Shown here one piece after another: positions 1 through 64,000 of a DNA stretch of 64,000 bases. The stretch spans positions 16,569-80,568 of the forward strand of contig JANORP010000086.1 in NCBI GenBank assembly GCA_031415375.1, in the 5' to 3' direction. The notes beneath the pieces were generated by a model. That model was not told the DNA's origin, did no database searches, and saw only the letters and a list, made by a program, of their open reading frames with translations. Origin of the DNA: Bacteroidota bacterium (lineage in GTDB: Bacteria; Bacteroidota; Bacteroidia; J057; JADKCL01). Numbering within the stretch: position 1 is the stretch's first letter; each line of letters begins with the position of its first letter. The translations under genes were made by a program, and so were the position numbers.

Positions 1-118
1 GCACGACAAGGAAAATGCGCCCGATCAAGTCGAGATTTTTGAGCAAGCAGACGATTTCCTCATTCACTACACCAATTTTGGCACCGATATCTTTAGCCGC
101 CCCAGCATCGGCCAGAGC

Positions 119-1135
119 TTGGGCTACTTCGATTATGCATTCCCAAAATTGACGCTCGCGCAATTGGAGACGCGATATGGCAAGACCGAAATCGGTCGCA
201 AGCCGCAACCCTCATCCATCTTGCCCGCACCCCCTGTCTTCCTGAACCGCGACCACCAATCGCAGTTCGAGACAGAGGGATATGTACAAATCGAATTGCT
301 GAAACCCGAAGATATTGCGGCGCTGCGAGGGATTTATGCAGCATACTTCCCTGATTCGCCGCAAGCCTTTCACTCCAGCAGCTACCTGCACGATTTTGCG
401 CTCAAAAAGGAAATGAGCGATGCCATCCAAGCGGTGATGCAACCGCGTCTAGACGCCGTTTTTCACCGCTTCAGCTGCTTTGGATCGGCCTTTCTGACCA
501 AAAATACGGGCAAGAGTAGCACCATGCCCATGCACCAAGACTGGACCATCGTCGATGAGCAGCAGTTTGTGGCTGTGAATATCTGGACGCCATTGCAAGA
601 CGCCGATGCCCACAATGGCAGCCTGCAAGTCTTGCGCGGCAGCCATCGCTACTTTCCTGTATTGCGCTGCCCGACAATCCCCTTTTTCTTTGAGGAATAC
701 AAAAACGAAATCGCGCAAAGCCTAACGCAACTAGAGGTGCGTGCCGGGCAAGCGGTGGTGCTCAACCAAGCGCTCATTCACGCGAGCCCACCCAATATGA
801 GTGCGCAGGTGCGCCTCGCGATCACGACGGGCATCAAGACAGCAGGCGCCCCGATGCGTTTCCACTACGCCTCTGCACCAGAAGAATTGGAAGTCTTCGC
901 CATGGACGAAGATTTTTTGCTCGCCTTCGATGACTTTTACAAAGACATCTACGAGCGGCCCAAAATCGGAGCCTCACGAGGGACCATCCCGTTTGTGCAG
1001 CAAAACCCCGGGCGAGACGCGATCCTGAAACATATCCATGCCAGCGGTGCGGTACCTACCTCAGCCCAAACGGGCCGAGCGCCTGAGCCCGTCGCGGTAA
1101 AAGCGGGATTTTGGAAGCGATTGTTTGGTCGCTAA
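119..1135 (+). CDS. PhyH-family Fe(II)/2-oxoglutarate dioxygenase (start uncertain; frame is open to the window edge)
   Basis: HxD...H context typical of phytanoyl-CoA dioxygenase family: MHQDWTIVDE, NIWTPLQDADAHNGSLQVLRGSH, ALIHASPPN. The same frame has no stop back to base 2, so the true start may lie upstream of the window. C-terminal tail is GFWKRLFGR. Confidence 0.8.
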   Translation: MGYFDYAFPKLTLAQLETRYGKTEIGRKPQPSSILPAPPVFLNRDHQSQFETEGYVQIELLKPEDIAALRGIYAAYFPDSPQAFHSSSYLHDFALKKEMSDAIQAVMQPRLDAVFHRFSCFGSAFLTKNTGKSSTMPMHQDWTIVDEQQFVAVNIWTPLQDADAHNGSLQVLRGSHRYFPVLRCPTIPFFFEEYKNEIAQSLTQLEVRAGQAVVLNQALIHASPPNMSAQVRLAITTGIKTAGAPMRFHYASAPEELEVFAMDEDFLLAFDDFYKDIYERPKIGASRGTIPFVQQNPGRDAILKHIHASGAVPTSAQTGRAPEPVAVKAGFWKRLFGR

Positions 1136-1140
1136 CTTTG
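1133..1140 (+). promoter_or_regulatory. candidate Bacteroidota -7 promoter box (TAnnTTTG)
   Basis: TAACTTTG lies 49 nt upstream of the ATG at 1189 and matches the TAnnTTTG consensus of Bacteroidetes sigma-A promoters. It overlaps the stop codon of the upstream gene. No -33 element was checked. Confidence 0.25.
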
Positions 1141-1188
1141 ATGTTTGATGCAAGATAGCTATCTTATGGCAAACAACATAATTGCGCT

Positions 1189-1857
1189 ATGAAGAAACAC
1201 ATTCTCGCCTTTGCATTTGCTTGCCTACTTTGCCTTCCTGCATTTTCCCAAACCTGCGCCTCGCCCTTTGCTGCGGGAACTGTGCAATTTACGGAGATCT
1301 GCACACCGACAGGAGCAGACAATTATTCGATCATTGTAACGGCGACATCAGACTCCGCGTTGCAAGTCCAAGGGCTCTGGAGAGAACAACAGCCCCTCAC
1401 CGCAGATGTGGATTGCAATACACAGACATTCACGATTCCACGGCAATTTTTGTTGGTTGGCTATGAAATCCAAGGTCGGGGAGACATCTCAGGCAACAAT
1501 GTCCAAGTATTTTATGGCGTGCATGAAACGACCAACGGTAACCTGGTCGATTCCTGTGCTGGAAATTACCAAGCTGTGATCGTAGGCACACGCGCGCCTG
1601 TACAATCTCAGCTGATCGTGTACCCCAATCCAGCAAGCTCACAGGTCCACATCCGCTGGACGGGACTCCTTGCCGGTACCTCGATCTGCAATTACCGTAT
1701 CGTCGATCTGCAAGGTCGTGTGATCATTGAGGGCAGCTTGGATGCAAAGATGGAAGCCAAGGTGGAACTCAAAGCGTTTTCAAAAGGCATATACCGCGTC
1801 GTGGTGATAGCTAGCCATGAAGGAACACTTACAAGCCATGTGCTTGTTGTCCAATAA
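1189..1857 (+). CDS. secreted protein with T9SS C-terminal sorting domain (paralog A)
   Basis: N-terminal signal peptide MKKHILAFAFACLLCLPAFSQ. C-terminal Por/T9SS-type tail: LIVYPNPASSQVHIRW...YRIVDLQGRVI...GIYRVVVIA...LVVQ. Alignable by eye over its full length with the 2016..2681 product (shared QTC(A/S)(S/A)PF, DCNTQTFTI). Confidence 0.75.
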   Translation: MKKHILAFAFACLLCLPAFSQTCASPFAAGTVQFTEICTPTGADNYSIIVTATSDSALQVQGLWREQQPLTADVDCNTQTFTIPRQFLLVGYEIQGRGDISGNNVQVFYGVHETTNGNLVDSCAGNYQAVIVGTRAPVQSQLIVYPNPASSQVHIRWTGLLAGTSICNYRIVDLQGRVIIEGSLDAKMEAKVELKAFSKGIYRVVVIASHEGTLTSHVLVVQ

Positions 1858-2015
1858 ATTGTTTGAGATGCGGCCACTACGACGGCATTCGATGAAGGTT
1901 GAAAAAACATGCAGAAAATGAATGCTTCGAGTGCGAGGAGGAGCTTTTTGGCATCGTAGTTGCTTACTTGTACCCAAATCGTTAAGTCATTTACACCCAC
2001 TAAATTCGTAAGTAC

Positions 2016-2681
2016 ATGAAAAAAATCCTACTCGTCCTCGTAACACTTGTAGCCTACTGCGCAAGCTATTCCCAAACCTGCAGCGCACCGTTTGTGGAAA
2101 ATCCCGCTTCCTTGACAGAATCTTGTAACCTATCAGGTGCCGATGCTTATGCAATAAGCGTGGTTGCAGCCTCTGATAGCACGCTCGCGATTACAGGATT
2201 CTACCGTGAGCCCGGCACCGTTATTGCAGACATTGATTGCAATACACAAACGTTTACGATTGCTGCGCAGTCGATTTCCAACAATTTCTACATGACTGGC
2301 ATGGGTGGTATGAATGGCCAATTGGTGGGTTTCACCTATGACGTTTACAGTGCCCTTGACTCAACCCTACTAGAGACCTGCACGAGTGGCTATGTGGTGA
2401 CTGCTGTGGGCTTGCCTTCAGAAAAGCATGATACACGCCTCTACCTCTATCCCAACCCTGCAAGGGAAAGTGCAACACTGCGCATCGATGGTTTGGGCAC
2501 AACGGAAGATCAGTGGACCTATCAAGTTCTAGACCTGCAGGGCCGTGCAATTGCCAAGGGCGTGGTGAACGATCAATGGACAGCCATCATCGACCTTAGT
2601 GGCCTCGCACAAGGCATGTACCATGTGGTCGTGCAAAGCAGCGATGCCCAACTGGCTAGCAAGGCCTTGATGGTGCAATAA
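2016..2681 (+). CDS. secreted protein with T9SS C-terminal sorting domain (paralog B)
   Basis: Signal peptide MKKILLVLVTLVAYCASYSQ. T9SS-type tail LYLYPNPARESATLRI...YQVLDLQGRAI...GMYHVVVQS...LMVQ. Paralog of 1189..1857. Confidence 0.75.
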   Translation: MKKILLVLVTLVAYCASYSQTCSAPFVENPASLTESCNLSGADAYAISVVAASDSTLAITGFYREPGTVIADIDCNTQTFTIAAQSISNNFYMTGMGGMNGQLVGFTYDVYSALDSTLLETCTSGYVVTAVGLPSEKHDTRLYLYPNPARESATLRIDGLGTTEDQWTYQVLDLQGRAIAKGVVNDQWTAIIDLSGLAQGMYHVVVQSSDAQLASKALMVQ

Positions 2682-2720
2682 ACCCATCTTATTCCACGAT
2701 CGGCGTCGATTCACCTTGCT

Positions 2721-3176
2721 TTAGGCCAGGCCAAATCGGCGCTTGTCGTTGGCTGCGATCGTGGTCGTTGATTTGAATGCATTCCTGACTGCTTCAAAAT
2801 CTGTTTCAGATAATTTCCCGACCACGATCGTAGGGCTGTCTGAAACTTTTTCAAGCAGCGCGACGCAATCCTTCTCAAAAAATTGCGTGCAGTCCACAAA
2901 TGAATCGTGGCTGAGAAAGTCATAGTCGGCAGCCTTGATGGGGATATGCCAACTCCGAATCATCGGGTCACGAAAAATGTGGGGATTGATTTGGCTATTG
3001 ATCAGGAGGAATCCAAACACGATTTTGTCCTTGGTTGCTCCCAACACAACGAAAAACTTGATCTTGGGGGGATGGGTATCCGTGACATGGGTACGAATCA
3101 CGACGCCTCGCTCAAGCAACGCGCGCTCGGAGAATTCTTTTCGCAACGCATCAGGGAAAAAATCACTCAGAGCCAT
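2721..3176 (-). CDS. hypothetical protein; candidate toxin partner of the upstream Panacea-domain antitoxin
   Basis: 151-aa ORF overlapping the 3' end of the DUF4065 gene by 10 nt (operonic, antitoxin-first order). I recognise no family. The toxin role is inferred from context only. Confidence 0.5.
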   Translation of the reverse strand: MALSDFFPDALRKEFSERALLERGVVIRTHVTDTHPPKIKFFVVLGATKDKIVFGFLLINSQINPHIFRDPMIRSWHIPIKAADYDFLSHDSFVDCTQFFEKDCVALLEKVSDSPTIVVGKLSETDFEAVRNAFKSTTTIAANDKRRFGLA

Positions 3177-3694
3177 TTCAGTGCCGCCTCGGCCTCGTCT
3201 ATTTCTCTGATATAGTCCATCATCTCTGGGGAGGCATGGGCTTCTTGTGCAATGTCGAGTAGCGCAATCTCATTGTTGATGGTGGCATGGGTCCAGGCCT
3301 CACCATGCGATTTTATGGACAATTGCTCAAATGTCAATCGCTTGTTATCTGCAATGGATCGATTGATGCAATCGATTTCCGAGGCCGATAGGTAGTCTTT
3401 GTCGGGGATACGCTTGGGAATGATCACATAAGCCCTAGCCTCCAACAACAAGCGGTCTTCATCTGGGATGCGCGCGGCATCTTCCCGGAAGACTTTGAGC
3501 AGGTCATAGGTACGTGATGGTACCGGGCCATCTTTCATGGCGATATATTGGTCGCCCAATATCGTGCGGCCATAGGTTGCCAAGTGCTCGCGGTCGGCGA
3601 AGTAGAAAATCTTGAAGATTTTATGGAAATCGGCTGTCTCGAGCTGGTTGGCGACCAACAGCACTGCATTCAGTATTTTTTTCTGGTTCCACAT
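3167..3694 (-). CDS. Panacea (DUF4065, SocA/GepA-like) domain protein, putative antitoxin
   Basis: N-terminal pattern FHKIFKIFYFADREHLATYGRTILGDQYIAMKDGPVPSRTYDLLK matches the DUF4065 signature (hKl.KllYfad..hl...G..i.g..y.A...GPV.s.iY) recalled from memory. Confidence 0.65.
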   Translation of the reverse strand: MWNQKKILNAVLLVANQLETADFHKIFKIFYFADREHLATYGRTILGDQYIAMKDGPVPSRTYDLLKVFREDAARIPDEDRLLLEARAYVIIPKRIPDKDYLSASEIDCINRSIADNKRLTFEQLSIKSHGEAWTHATINNEIALLDIAQEAHASPEMMDYIREIDEAEAALKWL

Positions 3695-3915
3695 CCTTCG
3701 CCTTCCTTTCCGACAAAATTAATAGTTTTTTGCGGGAACTTCAAGTCCTATCTCAATTTTTCTTTCTACAGGCCCGTCCTAGGAAGATGTATCGCCGATC
3801 GATGGTACGAGCCACCGCCATCTTACGACAAGAATCATGTTCCCTGATCCCCCAAGAATCGTTATCTTTGAGCAAGTCCATCGATCGTATGGGCGCAATT
3901 ATTTTGCGATAGAAT

Positions 3916-4917
3916 ATGGTACAGGCAGTATTCAGGGACATTGAAACACAGCGTCAATTTGACGTAGATGGCTACGTCCATCTTCAGCACTTTCTAAGTA
4001 CCGAGGAGGTCGAAGCCCTCAAAGCAGCCTATTTCGAGCTGCTCCCTGAGAGTGGTGGTGCAATGTCGGGCGACGAGACCGACTTCAAAAACGAGAATGC
4101 GATCACCTACGATTTCACGTTCATTGACCGCAATTGGGAGTATAAACAAAAGGTGTTTGACCGCATTTTTGCGGCTTTTGAGGCTCATTTCGAGCCGATC
4201 CTTGCCGACTACACACCCATCATTGCCAATTTTATTCGCAAAGAAGCCGATGGTGGCGAGGTGCCACTGCATCAAAATTGGGCCTTTGTCGATGAGATGA
4301 AATACACCTCGGTCTCGATCTGGGTACCCCTTGTGGACAGCAATCGCGACAATGGCACCCTAGAGATCACTCCCGGAAGCCACAAGCGCTTTGGGCGATT
4401 CCGAGGACCCATGGTGCCTTGGGAACTCGACCATATCAAGGAAGACATCATCCGCGATTTCATGGTGCCCATGAATGCGACCGCTGGCGACGCCGTGATC
4501 CTCGACGACAGCGTCATCCACTACAGCAATATCAACACGACACAAGGCCTGCGCCTCACGATCCAACTGATCTTGGTGCCCAAAAATACAACGAGCATCC
4601 ACTACCACCTCGACCGTGGCGTAAGCACAGACGAGGTGCGCGTACTGGAAGTTGACCGTGATTTCTATATGAAATTTCACCCTTGGAAACGACCTGAGGG
4701 CAAGGAAGTCGGCAAGCGCAACGTGAAACTGCGCTATATCGACAGGGCAGAATTTGAAGCACGCTTGCATGGGCCTGAATTTTCCACAATGCCTGACATT
4801 GTGGAGGAGGCAGCGACCATGCCCGTGCAGGCAGAATCCGTCGCGCCATCGCAGCAGGCTGTAGCCGCGGCAGCGCCACTAGGTTTACTGGGCCGTCTCA
4901 AGCGCATTTTTTCATGA
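3916..4917 (+). CDS. PhyH-family Fe(II)/2-oxoglutarate dioxygenase
   Basis: LHQNWAFVDE, SIWVPLVDSNRDNGTLEITPGSH, SVIHYSNIN. C-terminal Ala/Pro-rich linker then LGLLGRLKRIFS. Its stop overlaps the next ATG (ATGA at 4914-4917). Confidence 0.85.
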   Translation: MVQAVFRDIETQRQFDVDGYVHLQHFLSTEEVEALKAAYFELLPESGGAMSGDETDFKNENAITYDFTFIDRNWEYKQKVFDRIFAAFEAHFEPILADYTPIIANFIRKEADGGEVPLHQNWAFVDEMKYTSVSIWVPLVDSNRDNGTLEITPGSHKRFGRFRGPMVPWELDHIKEDIIRDFMVPMNATAGDAVILDDSVIHYSNINTTQGLRLTIQLILVPKNTTSIHYHLDRGVSTDEVRVLEVDRDFYMKFHPWKRPEGKEVGKRNVKLRYIDRAEFEARLHGPEFSTMPDIVEEAATMPVQAESVAPSQQAVAAAAPLGLLGRLKRIFS

Positions 4918-6734
4918 TGTATGACCTCATCCGCGATCCCGATCTGCGTGCGCAATTGGCACGCGATGGATATGTGACGCTTCCATTTTTGGAAGAGGCC
5001 GATCTTGTGATCCTGCGCCAGCTATTTGAGGAAGTGCGCGCCAAAGTCGCCCTCCAAGGCTTTGCCACAACGACCACGTCGCCCGATTTGGCGCTCAAGA
5101 AGGGCATGTTTGAGCGAATCCAGCCATTGTATCAACCCAAGGTCGATGCGCTGTTTGAAGACTACAAAACGCTCGGCGCTAGCTTCTTGCAAAAAGATGC
5201 TGGCCCATCTGGCAGCTTGCCGTTGCACCAAGATTGGACAGTGACAGATGAGGATCATTTTCGCACGTTCACGATTTGGGTGCCGCTCGAGGATTGCGGT
5301 TTGGAAAATGGCGCCATCCAAATGTTGCCGGGGAGCCACCACTATATGAATCTATTGCGCGGCCCCAATCTGCCGATCGCAATCAAATCGGTCGCCGCGC
5401 AATTGGAAACAGGCTTGGTCACCCTTGCACTCAAGGCTGGCGAAGCCCTGATCTTCGATCATAGTGTCCTGCACAAGAGCACGCTCAACACGAGCGGGCG
5501 ACCACGCATCGCACTCACCTACGGGCTCACACAGCAGGCTGCGCCGCTGCGCTTTTGGTACCATCATCCAGCAGATGCAGCCGACCGATTCGAGCAAATC
5601 GCCGTGCCCGACGATTTCTTTTTGCAGTACCATCAAATCGGCAAGCGCCCCACAATCGGTTCCAGCCTAGGCTTTTACCACCAAGACCTCTCCCCTATCA
5701 CCGCTGCGGAATGCACAGCCATGAAGGCTGAACAAGCCATGCGTCGCCCGCTCCTCCGCGACCTGAGCGCCAAAAATTGCTTGCTCGATCACCCACAATA
5801 TGCGATCACCAAAAAGTCTGGCTGGAATCGTCAATTGGCCGAGCAGGGCTATGTGCTAATCCCATTGCTCGATGGCGCGCAAATTGCGCATTTGAAGGAT
5901 TTTTTTGAAGCCCATCAAAAAGAGGTCGTTGATCGTTTCTATGCCAGCGTCCACAATCCCGACACCGATTTCCGCCTGCGGATGGATGCCGAGATTCAAA
6001 CAATATTGCGGCCTTCCTTGGAGCTGATCTTGGAGGATGCTGAGGCCCTCGGAGGCTCCTTCATTGCCAAACCACGTGGCACGGCAGGCATCTTGCCGCC
6101 GCATGCCGACTGGAATATTGTGGATGAGCGCGTTTATCGCAGCTACAATTTATGGATCCCACTCGTGGATACGAGCGTAGAAAATGGCGCTGTGCATGTG
6201 ATCCCTGGCAGCCACAGTTGGCTGGATGATTTCCGTGGGCCCGGCATCCCCAATCCTTTTGAGTCGCTCAAAGTGGATGTCTGGAATGCCATGCAGGCTT
6301 TGGAAATGAAAGCGGGCACGGCCTTGCTGTATGACCATCGCTTGTTGCATGCATCGCCTGTGAACCAGACAGATGCCCTGCGCATTGCTTGTGTCATGGG
6401 CGTGAAGCCCAAAGCCGCCCCCATGCGCTACTACCATGGCGATGGGCAGCTTGTGCGGGAATATGCGGCGCATCCGACCTTTTTCATGACACAAAATCCA
6501 GAACAAGGGCCAGCTGACTTGCCTTTGCTTGGCGTCGTCACCGATCAGTTTCCCAGCATTTCCGCTTCGGAATTGCGTGCTTACCTGGGCCAGGAGGCTG
6601 AGGCTGCCGAGGTCACCGAGGTCACCGAGGTCACCGAGGCTGCCGCAATGCCTGTGCAGCGCGGTTTTTGGGAGACTTATTCCTTGGGAAATATTGTGCG
6701 GGAGATCAAGTACCGGCTCAGCGGCAAGAGCTGA
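4914..6734 (+). CDS. tandem double PhyH-domain dioxygenase
   Basis: Two complete PhyH modules in one 606-aa ORF: LHQDWTVTDE...IWVPLEDCGLENGAIQMLPGSH...VLHKST and PHADWNIVDE...LWIPLVDTSVENGAVHVIPGSH...LLHASP. C-terminal linker contains EVT x3 encoded by a 9-bp repeat (6609-6635). Confidence 0.85.
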   Translation: MMYDLIRDPDLRAQLARDGYVTLPFLEEADLVILRQLFEEVRAKVALQGFATTTTSPDLALKKGMFERIQPLYQPKVDALFEDYKTLGASFLQKDAGPSGSLPLHQDWTVTDEDHFRTFTIWVPLEDCGLENGAIQMLPGSHHYMNLLRGPNLPIAIKSVAAQLETGLVTLALKAGEALIFDHSVLHKSTLNTSGRPRIALTYGLTQQAAPLRFWYHHPADAADRFEQIAVPDDFFLQYHQIGKRPTIGSSLGFYHQDLSPITAAECTAMKAEQAMRRPLLRDLSAKNCLLDHPQYAITKKSGWNRQLAEQGYVLIPLLDGAQIAHLKDFFEAHQKEVVDRFYASVHNPDTDFRLRMDAEIQTILRPSLELILEDAEALGGSFIAKPRGTAGILPPHADWNIVDERVYRSYNLWIPLVDTSVENGAVHVIPGSHSWLDDFRGPGIPNPFESLKVDVWNAMQALEMKAGTALLYDHRLLHASPVNQTDALRIACVMGVKPKAAPMRYYHGDGQLVREYAAHPTFFMTQNPEQGPADLPLLGVVTDQFPSISASELRAYLGQEAEAAEVTEVTEVTEAAAMPVQRGFWETYSLGNIVREIKYRLSGKS

Positions 6735-6796
6735 GTTTGAGGGATCATGGATTGGAGGGTCTTTTCAAAATGACATACCTCCCATTGAAATTATTG

Positions 6797-7030
6797 GAGT
6801 GTGTAACATTTCAGGGGAGCCCAAGGCCTCTGGCCGTTGGGCTATCGACCCCCGCCTTCTGCGGGACAGGCGTTTGCCTCCGGCAATTGCGTTTTGTAGT
6901 TGTTGATATTGAGCCGTTTATGCCAGAGGCAAATGGTCAATTGCCCTGCGGCCCCCGCCTTGCTGCGGGACAGGCAGAGGCCTAGGGCTCAGAATCGACT
7001 CATTCGCCTCCCCCAGATTGTTACACACTC
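6797..7030. repeat. intergenic element bounded by 12-bp inverted repeats, containing two copies of a CCCGCCTT(G)CTGCGGGACAGGC hairpin motif
   Basis: GAGTGTGTAACA (6797-6808) and its exact reverse complement TGTTACACACTC (7019-7030). Hairpin motifs at 6851-6865 and 6954-6969. The same CCCGCCTTGCTGCGGGA hairpin recurs near 51905. Confidence 0.4.
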
Positions 7031-7167
7031 AAATTCTTGGGCCAATATTCGCTTCCCCCCGAAAATTCAACGACGAGAGTTCTAAGAGATGCGCATGCAT
7101 GAGGGGGCATTTATTTTGGGATGATCCCAGGCTTGATTGCGGATGAAAGCTTGGGTAAATTGCCAAT

Positions 7168-8421
7168 ATGAACAAACCTTGCCTACTACTATTTGCTTTG
7201 TGTTGGTGTGGCTTCCTTGCGAAAGCACAAAACCGTATCGATCGACAACGCGAGAACAGGCTTGCCGTGCAACATGCCCTGCTATTGCATGCAGGGGGTG
7301 CGGCTCTGGGTGCGGGTCCGGGCTACGAGTTGCTGCTGTCGTCCCGCAGAGGACTCACGATCGCGCCAGGCTTGTCATTGCCTCTGGTGCATAGCACATG
7401 GCACAAGTATTATTCGCCCATTTCGCTCAGCCCGAGTGTCAATGTCATGTGGGGGCGGCGGCATTGGAAAATGGAGCTGTCCACGGAGTACAATTACTTC
7501 ATCGAGTGGGCCCGCAATCAAGGCGGGACTCTTTCAGCCTACACGATTCATAGTTTGGCGATGATGCCAGGGATACGTCGGCAGACTGCTGGAGGTGGAT
7601 TGATCCTGCGCGCGAATCTGGGCGCAAAATTGGTGGGAATCGGTGCGCAGCCAGAATTGCTGCCTGCCGCGACTGTGAGCATTGGGTATGCATTTCGCAG
7701 CAAGTCTGCAAGCTTGTCCGGCATCCCCCCAAAACCCAAATGGCAATGGGGAAATAGGATTGCAAATAGCAATGCAGACAGTAGTGGACAAAAGACATTT
7801 CAGATACAATTCGCCCCCATGGCGGCTATCGGGCTCAATCGGCAATTGCAACATCAACGCAAATTCCCATCACCCTACGAATTCCCGGAATACACTTTCC
7901 AATTTCAAACGCGCTGGGCTACCCAATTGGGGGGCATTGCAGACTTGGGAAATGCTGGTGCGATCGCTGGTCTGCGGCTTGGATTGGCCGTCGGACTGCA
8001 GCGAATGAGGCTGGATTGGCATTCGAAGGTGCGATTTCAAAACCAAAACGGAGCCTACTACGATGATCACCGCGATACACATATCAATGATCTCCAGCTC
8101 ACCCTGGGCTTGAGCGCCTGCCTGCGGTTATGCATACCCACTCCGCAACCATGGATTTTTCAAATCGGGATGCTGGGGGGCAAAAATCGTACTCTTGCTC
8201 GTGATTCTTGGCAGACATCGCCCAACAGCACGGTTCAGAAGGAAAATCAGGGAATATTGCAATTCGGTTTTGGACCCACGATTTCGATTTCCAAGCAATG
8301 TGCTCTCGGAGCATGGCGAATCGAGCCATTTTGGGAGACGCACTGCAGCCTGCGACGCATCTACAGGGAACCCAACCTCTACCAGTGTCGCACATCGGCA
8401 GGTGTCCTATTTTGGCTCTGA
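7168..8421 (+). CDS. hypothetical secreted / outer-membrane protein
   Basis: Signal peptide MNKPCLLLFALCWCGFLAKAQ. Gly/aromatic-rich alternating segments. C-terminus ...SAGVLFWL is aromatic-rich, as in beta-barrel terminal strands. No family recognised. Confidence 0.5.
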   Translation: MNKPCLLLFALCWCGFLAKAQNRIDRQRENRLAVQHALLLHAGGAALGAGPGYELLLSSRRGLTIAPGLSLPLVHSTWHKYYSPISLSPSVNVMWGRRHWKMELSTEYNYFIEWARNQGGTLSAYTIHSLAMMPGIRRQTAGGGLILRANLGAKLVGIGAQPELLPAATVSIGYAFRSKSASLSGIPPKPKWQWGNRIANSNADSSGQKTFQIQFAPMAAIGLNRQLQHQRKFPSPYEFPEYTFQFQTRWATQLGGIADLGNAGAIAGLRLGLAVGLQRMRLDWHSKVRFQNQNGAYYDDHRDTHINDLQLTLGLSACLRLCIPTPQPWIFQIGMLGGKNRTLARDSWQTSPNSTVQKENQGILQFGFGPTISISKQCALGAWRIEPFWETHCSLRRIYREPNLYQCRTSAGVLFWL

Positions 8422-8495
8422 TGGAATCCTGTCTGGGATGCGTTGGTCATGAAGTCCCAAGCCTCCATGACCGACGTTTTCACACAATAAATTCC

Positions 8496-9245
8496 TTAGC
8501 CCCGAGGCGCATTCCACAGCCTCCTGATCGCCACAAAGTGTGAAAACCACACCACTGGTACAACAAAGGCAGCCAACCAATTGAATGGAAAATACAAAAC
8601 CGCAATGTTGGGCTGCTCAAAAGCGATTTGCTGGAAGGGCGTGGGCACGGCTAGAATGGCGTGAATGACGACATTGAGGACCAAGGCAAGGCAGATAAAA
8701 TTCCAAGCCAAGAGCACGCGACGACTGAGCTTGCCACGCACAAAGCCCCAATACCATACGATGGGCGCGGTGATGCCTGAGAGGATGTCGAAATTGCGTC
8801 CCTCAAAAGTCATGACGTCTGGCACCACCAAATGCACACTCAGCCAAAACAAAACCATTTCCACTGGGATGCGCACCACATGCAGCAGCGTGAGCATGCG
8901 CAGGTCGAGGCTGTCGATCCAAGCACGTCCCTTGCTGGTCGCAAATAACAAGATCATCCCGATCAAATTCGGCGGAAAAAGCAGCAAAAACCGGGGTGGC
9001 ATGGCTGCAGTATCTGTATAAAACCCACGCAGGCCGAATACTGCCTGCACGCTCAGCCACGCAAGCGACAGGCCCAAGACCCATTTGGAATAGTGGCTCG
9101 CCCGCCAAAAGAAAAGTAAGGTAAGCACGGTGGTGCCCACAAAGACTATGCTGATATGACTTGGTAAATTTTCCATAAGTGCATGCGTTACATTCATCCC
9201 ACAAAGGAAAATCTTAGCGCCGACGATGCACTTGCCAAATGACAA
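8496..9245 (-). CDS. polytopic membrane protein of unknown function
   Basis: About 6-7 hydrophobic segments (e.g. IVFVGTTVLTLLFFW, LGLSLAWLSVQAVFGL, LIGMILLFATS, FICLALVLNVVIHAILAV). Start uncertain (alternative ATG at 9197). Sits 18 nt from the Crp/Fnr gene on the same strand. Confidence 0.6.
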   Translation of the reverse strand: MSFGKCIVGAKIFLCGMNVTHALMENLPSHISIVFVGTTVLTLLFFWRASHYSKWVLGLSLAWLSVQAVFGLRGFYTDTAAMPPRFLLLFPPNLIGMILLFATSKGRAWIDSLDLRMLTLLHVVRIPVEMVLFWLSVHLVVPDVMTFEGRNFDILSGITAPIVWYWGFVRGKLSRRVLLAWNFICLALVLNVVIHAILAVPTPFQQIAFEQPNIAVLYFPFNWLAAFVVPVVWFSHFVAIRRLWNAPRG

Positions 9246-9262
9246 GTATTGCTAGCGCGCAA

Positions 9263-9847
9263 TCAATGATGCATCAATTCCCGGCGGATGCGACTCAACG
9301 AGCTATCGGTCACCCCCAAGTAGGACGCGATCTGTTTCAAGGGCACATGCTGAAAAATTTCAGGATGGTGTTGCAGCAAGGAGGCGTATCGTGCCTCTGC
9401 AGTCTCTGTCACCATCGATAGCATGCGTGCCTTGAGCGCAGCGAAGCCCATTACAAGCCGCGAGCGTCCAAACTCTCGAAACTCGGGCAGGGAATGAAAG
9501 AGGTGGTTGAGCTCAGCAAACGTGATGCCGCTCGCCTTGCAAGGTGTGAGGGCTTGGATATTTTCCTGCGAAGGTCTGCGCTGAAAAAAGGAAGAGACCT
9601 CAAACACAACTTGTTGCGGGCGATAGATGGCTGTCGTCACCTCAACCCCCTTGGGCGTCAAGGCATACCCACGCATCCACCCTTGCTCCAAAAAAAGGTA
9701 GCAGTCACTGAGCTGCCCCTCTCGCAGCAGAAACGCCTCCTTCGCAAACTCCATCGGTCGAAATGCAAGCGCGATTTCAGCGGCGACAGGCGCAGTGATC
9801 ATGCCCGAGGCAAGGAGAAATCGGATCAATGGGGTATTTTCTTGCAT
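9263..9847 (-). CDS. Crp/Fnr-family transcriptional regulator
   Basis: cNMP-binding-like core FLLREGQLSDCYLFLEQGWMRGY and C-terminal HTH IASYLGVTDSSLSRIRREL. Start reassigned from the ORF-track 9979 to the ATG at 9847 (MQENTPLIRFLL), which gives a typical ~194-aa length. Confidence 0.8.
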   Translation of the reverse strand: MQENTPLIRFLLASGMITAPVAAEIALAFRPMEFAKEAFLLREGQLSDCYLFLEQGWMRGYALTPKGVEVTTAIYRPQQVVFEVSSFFQRRPSQENIQALTPCKASGITFAELNHLFHSLPEFREFGRSRLVMGFAALKARMLSMVTETAEARYASLLQHHPEIFQHVPLKQIASYLGVTDSSLSRIRRELMHH

Positions 9848-10500
9848 TTTATGTCTCGGGGGAACATGAACTCCGACGACTTTCAAATAAAGGAAGTTCT
9901 TTTGAATTTGAGTGAGGGGTGTGCAAAGCATTTCATATAGGCTGGGTCGATGCCCTGCAAATGACTGATCGCAGCACAAACGTCAATTTCCGAACAGTCA
10001 CGAAAGCCATTTTCTGAATTGCATGCCCAAAAAGTGAATTTTGGCCACCAAACCAACTGGTGGATATCTCTGTAGATAGCACATCCTGCAATTGCAAACC
10101 ACCCACAAAAAAACCAGAATGGGTAGTCCAATGTTGACAACCAAGTTCCCAGCAAGCCAAAAGGCTTAATTATTGCCCAATTTACTAACAGTCATCCACA
10201 TTGACCACACATTGTACTAAAACGTATAGAGGAAAGAAGTTATCCACTTATCCACGGGCATAAGTAGATTCCACCAAATGGCCTCAGAGCCTAATTTCAT
10301 GGCCTGATTCGGTGTTGGGATCATGGAAGGGCGACCAAGCAACGATTGCGGGGTCACATTTCCATTCTGAACAATTACCGCCGCGATCTTACATTGTCCA
10401 CAAAACATTGATTTTTGAGCAACCGAAGGGATTTTATGCGCGTAAACCGCCTCAGGTACCTCGGTAATTTGTTAAATTCTCATCAACGAAAACATCTCGT

Positions 10501-12492
10501 ATGAAAAGCACGAAGCGTCTGATTTCCGCACCAGTTCTATTGATTTTGCTGGTTTTGCTGGGCTCCAATGCCTGGGCACAGCAAGTCAATGACCTCCTAT
10601 TGCTGCAATCACTCGAAAACCCGCTCGAAGGCACCATGGTCGATGTGCAAGCGAGCATTCACGATGGCTGGAGGGAAAAAGGCGTCCTTAAAATCAGGAA
10701 GCAACAAGATGGAGACGCCCCAGGCTCATTCCGCTCGCTCTATGAATTTGACAAAGCCGGCAACCTGCTCCGCAAGGAAACTGGTGCCAAGACCCAAAGC
10801 ATCGCCTATGATGCCGATGGCCACTTGCGCAAAGTGAGCAACTTTGAAAACAACAAGCTCGCCAGCGCACAATACTTCTATTATGACCGCAAGGGCCTCC
10901 TCAAGAAGTCGGTGCTCAAGTTTGAGACCGATGCCAACGAGATCGAAGGTACCTACGATGTCCAAAATCGCCTCATCCGTGTGCGTCAGTATGCCAAAGG
11001 TATCGCCACAAAAACCATCAACATCCAATACACCTACAATGAAGTCGGCGAATTGGTTGCAATGTCTGCACCTGGCCTAAATGCGACCTACCTCTACTCC
11101 AATGGGAAACTGAACGAGCTGAAGGAAGAAAAAGTGGGTATGAGCACCCAAACCAATTTCATCTGGAAAGGCAGTGTGCTTCAGGAATGGAAAAAATATG
11201 AGGAAAAAGACGGTGACCTCATCCTCGCAGAGACCTTTGCCGTGGACTACAACGCCGCTGGCCTTCCAGCCCGCAACACTGTCAAAGGCCGTGGGCCCAA
11301 CGTGAAGCCTGTCGTGACCAATGTTTTTTATGATGGATTTGAAGCTGGCTCGATGGCGATGCGTGGCGATGACTGGGACGGCGGCGGCTACGGCTACGGC
11401 ACCCCTGTGGTGATCACCTGGTCCAATCCAGAAAGTGATACCCGCGTCACCGACAGCATGTATTCCCTCAAGTTGCAACTCAAGCCTGGCGTAGGCCAAG
11501 AGATGCCTGAGATCAAAACGATGACGCTGCGCCTCAATCACCAGCTCACCAACAAGGAGATCGGCAATGTCGTGCTGCGCAAAAAAGGCAATACCAACGA
11601 GTATTACATTGAGGAGCAACTGCCCTTGATGGAAGGCAGCAATACCATCTTCCTCGACGTGGAGACCCAACTGGGCCACTTTACTTCAGGTGAGCGCTAC
11701 ATCACCTACAAAAACCCCAACCGTGAGATCACCGTCAAAAACCTGCATGTATTGGCCATCGGCATCGATGACTATGTCGATGACAACCTTGACATGACCA
11801 GCGCCAACAAAGATGTTCAGTCGATCGTGAGCTCGCTGGAAGGCCAAAAAGGCCGCGTCTTTGGCGAGGTCAGAACCAAGACACTGAGCAACAGCGACGC
11901 CACCAAAGCCAATATCGAAGACGCCATCCGTCAGATCAAAGGCAAGGCTGCCAAAGACGACCTCGTGCTCATCTACTTTGCTGGCCATGGTGCTGAAAGC
12001 AATGGCAACTTCTACTTGAAGCCCAACGATGTGAAGGCCGATCCAGCTGAGATGGAAGCCTCAAGTGTTGACAACCGTTGGATTCTTGAGGAGATCAGCC
12101 GCTACAGCGCGCCGACCCTCTACTTCCTCGACGCCAGCTACCCCACCAAGGGCGATGCAGCAGCCACCTCGATTGGCAACGCCAACATGGATGCTGTCAC
12201 CACCGACTTTGGCAAGGTCATCGACAGCGACGACGACATCAGGATCTTCGTGAGCAGCACGAGTTCCAAGCAAAAAAGCAACCTCGGTGGCGCCGACAAA
12301 GGCAGTGTCTTTACCAGTGCGATGCTTGAGGGCCTCGACGGCAAAGCCGACAAAAACGCCAATGGTTTGGTGACCGTCGAAGAACTCGGCGACTATGTTT
12401 CTGACCGTGTGCTCGGCCAGACCAACTGGAAACAAAAGCCAATGGTCGTGAAGCGTGGCATCGGCATGGTGCCACTGTCCAAAGTAAAATGA
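10501..12492 (+). CDS. secreted YD/RHS-like-repeat protein with C-terminal caspase-fold (C14) domain lacking the catalytic Cys
   Basis: Signal peptide. Repeats of the YD type (YDADGHLRKV, YYDRKGLLKK, YTYNEVGELV). Caspase-like block HVLAIGIDDY...LVLIYFAGHGAE...TLYFLDASYP, where the usual D-x-C is D-A-S (Ser codon 12136-12138). Confidence 0.75.
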   Translation: MKSTKRLISAPVLLILLVLLGSNAWAQQVNDLLLLQSLENPLEGTMVDVQASIHDGWREKGVLKIRKQQDGDAPGSFRSLYEFDKAGNLLRKETGAKTQSIAYDADGHLRKVSNFENNKLASAQYFYYDRKGLLKKSVLKFETDANEIEGTYDVQNRLIRVRQYAKGIATKTINIQYTYNEVGELVAMSAPGLNATYLYSNGKLNELKEEKVGMSTQTNFIWKGSVLQEWKKYEEKDGDLILAETFAVDYNAAGLPARNTVKGRGPNVKPVVTNVFYDGFEAGSMAMRGDDWDGGGYGYGTPVVITWSNPESDTRVTDSMYSLKLQLKPGVGQEMPEIKTMTLRLNHQLTNKEIGNVVLRKKGNTNEYYIEEQLPLMEGSNTIFLDVETQLGHFTSGERYITYKNPNREITVKNLHVLAIGIDDYVDDNLDMTSANKDVQSIVSSLEGQKGRVFGEVRTKTLSNSDATKANIEDAIRQIKGKAAKDDLVLIYFAGHGAESNGNFYLKPNDVKADPAEMEASSVDNRWILEEISRYSAPTLYFLDASYPTKGDAAATSIGNANMDAVTTDFGKVIDSDDDIRIFVSSTSSKQKSNLGGADKGSVFTSAMLEGLDGKADKNANGLVTVEELGDYVSDRVLGQTNWKQKPMVVKRGIGMVPLSKVK

Positions 12493-12632
12493 CAATGCGC
12501 ACGCCTAGCGTGCACTTGTAACATCGGCAGAGGGAGTGTGGGTTGTGAGAAAATGCTCGCACTCAGACTCCCTCTCCCATTTCAGCGGAGCGTGATTGCC
12601 CCGTAGATTGTGTGGAATTCGTTTTCCTGAAT

Positions 12633-12640
12633 TATATTTG
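12633..12640 (+). promoter_or_regulatory. candidate Bacteroidota -7 promoter box (TAnnTTTG)
   Basis: TATATTTG lies 39 nt upstream of the ATG at 12679, which begins the signal peptide MMQKTALICLL. This position argues against the ORF-track start at 12655. Confidence 0.35.
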
Positions 12641-12678
12641 TTAATGTCCTCGGTATGGACTTGAAATCTGAAAAGGCT

Positions 12679-14913
12679 ATGATGCAAAAAACTGCCCTGA
12701 TCTGCTTGCTGACCTGCCTCTGTGGGCTAGGGCTGCTGCGTGCGCAAGAAAGGGTCATTTTCAAAGACGATTTCAAAGACAACCATCACGCCTGGACCAT
12801 GCAAGACGATGAAAAGGCGCATAGCGAGGTCGTCAATGGGCATTATCAGCTAGAGGGCAGGCAGCCCGATGCCGTGTCGATCTTCTTGCTCGATGAGTTG
12901 CCACTCAATGCCAGTCAGGATTTCACGATCCAAACCAAACTGATCCAGAAGTTTGGAGCCAAGGAAAATGGCTTTGGTTTTGTCTGGGGCGCTGCCGATG
13001 AAAGCAACTACTACGCATTCAACATCAATGCAGCTGGCCAATACCGCGTCGTGCGCTGCAGTCAAAGCAATGTCGAGGAACTCAAACCCTTCACGCAGAC
13101 CACAGGACTCGTGAAAACCGAGGGAGCAAACAAGTTGAGCCTGCGCACCGTGAGCGGCATGATGTCCTTTTACATCAACGATCAATTTATCTGGAGCCTC
13201 CCCAACCGCACTTTTCTCGGCAATCGTGCAGGCTATGTGCTCTATGGCAAAATGGAGGTAGAAGTCAATAGCCTCGAAGTGCTAGAGCTACAAGCCATGC
13301 CAGAAATCTTTGCCGAGCAATTTGACGACAACAGCCGTGGATGGGTCGTGACCGCTGCCGACAGCGCCTACATGATGATGGGCAAAGGACGCGTGCGCAT
13401 GAAAAATCAAAAAGGAGCTGCCCAGACCTATAAGCTCCGCGAAGTCCTCATCAACCCTGAGCGCGACTTTGAGATCGAAGCCCACATGAAACAAGTCACG
13501 GGCTCCCAAGAATTTGGATATGGCATCGGCTGGTCCATGAAAGACGATAAGAATGGCTATGCCTTCTTGATCCGTAGCCTGGGTTCATTCTCTGTGCGTC
13601 AGATCACCAATGGGCAGGTGAAAACCCTGGTCGATTGGACGCCAAGCAACCAGATGCTGCACCTCCGCGGCACCCCCAACAAGTTGGTGATCCGCAAGAC
13701 TGGCTTGCGCTACAACTTCTACCTCAACGATATTTGGATGGCCGAAGTGCCATTTACCAATATGACCGGGCAACAGCTGGGATTTGCCCTCGATGGTGAA
13801 AACCTTGTAGAGATGGACTATCTCGCCGTGCGCGAAGGTCAGAAAAGTTATGTTCCGCAGCCACCTGTCGTGACCCTGATCACACCGCAAGGCGACGACA
13901 TCACGGTCGATGCCAAAAGCATACAGTTCAAAGCTGGCATCAAGAGCGACTCCAAGCTCAACGGCGTGAAACTCATGGTGAATGACGAGCAGGTGCAAAT
14001 CCAGGCCAAGCGCGACCCCGAAGGCAAATTTGATCTCATGATCGACCAAGAGCTCGCCCTCAAACCCGGCTTCAACGACATTCGCCTCATGGCCAAAAAC
14101 GACGATGGCCTCATCCAGCGTTTTGGACTTCGCATCGCCGTCAAGACACCCGACCAACCCGTGAAGCGATCTGGCAACGACTATGCCCTCTTCATCGCCA
14201 CCGACAACTATGGTCAGTGGAGCCACCTCGTGAACCCTGTCAATGATTGCCGCACGATCGCCCAAGAACTGGAGACCAACTATGGCTTCAACACCGAGCT
14301 CATGATCGACGGCACCCGCAACGACATCCTCAAGAAACTGAAGGAATACGCCCGCAAGATATATGCAGACGGTGATCAGTTGATGATCTTCATCGCTGGG
14401 CATGGCAAGTTTGATGAGCTGTTTGGCGAGGGATATGTCGTCTGTACCGACTCCGAAAAGGACGATGAAGGCAACAACACCTACATCCCGCACTCCAACC
14501 TGCGCACGATCGTGAACGCCATTCCCTGCAAGCATACCTTTTTGATGATGGATGTATGCTTTGGCGGTACCATCGACCCCTTTATTGCCTCTGGTGGCGG
14601 CCACCGTGGCGAAGGCGATCCTGGTGGCGGCAAAGAACTCACCCAAAGCGACTTCATCGCCCGCAAATTGGCGTTCAAGACCCGTCGCTACCTCACCTCG
14701 GGCGGCAAAGAGTACGTTCCCGATGGCGTGCCTGGCAATCACTCCCCCTACGCCCGCAAATTTCTCGACGCCCTGCGCAACTATGGAGGCCACGACCGCA
14801 TCATGACCCTGGCCGAGCTTGTACTCTATTTCGAACGCCTCATTCCAGAGCCACGTTTTGGTGAGTTTGGGGCCAATGAACCAGGGAGCGACTTCTTGTT
14901 TATTGCGCGCTAA
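12679..14913 (+). CDS. secreted multi-domain protein with C-terminal caspase-fold (C14) peptidase domain (His/Cys dyad intact)
   Basis: Signal peptide MMQKTALICLLTCLCGLGLLRAQ. Two related beta-sandwich-like N-terminal repeats (FKDDFKDNHHAW..., FAEQFDDNSRGW...). Caspase block YALFIATDNY...LMIFIAGHGKF...HTFLMMDVCFGGT (Cys codon 14557-14559). Confidence 0.8.
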   Translation: MMQKTALICLLTCLCGLGLLRAQERVIFKDDFKDNHHAWTMQDDEKAHSEVVNGHYQLEGRQPDAVSIFLLDELPLNASQDFTIQTKLIQKFGAKENGFGFVWGAADESNYYAFNINAAGQYRVVRCSQSNVEELKPFTQTTGLVKTEGANKLSLRTVSGMMSFYINDQFIWSLPNRTFLGNRAGYVLYGKMEVEVNSLEVLELQAMPEIFAEQFDDNSRGWVVTAADSAYMMMGKGRVRMKNQKGAAQTYKLREVLINPERDFEIEAHMKQVTGSQEFGYGIGWSMKDDKNGYAFLIRSLGSFSVRQITNGQVKTLVDWTPSNQMLHLRGTPNKLVIRKTGLRYNFYLNDIWMAEVPFTNMTGQQLGFALDGENLVEMDYLAVREGQKSYVPQPPVVTLITPQGDDITVDAKSIQFKAGIKSDSKLNGVKLMVNDEQVQIQAKRDPEGKFDLMIDQELALKPGFNDIRLMAKNDDGLIQRFGLRIAVKTPDQPVKRSGNDYALFIATDNYGQWSHLVNPVNDCRTIAQELETNYGFNTELMIDGTRNDILKKLKEYARKIYADGDQLMIFIAGHGKFDELFGEGYVVCTDSEKDDEGNNTYIPHSNLRTIVNAIPCKHTFLMMDVCFGGTIDPFIASGGGHRGEGDPGGGKELTQSDFIARKLAFKTRRYLTSGGKEYVPDGVPGNHSPYARKFLDALRNYGGHDRIMTLAELVLYFERLIPEPRFGEFGANEPGSDFLFIAR

Positions 14914-14932
14914 GAACAAAACCTTTTCGACC

Positions 14933-15973
14933 GTGACAACCTCCCTCCTTCGCTGCCCCTACTGCCTGCAAGGCGTGCAGAGCTTCCTACGCGATGCCAA
15001 GACGAATGTACCGCATTGCCCCAATTGCCGCACCGACATCCCCAAAACCTTTTTGGACAGCGCACTTATGCTGCGCACGATGGTCGGCGTCGTCGGCTTC
15101 TCTGGGCATGGCAAGACCGTCTATCTCACATCGCTCTTCTCGACCCTCAAGCGCTTTTCCAACTATTGGAACGGCTACTATTTCAGGAGCCTCGACGACT
15201 TCACCCATCGTGTGATCTATGAGCAAGTCCCCCTTTTTGAAAAGGGCGACCTGCCAGAATCCACCCCCGCCAACTTCCCCAATCCAGCCTTGGTGCATTA
15301 CCATCAGCTGCCCGTGTTTCAAGATGCTTTCGTAGGCTACTACGACACGGCGGGCGAGGTTTTCAATGATGCTACGCAGATCGCAAGGGCTGGCTTTTTT
15401 GTCGCCCACTCAGACACCGTGCTCTTCATCGTGAGCATTCCCGACTGCGACTCTGGTGAACTTGATGATCACATGAGTCGCCTCCTTGATACTTATATCA
15501 GGGCTGCCGACGACAAACTCAACACCAACATTCGCAATACCCAGCGCTTGGTGGTGATTTTTACAAAATCCGACCTCCCGACGAGCCGGCTCAACGATGA
15601 ATTGAAAGACTGGCTCTCAAAAGGTGTGGCCGACTACTACGCCATGAACCTGAGCGACAAATTGCTCGATCTAGGCATGTTTTCGATCCGCATCGAAGAT
15701 TGGTTGCGCGAGGACCTCGGCTGCACCCGCTTTGCCAACATGGCCCGCGACCACTTCATCGAAGTGCGTTATACCATCGTGAGCGCCATGGGCATCACCG
15801 ACGACGATGATGAAAAACTCAGCCCCCTGCGTGTACTCGACCCCTTCCTCTGGGTCCTTGATTTTGCACGACGCGACAAGAAGATCATCGTCAAACAAAA
15901 CCTTTTCGAGCGCTTTATGGCATGGGTGAGAACCCGTAAAACTACCAAAATGCTCCCCGTGGGGACGAGATAA
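14933..15973 (+). CDS. zinc-ribbon-fused P-loop small GTPase
   Basis: Start moved to GTG 14933, 19 nt after the upstream stop (the ORF-track start 14819 overlaps the caspase gene). CPYC...CPNC ribbon. G1 GFSGHGKT (15095-15118), G3 DTAGE (15344-15358), G4 TKSD (15563-15574). Confidence 0.7.
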   Translation: MTTSLLRCPYCLQGVQSFLRDAKTNVPHCPNCRTDIPKTFLDSALMLRTMVGVVGFSGHGKTVYLTSLFSTLKRFSNYWNGYYFRSLDDFTHRVIYEQVPLFEKGDLPESTPANFPNPALVHYHQLPVFQDAFVGYYDTAGEVFNDATQIARAGFFVAHSDTVLFIVSIPDCDSGELDDHMSRLLDTYIRAADDKLNTNIRNTQRLVVIFTKSDLPTSRLNDELKDWLSKGVADYYAMNLSDKLLDLGMFSIRIEDWLREDLGCTRFANMARDHFIEVRYTIVSAMGITDDDDEKLSPLRVLDPFLWVLDFARRDKKIIVKQNLFERFMAWVRTRKTTKMLPVGTR

Positions 15974-15991
15974 GTCGCAAAAACAAAGCCC

Positions 15992-17815
15992 ATGAAAGTC
16001 CATCGCTACATCTACACACGGCTCACCAAGGACCTCTCCCCCACAGGTAAAAATGGTTTCCAATCCGCATTTGTGCCCGGCGACCTCATCGCACGCAAAG
16101 ATGTCTTGGAAATCGAGTCCCATATCCACTTTCCTGAAGGGTTGCAGATCGAAGGACAGTCAGTCGTGTTCTACAAGCAGGTCAAGACCGAGTTGTACAT
16201 GATTTTGCTCCTTCTACGGCCACTGCCCGATGTCAAGGATGACTTTGGGCGCAGTGGCGCTTTCTTGTGCGAAGGTTTTATTTTGGCAGAAAAGGATTGG
16301 CGACCCATCTGGCGAATCTCGGACTTGATCGAACTGGTCACGCCCTATCGTTTTGCATCGCTCGGGCAGCTACTTGCATCAACCGACGTCGATCGCACGA
16401 CGGGCTTCATTAGCGATCTCACGGTCACAGTTCCGCCAGGATATTGGACCGATGCACTGACATCGTCAGATGACGAGCCCCAAGAAGAATTGCTATTGGC
16501 GATGTACCACGTCGCCAAACTGCAAGACAAAGACTTGGCGATCGTCGTCGAAGGACTGCCAGCAGCCGTGACCCATAGGTTAGAAACCTGCGCCATGTTC
16601 ATGCCCGAGGCCCTGCGTGCACACACTGGATGGGACGATGCATTTGATGGCGGCAAGATTTTCTTTTCCCCACTCCGCATCTTCGGTTATAGCGAGCTAT
16701 TGCCCACCACCGGGAGACCCGTGGTGTTTCCCGCAGACGGGAGCGCACCCAAATGGCTAGAGGACGGTATGCAGCGTTTTGGAAAACCAAGCGATCCCTT
16801 CTCCAACTGGCTATTGGAAGTCTGCGTAAATACTGTACCCCGTGCACGGCTAGATGCAATGTATGCTTTGTCTCAAGCCATGATTTCTGGCAGACCTACC
16901 GCCATCGATATGGAAAGTGAGTCCATCTTCGAAATCGTCAACAAAGACGCGATTCGCAAGCTATTCATCCAAGGATTGCTGGTACACATGGAGCTGCCTT
17001 GGGCCGAGAAACTTGCTGACCTCACCATGGCCAACCATCAGCTCACCACATGGATGCAGGGATACCTCATCGCTGACCTCACCCATCTACTGGAAGTGAG
17101 CATCGTCTCTCAAAATCTGAGACCCGAGGGCATGAAAGACGCCCCTCCAACCAACCTTGTGCGCCAAGGCAGTGCAGCATTGCAGACGCTTGCAACGATG
17201 TGGACGCTTGAAATCATCACCCCAGAAATCTTGGATGACATCCCCGAGGATCAAATACCCGAGGTGCTCACCTTGATGCTCGGTAGAGGTTCCCATCAAG
17301 ACACCCCATTCGCGACAATCGTAAATCATTTTAGGGACTACTTGCACAAGCTTGCCAGAGATCCCAAAATCGCCGAGAACCTGCGTTGCTATGTCGCTGC
17401 AAAAGTCCCCGAGGAATATGTAGATTTCAAAGAAGGTATGGCAGCTGTAGCAGTACAATTGGGTGATTATGCCAGTCTGCGCGGCGAACCCACAGATTGG
17501 TTGCGCCTGCTAGACCGATGGCTCATTTCTACGGGAGGCAATTCCGAAGTCTGGAAAGCAGCAAAAACACTCGCTAAGACGACCGATCTAGGACGCTACG
17601 TCAATCTCAAAGCATTCGCCCTAGGTGAAGCTGCAATTCCTCATGAATTGGAGGGGAATGGCGATGGACGCAAAGGATTCCTAAGATGTCTCATAGAAGT
17701 CCATGGGTTCAATGAGCAAAAATTAATCGATATGGATTTTTTTTCAACAGAAGTCAGAGATTCCGGAAGCTCCACGGGCTTCATTGGCAAACTCAAGCGG
17801 CTCTTTGGACGGTGA
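15992..17815 (+). CDS. 607-aa GTPase-partner protein (GAP1-like N-terminus suspected) with MinD-like C-terminal amphipathic tail
   Basis: Lies 18 nt downstream of the GTPase gene. N-terminus IYTRLTKDLSPTGKNGFQSAFVPG resembles the YTS...G..GFQ..A.S.G signature of GTPase-associated protein N-domains (from memory, unverified). The remainder is mostly helical. C-terminus is GFIGKLKRLFGR. Confidence 0.6.
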   Translation: MKVHRYIYTRLTKDLSPTGKNGFQSAFVPGDLIARKDVLEIESHIHFPEGLQIEGQSVVFYKQVKTELYMILLLLRPLPDVKDDFGRSGAFLCEGFILAEKDWRPIWRISDLIELVTPYRFASLGQLLASTDVDRTTGFISDLTVTVPPGYWTDALTSSDDEPQEELLLAMYHVAKLQDKDLAIVVEGLPAAVTHRLETCAMFMPEALRAHTGWDDAFDGGKIFFSPLRIFGYSELLPTTGRPVVFPADGSAPKWLEDGMQRFGKPSDPFSNWLLEVCVNTVPRARLDAMYALSQAMISGRPTAIDMESESIFEIVNKDAIRKLFIQGLLVHMELPWAEKLADLTMANHQLTTWMQGYLIADLTHLLEVSIVSQNLRPEGMKDAPPTNLVRQGSAALQTLATMWTLEIITPEILDDIPEDQIPEVLTLMLGRGSHQDTPFATIVNHFRDYLHKLARDPKIAENLRCYVAAKVPEEYVDFKEGMAAVAVQLGDYASLRGEPTDWLRLLDRWLISTGGNSEVWKAAKTLAKTTDLGRYVNLKAFALGEAAIPHELEGNGDGRKGFLRCLIEVHGFNEQKLIDMDFFSTEVRDSGSSTGFIGKLKRLFGR

Positions 17816-18083
17816 TCGAAATCCGAACTCCAACATGGCAATGCCTCTCATTTTTCCGTGCTACTTGTTTGTAGGAAAATCGTCTCGGTTTTAGCCCATT
17901 TTCAAAGTGTACCCACTGATGCTCACGCATTGAGCAGCCCTAAACTCTTATCCACAAACCACTAAAATCTCCGATCTATTTCAGTGGCTCTAGAATTTGT
18001 AATTCCAAAATCTACTCGCTATTTTTCCGATGTATTGGTCCATCTGGGGCCCTATGTCATCGACCTAAAGCCACCTTATTCTC

Positions 18084-37019: not shown

Positions 37020-37373
37020 ATGAACAGCCGCATAGAATATTGGCTACAAATCAACCTAAATGAAGCCGATGAAACTTCAGTCACCGATTTATTGATGGTC
37101 AACGGTGCCACACTGAAACGAAACAATGCCTCGCTCAACCTTGTGTTTGTAGAAACGGAAGAAGTTCCTACGCGCGACTTCCTTTCAGAATTGGCCTTGC
37201 TGGTGAAAGCACAAGCACCAAAATTGATGGCGCTTGGAATCAGCGAAAACGACCTCGGAATCTTGGTACTTTACCAATATGACGCACAATGCAACATGGA
37301 GTTTTCCGTCCACCAACTCAAGCTACTCAGCGATGCAGGGCTTACGCTGAGCATTTCTTGTTGGCAAGGATAG
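37020..37373 (+). CDS. DUF4279-like small protein (tentative), immunity-island gene
   Basis: 117-aa ORF. C-terminal pattern ...LGILVLYQYDAQCNMEFSVHQLKLLSDAGLTLSISCW resembles DUF4279 family ends (from memory). Low confidence. Confidence 0.45.
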   Translation: MNSRIEYWLQINLNEADETSVTDLLMVNGATLKRNNASLNLVFVETEEVPTRDFLSELALLVKAQAPKLMALGISENDLGILVLYQYDAQCNMEFSVHQLKLLSDAGLTLSISCWQG

Positions 37374-37393
37374 TTTCCTCAAAATCCCCCAAC

Positions 37394-38575
37394 TCACCCC
37401 TCCTGCGCCACCGAACTCAACAGCAACTTTGTATTGTGCTCCAAACTCGGCGCACCCGTGAGTTTGAGTGAAATCGGCGGCATTGCGGCATCGTGGCGAT
37501 GTTGCAAGGCTTGCACGACGGCACTCACGGCCCAGTCATAATTCATGGGTTGATTGCCGATGATTTCCAGCGCATCCACATCGGCTGAGACCGCTGTTTT
37601 GCGGTCCTCGTTCCAGAGCGACATCAGCAGTGTGCCTTCGGTGAGATCGCGCTGTGTTTCCCCGCCGATCTGACCCACGACGGTCTTGACATCAAGTTCC
37701 AGATCATTCGCTTCCAAGCAGATACGACAGCGCACCCATGTCCAATCTGCATATTCCAATTGTGTGGCGCGGGCATTGCAATTGCGGCAATAGACGCTTG
37801 GAAAAGCCAACCTTTGCGCCAATTGTGAATAGATGATGTCGTCGATTTTCTCGGCCGTCAGGTGCATGTTTCTGCGGTTTTGGCCTTTGCGAAAACCTCC
37901 GAGTGCCACAGCCTGTTTCCAAGCCTTGTGCTCTTCCATGAGCTTGGCCATAGGGCCGAGTTTCAAGACATATTTGCCACTTGCGACCATGCTCAACACG
38001 CGGTGGGCCTCCATCGCAGCATTGCGAACCTCTACATCGGGGTCGGCTTTCAACTTCTCCAACGCTCCCAAGCCCACACGCGGATCCAATTCCATCAGAC
38101 CATTGACCGCTGCAATGCGCACCTCGGGGTCTGGATTGCGTCCTAGGTCGAAGATAAATGCCTTTGCAGTCTCCAAGTCACAAAAAGCGGCGATCTTTTT
38201 GGCGGTGACGACCAGCATCCATAGCCTGAAGGTTTGCGTTTTTTTGCCTGAATAGTCATATCTGAGCAAGCGTGGCACAAAATAGCCCACACCAAAGGCG
38301 ATCAAAGGGCCAGTTTGCTCCCTTAAAAAGGCCGCGACGATGAAAAACGCAAAGCCGATAAAGGCTGGCATCAAGTGAATAAAAAAGAGAAGATTCGGCC
38401 TACGCGTAAGCAGTTTCGCGCGCTTCAAGATGCCTTTGGGACGCGTGAGCCAGCCTGGCTCTAGCCACCAACGCCCCCACTTCTCAGCCCGCGCCTTGGC
38501 ATTGTAGCCGACCATGTAGGCCACGAAGACCCCCAAGAGGAGGCTGAATAGTCCATAAGTTTCTTCCCACTGCAT
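37394..38575 (-). CDS. TM + HEAT-repeat + zinc-ribbon + conserved C-terminal-domain protein, paralog 1 of 6
   Basis: N-terminal hydrophobic helices. HEAT-like DPEVRIAAVNGLMEL and DPDVEVRNAAMEA. YSQLAQRLAFPSVYCRNC...WVRCRIC, VVGQIGG, LEIIG, YDWAVSAVVQAL. Confidence 0.8.
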   Translation of the reverse strand: MQWEETYGLFSLLLGVFVAYMVGYNAKARAEKWGRWWLEPGWLTRPKGILKRAKLLTRRPNLLFFIHLMPAFIGFAFFIVAAFLREQTGPLIAFGVGYFVPRLLRYDYSGKKTQTFRLWMLVVTAKKIAAFCDLETAKAFIFDLGRNPDPEVRIAAVNGLMELDPRVGLGALEKLKADPDVEVRNAAMEAHRVLSMVASGKYVLKLGPMAKLMEEHKAWKQAVALGGFRKGQNRRNMHLTAEKIDDIIYSQLAQRLAFPSVYCRNCNARATQLEYADWTWVRCRICLEANDLELDVKTVVGQIGGETQRDLTEGTLLMSLWNEDRKTAVSADVDALEIIGNQPMNYDWAVSAVVQALQHRHDAAMPPISLKLTGAPSLEHNTKLLLSSVAQEG

Positions 38576-38677
38576 AGGTTACAATTGATTGATGGCTGAA
38601 AATTAAGCATCTAAATGCTGCTGCGCAAATCCGTGCATGCTCTCGGCAAGACGATGGCATTGCTCCAAAGGCGCAGC

Positions 38678-39901
38678 TCATGGCACCAAATGAAATTGAG
38701 GATCGAGGTCGCGCAGCAATTGCTGTGTGTTGCGCGACATGACGGGCGCATCCACCAGCTTCACGCGGATGCCTTTCCCATAATCAGGGTTTTCATTGTG
38801 CAATTTCTCAACGACGGCACTCACCGCCCAATCGTAATCGAATGGCGACCCACCGATGATTTCCAACGTTGTCATCGTCGCATTGCGCGCTTTTTGCGTG
38901 CGCACATCCCAGAGCTGCACATGTAGCATGCCCGAGACCAAATTCCAATCTTTGGAACCGCCGATCTGCCCTGTGACCTGCGCAATATCGGCCACGAGAT
39001 ACATGGCCTCCTTGCATTGCACGCAGCGCACCCAATCCCATTCCAAATAGGATTGTTGCTCGGCGATGGCATAACATTGCCGACAATACAACAGCGGAAA
39101 AGCCCTGCGCAATATCACCTGCGAATACACGATTTCATCGATGCGCTTGCCCGTCTTTTCAAAGAGGCTCTCGTAGTCGGTGCGCGAAGCAACCTCTGAG
39201 CGACGCTTTCGCAATCCATCCAAATTTTTGTGGTCGGCGATCAGTGCATTCATCTGACCCAAGCCGAGCGGCGGGCTTACCAACAACTTCTGAAGGGAAA
39301 TGATGGTAGCCAACGCAGCTGTCACAACCTCTGGCACGGGGTCTTTGGCCAATTTCTCCAAGATCGGTAAATGGTCGAGCGTCCCTAGCTCTTTGAAGCC
39401 CGTTGCTGCCGCGATGCGCAATGTCGGCTGGCTTTGATGAGCAGATGCCGACAGCAGTGCCACGGCATCCTCGGAATTGCCCAAACGAGTGATCATCTTT
39501 GCACCGAGCTCAGCAATCGCAAGCCTGAAATTGCGTAGCCTTTTGCCCAAACCCAAAAAATAGCCGATCCCAAAAGCCACACAATATCCTGCACACATCC
39601 CCATGGCATCGGTCAGAAAATCTGTGTCAAGCAAGGGGAAACTACCGCTATAGGTCGCCCAATAAAACATTCCACCAAATACAACCGCTGGCGTAACCAG
39701 CGACCAAGCATGCAACCAATTGTAAGGCAACAGCGCCAATTTGGCACGCCAAAGCACCTTTTGTGTTGCATTGTGGCCGCGCGGTCGCCAATAGCCCGAT
39801 TTCTCATTGGGTTTGAGATTCAAAAAACTAGGGAGACTCGTGAGAAAAATCACGCACCCCATGAGGCTCCAAAGCAAAAAAGAGGAAGATGAATCAGGCA
39901 T
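38678..39901 (-). CDS. TM + HEAT-repeat + zinc-ribbon + conserved C-terminal-domain protein, paralog 2 of 6
   Basis: YSQVILRRAFPLLYCRQC...WVRCVQC, VTGQIGG, LEIIGG, YDWAVSAVVEKL. HEAT-like LRIAAATGFKELG...DPVPEVVTAALATI. Confidence 0.8.
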   Translation of the reverse strand: MPDSSSSFLLWSLMGCVIFLTSLPSFLNLKPNEKSGYWRPRGHNATQKVLWRAKLALLPYNWLHAWSLVTPAVVFGGMFYWATYSGSFPLLDTDFLTDAMGMCAGYCVAFGIGYFLGLGKRLRNFRLAIAELGAKMITRLGNSEDAVALLSASAHQSQPTLRIAAATGFKELGTLDHLPILEKLAKDPVPEVVTAALATIISLQKLLVSPPLGLGQMNALIADHKNLDGLRKRRSEVASRTDYESLFEKTGKRIDEIVYSQVILRRAFPLLYCRQCYAIAEQQSYLEWDWVRCVQCKEAMYLVADIAQVTGQIGGSKDWNLVSGMLHVQLWDVRTQKARNATMTTLEIIGGSPFDYDWAVSAVVEKLHNENPDYGKGIRVKLVDAPVMSRNTQQLLRDLDPQFHLVP

Positions 39902-39907
39902 AGGCTA

Positions 39908-41143
39908 TCAATCATTTAAAGGTGTATGGTTTTCAGCCGCAAGCGTAGGATCTATGGTGCGCAATAAACTGTATGAATTCGACGACAGGAGCGGATAATG
40001 GGTGAGCACCACGTAAGGTCGAGGTGCGTCGTAGGTCACAAACGTATGCAACTGCTCCACGACAGCGCTCACTGCCCAGTCGTAGGCGATGTCTTGCAGG
40101 CCCACAATTTCCAGCCGATCGAGCTCGGCACCACGCGCCTTGCGTTCCTCACGGTCCCAAAGGCTCAATTTCAGTTCGCCATGGTGCAATTCCCAGGCCT
40201 CGACCCCGCCGATCTGCCCGGTCACCACCACGACACCAGGCTTCATCCCAAAGACGTCTTTGCAGCGTTTGCAGCGCACCCAAGCCCAATCTTTGAAATG
40301 GAGTTCCTCGCCTCTACAGCGACAGTCCATACAATAGACAGAGGGAAAAGAGCGTCGTAGGGGCAGCTGCGCATAAATCACGCGGTCAAATATTTCCTTC
40401 AAGCGATGGTATTCGACCAGCAAATCGGCCTTGAGGGTGGCATCGACCATGATGTCGAGCTGCGAATCGAGCCTTGCATAATCCAGGGCAACTTGCTCCA
40501 AAGAAATGACGCTTTCGCGCATTTGGCCAATGAGAACGGCCTGAATTTTTTCCAGTGAGTTCTTGGCAGCAAGGCGCACTTCTTGGCAGGCGTCATGCGT
40601 GAGTTGCTCCAAGATCGCATTGCCAGTTGCGGTGCCCAAGTACCGCAAGGCGATCGCTGCCGCGAGGCGTTGGCGCTTCTCAGGCTCTAAGCTCGCTTGC
40701 CCCAAGATCAGCTCAGCATCGTCCAATGTACCGCGTCGTGCGATTGCCTTGGCAGCTTGTATCGCCTCTGCTTGCAGGTGCTCACCAATCGCCTTGCGCA
40801 AACCGAGGAAATAACTGCCCCCAACGCCCAACGCAGCACCAAGCAGATAGCCTCCAAAGATATCCCAACGCAATGAACCTGCCAGCTGCCCATCGCCAGT
40901 CCCCCATGTCAATACCGAAAGCAACAAGCCCACAAGTCCCGTAGGGAGCACCAAATTCCAGGTAAATAGATACGCTCGCTTGGACAGCGCCAGTCGCACG
41001 CGACGTGTGAGCCTCTGGCCCGCAAGCTTGCCGACAGGATGCCAAAATGGGGATCGGTCATCGGTTTGGGAGCGGATATAAGCGGGGATACTGGCTAGGA
41101 AGACAGCCATCCCAAAGAACCCCGCGCCTAGCATCGCATCCAT
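39908..41143 (-). CDS. TM + HEAT-repeat + zinc-ribbon + conserved C-terminal-domain protein, paralog 3 of 6
   Basis: YAQLPLRRSFPSVYCMDC...WVRCKRC, VTGQIGG, LEIVG, YDWAVSAVVEQL. Start moved from the TTG at 41293 to the ATG at 41143 (MDAMLGAGFFGMAVFLAS) to match the N-termini of the other paralogs. Confidence 0.8.
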   Translation of the reverse strand: MDAMLGAGFFGMAVFLASIPAYIRSQTDDRSPFWHPVGKLAGQRLTRRVRLALSKRAYLFTWNLVLPTGLVGLLLSVLTWGTGDGQLAGSLRWDIFGGYLLGAALGVGGSYFLGLRKAIGEHLQAEAIQAAKAIARRGTLDDAELILGQASLEPEKRQRLAAAIALRYLGTATGNAILEQLTHDACQEVRLAAKNSLEKIQAVLIGQMRESVISLEQVALDYARLDSQLDIMVDATLKADLLVEYHRLKEIFDRVIYAQLPLRRSFPSVYCMDCRCRGEELHFKDWAWVRCKRCKDVFGMKPGVVVVTGQIGGVEAWELHHGELKLSLWDREERKARGAELDRLEIVGLQDIAYDWAVSAVVEQLHTFVTYDAPRPYVVLTHYPLLSSNSYSLLRTIDPTLAAENHTPLND

Positions 41144-41337
41144 GTAAGTGAGCTTGTATTTGAACTTACAAGATAAGAAAAATTGGATTAAGTGCTGCAC
41201 GCTTTGGCGGTCAAAAGGTGCCATCAATACAACAACTACTGGAAGTCTTTGTGCGCTGAGAAATGAAGCGTCACAACGTCGATGCAGCGTCAAAGCACTA
41301 ATCGGGAGCGATGCCGTTTTTCAAAATCCCACGCAAC

Positions 41338-42549
41338 TCACTCTGGCGCACGCAGCTCAAAGGTCGGCACGATGCTCTGATCCAAAGTCTTGAGTAAATG
41401 CAAGGAATTGGCTTCCAACACGGGATTGCCGACAAGTTTCACCGCGATGCGCGAACCAACGCCGAGGCTTTGGTTGTACAATTTATCGACGATGGCGCTC
41501 ACGGCCCAGTCGTAATTGATGGGCTTGCCACCCACGATTTCCAAGACATCGAGGTCGGCTGCGCGCGCTTTGCGGCTTGCATCGTCCCAGAGGTTTAAAT
41601 GCAATTTGCCGTTTTGGATGTCCCAGCTGACATCGCCGCCGATCTGTCCTATGGCTTGCTGCACACCCGGCTGCAGGCCATGTACCTCCTTGCATTGGCG
41701 GCAGCTCACCCAGTCCCATTCTTCATAATGGTGCTGCTCGGCACGGGCATAGCAGTTTTGGCAATAGACATCTGGAAATGAGCGCCGCAATGGCAATTGC
41801 GAAAAGACGATCTCGTCGATCTGCCGCGTGATTTCATGAAACTTCTCAAGGTCCAAGCTGTATTGGCGCTTCTTTCTCTTGCTGCGGAGACGCTTCACAA
41901 GGTAGGCATGCTCAGACACGTAGGTGTCCATGGTGCGCACACTCAGCCGGCCCTTGCCCTGATAGACTTGATGCAAGTCATTGTAGGCATCACGTGCCGC
42001 CGTGGCGACCGCTGTTTCCTTGTCTTCGCCGAGCAGCAGCAGGGCCTCGCCACCCTCCTTGGTCCCCAATTCGCGCAGGCCCATGGCAGCTGCGATGCGC
42101 AATGCAGGGTCTGTCGATTTGGTCAATGGCACCAAGATCGCATTGGCGGTAGCGGGTTGCACGCGGCGGGCGAGTTTTTGCGCTGCAAAAATGGCGATTT
42201 GCTTGCGGTAATTGGAGAGGGTATTCTTGTGGTCGAGCGGATAAGCGATGGCGGCGGCACCTGCGTAGCCGATCATGCCGCCGATGACAAGCGTGGCCGG
42301 CACGCTGAGTGGCAAAAGATAGATGGCCCCCAAAAATAGGCCCATGGCGAGCAAAGGCGAAAACAAGGGCAAGAGATACAAATGATTCCTCGATGACAGT
42401 GCCGTCTTCACGCGACGCACAAAACCTGCTTCACCACTTGGCCGCCATGGCCTAAACCAGCGGTACAGCCACCGCGGCTCCTCGCGGCCAAGCGCCTTGA
42501 TCGACCCCAATAGTGTGATCGCACCAGCAAATATTCCCCAAGTCAGCAT
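41338..42549 (-). CDS. TM + HEAT-repeat + zinc-ribbon + conserved C-terminal-domain protein, paralog 4 of 6
   Basis: FSQLPLRRSFPDVYCQNC...WVSCRQC, AIGQIGG, LEIVGG, YDWAVSAIVDKL. HEAT-like DPALRIAAAMGLRELG. Confidence 0.8.
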   Translation of the reverse strand: MLTWGIFAGAITLLGSIKALGREEPRWLYRWFRPWRPSGEAGFVRRVKTALSSRNHLYLLPLFSPLLAMGLFLGAIYLLPLSVPATLVIGGMIGYAGAAAIAYPLDHKNTLSNYRKQIAIFAAQKLARRVQPATANAILVPLTKSTDPALRIAAAMGLRELGTKEGGEALLLLGEDKETAVATAARDAYNDLHQVYQGKGRLSVRTMDTYVSEHAYLVKRLRSKRKKRQYSLDLEKFHEITRQIDEIVFSQLPLRRSFPDVYCQNCYARAEQHHYEEWDWVSCRQCKEVHGLQPGVQQAIGQIGGDVSWDIQNGKLHLNLWDDASRKARAADLDVLEIVGGKPINYDWAVSAIVDKLYNQSLGVGSRIAVKLVGNPVLEANSLHLLKTLDQSIVPTFELRAPE

Positions 42550-42650
42550 TGTTCCAAAAGGTGATGAATGAGCCTGATGTCAAAACTAAGTAAAAGATGC
42601 GACTTGGTAGAAGATCAAGCACCCCAAGACAAATCACAAATCCACCAATC

Positions 42651-42722
42651 GAAGCGGGAGAAGCGGGAGAAGCGGGAGAAGCGGGAGAAGCGGGAGAAGC
42701 GGGAGAAGCGGGAGAAGCGGGA
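42651..42722. repeat. 8 x 9-bp perfect tandem repeat (GAAGCGGGA)
   Basis: Read directly: gaagcggga x8 from 42651 to 42722. The last unit is the normal left arm of hairpin 1 of repeat-element copy C, so the tract is an expansion of that arm. Confidence 0.95.
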
Positions 42723-42770
42723 GCCTCCGGCTCCAACGCTGACACAACCGTGAGCCTCCGGCTCACGAAA
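42714..42770. repeat. palindromic repeat element, copy C (core hairpins; outer arms degenerate)
   Basis: GAAGCGGGAGCCTCCGGCTCCAACGCTGAC...GTGAGCCTCCGGCTCACGAAA has the same two hairpins and spacer as copies A and B. Located in the 275-nt spacer between paralogs 4 and 5. Confidence 0.7.
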
Positions 42771-42824
42771 AAAACACCTATCGTCTCGCACACCCACCGA
42801 CCAGCAATCATCACCTCACCACGC

Positions 42825-44012
42825 TCAACGCAAAATACCCAAATTGCCATCGAGCGCCCTAAGCAAACTCAAGCTGTTAGATTCCAAAACCGGCTCGCCG
42901 ACCAGCTTTACCGGAACTTCAGGGTGCAGCTGTGAGCTGTGCTGCTGCAAGCACTCCACGACTGCGCCCACCGCCCAATCGTAATGGATGCCCTGCCCAC
43001 CCATGACGTGCAATTCGTCCAGATCAGCACCCACGCCCGTGCGTGCGTCCTCATCCCAAAGTTGCAGCGTCAATGTACCCGCATGCAATCCCCACGGTCC
43101 ATTGCTACCGATATGCCCGACCACATCAATGATCCCCGTCTGCAAGCCGCCGACCGTCTTGCACTTGCGGCAGCGCACCCAGTCACGCCCCTCATGCACG
43201 AGACGCTGGGCACGGGCATTGCAAGCCCGGCAATAAACATGGGGAAAAGCGCGGCGCAAGGGCAATTGTGAACCAACGACCTTGTCCATGGTCCACAAGA
43301 TATCCGCCATGCGCATGCGTGACGCGTAGCGCCCCGGCCATATCGAACGCCAAGGGAGCCCATTTTCCAGTTGGTGGTATTCCTCGACCAAAGTATCCAT
43401 GCCTTCTACCGGTTGCGGTGCCAACTCACCATCCCAGGATTGCTTCAACTCCAGAAAGTCCCGCCGCGCCTGTGCACCGTGACTCGACTGATCCATTGCG
43501 CCAAGACCCCTCAGTTCCTCCATGGCCTCTGCCGTGCCCAGCGCCCGCAAGGCCTGCAAGGCAGCAAACCTGAAATCCACCGTCGCAGACTTCGCAAACG
43601 ATACCAAGATGTCATTGGCAATGGCTGGTGAAAGCCGATAGGCGGCTTCGCGTGCGCAATGGGTCACGATCTTGATGCGGTAAGATTTGAATAGCCCCAA
43701 GAGCAATCCCAAGAGTGCCGCAATAGAATATGTGCCAATGAGTGCGACAACAAATGGCATTTGGGCCGCGATGCCGCCCCACAGTAGCAGGAGTATCCCG
43801 CCCACGAGAAGCAAAGGCAACGGCAAAAAGATGCGCAGTGAATACAACCAACCTTGTGAGGACAAAGCCCTTCGCACGCGTGACTCAAACTTGACAACGG
43901 TGCGCGGTGCAAATGCACTCACATTGCGGCTGATCCAAGTCGCACTTCCACCCAGCATTCCTGCGGTGCGCAGCAAAAAACAAACAATCCCGATCACAAT
44001 TCCTGTTGACAT
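42825..44012 (-). CDS. TM + HEAT-repeat + zinc-ribbon + conserved C-terminal-domain protein, paralog 5 of 6
   Basis: GSQLPLRRAFPHVYCRAC...WVRCRKC, VVGHIGS, LHVMGG, YDWAVGAVVECL. This is the most divergent copy. Confidence 0.8.
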   Translation of the reverse strand: MSTGIVIGIVCFLLRTAGMLGGSATWISRNVSAFAPRTVVKFESRVRRALSSQGWLYSLRIFLPLPLLLVGGILLLLWGGIAAQMPFVVALIGTYSIAALLGLLLGLFKSYRIKIVTHCAREAAYRLSPAIANDILVSFAKSATVDFRFAALQALRALGTAEAMEELRGLGAMDQSSHGAQARRDFLELKQSWDGELAPQPVEGMDTLVEEYHQLENGLPWRSIWPGRYASRMRMADILWTMDKVVGSQLPLRRAFPHVYCRACNARAQRLVHEGRDWVRCRKCKTVGGLQTGIIDVVGHIGSNGPWGLHAGTLTLQLWDEDARTGVGADLDELHVMGGQGIHYDWAVGAVVECLQQHSSQLHPEVPVKLVGEPVLESNSLSLLRALDGNLGILR

Positions 44013-44101
44013 GGTCTATGCTATCTGTTGATCGCGCTGCCTGCATTTGCGCGGGGCTACGCCCAAAGTTGCGTCAGCCTTCCGAAACAAGCAACAGCAC
44101 C

Positions 44102-45310
44102 CTAATTGGGCCATCTGAAGTCTTGGTCTATCGTCTTGAGCAAACGCAATGTGTTGGGTTCCAACACAGGATCCCCGACGAGTTGCACAGGTATCTCAGC
44201 GCGGTCTTGGGCGTTGTGTTTGTGAAACAGCTCGACGACCGCACTTACTGCCCAGTCGTAGGTGATGGCCTGGCCAGCAGCGATTTCCAATCGGGAAATT
44301 TCCCCGAGGCGGGCGATACGCGTGGCCTCATTCCAGAGATTGACCCGCAGCGTACCCTCGTGGAGGACCCAGTCCTCGGCTGCTCCGATCTGCCCGATCA
44401 CTTCGTGTACCCCTGGCACGAGGTCATCGGCTTGGTGACATTGTTTGCAACGCAACCAATCCCAGCTTTCGTAGGCGAGCAATTCGGGGCGTGCATAACA
44501 GGTCTTGCAATACACATCTGGAAACGAACGCCGCACAGCGAGTTGCGAGAAAACCAAGTCGTCCATTTGCTGCATGACCAGATCCAGTTCTTGGGCGTGC
44601 TGGATGCGGTCGCGCTTGGATTTGCGGCGATAGATTTGCGCGATCAGTTGGCGATGTGCGATGGCTAGCGCCGGCATACTTGCGACTGGGATGGGCTTGG
44701 TCTTGCCATCGGTCAAAGCCAGGAGTTCATTGCGGGCAAGTCCGGCGGCATCGGCGACCTCGGGCGATTGATCCTGAACCAAATAATGCAGCATTTGTAC
44801 AGCCGATGGCGTGCCGACTGCCCGCAACGCTTTCACTGCGGCGAGGCGGCTCTCCCACCACGACCCATTGGCCAATTGCGCCAAAAACTTGACTGCCACA
44901 TCGGGATGTAGGCGGCGAGCGACTTCCAAGGCCGCATAACGCTGGGCTTCGAGGCCATAGCGGACGAGTTTGTCTGAGGCGAACGCCAAAACCCCAAGCG
45001 TGCTGCTACTGACCAAGAAACCAATGCCAAAGATTTCAAAAGCACTCCCAGGCTCGACAAAAAACGCCATGGCAAAGGCCCAAAACCCGAGAAACGGTAG
45101 TATCGAAAAGAAAAATGGCAGTGTGAGAAGTTTGGGCGAGGCGCTCATTGCTTGCCTCAGCCGCCGAATTGTGCGGGTATCGCCATCGGTACCTCGCTGC
45201 CTAAACCAGCGAAATTTCCACACAGGACCCATCTTGAGCCGATGGCGGATGCGTGCATACATCCAAACCGCTCCCGAAACGAGGCCCAAAGTCAATCCGG
45301 CATCAGCCAT
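44102..45310 (-). CDS. TM + HEAT-repeat + zinc-ribbon + conserved C-terminal-domain protein, paralog 6 of 6
   Basis: FSQLAVRRSFPDVYCKTC...WLRCKQC, VIGQIGA, LEIAAG, YDWAVSAVVELF. HEAT-like SRLAAVKALRAVG...DQSPEVADAAGLA. Confidence 0.8.
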   Translation of the reverse strand: MADAGLTLGLVSGAVWMYARIRHRLKMGPVWKFRWFRQRGTDGDTRTIRRLRQAMSASPKLLTLPFFFSILPFLGFWAFAMAFFVEPGSAFEIFGIGFLVSSSTLGVLAFASDKLVRYGLEAQRYAALEVARRLHPDVAVKFLAQLANGSWWESRLAAVKALRAVGTPSAVQMLHYLVQDQSPEVADAAGLARNELLALTDGKTKPIPVASMPALAIAHRQLIAQIYRRKSKRDRIQHAQELDLVMQQMDDLVFSQLAVRRSFPDVYCKTCYARPELLAYESWDWLRCKQCHQADDLVPGVHEVIGQIGAAEDWVLHEGTLRVNLWNEATRIARLGEISRLEIAAGQAITYDWAVSAVVELFHKHNAQDRAEIPVQLVGDPVLEPNTLRLLKTIDQDFRWPN

Positions 45311-45341
45311 GCTGCATATTGATCATCACACCAATACGGCC

Positions 45342-47150
45342 TTATTGCCCGATGTGTTGCAGGCGGATGGTTTGCTGCTGGTCTTTGGTCTGCAGGCGCA
45401 GTCCATAGTTCCCGCTAGCAAGGCCATCCAAATTCCAGATGGTAGCGGCAGGTGCAAAGGCAATGACAGGTAAGTCCCTGGTTTCCAAAACTCGTCCAGA
45501 CACCACATCCAGCAATTCGATGCGGATCGTCTGTGACTGCCTAGCCGTCACGGTGAGCGTACATTCCGCGCCAGCGGGATTGGGGAATACTTGAATTGCT
45601 ACCGGAAAGGTGCTCGCCGCCTCCGCAAGGCCCACGATGACCGTAGTCGGGTTGGAGATCGCGGCACGCTGCCAGTGATTTTCGCCAGCGACGCAGCGGT
45701 ATCCCTTTGCAAATGTTTCGGTGGCGGCCACTTGGAGAATGGGCGAATACCAAAACTCGGCGGTGACGGTATCGGGCCTGATGTCCAAGATCCCATAACC
45801 ATGACTCGTGAGCTCGGAATAGACGTGGTGAGGATTGGCGGCCGAAATGGCTCCCGCCACCAATTGTGCTAGAAACCCTGTGATACCCGCCTCATCAAAA
45901 TTGCCTCGGGTGATGCTGGTGGGCAGAAATTCGACGGCAGCCGAACCTGCGCCTGTTGTCGAATTGTAGTTGTTGTAGTCGATCGGCAGGTCGCAAGTGA
46001 ACGAGGTATGGATATCCCCGCTCAAAACGACATTGTTGTCGATGCCGTTTTGATCGAGGTGGCTGAGCACGCGCACGCGTTCGCCATTGTAGCCATCCCA
46101 TGCACCTGAGTCTGCAACGGGGCCGTCTCCAAAATTGATGAGTCCACCGAGGCCAGCGGTGGAAAATCGGCCCATCATGCGCTCTTGTGCGAGCACGCGC
46201 CAGCGCGCACTCGACCCATCGATTTCCTGTGCCAGCCAAGCCCATTGACTGTCACCGATCATGGAATATTCGCCATTGGGGAGCGTGTCGCGGTCTCGCA
46301 GGGTGGTGGCGTCGAGCACCAAGAGGTCAAGCAGGTCACCGTAGGCAAGGCGGCGGTAGATCAAATCTGGCCGCGCTGGGTTTTGTAACCGCATCGGTAC
46401 ATATTCCAGAAAGGCTTGCTTGGATTCGGCCTCAAATTGTGGGGTATCGCCGTCGGTATCGTGGTTGTCCCAAGTGACTGTCCAAGGATGCATCTGCCGG
46501 GCGAGGCGCAAATCGGGGTCGAGCAGGTAATAGGCGTGCCGCTCGCGCCACTCGCTGAGGGTCTGGGGATCAATGGGCGCGGGCACAGGCACCCGCACTT
46601 GCTCATCTTGATCGACAAAATCATAGATGTAGTCGCCCAGGTGCACCACCAGGTCGATGTCGTCGCGCTCACCCACGCGGCGATAGGCATTGAAATAACC
46701 CGAGAAGATGCTGCTGCAACTCATCACGGCGAACCTCACCTGTGCCACAGCACCCGTGGGAGCCGTTTTGGTGCGGCCGACGACACTCGTTCGCCCCTGC
46801 ACATCGCTCCAGCGGTACCAATAAAAGCGCCCTGGCAAGGGCAGCAATGCATCGACCTGAGCGGTCCAGTCGGCGGGTTGATCTGCGATGGCTGTGCCAC
46901 TCGACACCAAGTTGCTCAGGCCAGCATCTGAAAACACTTCCCAATTGAGGGTGATCGGGGCGCTGCTCGGTCCCGGATCGACTTTGGTCCAGAGCAAAAC
47001 GTGATCGACCGTGGGGTCAAACGATGCCACGCCATGCAAAAACGGCGCATGCGCCGTGTCGGCCATCATATTGGGTGGCAAGGTCTGCGCAGGCAAATGG
47101 GCTGCAAAAACCCATGCGAGGCATAGGAAGATCGTGGCGTGGTGTTTCAT
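45342..47150 (-). CDS. PhoD-family alkaline phosphatase/phosphodiesterase with T9SS C-terminal sorting domain
   Basis: Signal peptide MKHHATIFLCLAWVFAAHLPAQ (start moved to the ATG at 47150). PhoD motifs HGVASFDP...LLWTK, FAVMSCSS...GYFNAY, VHLGDYIYD, VTWDNHD. C-terminal IQVFPNPAGAECTLTV...GNYGLRLQT... is a T9SS tail. Confidence 0.85.
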   Translation of the reverse strand: MKHHATIFLCLAWVFAAHLPAQTLPPNMMADTAHAPFLHGVASFDPTVDHVLLWTKVDPGPSSAPITLNWEVFSDAGLSNLVSSGTAIADQPADWTAQVDALLPLPGRFYWYRWSDVQGRTSVVGRTKTAPTGAVAQVRFAVMSCSSIFSGYFNAYRRVGERDDIDLVVHLGDYIYDFVDQDEQVRVPVPAPIDPQTLSEWRERHAYYLLDPDLRLARQMHPWTVTWDNHDTDGDTPQFEAESKQAFLEYVPMRLQNPARPDLIYRRLAYGDLLDLLVLDATTLRDRDTLPNGEYSMIGDSQWAWLAQEIDGSSARWRVLAQERMMGRFSTAGLGGLINFGDGPVADSGAWDGYNGERVRVLSHLDQNGIDNNVVLSGDIHTSFTCDLPIDYNNYNSTTGAGSAAVEFLPTSITRGNFDEAGITGFLAQLVAGAISAANPHHVYSELTSHGYGILDIRPDTVTAEFWYSPILQVAATETFAKGYRCVAGENHWQRAAISNPTTVIVGLAEAASTFPVAIQVFPNPAGAECTLTVTARQSQTIRIELLDVVSGRVLETRDLPVIAFAPAATIWNLDGLASGNYGLRLQTKDQQQTIRLQHIGQ

Positions 47151-47222
47151 AGCTTTGGATCGAACAGCAATATAGCCAAGAAAACCCACAGAAGCCCAAT
47201 CGTCGGCCCAACGTTGCGAAAA

Positions 47223-47270
47223 CCGTTCGTCGGCCCTCTCCAAGACTTTTGGGGAAGGCCGACGAACGAA
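47223..47270 (-). terminator. hairpin downstream of the 2H-phosphoesterase gene (candidate intrinsic terminator; member of a repeated hairpin family)
   Basis: CCGTTCGTCGGCC (47223-47235) pairs with GGCCGACGAACGA (47257-47269), a 12-13 bp stem. It begins 5 nt after the stop at 47275 and, on the minus strand, is followed by GTTTTCGC. Related TTCGTCGGCCC hairpins occur at 51929-51963 and 52019-52063. Confidence 0.45.
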
Positions 47271-47274
47271 CCCT

Positions 47275-47778
47275 TTAGCCCTGCAACGGCACCATTTCCA
47301 CCAACTCCCATTCCGCTCCGATTTCCTGGGAGATGAGGCTGATCTTGGAGAAAACGATTCGCATGGGTAATGGCTGCGCCTTGATCGCAGCGAATATGTC
47401 GTCGGTGCAGGTCGCGTTGCGGGGATGCATCAGGGTGAGATGCGGCGCATGGATGCGCGGCACCTCGATGATGCCTTTGAGGATCGCTGTCCGCAATTGG
47501 TGAAAAGCGGTCTGGTCGCCGATGGCGGGCATGAGGACGCCCTTGCCTTCTGAAAACCGTACCGCCTCTCCAAAATCGATCACAATCGGGGCATGTTGGA
47601 GCCTCCGCAAATTCTCCAATACCAGCTCCAACGGGACGATTTCATCTTCGCGGCAGAGGGTGATATGTGCCTTGATGAGCGCATATTGCAGCGGATTGTA
47701 GGTCTGTCGCACCTGCTCGATCATGGCGGAATCGGCAGGATCGACAAAGAGGGTGAGTTGTAGGCGTCGTGTGCTCAT
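47275..47778 (-). CDS. 2H phosphoesterase superfamily protein (LigT / 2'-5' RNA ligase-like)
   Basis: Two H-x-T-x motifs at the expected spacing: AHITLCRE and PHLTLMHP. Size is 167 aa. Confidence 0.7.
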   Translation of the reverse strand: MSTRRLQLTLFVDPADSAMIEQVRQTYNPLQYALIKAHITLCREDEIVPLELVLENLRRLQHAPIVIDFGEAVRFSEGKGVLMPAIGDQTAFHQLRTAILKGIIEVPRIHAPHLTLMHPRNATCTDDIFAAIKAQPLPMRIVFSKISLISQEIGAEWELVEMVPLQG

Positions 47779-47790
47779 CTTCTAGAAGTT

Positions 47791-48756
47791 CTATTTTGAA
47801 GGTTGTTCCAAAACCTGAAGCACCCAAGCCAGGCAGGCGTCTGTATCCATGATGGACCATGAATGTGGGTTGCGAGCGCCATCCAAGCGGATGCCTTTGC
47901 CTTGGCTCACAATCACTTGCGCATTTTGATTGCCCGCGATCTTGAGCTGATTGATCATCGACACAATGTCGATGCCATTCCAGTCATACAAATCGCGGTG
48001 GCGCTGGTTCATCAACCATTCTGTGTCGAGGTCGGTAAACATGAGCAAAGGCATTTTCTGGAGGAAGCGGGCATTGCCACCCATGGGCGCTCCATAGGCA
48101 TAGATCGAATTTTGAACATATTTGTCGGGGAATGCTGCGGGCGAGCCACCATAAAGGCTATCGTAGTTGGCTTTCATCCAGCGGGCCTCATTGACCGCTG
48201 GCGCGAAGAGGTTCCTTGCGATTTCCCGCTCACAATATCCATAAAATCTGGCCTCGTCGAGCGGCGCATCCAATGCGAAAATGCCTTTGGGGACCAGGAA
48301 AAATTGATCCGGATTTTGGACGGCTTTCTCTGCGTATTTCAAGGAAATGATCGCGCCATTGGAGAGTCCGCCTAGCACAAAGGCATTTTTGGATACCTGA
48401 TGTTGGATGGCGATTTCTTGAAATAGGCGGTCTAGGAACCTAAACTCTGCATTGCGATCGACTGTCCCCCAGTTGACGGACGGCACGACGACCAAGATAC
48501 CGCCTTCGACAGCGCGCTCGTGCAGCTGAATCTGCCGCAACATGTTCTCAGTAGATTCGCCTCCCGATGGCAAAATCACCAAAACACCCTTGATGCTGGT
48601 CTTGGGTACATATTGATAGTAGTAAAGCTCGGTGGAATCGCCGTCGTTGATATAGAGGTTGTCTGGATCAGCGTGAGCTAGCGATATTTTCGCGGGCATC
48701 TGAGATTGGCAGGAGGCCGCAACCAAAACGAGCATCAGAAATAATAGTTGTTTCAT
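47791..48756 (-). CDS. secreted alpha/beta-hydrolase-fold esterase/peptidase-like protein
   Basis: Signal peptide MKQLLFLMLVLVAASCQSQ (start at the ATG at 48756). Nucleophile-elbow-like VLGGLSNGA. Overall alpha/beta pattern. Substrate unknown. Confidence 0.65.
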   Translation of the reverse strand: MKQLLFLMLVLVAASCQSQMPAKISLAHADPDNLYINDGDSTELYYYQYVPKTSIKGVLVILPSGGESTENMLRQIQLHERAVEGGILVVVPSVNWGTVDRNAEFRFLDRLFQEIAIQHQVSKNAFVLGGLSNGAIISLKYAEKAVQNPDQFFLVPKGIFALDAPLDEARFYGYCEREIARNLFAPAVNEARWMKANYDSLYGGSPAAFPDKYVQNSIYAYGAPMGGNARFLQKMPLLMFTDLDTEWLMNQRHRDLYDWNGIDIVSMINQLKIAGNQNAQVIVSQGKGIRLDGARNPHSWSIMDTDACLAWVLQVLEQPSK

Positions 48757-49156
48757 TTTCCTTGCCAACAATTCGTTTCCTTTTTGATGCACAGCTGTGG
48801 GTCTGCATGATCAATTCCCTTTTTCAGCAGCGCTAAATTAGGAAAAGAAGCTTCCTTTTTGTCGGTGGACGGCGCTTGCGTGGGAGCTTCTGCTTTTTTA
48901 ACGTTTGCGGAGCCATGCTGGAATCCATCATCCATGATGAAAAGCCGTTCGCGAACATGGGTAGCCGATCAAACCACAGACATCGGAAAGGTTTGCAAGG
49001 GGCCATTGCGGATCGACCTTGATCCCGACGCGGTTTCTTGCCCGCGCAACGCTTATAACTTTTATGCAAGGCTATTTCAGGACGATGCGCTATTCGTCGC
49101 TGATAGTTTCAGGTCACTTTTAGAAGGCGACCAAAATCCGCTATCTTCGAAACGAA

Positions 49157-50593
49157 ATGGTCTTCGCTAGCAATCTCTTTCTGCTGTATTTCCTGCCCGT
49201 GTTTTTGGCGGTGTATTTGGTCACGCCTCAGAAGTTGCGCAATCTGGTGGCCTTGCTCGGGAGCTTGCTGTTTTACGCCTGGGGCGCGCCCAAATTTGTC
49301 TTTGTGCTGCTGGGCATCGCTGTCCTCGACTATGTGGTGGCGCTGCAACTCGGCAAGCGCGACCGACATCGCAGCAAGTGGCTCGCCCTCGCCGTGGTCT
49401 ATAACCTCGGCCTCCTGCTCTATTTCAAATACGCCAATTTCTTCATCGAGAACACGAATGCGCTCTTGGGCGAGCTGGGCATTCACCAGATTGCCTGGAC
49501 CGCTGTTGCGTTGCCTTTGGGCATCTCTTTTTACACATTTCAGCAGCTCAGTTACCTCATCGATGTCTATCGCGGCGACAAACCGCCCCTCAAAAATCCG
49601 CTGGATTATTTATTGCTCGTGGGTATGTTTCCCCACCTGATCGCCGGGCCGATACTGCGGTACCGCGACATGGCCGACCAAATCCGCGACCGCAGCGCCC
49701 AAGAAAACATCTCCTACCGCCTCAGCGGCATGATCAGATTTGCGATCGGCCTCGCCCGCAAGGTGCTCATTGCCGACACGATCGGCATGCAGGTCTATAA
49801 GATCTATGCCCTCCCCCATACCGAGCTGGACTTCACGCTCGCTTGGATCGGCGCGGTCGGTTATACCTTTGTGGTCTATCACGACTTTGCAGGCTATTCA
49901 GACATGGCGATCGGCTTGGCACGCATGATCGGCTTTCAGTTTCCAGAAAACTTCCGCACGCCCTACAGTGCCACGAGCATCACCGAGCTCTGGCAGCGTT
50001 GGCACATCACCCTCGGCAATTGGATGCGCAACTACTTGTACATCCCGCTGGGTGGCAACCGCACCAAACAACCTTGGCGGATGCACGTCAACCTTTGGGT
50101 CGTCTTTCTCGCCGTTGGCTTTTGGCATGGCGCTGCCTGGACCTTTATCTTGTTTGGCGTGTGGCATGGCATCTGGATCTCGCTGGAGCGGTCATTTCTG
50201 TTCCGATTTATGGGAAAATTGCCCAAAGTATTGCGTGTGGGCTGGGTCTATCTGCTGTGGACGATCGGCTGCGTCTTGTTCAATGCCAAGGACCTGGCGA
50301 CGGCAGGTGCCTTTTACAAGGAAATGTTTGCGTTTCAAGTCAGCAAGACGCCCTACGCAGACCTGCATTTGGCGATGGGAAACAAGTTTTGGTTCATGAT
50401 GGCGCTCTCGGCCCTGATTTGTTTCTCGGCGGCGGTCCCCAAGATCGGGAAATGGCAGGAGCGCACATTTGAGTTGCCCGACAAAGCCTGGCAGACCATG
50501 GCTTGGACGGGCCTGGCGATGATATTGCTGATGTTGAGCATCAGCGAAATCGCAACCATGGGTTTTCGCCCCTTCATTTACTTTACCTTTTGA
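49157..50593 (+). CDS. MBOAT-family membrane O-acyltransferase (AlgI/DltB-like)
   Basis: Polytopic. Conserved MBOAT stretches ISFYTFQQLSYLIDVYRG, FPHLIAGPILRY, DFAGYSDMAIGLARM, WQRWHITLGNWMRNYLYIPLGGNR, FLAVGFWHGA. Confidence 0.85.
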   Translation: MVFASNLFLLYFLPVFLAVYLVTPQKLRNLVALLGSLLFYAWGAPKFVFVLLGIAVLDYVVALQLGKRDRHRSKWLALAVVYNLGLLLYFKYANFFIENTNALLGELGIHQIAWTAVALPLGISFYTFQQLSYLIDVYRGDKPPLKNPLDYLLLVGMFPHLIAGPILRYRDMADQIRDRSAQENISYRLSGMIRFAIGLARKVLIADTIGMQVYKIYALPHTELDFTLAWIGAVGYTFVVYHDFAGYSDMAIGLARMIGFQFPENFRTPYSATSITELWQRWHITLGNWMRNYLYIPLGGNRTKQPWRMHVNLWVVFLAVGFWHGAAWTFILFGVWHGIWISLERSFLFRFMGKLPKVLRVGWVYLLWTIGCVLFNAKDLATAGAFYKEMFAFQVSKTPYADLHLAMGNKFWFMMALSALICFSAAVPKIGKWQERTFELPDKAWQTMAWTGLAMILLMLSISEIATMGFRPFIYFTF

Positions 50594-50595
50594 CG

Positions 50596-51723
50596 ATGAA
50601 AGCCAAGCCCCTGCATATCGTCTGTTTTGCGCTGCTGCTGGGGCTGCTTTGGCTGCCTTTGTTGCAGGAAAATGTAGGCTTGTGGCAAGAGAAGCCGCTC
50701 GCGGGTGTCGAGGACAATACCGACTCCATCCCGCTCACACAGGCGACCTGGTTCAGCACACAATTTCAAGAGAACTTTGTCGCGCGGCAATACAAGTGGA
50801 TGGGCCTGCGCCCGAGCATGGTGCGCCTGCGCAATCAGCTCGATTTCAGCTTGTTCAATGAGCCTTATTACTCGGTGGTGCTCGGGCTGGAAAATGAGTT
50901 GTTTGGACGCCGCTCCATGGAGACCATCCAAGGCAAAGACTATATCGGCGGGTCCAAAGTGCGTTACAACAGCCGCAATACCGCCATTTTGCAAAACCAC
51001 TTTGCCAACCGTGGCGTGCAAATGCTCACGGTCGTGATGCCCAGCAAATTGCAGTGCATGCCGCAATTTCTCCCATGGGAAAACCTTGCATTCCCCGACA
51101 GCTCCAATTATCCCGCCTACATGGAGGCCCTGCGCAAGGAAGGCGTGAATCTCTTGGAACTCACCACCCCCTGCATCAATTGGATTGCGAGCGAACCACA
51201 CCGCATTTTCCCACGCACGGGCACCCACTGGACAGATTATGGTGCCGTCTTGGCCGCCAATGTCATCGTCTCGGAAATGGAGCGCCTGCGTGGGCAATCC
51301 TACATCCACCCACGAATCGTGTCCTTTGAAAACAGCCTCGACATGCGCGGCACCGATGCCGATGCTGGCGACTTGCTCAACCTCATCCGCGACATCCCAC
51401 CTGCCCAAATCGCCTATCCCAAATTGCAAATGGACACCGCAGGCAAAGTGAGGCCGCGGGTCTTGGTGATCGGCGACAGTTTTTGGTGGAAAATCTACAA
51501 CCAAGGCATCCATCAGGCAGTCTTCGCCCCTGGCTCACAGTACCGCTACTACAACTACGAAGTCTTCAGCGACCAATGGAGCGGTGCCAAATACATCAAC
51601 GATTTCGACCTCAAGGCCCTCGTTGAAAACATCGACTTTGTGATCCTTTGCGTCAACACCGACAATTTGCACCGCTATCCCTTTGAGTTTGTCGATCAGG
51701 TCTTGGGATTGTATTATCGGTGA
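50596..51723 (+). CDS. AlgX/AlgJ-like (SGNH/DHHW-type) acyl-transfer partner of the MBOAT protein
   Basis: Starts 2 nt after the MBOAT stop (ATG 50596; the ORF-track start 50503 overlaps). N-terminal TM anchor. RTGTHWTDYGA resembles the D-x-HW motif of AlgJ/AlgX-type proteins. VLVIGDSF follows. Confidence 0.65.
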   Translation: MKAKPLHIVCFALLLGLLWLPLLQENVGLWQEKPLAGVEDNTDSIPLTQATWFSTQFQENFVARQYKWMGLRPSMVRLRNQLDFSLFNEPYYSVVLGLENELFGRRSMETIQGKDYIGGSKVRYNSRNTAILQNHFANRGVQMLTVVMPSKLQCMPQFLPWENLAFPDSSNYPAYMEALRKEGVNLLELTTPCINWIASEPHRIFPRTGTHWTDYGAVLAANVIVSEMERLRGQSYIHPRIVSFENSLDMRGTDADAGDLLNLIRDIPPAQIAYPKLQMDTAGKVRPRVLVIGDSFWWKIYNQGIHQAVFAPGSQYRYYNYEVFSDQWSGAKYINDFDLKALVENIDFVILCVNTDNLHRYPFEFVDQVLGLYYR

Positions 51724-51902
51724 TTTAAAGAAGGTTTTGGCGTAGCGCCTCTGAATAAACAAAGGGGGAAAGTCTGCGCAGAAAATCAGCTGTGTAGCAA
51801 GCCGAACAAGCCTTTTTCAAATATGACTGCGATCCGATTTTGTCCTGAGATTTACGAATCTTCATGGAAATCCATACGTTTTGAATCTCAAACGGGTGTA
51901 CG

Positions 51903-52101
51903 CTCCCGCCTTGCTGCGGGAGCACCTGTTCGTCTGCCCACAACAACGCTGTGGGCCGACGAATGCGCATTTTGATCATAGATTCGGCATCGCTGAATCA
52001 TCGCTTGGCGGCCAATATCGTTCGTCGGCCCCCAAACTTGGCTTTGGGTAGGGCCAACGAACAACGTAATTCCTGCGCCTGCTCCCGCTCTCTGAGCGGG
52101 A
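51903..52101. repeat. cluster of at least four short hairpins in a convergent intergenic region
   Basis: CTCCCGCCTTGCTGCGGGAG (51903-51922). TTCGTCTGCCC...GGGCCGACGAA (51929-51963). CGTTCGTCGGCCC...GGGCCAACGAAC (52019-52062). TCCCGCTCTCTGAGCGGGA (52083-52101). The motifs are shared with 6954-6969 and 47223-47270. Confidence 0.5.
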
Positions 52102-52114
52102 TCCTACAGCCATC

Positions 52115-53203
52115 TCACTTCCCCTTCCCAGACTTCCAGATGAACCCATCCACGACATAATGCGTCACCTGCGGCAGCGACAGCAGCGGCACGATGATCG
52201 CCAGGGTCGCGTGGTCGGTCACATAGGGCAATACATCTGCCCAAGGGAACAATCCCGTGTGGTCGCGCCAGACGAGGCCGTCCCAAAGGCCCTCTTCCAG
52301 GTAGGCGAGCGCCAACAAAAGGCCTAGAAAGACAGGGATGAAAGCCACGCGAAAGCCGACTTTCATCCAAAGATTGGGGGCTGGCAACGCCGTAGGATGG
52401 GTTTGTTGTTTGCGGCCATACATCCACACCATCGCCATATAGGGCAATCCATGCGCGATGACATTGGTCGCTGTAAAGGCAAGGTCGCCATTGTGCAAGA
52501 CGATGCCGCTGTACCAACTCAGCCCAGTCCCGAGCAAAATCAGATTTTTGGGAACATTGATGCGCTGATTGGTGATCGCCATCCGCAATTCCTTGACCAC
52601 ATAGACCGCAATCACCAGCAGATAGATCACAAAACCGACCTTCGCCAGCGCGGGCATGGGCAGCGCCCAAAAATCATCCTCCACAAACCAACTAAAGTTG
52701 CGCGGCAAATGGGTATGCCAATACAAGATTGGATACAGCGTGAGTGCATAGACCGTGATCTCATCGAGGCGGCGCTCCCACAGGGCGCGGCCGTCTTGCC
52801 GCGCATACACGGCCATAAAGCCATATTGCTGCCGCACAAAGTGAAAGACTGCCATGTAGGCGAGCACCCGCCAAAACACCATCGGGCCGATCATGTACAG
52901 CATCATGCCACCGAGCCACACGAGCAAGGGCGTATAAATGAGTAGATTGCGGTAGCGGTCAAACTCCCTCGGATCCAAATAGGTGCGCCACAACGTGCTG
53001 TACACATGGGCCACATCCACCCCGACGATCAAGAGCAGCCAAGCCTGAGGCGGCATCGCTGCATTGTCTTCAAAAAAACGGGGAAACAGCAGCACCGCAA
53101 GCGTAGCTGCAAATGCGGGCGCGAGGATGAAGACCCCATCCACCCAGGATTTGTAGATCCAGGGTTGCTTGTAGGGCGATATTGTGGTCGAGGATGCGCC
53201 CAT
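52115..53203 (-). CDS. polytopic membrane protein of unknown function with conserved His-containing motifs
   Basis: About 9-10 hydrophobic segments. Histidine motifs DVAHVYSTLWRTY, FHFVRQQYGF, IAHGLPYMAMVW, THYVVDGFIWK. Last gene of the DUF4178/SpeE-like operon, 5 nt after the oxidoreductase stop. Confidence 0.6.
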   Translation of the reverse strand: MGASSTTISPYKQPWIYKSWVDGVFILAPAFAATLAVLLFPRFFEDNAAMPPQAWLLLIVGVDVAHVYSTLWRTYLDPREFDRYRNLLIYTPLLVWLGGMMLYMIGPMVFWRVLAYMAVFHFVRQQYGFMAVYARQDGRALWERRLDEITVYALTLYPILYWHTHLPRNFSWFVEDDFWALPMPALAKVGFVIYLLVIAVYVVKELRMAITNQRINVPKNLILLGTGLSWYSGIVLHNGDLAFTATNVIAHGLPYMAMVWMYGRKQQTHPTALPAPNLWMKVGFRVAFIPVFLGLLLALAYLEEGLWDGLVWRDHTGLFPWADVLPYVTDHATLAIIVPLLSLPQVTHYVVDGFIWKSGKGK

Positions 53204-53208
53204 GGTCG

Positions 53209-54864
53209 CTAGCTAGGGACCGCCTGCAAAGCCGCAGCCGCGGCGACGATGCCTCGGTGAAAGGCCTCCTCAAAAATGGAAATGCCGCTCAGGTCACTGT
53301 GCGCGAAGTGGATATTGCCGATCGGCTGCCGCGCTTGTGCCAGCGCCGCGCCGGTGATGAGGCCCGGTACGGGCCGCACCATGCCATGTCCCCAGCGCCA
53401 GACATCGAGCTGCTGCACCTGCGCCGAGATGCCCGGATGCATAAACTCCATGTCGGCGAGCACGCGGTCGCGCAAGGCGTCATAGTCCTGTGCCAGTAGC
53501 CATTTGCGGGCCTCGGTGGGCGGCAAATGTGTGATCGGCTCATACCATGTGAGCACGCCTGCGGTCGGTGCATGCTGCGCAAGCGACTGATGCCCCGCAG
53601 ACACATAGCCGAGCGATGCACGGTTGTAGGCGACATTGTCCCAACACATGCCTTTGAGCAGGCTATTGGATTGCAGATCGACACGCAGGTTGGCGACCAG
53701 CCAGGGTGCATAATCAAAACCTGCAAGTGCATGGGTGTAGCCACGCACGACGTGCTTGGCCACATATTGCGGGCCTGCAAATACTGCCGCGCGGGCACGG
53801 ATGTGCAAGGCATTGGCGGGCTGCGCGAGGTCGGTCACCATGGCCTCGATGCCCTCGTCGGTATTGGTGACCGAGGTCGCCATATGACGCGGCAACCATT
53901 GGCTGCCGGGCTGCAAACCTGCGCACAAATGATTGGTAAGCCAGGCATTTCCCTCTGGCCATGTCAAGACCGCGCCGCTCTCTGCATTGGCCCCGCCGCC
54001 TGAGCGGGCAGCAAAATAATGCAGCCCTGCCCACGCCGAACACTCGGCCATCGGCATGCCATAGTCATCACGGCAGCAATAGTCGATATACCATTTCAAA
54101 TGCGCGGCGTCATAGCCTCGCTCCTCCAAATAGGCTGCCATCGTGAGGCCATCCAAACGCAAGATTGCGGGGTCTTGCGAACTCGTCTCGGCCGGGATCA
54201 CAAATGCCTTTTTGCCATCGGCACCCACGGTGCCTTTCCACGCCTCGATCTCCTCAAAAAACCGATGGATTTGGGCCAATTCGGTGTCGGGTACGCCTGT
54301 ATGGGGCACGAGGCCATTTTGCCAAATGCCATGGATTTGCAGGCGCTCTTGGGGCGAATGACAGAGGTATAACTCGTTGAATATCGGTCGCTGCGCGCGG
54401 TCGTAGCCTTGCACGACATCGATCTGCGCGAGAAACTGCATCAGGCGTGTATTGCTGGCATCGGGCACTGGGAGATAGTGCGCGCCCCAAGGATGCAGCA
54501 AGCCGTTTTGATTCCCGCCTCGGGCATTGCCGCCAAGGTCTGCCTCCATCTCGATCAGCAAAAAATCTTGAAAACCACGCTGCCGCAATTCCCAGGCGCA
54601 AGCCAATCCGGCCACGCCACCCCCGATGATCAAGAGCTGTGTCTCGATCTCACGCACAGCCGCCACAGGCTGCGCTGCATGCGGGGCATCGGGCCTGAGC
54701 CGATGCCCGCTCTTGAAATCGGGCCCCAACAATTGGCCCGTGATCGCGTTCCGCTGGGCATCGCCACAAGAGAAAGCGCCACTCCCAAGCGCCCATACGC
54801 CGAGGCCAGCAACACCCAAGCGGCCTAGAAACTTGCGGCGCGAAATGGAATCATCTTGCATCAT
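53209..54864 (-). CDS. Tat-signal FAD-dependent (amine-oxidase-like) oxidoreductase
   Basis: Twin-arginine leader SRRKFLGRLGVAGLGVWALG. Dinucleotide-binding fingerprint LLIIGGGVAGLACAWEL. C-terminal IHFAHSDLSGISIFEEA is typical of flavin amine oxidase-like proteins. Confidence 0.75.
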   Translation of the reverse strand: MMQDDSISRRKFLGRLGVAGLGVWALGSGAFSCGDAQRNAITGQLLGPDFKSGHRLRPDAPHAAQPVAAVREIETQLLIIGGGVAGLACAWELRQRGFQDFLLIEMEADLGGNARGGNQNGLLHPWGAHYLPVPDASNTRLMQFLAQIDVVQGYDRAQRPIFNELYLCHSPQERLQIHGIWQNGLVPHTGVPDTELAQIHRFFEEIEAWKGTVGADGKKAFVIPAETSSQDPAILRLDGLTMAAYLEERGYDAAHLKWYIDYCCRDDYGMPMAECSAWAGLHYFAARSGGGANAESGAVLTWPEGNAWLTNHLCAGLQPGSQWLPRHMATSVTNTDEGIEAMVTDLAQPANALHIRARAAVFAGPQYVAKHVVRGYTHALAGFDYAPWLVANLRVDLQSNSLLKGMCWDNVAYNRASLGYVSAGHQSLAQHAPTAGVLTWYEPITHLPPTEARKWLLAQDYDALRDRVLADMEFMHPGISAQVQQLDVWRWGHGMVRPVPGLITGAALAQARQPIGNIHFAHSDLSGISIFEEAFHRGIVAAAAALQAVPS

Positions 54865-54907
54865 TCCTCATCCAATCGAATTGCATCCTCTGACCGTAGC
54901 TTCGCCA

Positions 54908-56404
54908 TCATTCCTCATATTTTGCCCATTCGGCCTCAAAGTATTGCACGAGCGCTTGATTGTTCAAGCGATTCACTTCTACATCTGTGCGCACCATGTC
55001 GGTCGGGAAATGCAGCATCTGTGCCACCGTCTCAGGATCGACAAAACGCAGGCCCTTGGGGTAGATTTCAGGAATGGCCCAGGGGCGATGCATGGCCAAT
55101 ATATAGCCCCATTCCCCAAATGAAGGCACGTAGGCATGGTAAGGCACGGTGTAAAATCCTGCCTCGCGGATGGTGCGATCGACGCACCAAAACGATCGCG
55201 GCGCGACATAAGGCGAGGTGCTCTGCACAGCTGCAATCGCCCCATCGGCCATCACGCGGTCCAATTCTTCATACAGGTTCAGGGAATACAATTTCCCGAC
55301 CGAGTAATTGACTGGGTCGGGGAAATCGACGGTCACAAAGTCAAACTTTTGCTGGCAGGCGCGCAGCCATGTGAAGGCGTCGGCGTGGATGACGGTGACT
55401 TTGGGGTGGGTGAATGCGTGGCCATTCATCTCGGCAAGCTCGGGACGATCGGTGAAGAGCTGGGTGACCTCGGCATCGAGGTCCACAAGCGTGATATGCT
55501 CCACGCTCGGGTATTTCAGGATTTCACGCACGGCGAGACCGTCGCCGCCACCCAGCACCAAGACGTCTTTGGGGGACTTCACGGCCGAGAGTCCAGGATG
55601 CACGAGTGCTTCATGGTAGCGGTATTCGTCGCGGCTGTCAAATTGCAGGTTGCCGTTGAGGTAGAGCCTGAAGTGGTCACGCCCACGGCTGAGCACAATG
55701 CGTTGGTAGGGCGAGGAGGCCGCATAGACGACCTTGCCGGGATAGGTTTGGTTTTCTGCGAAGGAGAGGATTTTTTCGCCGTAGGCAAATCCCAAGCCCA
55801 AGGCAATCAATGAAATGATGCCCGCCAAGCGCAGGCTGGCAACCGATCTGATTTTGTCTTTGAAGGCTTGCACCGCCCACAATGCCACCGCGACATTCAA
55901 GATGCCAAAAAGCAAAGCCGTGCGGATGAGCCCGAGGTAGGGCACCAACACGAGCGGGAAGAGCAGCGACGCCAAGAGCGCGCCGATGTAGTCAAACGTG
56001 AAAATATTGCTCACCAAGTCTTTGAAGTCAAACTCATCCTCCAAGATGCGCATGAGCAGGGGAATCTCCAGCCCTACAAGAATGCCTGTGAGCGCGACCT
56101 GACCATACAACAGCACTTTGAAAGCGGTCACCATCTCAAACAAGACAAACAAAAAGGCCGCACTGAATCCGCCGACCAAGCCGATCAAAATCTCGACGCG
56201 GATAAATGTGGGAATGAGGTTTTTTTGAATGTACTTGGAGAGGAAGGAGCCGATGCCCATCGAAAACAGATAGGCTCCGATGACCGTGGAAAACTGCGTG
56301 ACGCTATCGCCGAGCAGGTAGCTCGCGAGCGCACCCGCAACGAGCTCATAGATGAGCCCGCAGGTCGCGATCACAAACACAGAAAGCAACAACAATCTCG
56401 TCAT
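54908..56404 (-). CDS. membrane-anchored spermidine-synthase-like polyamine aminopropyltransferase
   Basis: N-terminal ~7 TM helices followed by a SpeE-like domain: YHEALVHPGL, VLVLGGGDGLAVREILKY, ITLVDLD, DFVTVDFPDP. Confidence 0.8.
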   Translation of the reverse strand: MTRLLLLSVFVIATCGLIYELVAGALASYLLGDSVTQFSTVIGAYLFSMGIGSFLSKYIQKNLIPTFIRVEILIGLVGGFSAAFLFVLFEMVTAFKVLLYGQVALTGILVGLEIPLLMRILEDEFDFKDLVSNIFTFDYIGALLASLLFPLVLVPYLGLIRTALLFGILNVAVALWAVQAFKDKIRSVASLRLAGIISLIALGLGFAYGEKILSFAENQTYPGKVVYAASSPYQRIVLSRGRDHFRLYLNGNLQFDSRDEYRYHEALVHPGLSAVKSPKDVLVLGGGDGLAVREILKYPSVEHITLVDLDAEVTQLFTDRPELAEMNGHAFTHPKVTVIHADAFTWLRACQQKFDFVTVDFPDPVNYSVGKLYSLNLYEELDRVMADGAIAAVQSTSPYVAPRSFWCVDRTIREAGFYTVPYHAYVPSFGEWGYILAMHRPWAIPEIYPKGLRFVDPETVAQMLHFPTDMVRTDVEVNRLNNQALVQYFEAEWAKYEE

Positions 56405-56477
56405 GCAGATCGGCGATCAATCAACAATGAATACGCGCCACTTGCAAGCGGCGCAGGGGAGCATGCAGGTAGCCTGC

Positions 56478-56693
56478 TCAACCATGAATGGCTGCTGCGA
56501 CGATGATCGCGATGCCCAAAAAGGCAGCGCCGACAGTGATGGCCACGGCGACATTCTTATTGTCCACGATCTCCTTCCACATCTTGAACGGCGTGATCCA
56601 TTCAAAGACAAAGGCAGCGACGACGAAAATAATGATGCCAGAAAGCGCGAAAGCGGCTACGTTGACAAGGATTTTCCAGTTGATGACGTCCAT
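56478..56693 (-). CDS. DUF350 small membrane protein
   Basis: 71 aa with two TM helices and the NKNVAVAITVGAAFLGIAIIVAAAI pattern characteristic of DUF350. Confidence 0.7.
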   Translation of the reverse strand: MDVINWKILVNVAAFALSGIIIFVVAAFVFEWITPFKMWKEIVDNKNVAVAITVGAAFLGIAIIVAAAIHG

Positions 56694-56708
56694 ATTCTTG
56701 CGATGCGA

Positions 56709-56870
56709 TTATTTATGATCGGGGCCATCGTGGCCGCTATGGGAATACAATGAACCTGAGAAGATATTGAGCAGGCGAATGCCGCGCGCTTGTGTATAGC
56801 CTAGGCCCACGAGCAAGCTCAGGGCAAATGCGATGTAGAAGAGTGGCAATATGGGGATGCGATTTTTCAT
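56709..56870 (-). CDS. possible 53-aa small membrane protein (not in the ORF track)
   Basis: Hand-translated: ATG at 56870, MKNRIPILPLFYIAFALSLLVGLGYTQARGIRLLNIFSGSLYSHSGHDGPDHK, stop at 56709-56711. It fills the gap between the DUF4178 and DUF350 genes on the same strand. One TM segment. Confidence 0.3.
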   Translation of the reverse strand: MKNRIPILPLFYIAFALSLLVGLGYTQARGIRLLNIFSGSLYSHSGHDGPDHK

Positions 56871-56884
56871 ATCGATAAGACGAT

Positions 56885-58135
56885 CTAGGCGTTGCGCTGC
56901 TTTTCAAAGCCTGCACTGCGGATGATCACAAACATCGGGGCTAGCGAGAGCAACAACAATACCCCGAACACGTTGGTATAAATAGGTGCACCGCGCACGA
57001 CGGTGATCGTCGCTGTGCCCACGGAATCTGACAACGATGACGTGACCATCTCATAATTTCCGGCAGGGACTTCATTGAGGATCACATCGACCGATTTGCT
57101 CCCTTCGGTCCAGTTCTCACCGTCTGTATAGCCGAAATAGTATTCGGCACCGGCCACAAATTCATAATTCTCATTGGTCTCCAAGTTGTGCAAGACGCCT
57201 TGGTACTCGACCCAATGGTTGTCGAGGCCCGAGTCGGCCCTGAGCTGGATTTCGACGTTGCTGATCCCATTCCCGATTTCAAAGGGGCCGGAAACGTGGT
57301 CGGTGGTATCGGGAAATGCGCGTTTTTCTTGCAAGACCGACTGATTGGGTAAGGAGGCGTCTGTTGCAAAAAACAGTACAATTGTGAGCAGCATGCTCAC
57401 GATATAGGTCGGCAAGACCCAGCGCAGATCGACCTTGTGGGGGTTGGGCTGATTGGCGCCGACACCTATCCTGCGCACTTTGTTTTTGGGTGGCGTCCCA
57501 AATGCTTTTTCCACCACTTGGGGATCCAAGTATTCGCCCAGTGACCAGATGAGGCCACCTTCCTCGAGTTCCACCGACAACATGCGTGGTGCAGCGACGA
57601 GGTCGCGGGTCTGCGCCTTGTCACCGACCTTGACCTGCCAGTAAAATTCGCCCAAGACGTAAAATACCTCGGCCTCCCCTTGTGTGAGGAACTTAAAATC
57701 TTGCTTTTGATAGTGGATATTGTTGGCCCCTGCGAGCCCGAGTGGGCCATCGTGGATCATTTTGATCCAAGACCAGTGCCCATAGGCATGTGCAAGAAAG
57801 CGAAATCCGTGGTAGGGATTGAAGAGCAGGTATTCCTCCCATTCAAAGTGAAATTCGCGCACGATGCGGGCCATGAAGCCGATCACCACCCAGGTTTTAC
57901 CTTCAAATGTCGCCTTGGAGCCGATTTCAAAGCGCGGCTCGCGGGTGATCATCTCCTTTACCTTGCTCAGGATGCGGAAATTGTCGTCGGTGAGGTCGGC
58001 CACTGCGCCGCAGTGCTTGCAGGCAGCTGCTATGGTCTGCCCAGGCGCGAGCAAAGTGACTTGCCCACCGCAGTTGCGACAGTTGAAGGCTTTCACGCCT
58101 CCCATCGGGGTCATGCGGATCTGCTCACCAGCCAT
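56885..58135 (-). CDS. DUF4178 domain protein with N-terminal zinc ribbon and C-terminal TM/extracytoplasmic region
   Basis: CRNCGG...CKHCG ribbon. DUF4178-like FEGKTWVVIGFMARI...FHFEWEEYLLFNPYHGFRFL. Overlaps the upstream DUF4178 gene by 11 nt. Confidence 0.7.
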   Translation of the reverse strand: MAGEQIRMTPMGGVKAFNCRNCGGQVTLLAPGQTIAAACKHCGAVADLTDDNFRILSKVKEMITREPRFEIGSKATFEGKTWVVIGFMARIVREFHFEWEEYLLFNPYHGFRFLAHAYGHWSWIKMIHDGPLGLAGANNIHYQKQDFKFLTQGEAEVFYVLGEFYWQVKVGDKAQTRDLVAAPRMLSVELEEGGLIWSLGEYLDPQVVEKAFGTPPKNKVRRIGVGANQPNPHKVDLRWVLPTYIVSMLLTIVLFFATDASLPNQSVLQEKRAFPDTTDHVSGPFEIGNGISNVEIQLRADSGLDNHWVEYQGVLHNLETNENYEFVAGAEYYFGYTDGENWTEGSKSVDVILNEVPAGNYEMVTSSLSDSVGTATITVVRGAPIYTNVFGVLLLLSLAPMFVIIRSAGFEKQRNA

Positions 58136-58751
58136 CGAGGGTCCTCAGGTTTTGAAAGTTAAAGGATTCAAAAGGCATATATTCGCCCAGATAGAGCTGT
58201 CGCCCATTTTCTTTGATCGTCACAGATGCAAATGCGCCATTGGCTGCCCGGAGATCGATGCTCTTGGCTGTCTCTTTGGGGGTGAAGGAAAATGGCAGCT
58301 CGCCTTCGCTCGCTGCATAGGTCACGACTTTCACATCTTCGATGAGATATTCGTCCCCTTTGATCTTGGCTTGCTCCATTGGGGCATGCATCGCCGGCAG
58401 TTGCAGGTCGGGATCGTCGGTCGCAAAGGTCATCATATAGGCCCCTTGCGCCTCGGCGAGCCATCCTTCGGAGCCATCGTCATACAACGCATACCATTCA
58501 CTCCAGGTTCCTGCGCTATAGACGACCTTGATGCGGCCGACCAAGGTAAATTGTTTCCCCCGGTAGCCGCCTGTCGTGCCGACTTGAAAGGGCGACATGT
58601 CATCGAGCAGCTCTGCGACCTTGCCCAGCTTCTCCAAGTGCATATCATGCCGCACCACCATAGACTGGCAGTAGGTACAGGTGCTTTGCACCGACACCGA
58701 CGACCTAAAAATCAATGGCGCACCACAGTTGGGGCAGGCGTATTGTTGCAT
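58125..58751 (-). CDS. DUF4178 domain protein with N-terminal zinc ribbon
   Basis: CPNCGAPL...CTYCQS. YRGKQFTLVGRIKVVYSAGTWSEWYALYDDGSEGWLAE is typical of DUF4178. Confidence 0.75.
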   Translation of the reverse strand: MQQYACPNCGAPLIFRSSVSVQSTCTYCQSMVVRHDMHLEKLGKVAELLDDMSPFQVGTTGGYRGKQFTLVGRIKVVYSAGTWSEWYALYDDGSEGWLAEAQGAYMMTFATDDPDLQLPAMHAPMEQAKIKGDEYLIEDVKVVTYAASEGELPFSFTPKETAKSIDLRAANGAFASVTIKENGRQLYLGEYMPFESFNFQNLRTLDGW

Positions 58752-58975
58752 GGAGCCAAGTTAGTGAATCAAATTAGAAATTAGAAATCGGCGATTAGAA
58801 TTGATGAGCTGGGAATGCAGTTTGCAATATGTCTATTGGTGGTGCAAAACCTGAGGCATTGCCCGATTGGCGATTGTTGCTCCCTTCGGGGGATGAACAA
58901 TCGCTTTTACATTTGTCCGTTTGCGGTAGCCTTGTTTTGGGTTTGAACTTGGATATCGATAGGTTTGCCTGAAGT

Positions 58976-58983
58976 TACTTTTG
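58976..58983 (+). promoter_or_regulatory. candidate Bacteroidota -7 promoter box (TAnnTTTG)
   Basis: TACTTTTG lies 12 nt upstream of the ATG at 58995 and 30 nt upstream of the in-frame ATG at 59013. If real, it favours the 59013 start. Confidence 0.25.
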
Positions 58984-58994
58984 GGGGATGATAT

Positions 58995-59987
58995 ATGGAA
59001 TCTGAGATTCGTATGGTCTGCAAGGTTTGTGGGAATGCCTCCCAAAATGTGCCTTATGTAGCGCGGGAGATGATGTATGGCTTGCGGGATGAATTCGACT
59101 ACTTCGAATGCGTCGCTTGCAAGTGCTTGCAGATTGCTGCGTTTCCTGCGGATATGTCGCGCTACTATCCATCGCATTATTATAGCTTCCATGCTTACGA
59201 TGGAAAGAAATTCAAGGGCTTGCTGGGCGCGCTCAAACGCCTGCAATACACCGCCGCCATCCACCGCAAAGGCTTGTTTCAGAAGACTATATGCGCGTTG
59301 TTGGACGTACCTGACTACCGTATTTTCAAGGGTTTGGGCGTGAAGCAAACAAGCCGTATCCTGGATGTGGGTTGCGGCAATGGGCGTAGTTTTCTATATC
59401 CATTGGCAGCGGTCGGTTTCCAGCACTTGCTTGGATGCGACCCCTTTATCGATGGCGACATCGACTACGCGAATGGCTTGCAGATCCAAAAGGCACCGAT
59501 CGCGCAGATGATCGGCCAATGGGACATCATCACTTACCATCATTCCTTTGAGCATGTGGCCGATCCGCAAGACAATCTGGCATGCATAGCCCGCCTGCTT
59601 GCGTCAGACGGGGTCTGCATCATCCGCATCCCGACGGCCTCCTCCTGGGCATGGGAACATTACCGCACCAATTGGGCGCAGCTCGATGCGCCCCGGCACT
59701 TCTTCCTTCATTCCCGTGCAAGCATGGCCCTGATGGGTGAGCGCGCAGGCTTGGAACTGTACAACGTCGTCTATGACAGCCGCCACTTCCAATTCAGTGG
59801 CAGTGAGAAATATGTTGCCAATACCGCCCTGGCAGAGCCGCGCAAGAAAGGACTGTTCAGATTCATCACCCGCAAATGGAAGAAATGGAGCTACATCCGC
59901 CAAGCCAATACCTTGAACCGCGAGGGCCGTGGAGATCAGGCGGGATTCTATTTTCGAAAAAAAGCAGGGGGAGAGACTGGCAATTAG
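58995..59987 (+). CDS. class I SAM-dependent methyltransferase with N-terminal zinc ribbon
   Basis: CKVCGN...CVACKC. SAM motif I RILDVGCGNGRS. Start may be the ATG at 59013. Confidence 0.75.
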   Translation: MESEIRMVCKVCGNASQNVPYVAREMMYGLRDEFDYFECVACKCLQIAAFPADMSRYYPSHYYSFHAYDGKKFKGLLGALKRLQYTAAIHRKGLFQKTICALLDVPDYRIFKGLGVKQTSRILDVGCGNGRSFLYPLAAVGFQHLLGCDPFIDGDIDYANGLQIQKAPIAQMIGQWDIITYHHSFEHVADPQDNLACIARLLASDGVCIIRIPTASSWAWEHYRTNWAQLDAPRHFFLHSRASMALMGERAGLELYNVVYDSRHFQFSGSEKYVANTALAEPRKKGLFRFITRKWKKWSYIRQANTLNREGRGDQAGFYFRKKAGGETGN

Positions 59988-60111
59988 AGATTGTAGATTT
60001 TGTGCTTCAAGCATACTTAGGAATATGTTATTGAAAACGCATTCCTAAGCCCATTTCTAATCTCTCATTTCTATTCTACCCGCTTTCCAGACACCAATTG
60101 CCAAAACGAGC

Positions 60112-60150
60112 AATGGGCGGTTGCATGCCTCAAGCACCCAACCGCCCATT
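60112..60150 (-). terminator. candidate intrinsic terminator of rny
   Basis: 11-bp perfect stem AATGGGCGGTT (60112-60122) / AACCGCCCATT (60140-60150) with a 17-nt loop, 20 nt downstream of the rny stop. On the minus strand it is followed by GCTCGTTTTGG. Confidence 0.5.
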
Positions 60151-60169
60151 CCTAATTCCTAATTCCCAA

Positions 60170-61765
60170 TTACTTCGCGTAAGCAATCGCGCGCTTCTCG
60201 CGAATCACAGCCACTTTGATTTGGCCGGGGTATTGCATTTCCTTCATGATCTTCTCGGAGATGTCGAATGCGAGCAAGTCGGCTTGCTCGTCGGTGACTT
60301 TCTCTGACTCCACGATCACGCGCAGCTCGCGGCCCGCTTGGATCGCGTAGCTCTTGCTCACGCCTGGATAGGCAAGGGCGAGGTTTTCGAGATCCTTGAG
60401 GCGTTGGATATAGCCCTCGACGATCTCGCGGCGCGCACCTGGGCGTGCACCGCTGATGGCGTCGCAGGCTTGGATGATCGGTGCAATGTTGCAGGTCATC
60501 TCGATCTCGTCGTGGTGGGCACCGATGGCGTTGAGGATATCGTCTTTTTCGCCATATTTTTTGGCGAGTTCCATGCCGAGAATGGCGTGAGGCAGCTCTG
60601 GGGCATCCTCAGGCACCTTGCCGATGTCGTGCAACAGGCCAGCGCGTTTGGCTGCCTTGGCATTCAAGCCCAGTTCTGCAGCCATCGTGGCGCAGAGATT
60701 GGCGACTTCGCGGCTGTGTTGCAGCAGGTTTTGGCCATAGGAAGAGCGGTATTTCATGCGACCGATGAGGCGCACGAGTTCGGGGTGCAGACCATGTACA
60801 CCGAGGTCGATCACAGTGCGTTCGCCTGTCTCGACAATCTCGTCGTTGATCTGCTTGGTGACCTTTTTCACGACCTCCTCGATGCGGGCAGGGTGAATGC
60901 GGCCGTCTTGTACAAGCTTGTGCAAGGATAGGCGTGCGATCTCGCGACGCACAGGGTCGAAACCGGAGAGGATGATGGCCTCGGGCGTATCATCCACAAT
61001 GACTTCGATGCCCGTTGCGGCTTCGAGTGCGCGAATGTTGCGTCCTTCGCGACCGATGATGCGTCCTTTGATGTCGTCGTTTTCCAATTGGAAGACAGAG
61101 ACGGTGTTTTCAATGGCGTGTTCAGCGGCGGTGCGTTGGATCGTCTGGATGACGATCTTTTTGGCTTCCTTGTTGGCGGTAAGCTTGGCTTCCTCCATGA
61201 TTTCCTTCATCTGGGCCGAGGCGCGAGTGCGGGCCTCGTCGCGCACAGCTTCCATCAATTTCTCGCGTGCAGCATCGGCGCTCAGGTTGGCGACTTTCTC
61301 CAATTGGCTCACTTGGCTCTGGATCAGCTTTTCCAATTCTTCCTGGCGGCTGCCGAGCACCTCACGTTGGCGGCTCACTTCGGTGTTGAGGGTATCCAAT
61401 CGGGTTTGATCCTTCTTGACTTGCTCATACTTTTGGTTGAGTTGCGCCTCTTTTTGCTTGACACGCACCTCAGATTGCACAAGACCTTCGGTTTTCTTCT
61501 TCTGTTCGGCCTCAGCGGCGTTTGTCATCTGATTCATTTTCTCGCGGGCCTGCATCATGCGGTCCTTGGCGAGGTTGTCGGCTTTGAGATCGGCTTCCTT
61601 GAGGATGCCCTCGGCTTTGAGTTTCGCTTGATTCAGCGTTGACTCAGCCATGGCATTGGCAGACTCTATCTCCTTTGCGGTGTTCGCTTTTTTGATCATG
61701 TAACCGATGCCAAACCCTGCTGCGAGGGCTACGACCGCGATTACGGCTAAAATAACTGGATCCAT
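60170..61765 (-). CDS. rny: ribonuclease Y
   Basis: N-terminal TM helix, long coiled coil, KH domain ([24 protein letters not shown]), HD domain ([12 protein letters not shown]...GLLHDIGK) and conserved C-terminus ...[12 protein letters not shown]. Confidence 0.95.
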
Positions 61766-61849
61766 GTGTTCATCTTCCTTTTAAATGTATAAAAAAATAG
61801 GAAGAGACAGACCTCATAGGGCCGATGCTCAGGGATGCGTCGCTAGAAA

Positions 61850-62203
61850 TCAGGAGGGCATCAAGGGTATGCTCGCCTCCTCAGTATTCAAAATGGCCTC
61901 GTTGAGCACCTCGTCGATCCGATCGAGGCTTTCATTGGCCGAGCGCACATTGGCCCGCAACCTGCCTGCTTGATTCAGGTTGTCGGTAGCCAATTCCAGA
62001 CAGCACATGATGACCAAATCGAGGTCGTCTTGCACGCTGAAGCGGTCTTTGTAGGCCTTGATCCTATCACTGATCAGTTTGGCCGCGTTGCGAACAGCCT
62101 CTTCCTCTTCTGCTTTTACCAGAAGTGGATAGGGACGATTCATTATATTGACTTTGATCGAATACTTTTCCAAAACGTTTTTCCTTTCACACCAGTCCTT
62201 CAA
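61850..62203 (-). CDS. zapA: cell division protein ZapA
   Basis: SIKVNIMNRPYPLLVKAEEEEAVRNAAKLISDRIKAYK matches the ZapA N-terminal pattern. Conserved position directly upstream of rny in Bacteroidota. Exact start uncertain. Confidence 0.7.
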   Translation of the reverse strand: MKDWCERKNVLEKYSIKVNIMNRPYPLLVKAEEEEAVRNAAKLISDRIKAYKDRFSVQDDLDLVIMCCLELATDNLNQAGRLRANVRSANESLDRIDEVLNEAILNTEEASIPLMPS

Positions 62204-62204
62204 C

Positions 62205-62597
62205 TCAATCGCCGATCAGTTTCAGGCATTGGTCTATCTCTCGTATATACTCATTCACTTTTTTCTTTAGTTCTTCTGTAGCGGCATCGTCTCTGTGCTC
62301 CACCAGTCGGGCCAATTTGGCAAGCTCCTGCTGCTCAGCCATGTCTTTCAACTCCTGCTGTTGCTGCTGGATCTTGCGCTCCAATTCCAAAATACGTTGA
62401 TGCAGCGATTGATTCTCAACAACCAGTCCTTGGGACTTCTGGTTCAGATAATCCGCCTTTTCTCCGATTTCGGCCAGTCTTGCCAGCAAATTCTCCACGA
62501 AGTACGCTTTTTTTAAGCCAACAGGTAAAGCTACAAATTTATCCGCGCATTCAAAACCTTTGCTGCAATCAGGATTCCTTAGCAGCTTGTAAGGCAC
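62205..62597 (-). CDS. small coiled-coil protein (start uncertain)
   Basis: Heptad-rich, Gln/Glu/Leu-rich sequence (LHQRILELERKIQQQQQELKDMAEQQELAKL). The ORF-track GTG start directly abuts the pheT stop in the same frame. A later start such as GTG 62498 is more plausible. Confidence 0.45.
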   Translation of the reverse strand: MPYKLLRNPDCSKGFECADKFVALPVGLKKAYFVENLLARLAEIGEKADYLNQKSQGLVVENQSLHQRILELERKIQQQQQELKDMAEQQELAKLARLVEHRDDAATEELKKKVNEYIREIDQCLKLIGD

Positions 62598-64000
62598 TCA
62601 TTTACGAATTTCCAAGCCGAGATCTTTTTCCAGCTTCTCAAAGACCTTGCCCATGAGCTTGTCCACCACCTGATCTTGAAGCGTCTGGGTGTCGTCGAGG
62701 ATGGCGAGATTGAGCAAATAGCTTTTCTTGCCCGCGCCAATGCTGTCGCCCTTATAGACGTCGGTGATGCTCACGCTCCTGATGAGCTTGGGGTTGGTGC
62801 CCTTGATCGCTGCCGATACGGTTGCAAATCGCACGTTTTCAGGCACGATCGCGCTGATGTCGCGGTTCACCGTCGGGAACTTGGACATGGGCTGGTAGGC
62901 TACTTTGGCCTTTTTGTATTGGCGGATGACTTGCTCCCAGAGGACCTCGGCATAGAAGACATCGCTTTTGATGTCGCGGCCCTTGAGCAGGTCGGCATGC
63001 ACCGCGCCATAGCGGGCATAGACCTTCTCGCCCTTGAAAAGTTCGACGCCGTAGGCAAATGAGGGATGGCCTTCGATTTCGCGTGACTCCACATTCAAGC
63101 CAAAATAGGCGACGAGACGCTCCATCTCGCGGGCGATCGTGAAAAAGCCAGCCTTGGCCGTCTTGGCCGACCAATTGGCAGGGGCGACATTGCCGGTGAG
63201 GAAAAAGGCGATCCACTCCTGCTCGCTGTAACCTGTGCCAGCCTTGTAGGAATATGTCTTGCCAAATTCAAAGAGCCGCAAGTCGGTCTGCTTGCGGTTG
63301 TGGTTGTGCTCGATCACGTCGATGCCGGTATAGACCATCGCATCGCGCATGAGCGCAAGCTCATCGCTCAGATTGTTCACCAAGTTGGCGGTCGTGTCCT
63401 TGCGAAACTTGTTGGAGACCAGTGGATTGGTCACCATCTCATTCCAGCCGCTGCCAGCGAGGTAGTCAAAGTATTTCTGGCGAATGGCATTGAGGTCGAG
63501 GTCCATTTTCAGGTTCAAGGCCATGCGGCTTTGAGCTGGAAAAGGTACGTTGTTGTAGCCATAGAGCCGCAAAATCTCTTCCATCACGTCTTGTGGACGC
63601 GTCACATCGACGCGGTACAGGGGCACGGCGAGTTGCAAGAGGTTGTCGTCGCCAGCCTTGGCGACGAGGATGTCGAGCGTGCTCAGGATCTCCACGACCG
63701 TATCGGCGCTGAATGTCGTACCCATGAGCTTGTTGGCACGGGCGAGGTCAAATGTGATCTCGCGTGGCAAAAACTCCTGCATGCCCACGTCATGCAGGCG
63801 CGAAAGCTTACCTCCTGCCAATTCCACAATCAGGTAGGCGGCCCGCAGGGCAGCCAACTGCGTGGTGTTGGGATCGATGCCGCGCTCGAAACGGTAGCTC
63901 GCGTCGGTCTTCATGCCGAGGCGGGCACCACTGCGACGTATCGCAGAAGGCTCAAAGTAAGCGGATTCCAAAAAGATGTTTTGTGTCGTGGCACTCACTT
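62598..64000 (-). CDS. pheT: phenylalanine--tRNA ligase beta subunit, C-terminal part (5' end beyond window)
   Basis: B3/B4, B5 and FDX-ACB-type C-terminal regions are recognisable (e.g. ESAYFEPSAIRRSGARLGMKTDASYRFERGIDPN, C-terminal ...SYLLNLAILDDTQTLQDQVVDKLM). The frame is open to the window end. Confidence 0.9.
   Translation of the reverse strand, partial: VSATTQNIFLESAYFEPSAIRRSGARLGMKTDASYRFERGIDPNTTQLAALRAAYLIVELAGGKLSRLHDVGMQEFLPREITFDLARANKLMGTTFSADTVVEILSTLDILVAKAGDDNLLQLAVPLYRVDVTRPQDVMEEILRLYGYNNVPFPAQSRMALNLKMDLDLNAIRQKYFDYLAGSGWNEMVTNPLVSNKFRKDTTANLVNNLSDELALMRDAMVYTGIDVIEHNHNRKQTDLRLFEFGKTYSYKAGTGYSEQEWIAFFLTGNVAPANWSAKTAKAGFFTIAREMERLVAYFGLNVESREIEGHPSFAYGVELFKGEKVYARYGAVHADLLKGRDIKSDVFYAEVLWEQVIRQYKKAKVAYQPMSKFPTVNRDISAIVPENVRFATVSAAIKGTNPKLIRSVSITDVYKGDSIGAGKKSYLLNLAILDDTQTLQDQVVDKLMGKVFEKLEKDLGLEIRK

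Follow-up and report, generated by a model that had tools for sequence, protein, structure and literature searches.

Introduction

The Fe(II)/2-oxoglutarate (2OG) oxygenases LpxO and KdoO act on lipid-anchored glycoconjugate intermediates at the cytoplasmic membrane face, and the founding PhyH enzyme catalyses the 2-hydroxylation of branched acyl-CoA. Some 2OG oxygenases have non-canonical iron sites, H-x-A/G in the halogenases and two histidines in AspH; to our knowledge, no H-x-N member has been characterised. The E. coli protein MinD ends in the membrane-targeting sequence ...KKGFLKRLFGG. PhyH-annotated genes, sometimes in more than one copy, lie inside the wzm/wzt LPS (ABC-dependent O-antigen) cassettes of Xanthomonas. 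In ABC-dependent O-antigen assembly, a C-terminal amphipathic helix brings WbdD to the cytoplasmic membrane face (PMC3447403).

Results

A locus of four genes and six PhyH domains

In the window, the whole 64,000-nucleotide stretch of Bacteroidota DNA that was analysed, PhyH (PF05721) matches were found on three ORFs, with two matched stretches within the 606-aa product of the last (Table 1). An earlier note on this DNA had counted three genes and four PhyH domains; the family assignment of all three ORFs and the double 606-aa protein stand, but the count does not. On Logan contig L001, which is identical to the window, the gene of the first ORF extends 658 bases further upstream than the window does, and L001:128-1921 translates to a 597-aa protein with two PhyH domains. 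Its N-terminal half is 67% identical to g2 of the related locus L002 and its C-terminal half 63% identical to g3, with the g3-type domain beginning near base 227 of the window. A further tailed PhyH gene lies upstream on L001 (C-terminus ...KRSFFSRLFSRK), and its stop overlaps the start of the g2+g3 gene. Since the first ORF is a cut double protein preceded by an extra PhyH gene, the locus comprises four genes and six PhyH domains. The ORF at 119..1135 was rejected as a 338-aa gene because its frame contains no stop as far back as base 2 and L001 gives 597 aa.

In the window's clade the module is divided into two operons, g1 with g2-g3 and P2 with P3N-P3C, and the window carries a rearranged version of the six-domain PhyH module that is conserved in Bacteroidota. 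As noted before, P3 is translationally coupled to P2 through an ATGA stop/start overlap at 4914-4917.

Table 1. Coordinates of the features discussed, in positions of the window.
Feature	Position	Strand	Remarks
C-terminal 377 codons of 597-aa double-PhyH protein (g2+g3 fusion)	2..1135	+	Frame open to base 2; PhyH E 6.7e-22
Class-A (MinD-like) tail GFWKRLFGR, after Ala/Pro-rich linker	1106..1132	+	C-terminus of g2+g3 fusion
T9SS-secreted protein, signal peptide and type-A CTD	1189..1857	+	Por_Secre_tail E 3.2e-9
Second T9SS-secreted protein, paralogue of the first	2016..2681	+	Por_Secre_tail; 36% identical
Toxin-antitoxin-like pair between the two PhyH operons	2721..3694	-	SocA_Panacea E 6.7e-22; 175-aa SocA/Panacea antitoxin (3167-3694), 151-aa partner (2721-3176)
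P2, 333-aa PhyH paralogue	3916..4917	+	PhyH E 1.1e-24
Class-A tail LLGRLKRIFS	4885..4914	+	C-terminus of P2
P3, 606-aa double PhyH	4914..6734	+	PhyH, two matched stretches; P3N ~4914-5801, P3C ~5802-6734
Class-B tail RGFWETYSLGNIVREIKYRLSGKS	6660..6731	+	C-terminus of P3; alignment A2
607-aa protein	15992..17815	+	Adjoins DO-GTPase2 gene (14819-15973)
Class-A tail GFIGKLKRLFGR	17777..17812	+	C-terminus of 607-aa protein

PhyH families and their iron sites

The domains belong to six distinct paralogue families, P2, P3N, g1, g2, g3 and P3C, with 27-35% identity between paralogues (about 30%) versus 51-67% between orthologues. In the alignment, the canonical H-x-D, distal His and Arg are present in five of the six domains, including both P3N and P3C, while P2 has H-Q-N (H119-Q-N121 ... 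H202 ... R213; N121 codon at 4276-4278). N121 is invariant in the P2 alignment A1, and H-[QE]-N was found in 120/120 P2 homologues, as compared with HQD in 119/120 g3 homologues. As in the halogenases and AspH, the carboxylate ligand is replaced, here family-wide, although the replacement is Asn rather than the Ala or Gly of the halogenases. The P2 family would either catalyse in a non-canonical way or act as a partner without catalytic activity.

Confident AF2 models were obtained for P2 (pLDDT 87.9) and the two-domain P3 (pLDDT 92.2, pTM 0.82). Foldseek matched only PhyH-family tailoring oxygenases, among them SnoK/SnoN, AviO1/EvdO2/HygX, EctD, PHYH and the PhyH-like heterodimer TlxIJ. The sugar-oxidising SnoK/SnoN and EvdO2/AviO1/HygX are the best PDB matches in both structure and sequence, but their identity to the PhyH domains is 15-21% with TM-scores of 0.4-0.6, and these soluble enzymes of actinomycete antibiotic pathways lack both tails and an ABC-2 context. 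None of the domains matched LpxO/OlsC-type lipid hydroxylases at membership level; a match to Asp_Arg_Hydrox was partial and below cut-off.

The array accompanies a polysaccharide-type exporter in most other genomes

The module was compared across 80 species-level genomes chosen with the P2 family, so that the statistics are valid for P2-containing arrays. At least five PhyH domains lie in one same-strand run in 62/80 genomes, most commonly in the order P2-P3N-g1-g2-g3-P3C. In 48/80 loci the run takes in an ABC-2 (Wzm-like) permease, and 38 of the 51 well-flanked loci have an ABC component; the genes after the run often encode a methyltransferase and a Wzt/TagH-like ATPase. The nearest matches of the permease are Wzm/RfbD and KpsM; those of the ATPase, which also gives a weak Wzt_C hit, are Wzt/RfbE and TagH. 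Variable neighbours include GT2 (ArnC-like), DegT, FdtA-like, GNAT, KASIII (FabH-like), epimerase and GT4 genes. In nature a P3C-type PhyH is fused to an ArnC-like polyprenyl-phosphate GT2 and, in another case, to the cluster's methyltransferase. Fusions between PhyH domains vary (P3N-g1, g2-g3, P3N-P3C, P2-g1 and g3-g1), which suggests that the paralogues act next to one another and may form a complex.

Our preferred reading, with a probability of about one half, is that membrane-tethered oxygenases act as tailoring enzymes on a lipid-linked sugar or glycan that a Wzm/Wzt-type ABC transporter then exports. The six cytoplasmic PhyH-type Fe(II)/2OG oxygenase domains would be brought to the membrane by a C-terminal helix, either a basic MinD-like tail or the FWxTY-P-NIxREIKxRL motif, and would there oxidise a membrane-anchored sugar substrate in several distinct tailoring reactions. 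This substrate would most likely be a polyprenyl-phosphate-linked sugar or glycan, or a glycolipid, and the tailored product would then leave through the ABC-2 transporter. Because the set sits with a polysaccharide-type ABC exporter in most other genomes, a sugar chain appears the most likely substrate, rather than ordinary membrane lipids, and the ArnC-like glycosyltransferase fusion points to a lipid-linked form. The substrate may also include a lipid moiety, since the methyltransferase is weakly CMAS/CFA-synthase-like and UbiA and KASIII genes occur in some loci.

Such an array would resemble LpxO and KdoO, LPS-modifying Fe/2OG oxygenases at the membrane face, a site that is our proposal for the PhyH proteins; those two are single enzymes of other families (Asp/Asn beta-hydroxylase and Kdo hydroxylase, respectively), in contrast to an array of six paralogues. 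The Xanthomonas cassettes likewise place PhyH beside wzm/wzt, the published genes being likened to ours by annotation only. A closer parallel in architecture is WbdD, the Wzm/Wzt chain terminator of E. coli O9a, a cytoplasmic glycan-tailoring enzyme held by a C-terminal amphipathic helix (PMC3447403). The related PhyH loci also have a methyltransferase beside the Wzt-like ATPase, but WbdD, a coiled-coil kinase/methyltransferase rather than an oxygenase, has no sequence relationship to the PhyH proteins.

The earlier note had proposed lipid substrates, namely ornithine or serine lipids, sulfonolipids and flexirubin, and these found no genomic backing in the 80 genomes, where the conserved partners are the ABC-2 permease, the Wzt/TagH-like ATPase and the methyltransferase. 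In the general form of this idea, the tails place the hydroxylases at the bilayer, where they would hydroxylate bulk lipids or pigments, including ornithine-, serine- and glycine-lipid acyl chains, with each paralogue serving another lipid or position. We consider it unlikely: the conserved partner is a Wzm/Wzt/TagH/KpsM-type exporter and not any lipid-biosynthesis gene, a PhyH domain is fused to a polyprenyl-phosphate glycosyltransferase, the DegT, FdtA-like, GNAT and GT neighbours are typical of sugar pathways, and LpxO/OlsC-type matches are absent at membership level. It does accommodate the conserved tails, the branched acyl-CoA substrate of the founding PhyH enzyme, the weak likeness of the methyltransferase to cyclopropane-fatty-acyl-phospholipid synthase, and the UbiA-family, KASIII and SDR genes found in 10-15/80 loci. 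The window's own clade, which lacks adjacent glycan genes, also fits it. No ABC transporter, methyltransferase or glycosyltransferase was found within 10 kb in the window or in its closest relatives (L011, L012, L013, and L002 and L004 at their g1-g2-g3 operons), and the other 57 kb of the window contain none either; these absences weigh against our preferred reading.

Conserved C-terminal tails

The three reported C-termini, GFWKRLFGR, LGRLKRIFS and GFWETYSLGNIVREIKYRLSGKS, are all present, and the MinD likeness of the first two was borne out. GFWKRLFGR matches 7/9 positions of the E. coli MinD sequence; g3-family orthologues end in SFWKRLFGA, GFWSRLFSGK, GFIARLFGRK and similar. As in MinD, the tails are short, strictly C-terminal and patterned in aromatic/Leu and Lys/Arg residues, with character conserved over sequence and a short helix predicted after a flexible linker (in P2, linker 301-323 with pLDDT below 50, helix 324-332). 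They are carried by oxygenases, whereas MinD is a ParA-type ATPase, membrane binding is a prediction here, and the resemblance is certainly convergent, not homologous. Orthologues of all six families preserve the tails in character but not in sequence, a pattern indicating that the tails are under selection. The tails come after a variable linker, disordered in the AlphaFold2 predictions, and are themselves predicted as short terminal helices.

The strict MinD-like motif occurs within the last 14 residues of only three of the window's 95 open frames that reach 150 aa (P1, P2 and the GTPase partner), and the tails are therefore more than chance. Across the loci, the strict motif was found in 166/381 PhyH proteins versus 7/754 other neighbouring ORFs, and a looser composition rule was satisfied by 69% of PhyH proteins versus 0-35% of soluble neighbour enzymes. 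Hydrophobic-moment scores separated tails from controls weakly, E. coli MinD itself being unremarkable. The 607-aa GTPase partner, described as a conflict-system protein and unrelated to the PhyH proteins, does bear the same tail type, as had been observed, and keeps it in homologues down to about 25% identity.

The tail of P3, previously called also amphipathic, is present but is a distinct, sequence-specific motif (FWxTYxPxNIxREIKxRL) of the double proteins. Its invariants F585, Y589, N593 and E597 are spaced i, i+4, i+8 and i+12 in alignment A2, and across the 80 loci only PhyH proteins contain the motif (49 C-terminal occurrences and three internal). In the P3 model, a disordered segment (566-582) precedes two helices, 585-588 and 591-603.

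The polar N and E on one face of this putative helix would suit a role in protein docking no less well than one in lipid binding. It is nevertheless quite unlikely that the tails serve mainly for docking, whether within a paralogue hetero-oligomer or onto the ABC transporter or glycosyltransferase, with membrane proximity indirect. That class-A sequences are free to vary while aromatic, basic and amphipathic character is kept is the signature of a lipid-binding targeting sequence, and both the 7/9 identity to MinD and the conserved tail on the unrelated conflict-system protein argue likewise. Docking would account for the family-restricted class-B invariants, the fairly confident helix prediction (pLDDT about 81 for 591-600), the varied fusion partners, the pTM of the fused P3 pair and the match to heterodimeric TlxIJ. 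It would also suit the high-GC, Xanthomonadales-like loci L077 and L086, which have the same paralogue set as the Bacteroidota module but only one tailed protein of the six. The earlier step from membrane-surface tails to a membrane-proximal substrate seems to us a reasonable one.

That these are ordinary soluble oxygenases of a small secreted metabolite or nucleotide sugars, with basic C-termini lacking a targeting role and an ABC-2 pump exporting the product as in DrrAB or NodIJ, is very unlikely: the nearest solved structures are natural-product tailoring enzymes, DrrA and NodI are among the lower-scoring ATPase matches and radical-SAM and WelO5-like genes occur in some loci, but the recurrent neighbour families of the 80 loci included no PKS, NRPS or precursor-peptide genes, the tail is strongly enriched over soluble neighbours, the top transporter matches are polysaccharide and teichoic-acid exporters, and a fusion links one paralogue to a membrane-bound ArnC-like GT2.

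Clade-specific insertions

The two interleaved, paralogous T9SS-secreted proteins described earlier were confirmed. Homologues of the N-terminal domain of the first were found only in L001, L011, L012 and L013, the last three having a single T9SS copy each at the corresponding position. The T9SS genes and the toxin-antitoxin pair interrupt the PhyH module in the window's own clade, to which they are confined; they are clade-specific insertions outside the conserved system, and because of this restriction a functional link between the T9SS proteins and the PhyH system is unlikely. The SocA/Panacea pair, which is absent from the earlier account, separates the two PhyH halves.

A six-domain PhyH locus

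Profile search with PF05721 assigned the three window ORFs to the PhyH family, with scores of 79, 88 and 146 bits against a cut-off of 22, and the genes for P2 and P3 share an ATGA overlap at 4914-4917. The ORFs, domains and C-terminal tails were as the earlier note had described them, and its account of a PhyH cluster is essentially right, though it under-counted the genes. The reading frame of the first ORF stays open up to base 2, and in an identical Logan contig (L001) full-length P1 is a 597-aa two-domain PhyH protein of which the window holds the C-terminal half; the upstream half is likewise PhyH. The preceding gene, which ends ...EPKRSFFSRLFSRK, overlaps the start of the P1 gene with its stop. 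Designating the domain types g1, g2, g3, P2, P3N and P3C, the whole-locus order in the syntenic relatives L011 and L013 is g1, a g2-g3 fusion (P1), the T9SS gene or genes, a TA pair, P2 and a P3N-P3C fusion (P3), so that the locus holds six PhyH domains across four genes.

Features of the window and their positions
Feature	Position	Strand	Evidence or remark
P1 ORF	119-1135	+	Pfam PhyH, E 6.7e-22
T9SS-type ORFs	1189-1857; 2016-2681	+	Signal peptides and Por_Secre_tail domains; 36% mutual identity
SocA/Panacea antitoxin (175 aa) and overlapping 151-aa partner without family match	2721-3694	-	Between the two PhyH operons
P2 ORF	3916-4917	+	Pfam PhyH, E 1.1e-24
P3 ORF	4914-6734	+	Pfam PhyH, E 1.8e-42, two matched stretches
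Conflict-system-like block	10501-17815	+	Two caspase (Peptidase_C14) proteins, DO-GTPase2 protein, 607-aa partner
GTPase partner, 607 aa	15992-17815		Next to DO-GTPase2 gene; ends in GFIGKLKRLFGR
2285-aa ORF	18084-24941	+	Follows the GTPase pair immediately; strongly AT-skewed region
943-aa eCIS_core-domain protein between two PoNi proteins	30740-36090	+	PoNi, PoNe-immunity
Run of roughly 400-aa ORFs	37394-45310	-	Four with HEAT-repeat matches below Pfam cut-offs
MBOAT membrane O-acyltransferase, then AlgX-like SGNH protein	49157-51723	+	Resembles AlgI/AlgX-type polysaccharide O-acetylation

The interleaving of the PhyH genes with T9SS-secreted proteins, to which the earlier note had drawn attention, is incidental. 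Homologues of the T9SS N-terminal domain, of the TA pair (63-94% identity in L011-L013) and of a downstream 417-aa protein were found in the window's clade only, which places all of these genes outside the module. A functional tie of the PhyH proteins to the T9SS proteins or the TA pair was accordingly rejected, as both are clade-confined and missing from the contiguous canonical arrays described below. Promoter and terminator consensus scans of positions 1-7400 gave counts under shuffle expectation and were uninformative.

Six paralogue families form one module

In an all-against-all comparison the six domains were 27-35% identical to one another, while orthologues in other genomes were 51-67% identical. 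A recent duplication of the first operon as the origin of the second can be dismissed, since even between operons the domains are this divergent and distant genomes contain separate orthologues of each. In the closest relatives of the first operon (L002 and L004), g1, g2 and g3 are three separate overlapping genes.

Scanning GTDB, one genome per species, with the P2-family alignment yielded 80 loci, selected through P2 and nearly all from MAGs of Chitinophagales, Flavobacteriales, Saprospirales, Sphingobacteriales and Crocinitomicaceae. In 62 of them, a single same-strand run comprises five or more PhyH domains. The most frequent order among these P2-selected loci is P2 - P3N - g1 - g2 - g3 - P3C, and in 44 of the loci P3N and g1 form a single fused protein of 630-650 aa; g2-g3, P3N-P3C, P2-g1 and g3-g1 fusions were also seen. 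The window's clade therefore carries a version of this widespread module that has been split and fused anew.

Fold and active sites

AF2 models of P2 and P3 (pLDDT 87.9 and 92.2, respectively) have the double-stranded beta-helix fold. When the P2 model, the sole model searched, was submitted to Foldseek, all top matches were PhyH-type oxygenases (E about 1e-12), and a PDB sequence search returned distant PhyH members at E 1e-5 or weaker. The matches from both searches were confined to distant PhyH-family tailoring enzymes at 15-21% identity, including SnoK/SnoN, SptF, AviO1/EvdO2/HygX, EctD, PHYH and the TlxIJ heterodimer.

Alignment revealed that the H-x-D motif, the distal His and the 2OG-binding Arg are kept in g1, g2, g3, P3N and P3C, the invariant residues of P3 being H105/D107/H187/R198 and H397/D399/H479/R490, and HQD is found in 119 of 120 g3 homologues. 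P2 lacks the canonical triad: it has H119-Q-N121, with Asn in place of the carboxylate, and retains His202 and Arg213. This Asn is present in 120 of 120 P2 homologues and invariant in a 35-sequence alignment. No characterised H-x-N member is known to us, so P2 could be either a catalyst of variant type or a partner without catalytic activity.

Two other family assignments were considered. Membership of the LpxO/AspH-type family was rejected, as the Asp_Arg_Hydrox match was partial and below cut-off. In Fe/2OG halogenases of the SyrB2/WelO5 type the carboxylate ligand is replaced by Ala or Gly; a halogenase identity was discarded because the TIGR01762 matches were short fragments far below cut-off and the site here is H-x-N or H-x-D, not H-x-A/G.

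A MinD-like tail is conserved and shared with an unrelated family

The resemblance of the P1 and P2 C-termini to the MinD membrane-targeting sequence extends well beyond the window. Among the 120 best g3-domain and 120 best P2 homologues, nearly every protein has a short aromatic/basic end (class-A tail) after a variable linker, e.g. SFWKRLFGA, GFLQRLKRIFG, SFAQKLRKWIKA, GFIARLFGRK or NFVEKLKAVFS, and the unfused g1 and g2 proteins are likewise tailed. The expectation that the tails would persist in orthologues was thus borne out: their character is kept while the linker varies. A strict motif, [FWLIM][FWLIMV]x[KR][LIVMF][FKRLW] inside the last 14 residues, occurred in 166 of 381 PhyH proteins versus 7 of 754 other ORFs, and within the window exactly P1, P2 and the GTPase partner carried it out of 95 frames. 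A looser composition rule captured 69% of PhyH proteins versus 0-35% for soluble neighbour families. The P2 model has a confident core, a disordered linker (301-323) and a terminal helix (324-332) at low confidence; linker pLDDT was below 50 in the P2 and P3 models.

Amphipathicity analysis, which the earlier note had proposed as a check, gave a mixed answer. Median hydrophobic moments (Eisenberg and Wimley-White scales, 9- and 11-residue windows) exceeded those of other same-locus ORFs with p about 1e-18 to 1e-25, but the distributions overlapped widely and discriminated poorly, and E. coli MinD itself was unremarkable (25th-66th percentile). The moment was therefore set aside as evidence in favour of the motif and composition tests.

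Two loci of GC 62-64% labelled Lysobacterales / Rhodanobacteraceae (L077 and L086; Xanthomonadales-like) contain the same PhyH paralogue set together with an ABC ATPase. In these loci only the g1-g2 fusion retains a basic amphipathic tail, SGWRTWLRRLL, and the other five proteins are tailless. A literature search for PhyH proteins with amphipathic tails in Bacteroidetes, or for a membrane-targeting sequence with a dioxygenase, found nothing relevant. Conservation of the tails lends good support to their predicted role as membrane anchors.

The same tail type, strict motif included, is present on the GTPase partner, as first noticed in the window, and is kept in homologues of this protein down to about 25% identity. 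Since it is retained across the family, the tail type is a portable module, and its occurrence on two unrelated families in one window shows a putative portable targeting device in these bacteria. The partner has no Pfam match, and its MinD-like tail is family-wide. The two caspase proteins of the surrounding conflict-system-like block are 663 and 752 aa long, the first with a weak RHS-repeat match, and a very long ORF follows the GTPase pair (see table).

A second tail class on double-domain proteins

P3 ends in a different type of tail (class B), FWxTY[TS]PxNIxREIKxRLxG, which is kept in double-domain proteins from 96% to 29% identity. F585, Y589, N593 and E597 are invariant in the alignment and spaced four residues apart. 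In the P3 model a confident core is followed by a disordered linker (566-582) and helices at 585-588 and 591-603. The class-B motif was not found in non-PhyH proteins of the 80 loci. It may serve for docking to proteins rather than for anchoring in lipid. Separately, the P3 inter-domain junction (window 5700-5800, residues about 262-296) contains ...MRRPLLRDLSAKN..., similar to g2-type tails (for example RKPLLKRVLDSMFS), and could be the remnant of a tail that disappeared upon fusion.

In many relatives the module lies with ABC exporter genes and, in subsets of loci, glycan genes

An ABC-2 permease lies inside the PhyH run in 48 of the 80 loci, usually directly upstream of P2 and in some loci between P2 and P3N. 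Genes that commonly come after P3C encode a methyltransferase (in 39 loci) and an ABC ATPase (in 29). Where flanks were well covered, an ABC component was present in 38 of 51 loci. The permease is nearest to Wzm/RfbD, KpsM and VexB and the ATPase to Wzt/RfbE and TagH, all with scores below the equivalog cut-offs; Wzt_C matched one ATPase at E 1.8e-5 (25 bits, under the cut-off of 30.4) and was absent from another. Neither in the window nor in its clade is an ABC-2 permease or a Wzt/TagH-like ATPase encoded with the PhyH genes, and no transporter or glycan genes were found within reach of the PhyH genes in this clade.

Recurrent neighbours include ArnC/PgfS-like GT2, other GT2, GT4, DegT, GNAT, KASIII, SDR, epimerase/dehydratase, UbiA-family, radical-SAM and WelO5-like oxygenase genes; GT2, GT4, DegT, epimerase and FdtA-like genes each occur in 5-17 of the 80 loci, none universally. 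The P3C-type domain is naturally fused to an ArnC-like polyprenyl-phosphate GT2 ending in a hydrophobic segment, and also to the cluster's own methyltransferase (P0456-P0460; L093:10001-11467). The locus of one such fusion reads ABC-2 permease, double PhyH, PhyH, PhyH, PhyH::GT2, FdtA-like gene. WelO5-family (carrier-independent halogenase-like) 2OG oxygenases lie near PhyH arrays at L074:15768-16670 and in 7 other loci, and B12-radical-SAM and SPASM radical-SAM genes likewise recur there, which suggests further unusual tailoring chemistry. In the window itself, the MBOAT/AlgX-like pair might have a bearing on how surface glycans are modified in this organism.

Two precedents exist. Xanthomonas LPS cassettes contain PhyH-annotated genes alongside wzm/wzt. 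Membrane-tethered tailoring in ABC-dependent glycan assembly is exemplified by WbdD, whose C-terminal amphipathic helix puts it at the cytoplasmic membrane face during O-antigen assembly (PMC3447403).

A putative glycan-tailoring system at the membrane

The tails, together with the exporter and GT2 context and the fusions, support a model in which cytoplasmic oxygenases would be tethered to the membrane by their tails and would have as substrate a glycolipid or a sugar or glycan linked to polyprenyl phosphate, which a Wzm/Wzt-type pump exports. The membrane anchoring proposed in the earlier note is well supported by tail conservation. As substrate, a lipid-linked glycan seems more likely than a bulk membrane lipid in view of the exporter context and GT2 fusions. 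A lipid moiety is possible, given the weakly CMAS-like methyltransferase and the UbiA and KASIII neighbours.

The model of fused P3 (pTM 0.82) and the variable fusions suggest that the paralogues pack together. An extended version of the tethered-oxygenase model, which we consider improbable as a whole (roughly one chance in seven), would have the six paralogues form one membrane-tethered hetero-oligomer in which the H-x-N subunit is a non-canonical catalyst or regulatory pseudo-enzyme and the whole is docked to the Wzm/Wzt exporter through the class-B tail, so that a polyprenyl-linked glycan is multiply oxidised during synthesis or feeding to the pump. If true, it would represent a kind of glycan-tailoring machine not described before, common among environmental Bacteroidota and with a relation to the PhyH genes that lack an explanation in the LPS cassettes of Xanthomonas.

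The module is uncharacterised but can be recognised as a variation on known themes: PhyH oxygenases, membrane-targeting tails and ABC-dependent glycan assembly. What sets it apart are the six fixed paralogues, the two tail classes and the H-x-N member, which with the Wzm/Wzt-type exporter linkage make it recognisable in many uncultured Bacteroidota. To our knowledge, Fe/2OG oxidative tailoring of bacterial surface glycans has hardly been explored beyond LpxO and KdoO. From the module it is predicted that its tails direct the proteins to the membrane, that a glycan bearing hydroxyl or oxidised groups is produced, that different paralogues associate in hetero-complexes and that the iron site with Asn is functionally relevant. 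Annotated but unexplained PhyH genes in plant-pathogen LPS cassettes may find an explanation here as well.

Other features of the window

Two further regions lie downstream. The eCIS_core protein flanked by PoNi proteins looks like a toxin/immunity-type arrangement. In the one-strand run of roughly 400-aa ORFs, those with HEAT-repeat matches are interspersed with match-less ORFs, and the run looks like a tandem paralogue array.

What the first reader, a model, noticed from the sequence alone, without database searches (positions are those of the whole stretch)
14933..17815. Zinc-ribbon small GTPase plus GAP1-like partner: candidate GTPase-centred conflict/signalling module with a MinD-type membrane tail
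The 346-aa product has a CPYC...CPNC ribbon fused to a GTPase with clear G1 (GFSGHGKT), G3 (DTAGE) and G4 (TKSD) motifs. It is not one of the universal translation or ribosome-assembly GTPases. A 607-aa protein is encoded 18 nt downstream. Its N-terminus (IYTRL..DLSPTGKNGFQSAFVPG) resembles, from memory, the N-domain signature of GTPase-associated protein 1 in computationally predicted GTPase-centred NTP-dependent conflict systems. To my knowledge those systems lack experimental characterisation. The partner ends in GFIGKLKRLFGR, a near copy of the E. coli MinD membrane-targeting helix (KGFLKRLFGG), which implies reversible membrane recruitment. Two caspase-fold proteins sit immediately upstream on the same strand, with only 19 nt between the second caspase gene and the GTPase gene. 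Caspase-like peptidases are recurrent effectors in such predicted systems.
Basis: partly seen in the sequence, partly recalled or inferred. Interest (0 to 1): 0.75.

Follow-up and report, generated by a model that had tools for sequence, protein, structure and literature searches.

The report
Membrane-tethered GTPase switch with partner proteins
An uncultured Bacteroidota genome carries a compact, untested bacterial GTPase switch (a zinc-ribbon GTPase plus its fast-evolving partner, both with membrane-binding tails) that also has a previously unnoticed array of six membrane proteins, and the partner's predicted fold resembles the longin-DENN regulators of eukaryotic small GTPases.

Summary

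- **GTPase:** the 346-aa protein is a Pfam DO-GTPase2 (44.5 bits against a cut-off of 27).
- **Partner:** the 607-aa protein matches no Pfam, PADLOC or NCBIfam model. A profile of its family reaches proteins that Pfam recognises as GAP1-N2. A profile-profile alignment to those gives 99.5% probability over 460 columns. It is a divergent GAP1 of type N2, not N1.
- **Linkage:** the two genes are adjacent in 24 of 27 evaluable related loci and are fused in two proteins.
- **Membrane tails:** the MinD-like cationic amphipathic tail is conserved across the partner family. The GTPase has a similar tail.
- **Caspases:** the two caspase genes occur only in the closest, syntenic subclade. Both carry Sec signal peptides. 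The first lacks the catalytic cysteine in all orthologs. Their role as effectors is therefore doubtful.
- **Missed component:** a third family of about 400-aa membrane/HEAT/zinc-ribbon proteins recurs in these systems. The window has six diverged copies at 37394-45310. A 19-kb toxin/immunity island separates them from the pair.
- **Fold:** the partner's N-terminal half has longin topology. Its best structural matches are longin-DENN proteins (C9orf72 complex, E 4.7e-5).

Verdict: a new variant of a computationally predicted, experimentally untested kind.

The parts
14933..15973 (+). Zinc-ribbon DO-GTPase2 (346 aa, GTG start), a single copy in the window
   Evidence: Pfam PF19993 scores 44.5 bits against a gathering cut-off of 27. 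Almost all of the 89 homologs carry PF19993. No solved-structure homolog exists. No second copy is found in the window.
14954..15028 (+). N-terminal zinc ribbon, CPYC-x17-CPNC (residues 8-32)
   Evidence: C8, C11 and C32 are conserved in at least 90% of 51 homologs, and C29 is invariant.
15095..15118 (+). G1/Walker A, GFSGHGKT (residues 55-62)
   Evidence: G55, F56, G60, K61 and T62 are invariant.
15344..15358 (+). G3/Walker B, DTAGE (residues 138-142), with the Glu that typifies DO-GTPases
   Evidence: D138, T139 and G141 are invariant, and E142 is conserved in at least 90%. The Walker B Glu is a family trait according to PMC7159879.
15563..15574 (+). G4, TKSD (residues 211-214), the guanine-specificity motif
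   Evidence: K212 and D214 are invariant.
15902..15940 (+). C-terminal cationic amphipathic segment of the GTPase, LFERFMAWVRTRK (residues 324-336)
   Evidence: Homologs have equivalent tails at the same alignment position, e.g. SLFQRIMQWFRRKK, FWKRLFGKK, GWFSRLFKRNK and IWERLFAWKQ. Membrane binding is inferred.
15992..17815 (+). GAP1-type partner (607 aa), a divergent N2 type
   Evidence: It has no Pfam, PADLOC or NCBIfam hit. Its family profile finds 238 proteins, and the distant ones are Pfam GAP1-N2. hhalign to verified GAP1-N2 proteins gives probability 99.5% over 460 columns. The AlphaFold2 model has pLDDT 89.
15992..16381 (+). GAP1 N-domain (residues 1-130) with longin-like beta-beta-alpha-beta-beta-beta-alpha-alpha topology. 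It contains the SPxGKxGFQ loop (residues 16-24) and the DxxGRxG loop with Arg87 (codon 16250-16252).
   Evidence: Secondary-structure elements come from the models. The invariant residues are listed. The Arg is the only invariant column in a 74-sequence superfamily alignment.
16439..16831 (+). GAP1 middle alpha/beta domain (residues 150-280)
   Evidence: It is seen in the models. Distant relatives give weak Pfam GAP1-M hits over the equivalent region. hhalign covers this region.
16841..17761 (+). GAP1 C-terminal all-helical region (residues 284-590)
   Evidence: It is seen in the model. hhalign coverage extends to residue 498. Foldseek gives only non-significant ARM/HEAT-like matches.
17777..17812 (+). 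C-terminal MinD-like cationic amphipathic tail, GFIGKLKRLFGR (residues 596-607)
   Evidence: The 11-residue hydrophobic moment is 0.76. The tail is conserved in 15 close homologs. All 32 C-termini examined in the wider family carry a net charge of +2 to +7 over the last 14 residues.
37394..45310 (-). Array of six F2 paralogs (37394-38575, 38678-39901, 39908-41293, 41338-42549, 42825-44012, 44102-45310). Each has a hydrophobic N-terminus, HEAT repeats, a CxxC-x16-CxxC ribbon and a conserved C-terminal domain. This is the third component of the system.
   Evidence: An F2 HMM gives E 1e-65 to 1e-96 for all six. In a clustering of 26 selected clade-A loci the family is present in 15; an HMM search finds it in 22 of all 91 sources, window included. 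It lies directly after GAP1 in L001, L003, L007 and L010. Twelve of 13 long-flank loci have at least one copy. Pairwise identity is 26-38%, with the C-terminus best conserved. HEAT_2 scores 25-29 bits.
12655..14913 (+). Exported caspase (752 aa) with an intact His-Cys dyad. A lineage-specific accessory gene, probably co-transcribed with the GTPase (19-nt gap).
   Evidence: Peptidase_C14 E 2.9e-14. AGHG and DVCFGG are conserved in all orthologs. The signal-peptide-like N-terminus ends LRA|QE. The gene is present only in the window and in L001-L004 and L006-L008.
10501..12492 (+). Exported pseudo-caspase (663 aa). The catalytic Cys is replaced (DAS). The N-terminal region has weak RHS/YD-repeat similarity.
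   Evidence: Peptidase_C14 E 3.6e-15 and a weak RHS_repeat hit. All five orthologs have DAS or DAG at the Cys position. The signal peptide ends AWA|QQ.
18084..37373 (+). Not part of the system. This is a polymorphic-toxin/immunity island that fills the convergent gap between GAP1 and the F2 array.
   Evidence: It contains an eCIS_core+TNT+YwqJ-deaminase giant protein, a second eCIS_core protein and PoNi immunity proteins. It is absent at this position in L001, L003, L004, L007 and L010. A homologous giant protein follows GAP1 in L006.

Best explanation
This is a compact, single-GTPase variant of the DO-GTPase/GAP1 (N2-type) systems that Kaur et al. 2020 predicted computationally. Its core has three parts:
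- a zinc-ribbon TRAFAC GTPase;
- a fast-evolving GAP1 partner encoded immediately downstream;
- an array of diverged membrane/HEAT/zinc-ribbon proteins (F2).

Shown here:
- the family membership of the GTPase;
- the homology of the partner to GAP1-N2 proteins;
- the conserved adjacency of the pair and two natural fusions;
- the conservation of cationic amphipathic C-terminal tails on both proteins;
- the recurrence of F2.

Inferred mechanism:
1. The GTPase and GAP1 form a complex through GAP1's longin-like N-domain.
2. The invariant Arg87 in a Gly-flanked loop of that domain is a candidate arginine finger. GAP1 would then set the GTPase's nucleotide state.
3. Each short tail binds membrane weakly by itself, as in MinD. 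Complex formation would therefore drive reversible recruitment to the inner face of the cytoplasmic membrane.
4. At the membrane the pair would engage the conserved cytosolic ribbon and C-terminal domain of the F2 proteins. The variable hydrophobic/HEAT parts of F2 would act as the diversified sensors or outputs.
5. In this subclade an exported caspase/pseudo-caspase pair may be the extracytoplasmic output.

The biological role is most likely sensing or response in biological conflict, or another envelope-level signal. That step is the least supported.
For: - **GTPase identity:** Pfam DO-GTPase2 scores above its cut-off. The Walker B Glu and the N-terminal zinc ribbon match the family description.
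- **Partner identity:** the family profile reaches Pfam-verified GAP1-N2 proteins, 48 of 74 scanned. hhalign gives probability 99.5% and E 3e-23.
- **Linkage:** a GAP1-like ORF starts -144 to +31 nt from the GTPase stop in 24 of 27 evaluable clade-A loci.
- **Fusions:** P0113 and P0149 match the GTPase HMM at 1e-126 and 1e-120, and the GAP1 HMM at 1e-97 and 1e-68.
- **Divergence:** GAP1 diverges faster than the GTPase. Paired identities to the window are 84/63, 79/41, 72/37 and 64/28%.
- **Tails:** cationic amphipathic tails are conserved on both proteins.
- **F2:** 12 of 13 long-flank loci have F2, often as arrays of 2-6 copies.
- **Candidate arginine finger:** the Arg is the only invariant column across 74 superfamily members.
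- **Fold:** the N-domain has longin topology, and the best Foldseek matches are longin-DENN proteins that regulate small GTPases.
- **Conflict context:** a Panacea toxin-antitoxin module and a toxin/immunity island lie in the window.
Against: - No experiment exists for any DO-GTPase/GAP1 system in the searchable literature.
- No PADLOC model matches the GTPase or GAP1, and the F2 proteins give only weak HEAT-repeat hits.
- The GTPase is absent from the plasmid and phage collections.
- In the closest relatives the locus sits in a conserved chromosomal neighbourhood. That does not resemble a mobile defence island.
- The FNIII-repeat protein said to typify N2 systems is absent from the ORFs scanned.
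- In the window the F2 array is 19.6 kb away and on the opposite strand. Co-regulation there cannot be assumed.
- The caspases are exported, so a cytoplasmic GTPase cannot act on them directly.
- The complex, the GAP activity, the membrane binding and the F2 interaction are all inferred.
Confidence: 0.6

Rival explanations
1. The same GTPase-GAP1-F2 machine is a housekeeping or developmental membrane switch, for example for envelope organisation, polarity or secretion control, and not a conflict system.
For: - It is chromosomal, and the flanks (amine oxidase, spermine synthase, DUF4178) are syntenic between the window and L001.
- It is absent from plasmids and phages.
- No defence-system model matches the GTPase or GAP1, and F2 gives only weak HEAT-repeat hits.
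- Longin-type regulators paired with small GTPases usually govern polarity or trafficking (PMC3521125).
- Classical N2 systems are linked to tubulin, HSP70 and kinases rather than to toxins.
Against: - Distribution is patchy and accessory genes vary between loci: a caspase pair, AAA+ with radical SAM, or none.
- GAP1 and the multi-copy F2 paralogs evolve fast.
- One genome has an orphan GTPase with neither GAP1 nor F2.
Confidence: 0.3
2. The two caspase genes are not functional parts of the GTPase module. They are neighbours inherited together in one lineage of related genomes.
For: - They are found only where the GTPase is at least 64% identical to the window's.
- They are absent from 16 or more other clade-A loci and from the P0054 locus.
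- The neighbourhood of this subclade is syntenic well beyond the module.
- Both proteins have signal peptides, while the GTPase and GAP1 do not.
- In L007 the active caspase gene is split into two ORFs.
Against: - Gaps of 19-50 nt between caspase 2 and the GTPase are kept in five loci, while GAP1 diverges to 28-41% identity.
- Caspases are listed among the effectors of DO-GTPase systems.
- The conserved pairing of an active with an inactive caspase suggests a regulated unit.
Confidence: 0.45
3. The 346-aa protein is a known housekeeping GTPase, or the 607-aa protein is unrelated to GAP1 and the adjacency is chance.
For: Pfam GAP1 models do not hit the 607-aa protein directly.
Against: - DO-GTPase2 is the only Pfam family above its cut-off for the GTPase.
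- hhalign to verified GAP1-N2 proteins gives 99.5% probability.
- The pair is adjacent in 24 of 27 loci and is fused in two proteins.
Confidence: 0.02

Closest known systems
DO-GTPase / GAP1-N2 GTPase-centric systems (Kaur, Burroughs, Iyer & Aravind 2020, eLife, PMC7159879)
   Same: - The GTPase is a TRAFAC GTPase with a Walker B Glu and an N-terminal zinc ribbon.
- GAP1 is encoded directly downstream and is sometimes fused to the GTPase.
- GAP1 has three domains.
- The system appears to act close to the membrane.
- Accessory genes vary between loci.
- The partner is homologous to Pfam GAP1-N2 proteins.
   Different: - There is one GTPase with one zinc ribbon, not the usual two ribbons or two GTPases.
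- The host phylum is Bacteroidota, whereas N2 systems were reported mainly from Actinobacteria, Firmicutes, Planctomycetes, Verrucomicrobia and Chloroflexi.
- The GAP1 lies below the Pfam detection limit.
- No FNIII-repeat protein is present. Arrays of F2 membrane/HEAT/zinc-ribbon proteins take its place.
- Membrane contact is through amphipathic tails, not transmembrane segments.
- The caspases are exported.
DO-GTPase / GAP1-N1 systems with a GASH protein (same paper)
   Same: These systems were reported in Bacteroidetes. Caspase-superfamily peptidases are listed among their effectors. One of their GTPases carries a zinc ribbon.
   Different: Distant relatives of the partner match GAP1-N2, not N1. 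No GASH protein, second GTPase, EAD or GAAD domain was detected in the window ORFs scanned.
MinD/FtsA-type C-terminal membrane-targeting helices (E. coli MinD ...KGFLKRLFGG, from my own knowledge)
   Same: The tail is a short cationic amphipathic segment at the extreme C-terminus. It shares the KRLFG core and is conserved across the family.
   Different: It is attached to a GTPase regulator and to a GTPase, not to a ParA/MinD ATPase. Membrane binding and its dependence on the nucleotide state are untested.
Longin-DENN GTPase regulators (C9orf72-SMCR8, FLCN-FNIP, GATOR1 NPRL2/3, DENND10) and MglA/MglB
   Same: - The N-domain has longin topology and is followed by an alpha/beta domain and a helical domain.
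- The gene is encoded next to its presumed cognate GTPase.
- Conserved Gly/Pro-rich loops and an invariant Arg sit in the longin-like domain. The beta1-beta2 loop motif occupies the place where GAP-type longins carry their GP motif (PMC12290439).
- Foldseek top hit is 7mge_C, at E 4.7e-5 and probability 0.97. DENND10, the 6ulg_N and 8dhb_I chains of the FLCN-FNIP2 complexes and the GATOR1 chain 7t3a_B are among the best 13.
   Different: - There is no sequence-level support. hhalign against human C9orf72 gives probability 0.3-0.6%.
- TM-scores are only 0.21-0.33.
- The cognate GTPase is not of the Ras/Arf/Rag type.
- The papers read here report DENN modules from eukaryotes and Asgard archaea and mention none in bacteria.
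Bacterial caspase-like peptidases of conflict systems (EACC1-associated caspases) and caspase/pseudo-caspase pairs
   Same: Both proteins have Peptidase_C14 domains. The best NCBIfam match is 'caspase, EACC1-associated type', although below its cut-off. One gene is active and the adjacent one lacks the catalytic Cys.
   Different: Both proteins carry Sec signal peptides and large extracytoplasmic N-terminal regions. No EACC1 domain is present.

Membership tests
DO-GTPase (Pfam DO-GTPase2, PF19993) | Score above the Pfam gathering cut-off | tested here: met
   44.5 bits against a cut-off of 27, E 1.9e-11, residues 50-233. Nearly all of the 89 homologs are annotated PF19993.
DO-GTPase (Pfam DO-GTPase2, PF19993) | TRAFAC GTPase motifs with a conserved Glu in Walker B | tested here: met
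   GFSGHGKT, DTAGE and TKSD are present. E142 is conserved in at least 90% of 51 homologs. The trait is described.
DO-GTPase (Pfam DO-GTPase2, PF19993) | N-terminal zinc ribbon(s) (60% of the family; two ribbons usual in N2 systems) | tested here: met
   There is one CPYC-x17-CPNC ribbon, not two.
DO-GTPase (Pfam DO-GTPase2, PF19993) | Two paralogous GTPase genes per system (38% of systems, so not obligatory) | tested here: not met
   The window has only one match to the GTPase HMM. Clade-B loci do have two.
GAP1, N2 type (Pfam GAP1-N2 PF20013, GAP1-M PF20014) | Direct match to the Pfam GAP1 models | tested here: not met
   There is no Pfam hit at E <= 0.1 for the 607-aa protein. None of its 15 close homologs has one. 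Two intermediate relatives also have none.
GAP1, N2 type (Pfam GAP1-N2 PF20013, GAP1-M PF20014) | Homology to Pfam-verified GAP1-N2 proteins over the N and M domains | tested here: met
   The family profile retrieves them at E 1e-15 to 1e-7. Forty-eight of the 74 hits scanned match PF20013. Of eight scanned individually, seven score 28.8-43.4 bits, above the cut-off of 24, and one scores 22.8. hhalign gives probability 99.5%, E 3.1e-23, over 460 columns.
GAP1, N2 type (Pfam GAP1-N2 PF20013, GAP1-M PF20014) | Encoded directly downstream of, or fused to, a DO-GTPase | tested here: met
   The gap is 18 nt in the window. The genes are adjacent in 24 of 27 loci. Two fusion proteins exist.
GAP1, N2 type (Pfam GAP1-N2 PF20013, GAP1-M PF20014) | Three globular domains (N, M, C) | tested here: met
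   The model shows an N-domain at 1-130, an M-domain at 150-280 and a helical C-region at 284-590. Equivalence of the C-region to Pfam GAP1-C was not tested.
GAP1, N2 type (Pfam GAP1-N2 PF20013, GAP1-M PF20014) | Accompanying protein with rapidly evolving FNIII repeats | tested here: not met
   No fn3 hit was found in the roughly 50 window ORFs scanned. F2 arrays occupy the place of the variable third component.
GAP1, N1 type | GAP1-N1 domain, a GASH protein and two GTPase genes | tested here: not met
   Relatives match N2, not N1. No GASH protein and no second GTPase were found.
MinD-type membrane-targeting sequence | Short C-terminal amphipathic cationic helix, conserved in the family | tested here: met
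   The hydrophobic moment is 0.76. The tail is conserved, and the net charge is +2 to +7 in all 32 C-termini examined. The model shows a low-confidence helix at 598-606.
MinD-type membrane-targeting sequence | Binds membrane, dependent on nucleotide state or oligomerisation | not testable with these tools
   This needs GFP-tail localisation and liposome co-sedimentation.
Longin-DENN module | Longin topology followed by an alpha/beta DENN core and a helical d-DENN | tested here: inconclusive
   The N-domain topology matches longin. Foldseek gives 7mge_C at E 4.7e-5 and probability 0.97, and DENND10 at 5e-3; chains of the FLCN-FNIP2 complexes (6ulg_N, 8dhb_I) and of GATOR1 (7t3a_B) score between 1e-2 and 1e-1. 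TM-scores are at most 0.33.
Longin-DENN module | Sequence-profile similarity to DENN or longin families | tested here: not met
   hhalign against human C9orf72 gives probability 0.3-0.6%. A profile search of PDB sequences finds nothing relevant.
Known anti-phage defence systems (PADLOC-DB 2.0) | Match to a catalogued defence protein model | tested here: not met
   There is no meaningful hit for the GTPase, GAP1 or F2. Only the generic caspase and HEAT models match.
Peptidase C14 (caspase) | His-Cys catalytic dyad | tested here: met
   This holds for the second caspase only (AGHG ... DVCFGG). The first has DAS or DAG at the Cys position in all orthologs.

The most novel reading that the evidence does not exclude
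GAP1 proteins would be bacterial longin-DENN-type GTPase regulators that use an arginine finger (Arg87 here). DO-GTPase/GAP1 pairs would then be a bacterial counterpart of eukaryotic and Asgard pairs such as Rag-FLCN or Arf-C9orf72/SMCR8. Together with the F2 membrane-protein arrays, they would form a transmembrane sensing device whose nucleotide state controls reversible membrane docking.
Probability: 0.3. Interest if true: 0.85.

Novelty: new variant of a known kind. Interest (0 to 1): 0.6.

Why it matters
DO-GTPase/GAP1 systems are widespread, and I found no experimental work on any of them.

This Bacteroidota clade has at least 70 sequence clusters (representatives at 50% identity). Current Pfam GAP1 models do not detect it. 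It offers a minimal version of the system: one GTPase, one GAP1 and one family of membrane partners. Its hypotheses are directly testable:
- a candidate arginine finger (Arg87);
- two MinD-like tails;
- natural GTPase-GAP1 fusions.

Annotation pipelines would currently label the partner and the F2 proteins as hypothetical.

If the longin-DENN resemblance reflects homology, this regulator architecture would be present in Bacteria. The papers read here report it only from eukaryotes and Asgard archaea. That would bear on the origin of the regulators of eukaryotic trafficking GTPases.

Tried and rejected
- **Direct family scans of the 607-aa protein** against Pfam, PADLOC and NCBIfam gave nothing. 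The relationship to GAP1 appeared only through a family profile and hhalign.
- **PDB sequence searches** with the GAP1 profile and with the GTPase gave no relevant hit.
- **F2 as a degenerate, membrane-anchored second GTPase.** The idea came from the similar CxxC spacing and a 'VxGQIGG' stretch after the ribbon. hhalign against the GTPase alignment gave probability 3.8% and against GAP1 0.1%, so I rejected it.
- **Sequence-level test of DENN homology** against human C9orf72 was not significant. The best local match does fall at the start of the core DENN domain, but this is anecdotal.
- **Identity of chain 7mge_C.** PDB sequence look-ups show that C9orf72 and SMCR8 are both present in 7mge, but they do not give the chain letters. 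A WDR41 beta-propeller match is unlikely, because no other propeller appears among the 50 best hits.
- **Giant eCIS_core/TNT/deaminase protein as a system effector.** I rejected this. It is absent after GAP1 in L001, L003, L004, L007 and L010.
- **ECF sigma factor and outer-membrane barrel genes** lie beside the caspases in L001, L003 and L004 but not in the window.
- **Sigma-70 promoter and terminator scans** of 9900-18200 gave counts no higher than in shuffled sequence. The promoter scan covers only sigma-70-type sites.
- **Mobile elements:** there are no tRNA genes in the window and no GTPase homolog in the plasmid or phage collections.
- **A profile search with the F2 alignment timed out**. 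A single-sequence search found only 28 relatives, named at best 'HEAT repeat domain-containing protein'.

Full report
**1. Observation**

The ORFs and motifs are as described.
- From the GTG at 14933 to the stop at 15973 the sequence encodes 346 aa.
- The motifs are CPYC (residues 8-11), CPNC (29-32), GFSGHGKT (55-62), DTAGE (138-142) and TKSD (211-214).
- Homologs start at the same position, which supports the GTG start.
- A 607-aa ORF (15992-17815) begins 18 nt later. It starts ...RYIYTRLTKDLSPTGKNGFQSAFVPG and ends GFIGKLKRLFGR.
- Two Peptidase_C14 proteins precede the pair on the same strand, at 10501-12492 and 12655-14913. The second ends 19 nt before the GTPase start.

**2. The GTPase**

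- Pfam DO-GTPase2 (PF19993) is the only family above its cut-off, at 44.5 bits against 27.
- A database search found 89 relatives, nearly all annotated PF19993 and named only as hypothetical or 'Double-GTPase 2'. Those with a taxon are Bacteroidota or Bacteroidia metagenome-assembled genomes.
- In a 51-sequence alignment the following are invariant or conserved in at least 90%: the P-loop, D138-T-x-G141-E142, K212-x-D214, a switch-I-like LPESTPANFPNP stretch and the four ribbon cysteines.
- The Walker B glutamate and the N-terminal zinc ribbon are the traits by which Kaur et al. defined DO-GTPases (PMC7159879).
- No solved structure is related by sequence.
Here it reads LFERFMAWVRTRK. Elsewhere it reads SLFQRIMQWFRRKK, FWKRLFGKK or GWFSRLFKRNK.

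**3. The partner**

No Pfam, PADLOC or NCBIfam model matches at E <= 0.1.
- The word-seeded search found only 15 relatives, all about 605 aa and without Pfam domains.
- A profile of these 15 was searched against 1.84 billion cluster representatives. It found 238 proteins at E <= 1e-3, of which 70 were below 1e-30.
- Of 74 of the more distant hits scanned, 48 match Pfam GAP1-N2.
- Eight of those were also scanned individually. Seven score 28.8-43.4 bits, above the cut-off of 24, and one scores 22.8. Three also give weak GAP1-M matches.
- A profile-profile comparison of the window's family with those eight GAP1-N2 proteins gives probability 99.5%, E 3.1e-23 and 460 aligned columns (residues 5-498).
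- The protein is therefore a GAP1 of the N2 type, from a clade that Pfam's models do not reach. Two relatives of intermediate divergence also escape Pfam.

**4. Linkage**

I combined contig look-ups, three genome loci and 79 metagenome loci. I scanned them with HMMs built here.
- I call the GTPases that match the alignment HMM below 1e-100 'clade A'. In this clade, 24 of 27 loci with at least 600 nt downstream have a GAP1-like ORF on the same strand. It starts -144 to +31 nt from the GTPase stop.
- The exceptions are L009, L013 and L022.
- Two proteins, P0113 and P0149, are complete GTPase-GAP1 fusions.
- GAP1 diverges much faster than the GTPase. Paired identities to the window are 84/63, 79/41, 72/37 and 64/28%.
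- More distant loci ('clade B') show the classical layout with two GTPase genes around a GAP1-N2 gene.

**5. A third component that was missed**

- Clustering the neighbours of 26 selected clade-A loci revealed a recurrent family of about 400-460 aa, which I call F2. It is present in 15 of those loci.
- It lies directly after GAP1, often in arrays. There are two or three convergent copies in L001 and L003, five in L007, and five on the same strand in L010.
- The window has six copies at 37394-45310 on the minus strand (HMM E 1e-65 to 1e-96).
- Twelve of 13 long-flank loci have F2. The exception, L009, is the orphan GTPase locus that also lacks GAP1.
- F2 proteins have four regions:
  - a hydrophobic N-terminus with one to three segments by a crude hydropathy scan;
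  - HEAT repeats near the Pfam threshold;
  - a CxxC-x16-CxxC ribbon;
  - a conserved C-terminal domain with LWD and YDWA motifs.
- The six window paralogs are only 26-38% identical. The C-terminal third is the best conserved.
- The family is small and unnamed. hhalign detects no relationship to the GTPase or to GAP1.
- In the window the pair and the F2 array are separated by 18084-37373. This block encodes polymorphic toxins and immunity proteins on the plus strand: eCIS_core+TNT+deaminase, a second eCIS_core protein, and PoNi.
- The block is absent at this position in most relatives. It looks like an insertion into the convergent gap.
- Other clade-A loci carry further operon members, including an AAA+ ATPase and a radical-SAM protein.

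**6. The caspases**

- Orthologs of both genes occur only in the closest subclade: the window, L001-L004 and L006-L008.
- That subclade shares synteny well beyond the module. Amine oxidase, spermine synthase and DUF4178 genes are common to the window and L001. Conserved adjacency is therefore weak evidence of function.
- Both proteins start with signal-peptide-like sequences that end A-x-A|Q.
- The first has DAS or DAG in place of the catalytic Cys in every ortholog. The second keeps the His-Cys dyad.
- The tight 19-50-nt spacing to the GTPase gene in five loci still suggests co-transcription.
- I rate a functional link at about even odds. If real, it must act across the membrane.

**7. Membrane tails**

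- The GAP1 tail has an 11-residue hydrophobic moment of 0.76, the fifth-highest 11-residue window in the protein.
- It is conserved in the 15 close homologs.
- All 32 C-termini examined in the wider family carry a net charge of +2 to +7 over the last 14 residues, with spaced hydrophobic residues. Several classical GAP1-N2 proteins have similar tails.
- The resemblance to the E. coli MinD tail (KGFLKRLFGG) rests on my own knowledge. Membrane binding is inferred.

**8. Fold**

- The AlphaFold2 model of the whole protein has pLDDT 89 and pTM 0.78. The model of residues 1-285 has pLDDT 88.7 and pTM 0.89.
- Residues 1-130 have the order beta-beta-alpha-beta-beta-beta-alpha-alpha, which is the longin topology. 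An alpha/beta domain and an all-helical region follow.
- Foldseek against the PDB with the full model gave no hit below 1e-3. The top hits were chain 6ulg_N of the FLCN-FNIP2-Rag-Ragulator complex and DENND10.
- With residues 1-285 the best hit is chain C of the C9orf72-SMCR8-WDR41-ARF1 complex (E 4.7e-5, probability 0.97).
- Among the best 13 are also DENND10 (5e-3), chains 6ulg_N and 8dhb_I of the two FLCN complexes (1e-2 and 1.7e-2) and chain 7t3a_B of GATOR1 (0.097). I did not establish which subunit each of these chains is.
- TM-scores are low (0.21-0.33).
- I could not establish which subunit chain C is. The absence of any other beta-propeller among the 50 best hits argues against WDR41.
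- Sequence comparison with C9orf72 is not significant.
- The only column invariant across 74 superfamily members is the Arg of a DxxGRxG loop, Arg87 here. A second invariant loop, SPxGKxG, directly precedes strand 2. This is where GAP-type longins carry their 'GP motif', which in those proteins lies next to the arginine finger (PMC12290439).
- Kaur et al. do not mention longin, DENN or roadblock. The papers I read report DENN modules from eukaryotes and Asgard archaea and mention none in bacteria.
- I treat the longin-DENN reading as a lead, not a result.

**9. Mechanism and comparison**

- Shown: family membership, pair linkage and fusion, conserved tails, and recurrence of F2.
- Inferred: complex formation through the longin-like domain, control of the nucleotide state by Arg87, avidity-driven membrane docking through the two tails, engagement of the conserved cytosolic end of F2, and an envelope-level output.
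- The system is a member of the DO-GTPase/GAP1-N2 kind by homology and gene order.
- It departs from the published description in five ways: phylum, the single GTPase and single ribbon, the lack of an FNIII protein, the F2 arrays, and amphipathic tails in place of transmembrane segments.
- A conflict role is suggested by variable accessory genes, by fast-evolving GAP1 and F2, and by neighbouring toxin and toxin-antitoxin genes.
- Against a conflict role: the chromosomal syntenic setting, absence from plasmids and phages, and no defence-model match for the GTPase or GAP1.
- No experimental study of these systems was found.

**10. Verdict**

This is a new variant of a predicted but untested kind. 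Interest is moderate to high, mainly because it is a compact, testable version of the system and because of the possible longin-DENN connection.

Noticed in passing
window 18084-37373 (+): A 19-kb island of polymorphic toxins and immunity genes. It contains a 2285-aa eCIS_core(DUF4157)+TNT+YwqJ-deaminase protein, a 943-aa eCIS_core protein, two PoNi immunity proteins and a MORN protein. G+C falls to 0.43-0.48 at 24-28 kb. The island fills the convergent gap between GAP1 and the F2 array. L006 has a homologous giant protein at the same place. No contractile-injection structural genes were seen in the window.
   Followed up: partly
window 37394-45310 (-): Six tandem, highly diverged paralogs (26-38% identity) of an unnamed membrane/HEAT/zinc-ribbon family. 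The family recurs next to DO-GTPase2/GAP1 pairs, and related loci hold 1-5 copies.
   Followed up: yes
window 10501-12492 (+) and orthologs in L001, L003, L004, L007: The first caspase-fold protein has lost its catalytic cysteine (DAS or DAG) in every ortholog. One ortholog has also lost the histidine. The adjacent paralog keeps both residues. This is an exported caspase/pseudo-caspase pair.
   Followed up: partly
window 2721-3694 (-): A SocA/Panacea-domain antitoxin (3167-3694) with an adjacent 151-aa ORF that has no family match. This is probably a toxin-antitoxin pair.
   Followed up: no
L037 3893-9005; also L017, L021, L023, L029, L034, L035: In more distant clade-A loci the GTPase-GAP1 pair sits in a larger operon. 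It includes a ClpB-like AAA+ ATPase (AAA_2), a small radical-SAM/Fer4_12 protein directly upstream of the GTPase, and three unnamed families.
   Followed up: partly
L005 8376-14627 and L011 3079-17516: In distant DO-GTPase2 loci the gene immediately after the GTPase is not the GAP1. It is a 791-aa protein with no family match in L005 and an nSTAND3 NTPase in L011, followed by a Band_7 protein. A protein kinase lies just upstream in L005 and further upstream, fused to an AAA domain, in L011. The GAP1-N2 gene lies about 5.7-5.9 kb downstream.
   Followed up: no
window 45342-48792 (-): A PhoD-like phosphatase with a weak match to the T9SS sorting domain ends 31 nt before the first F2 gene. A 2H/LigT-like phosphoesterase and an unnamed 333-aa ORF precede it. 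This arrangement is not conserved in L001.
   Followed up: no
window 119-6734 (+): Three PhyH-type dioxygenase genes, one with a double domain, lie beside two small proteins with T9SS C-terminal sorting domains.
   Followed up: no
L009 9001-10071: An orphan clade-A GTPase (55% identical to the window's) with neither GAP1 nor F2 within 9 kb. It lies next to a BipA-type translational GTPase gene (GTP_EFTU and BipA_C domains) on the opposite strand.
   Followed up: no
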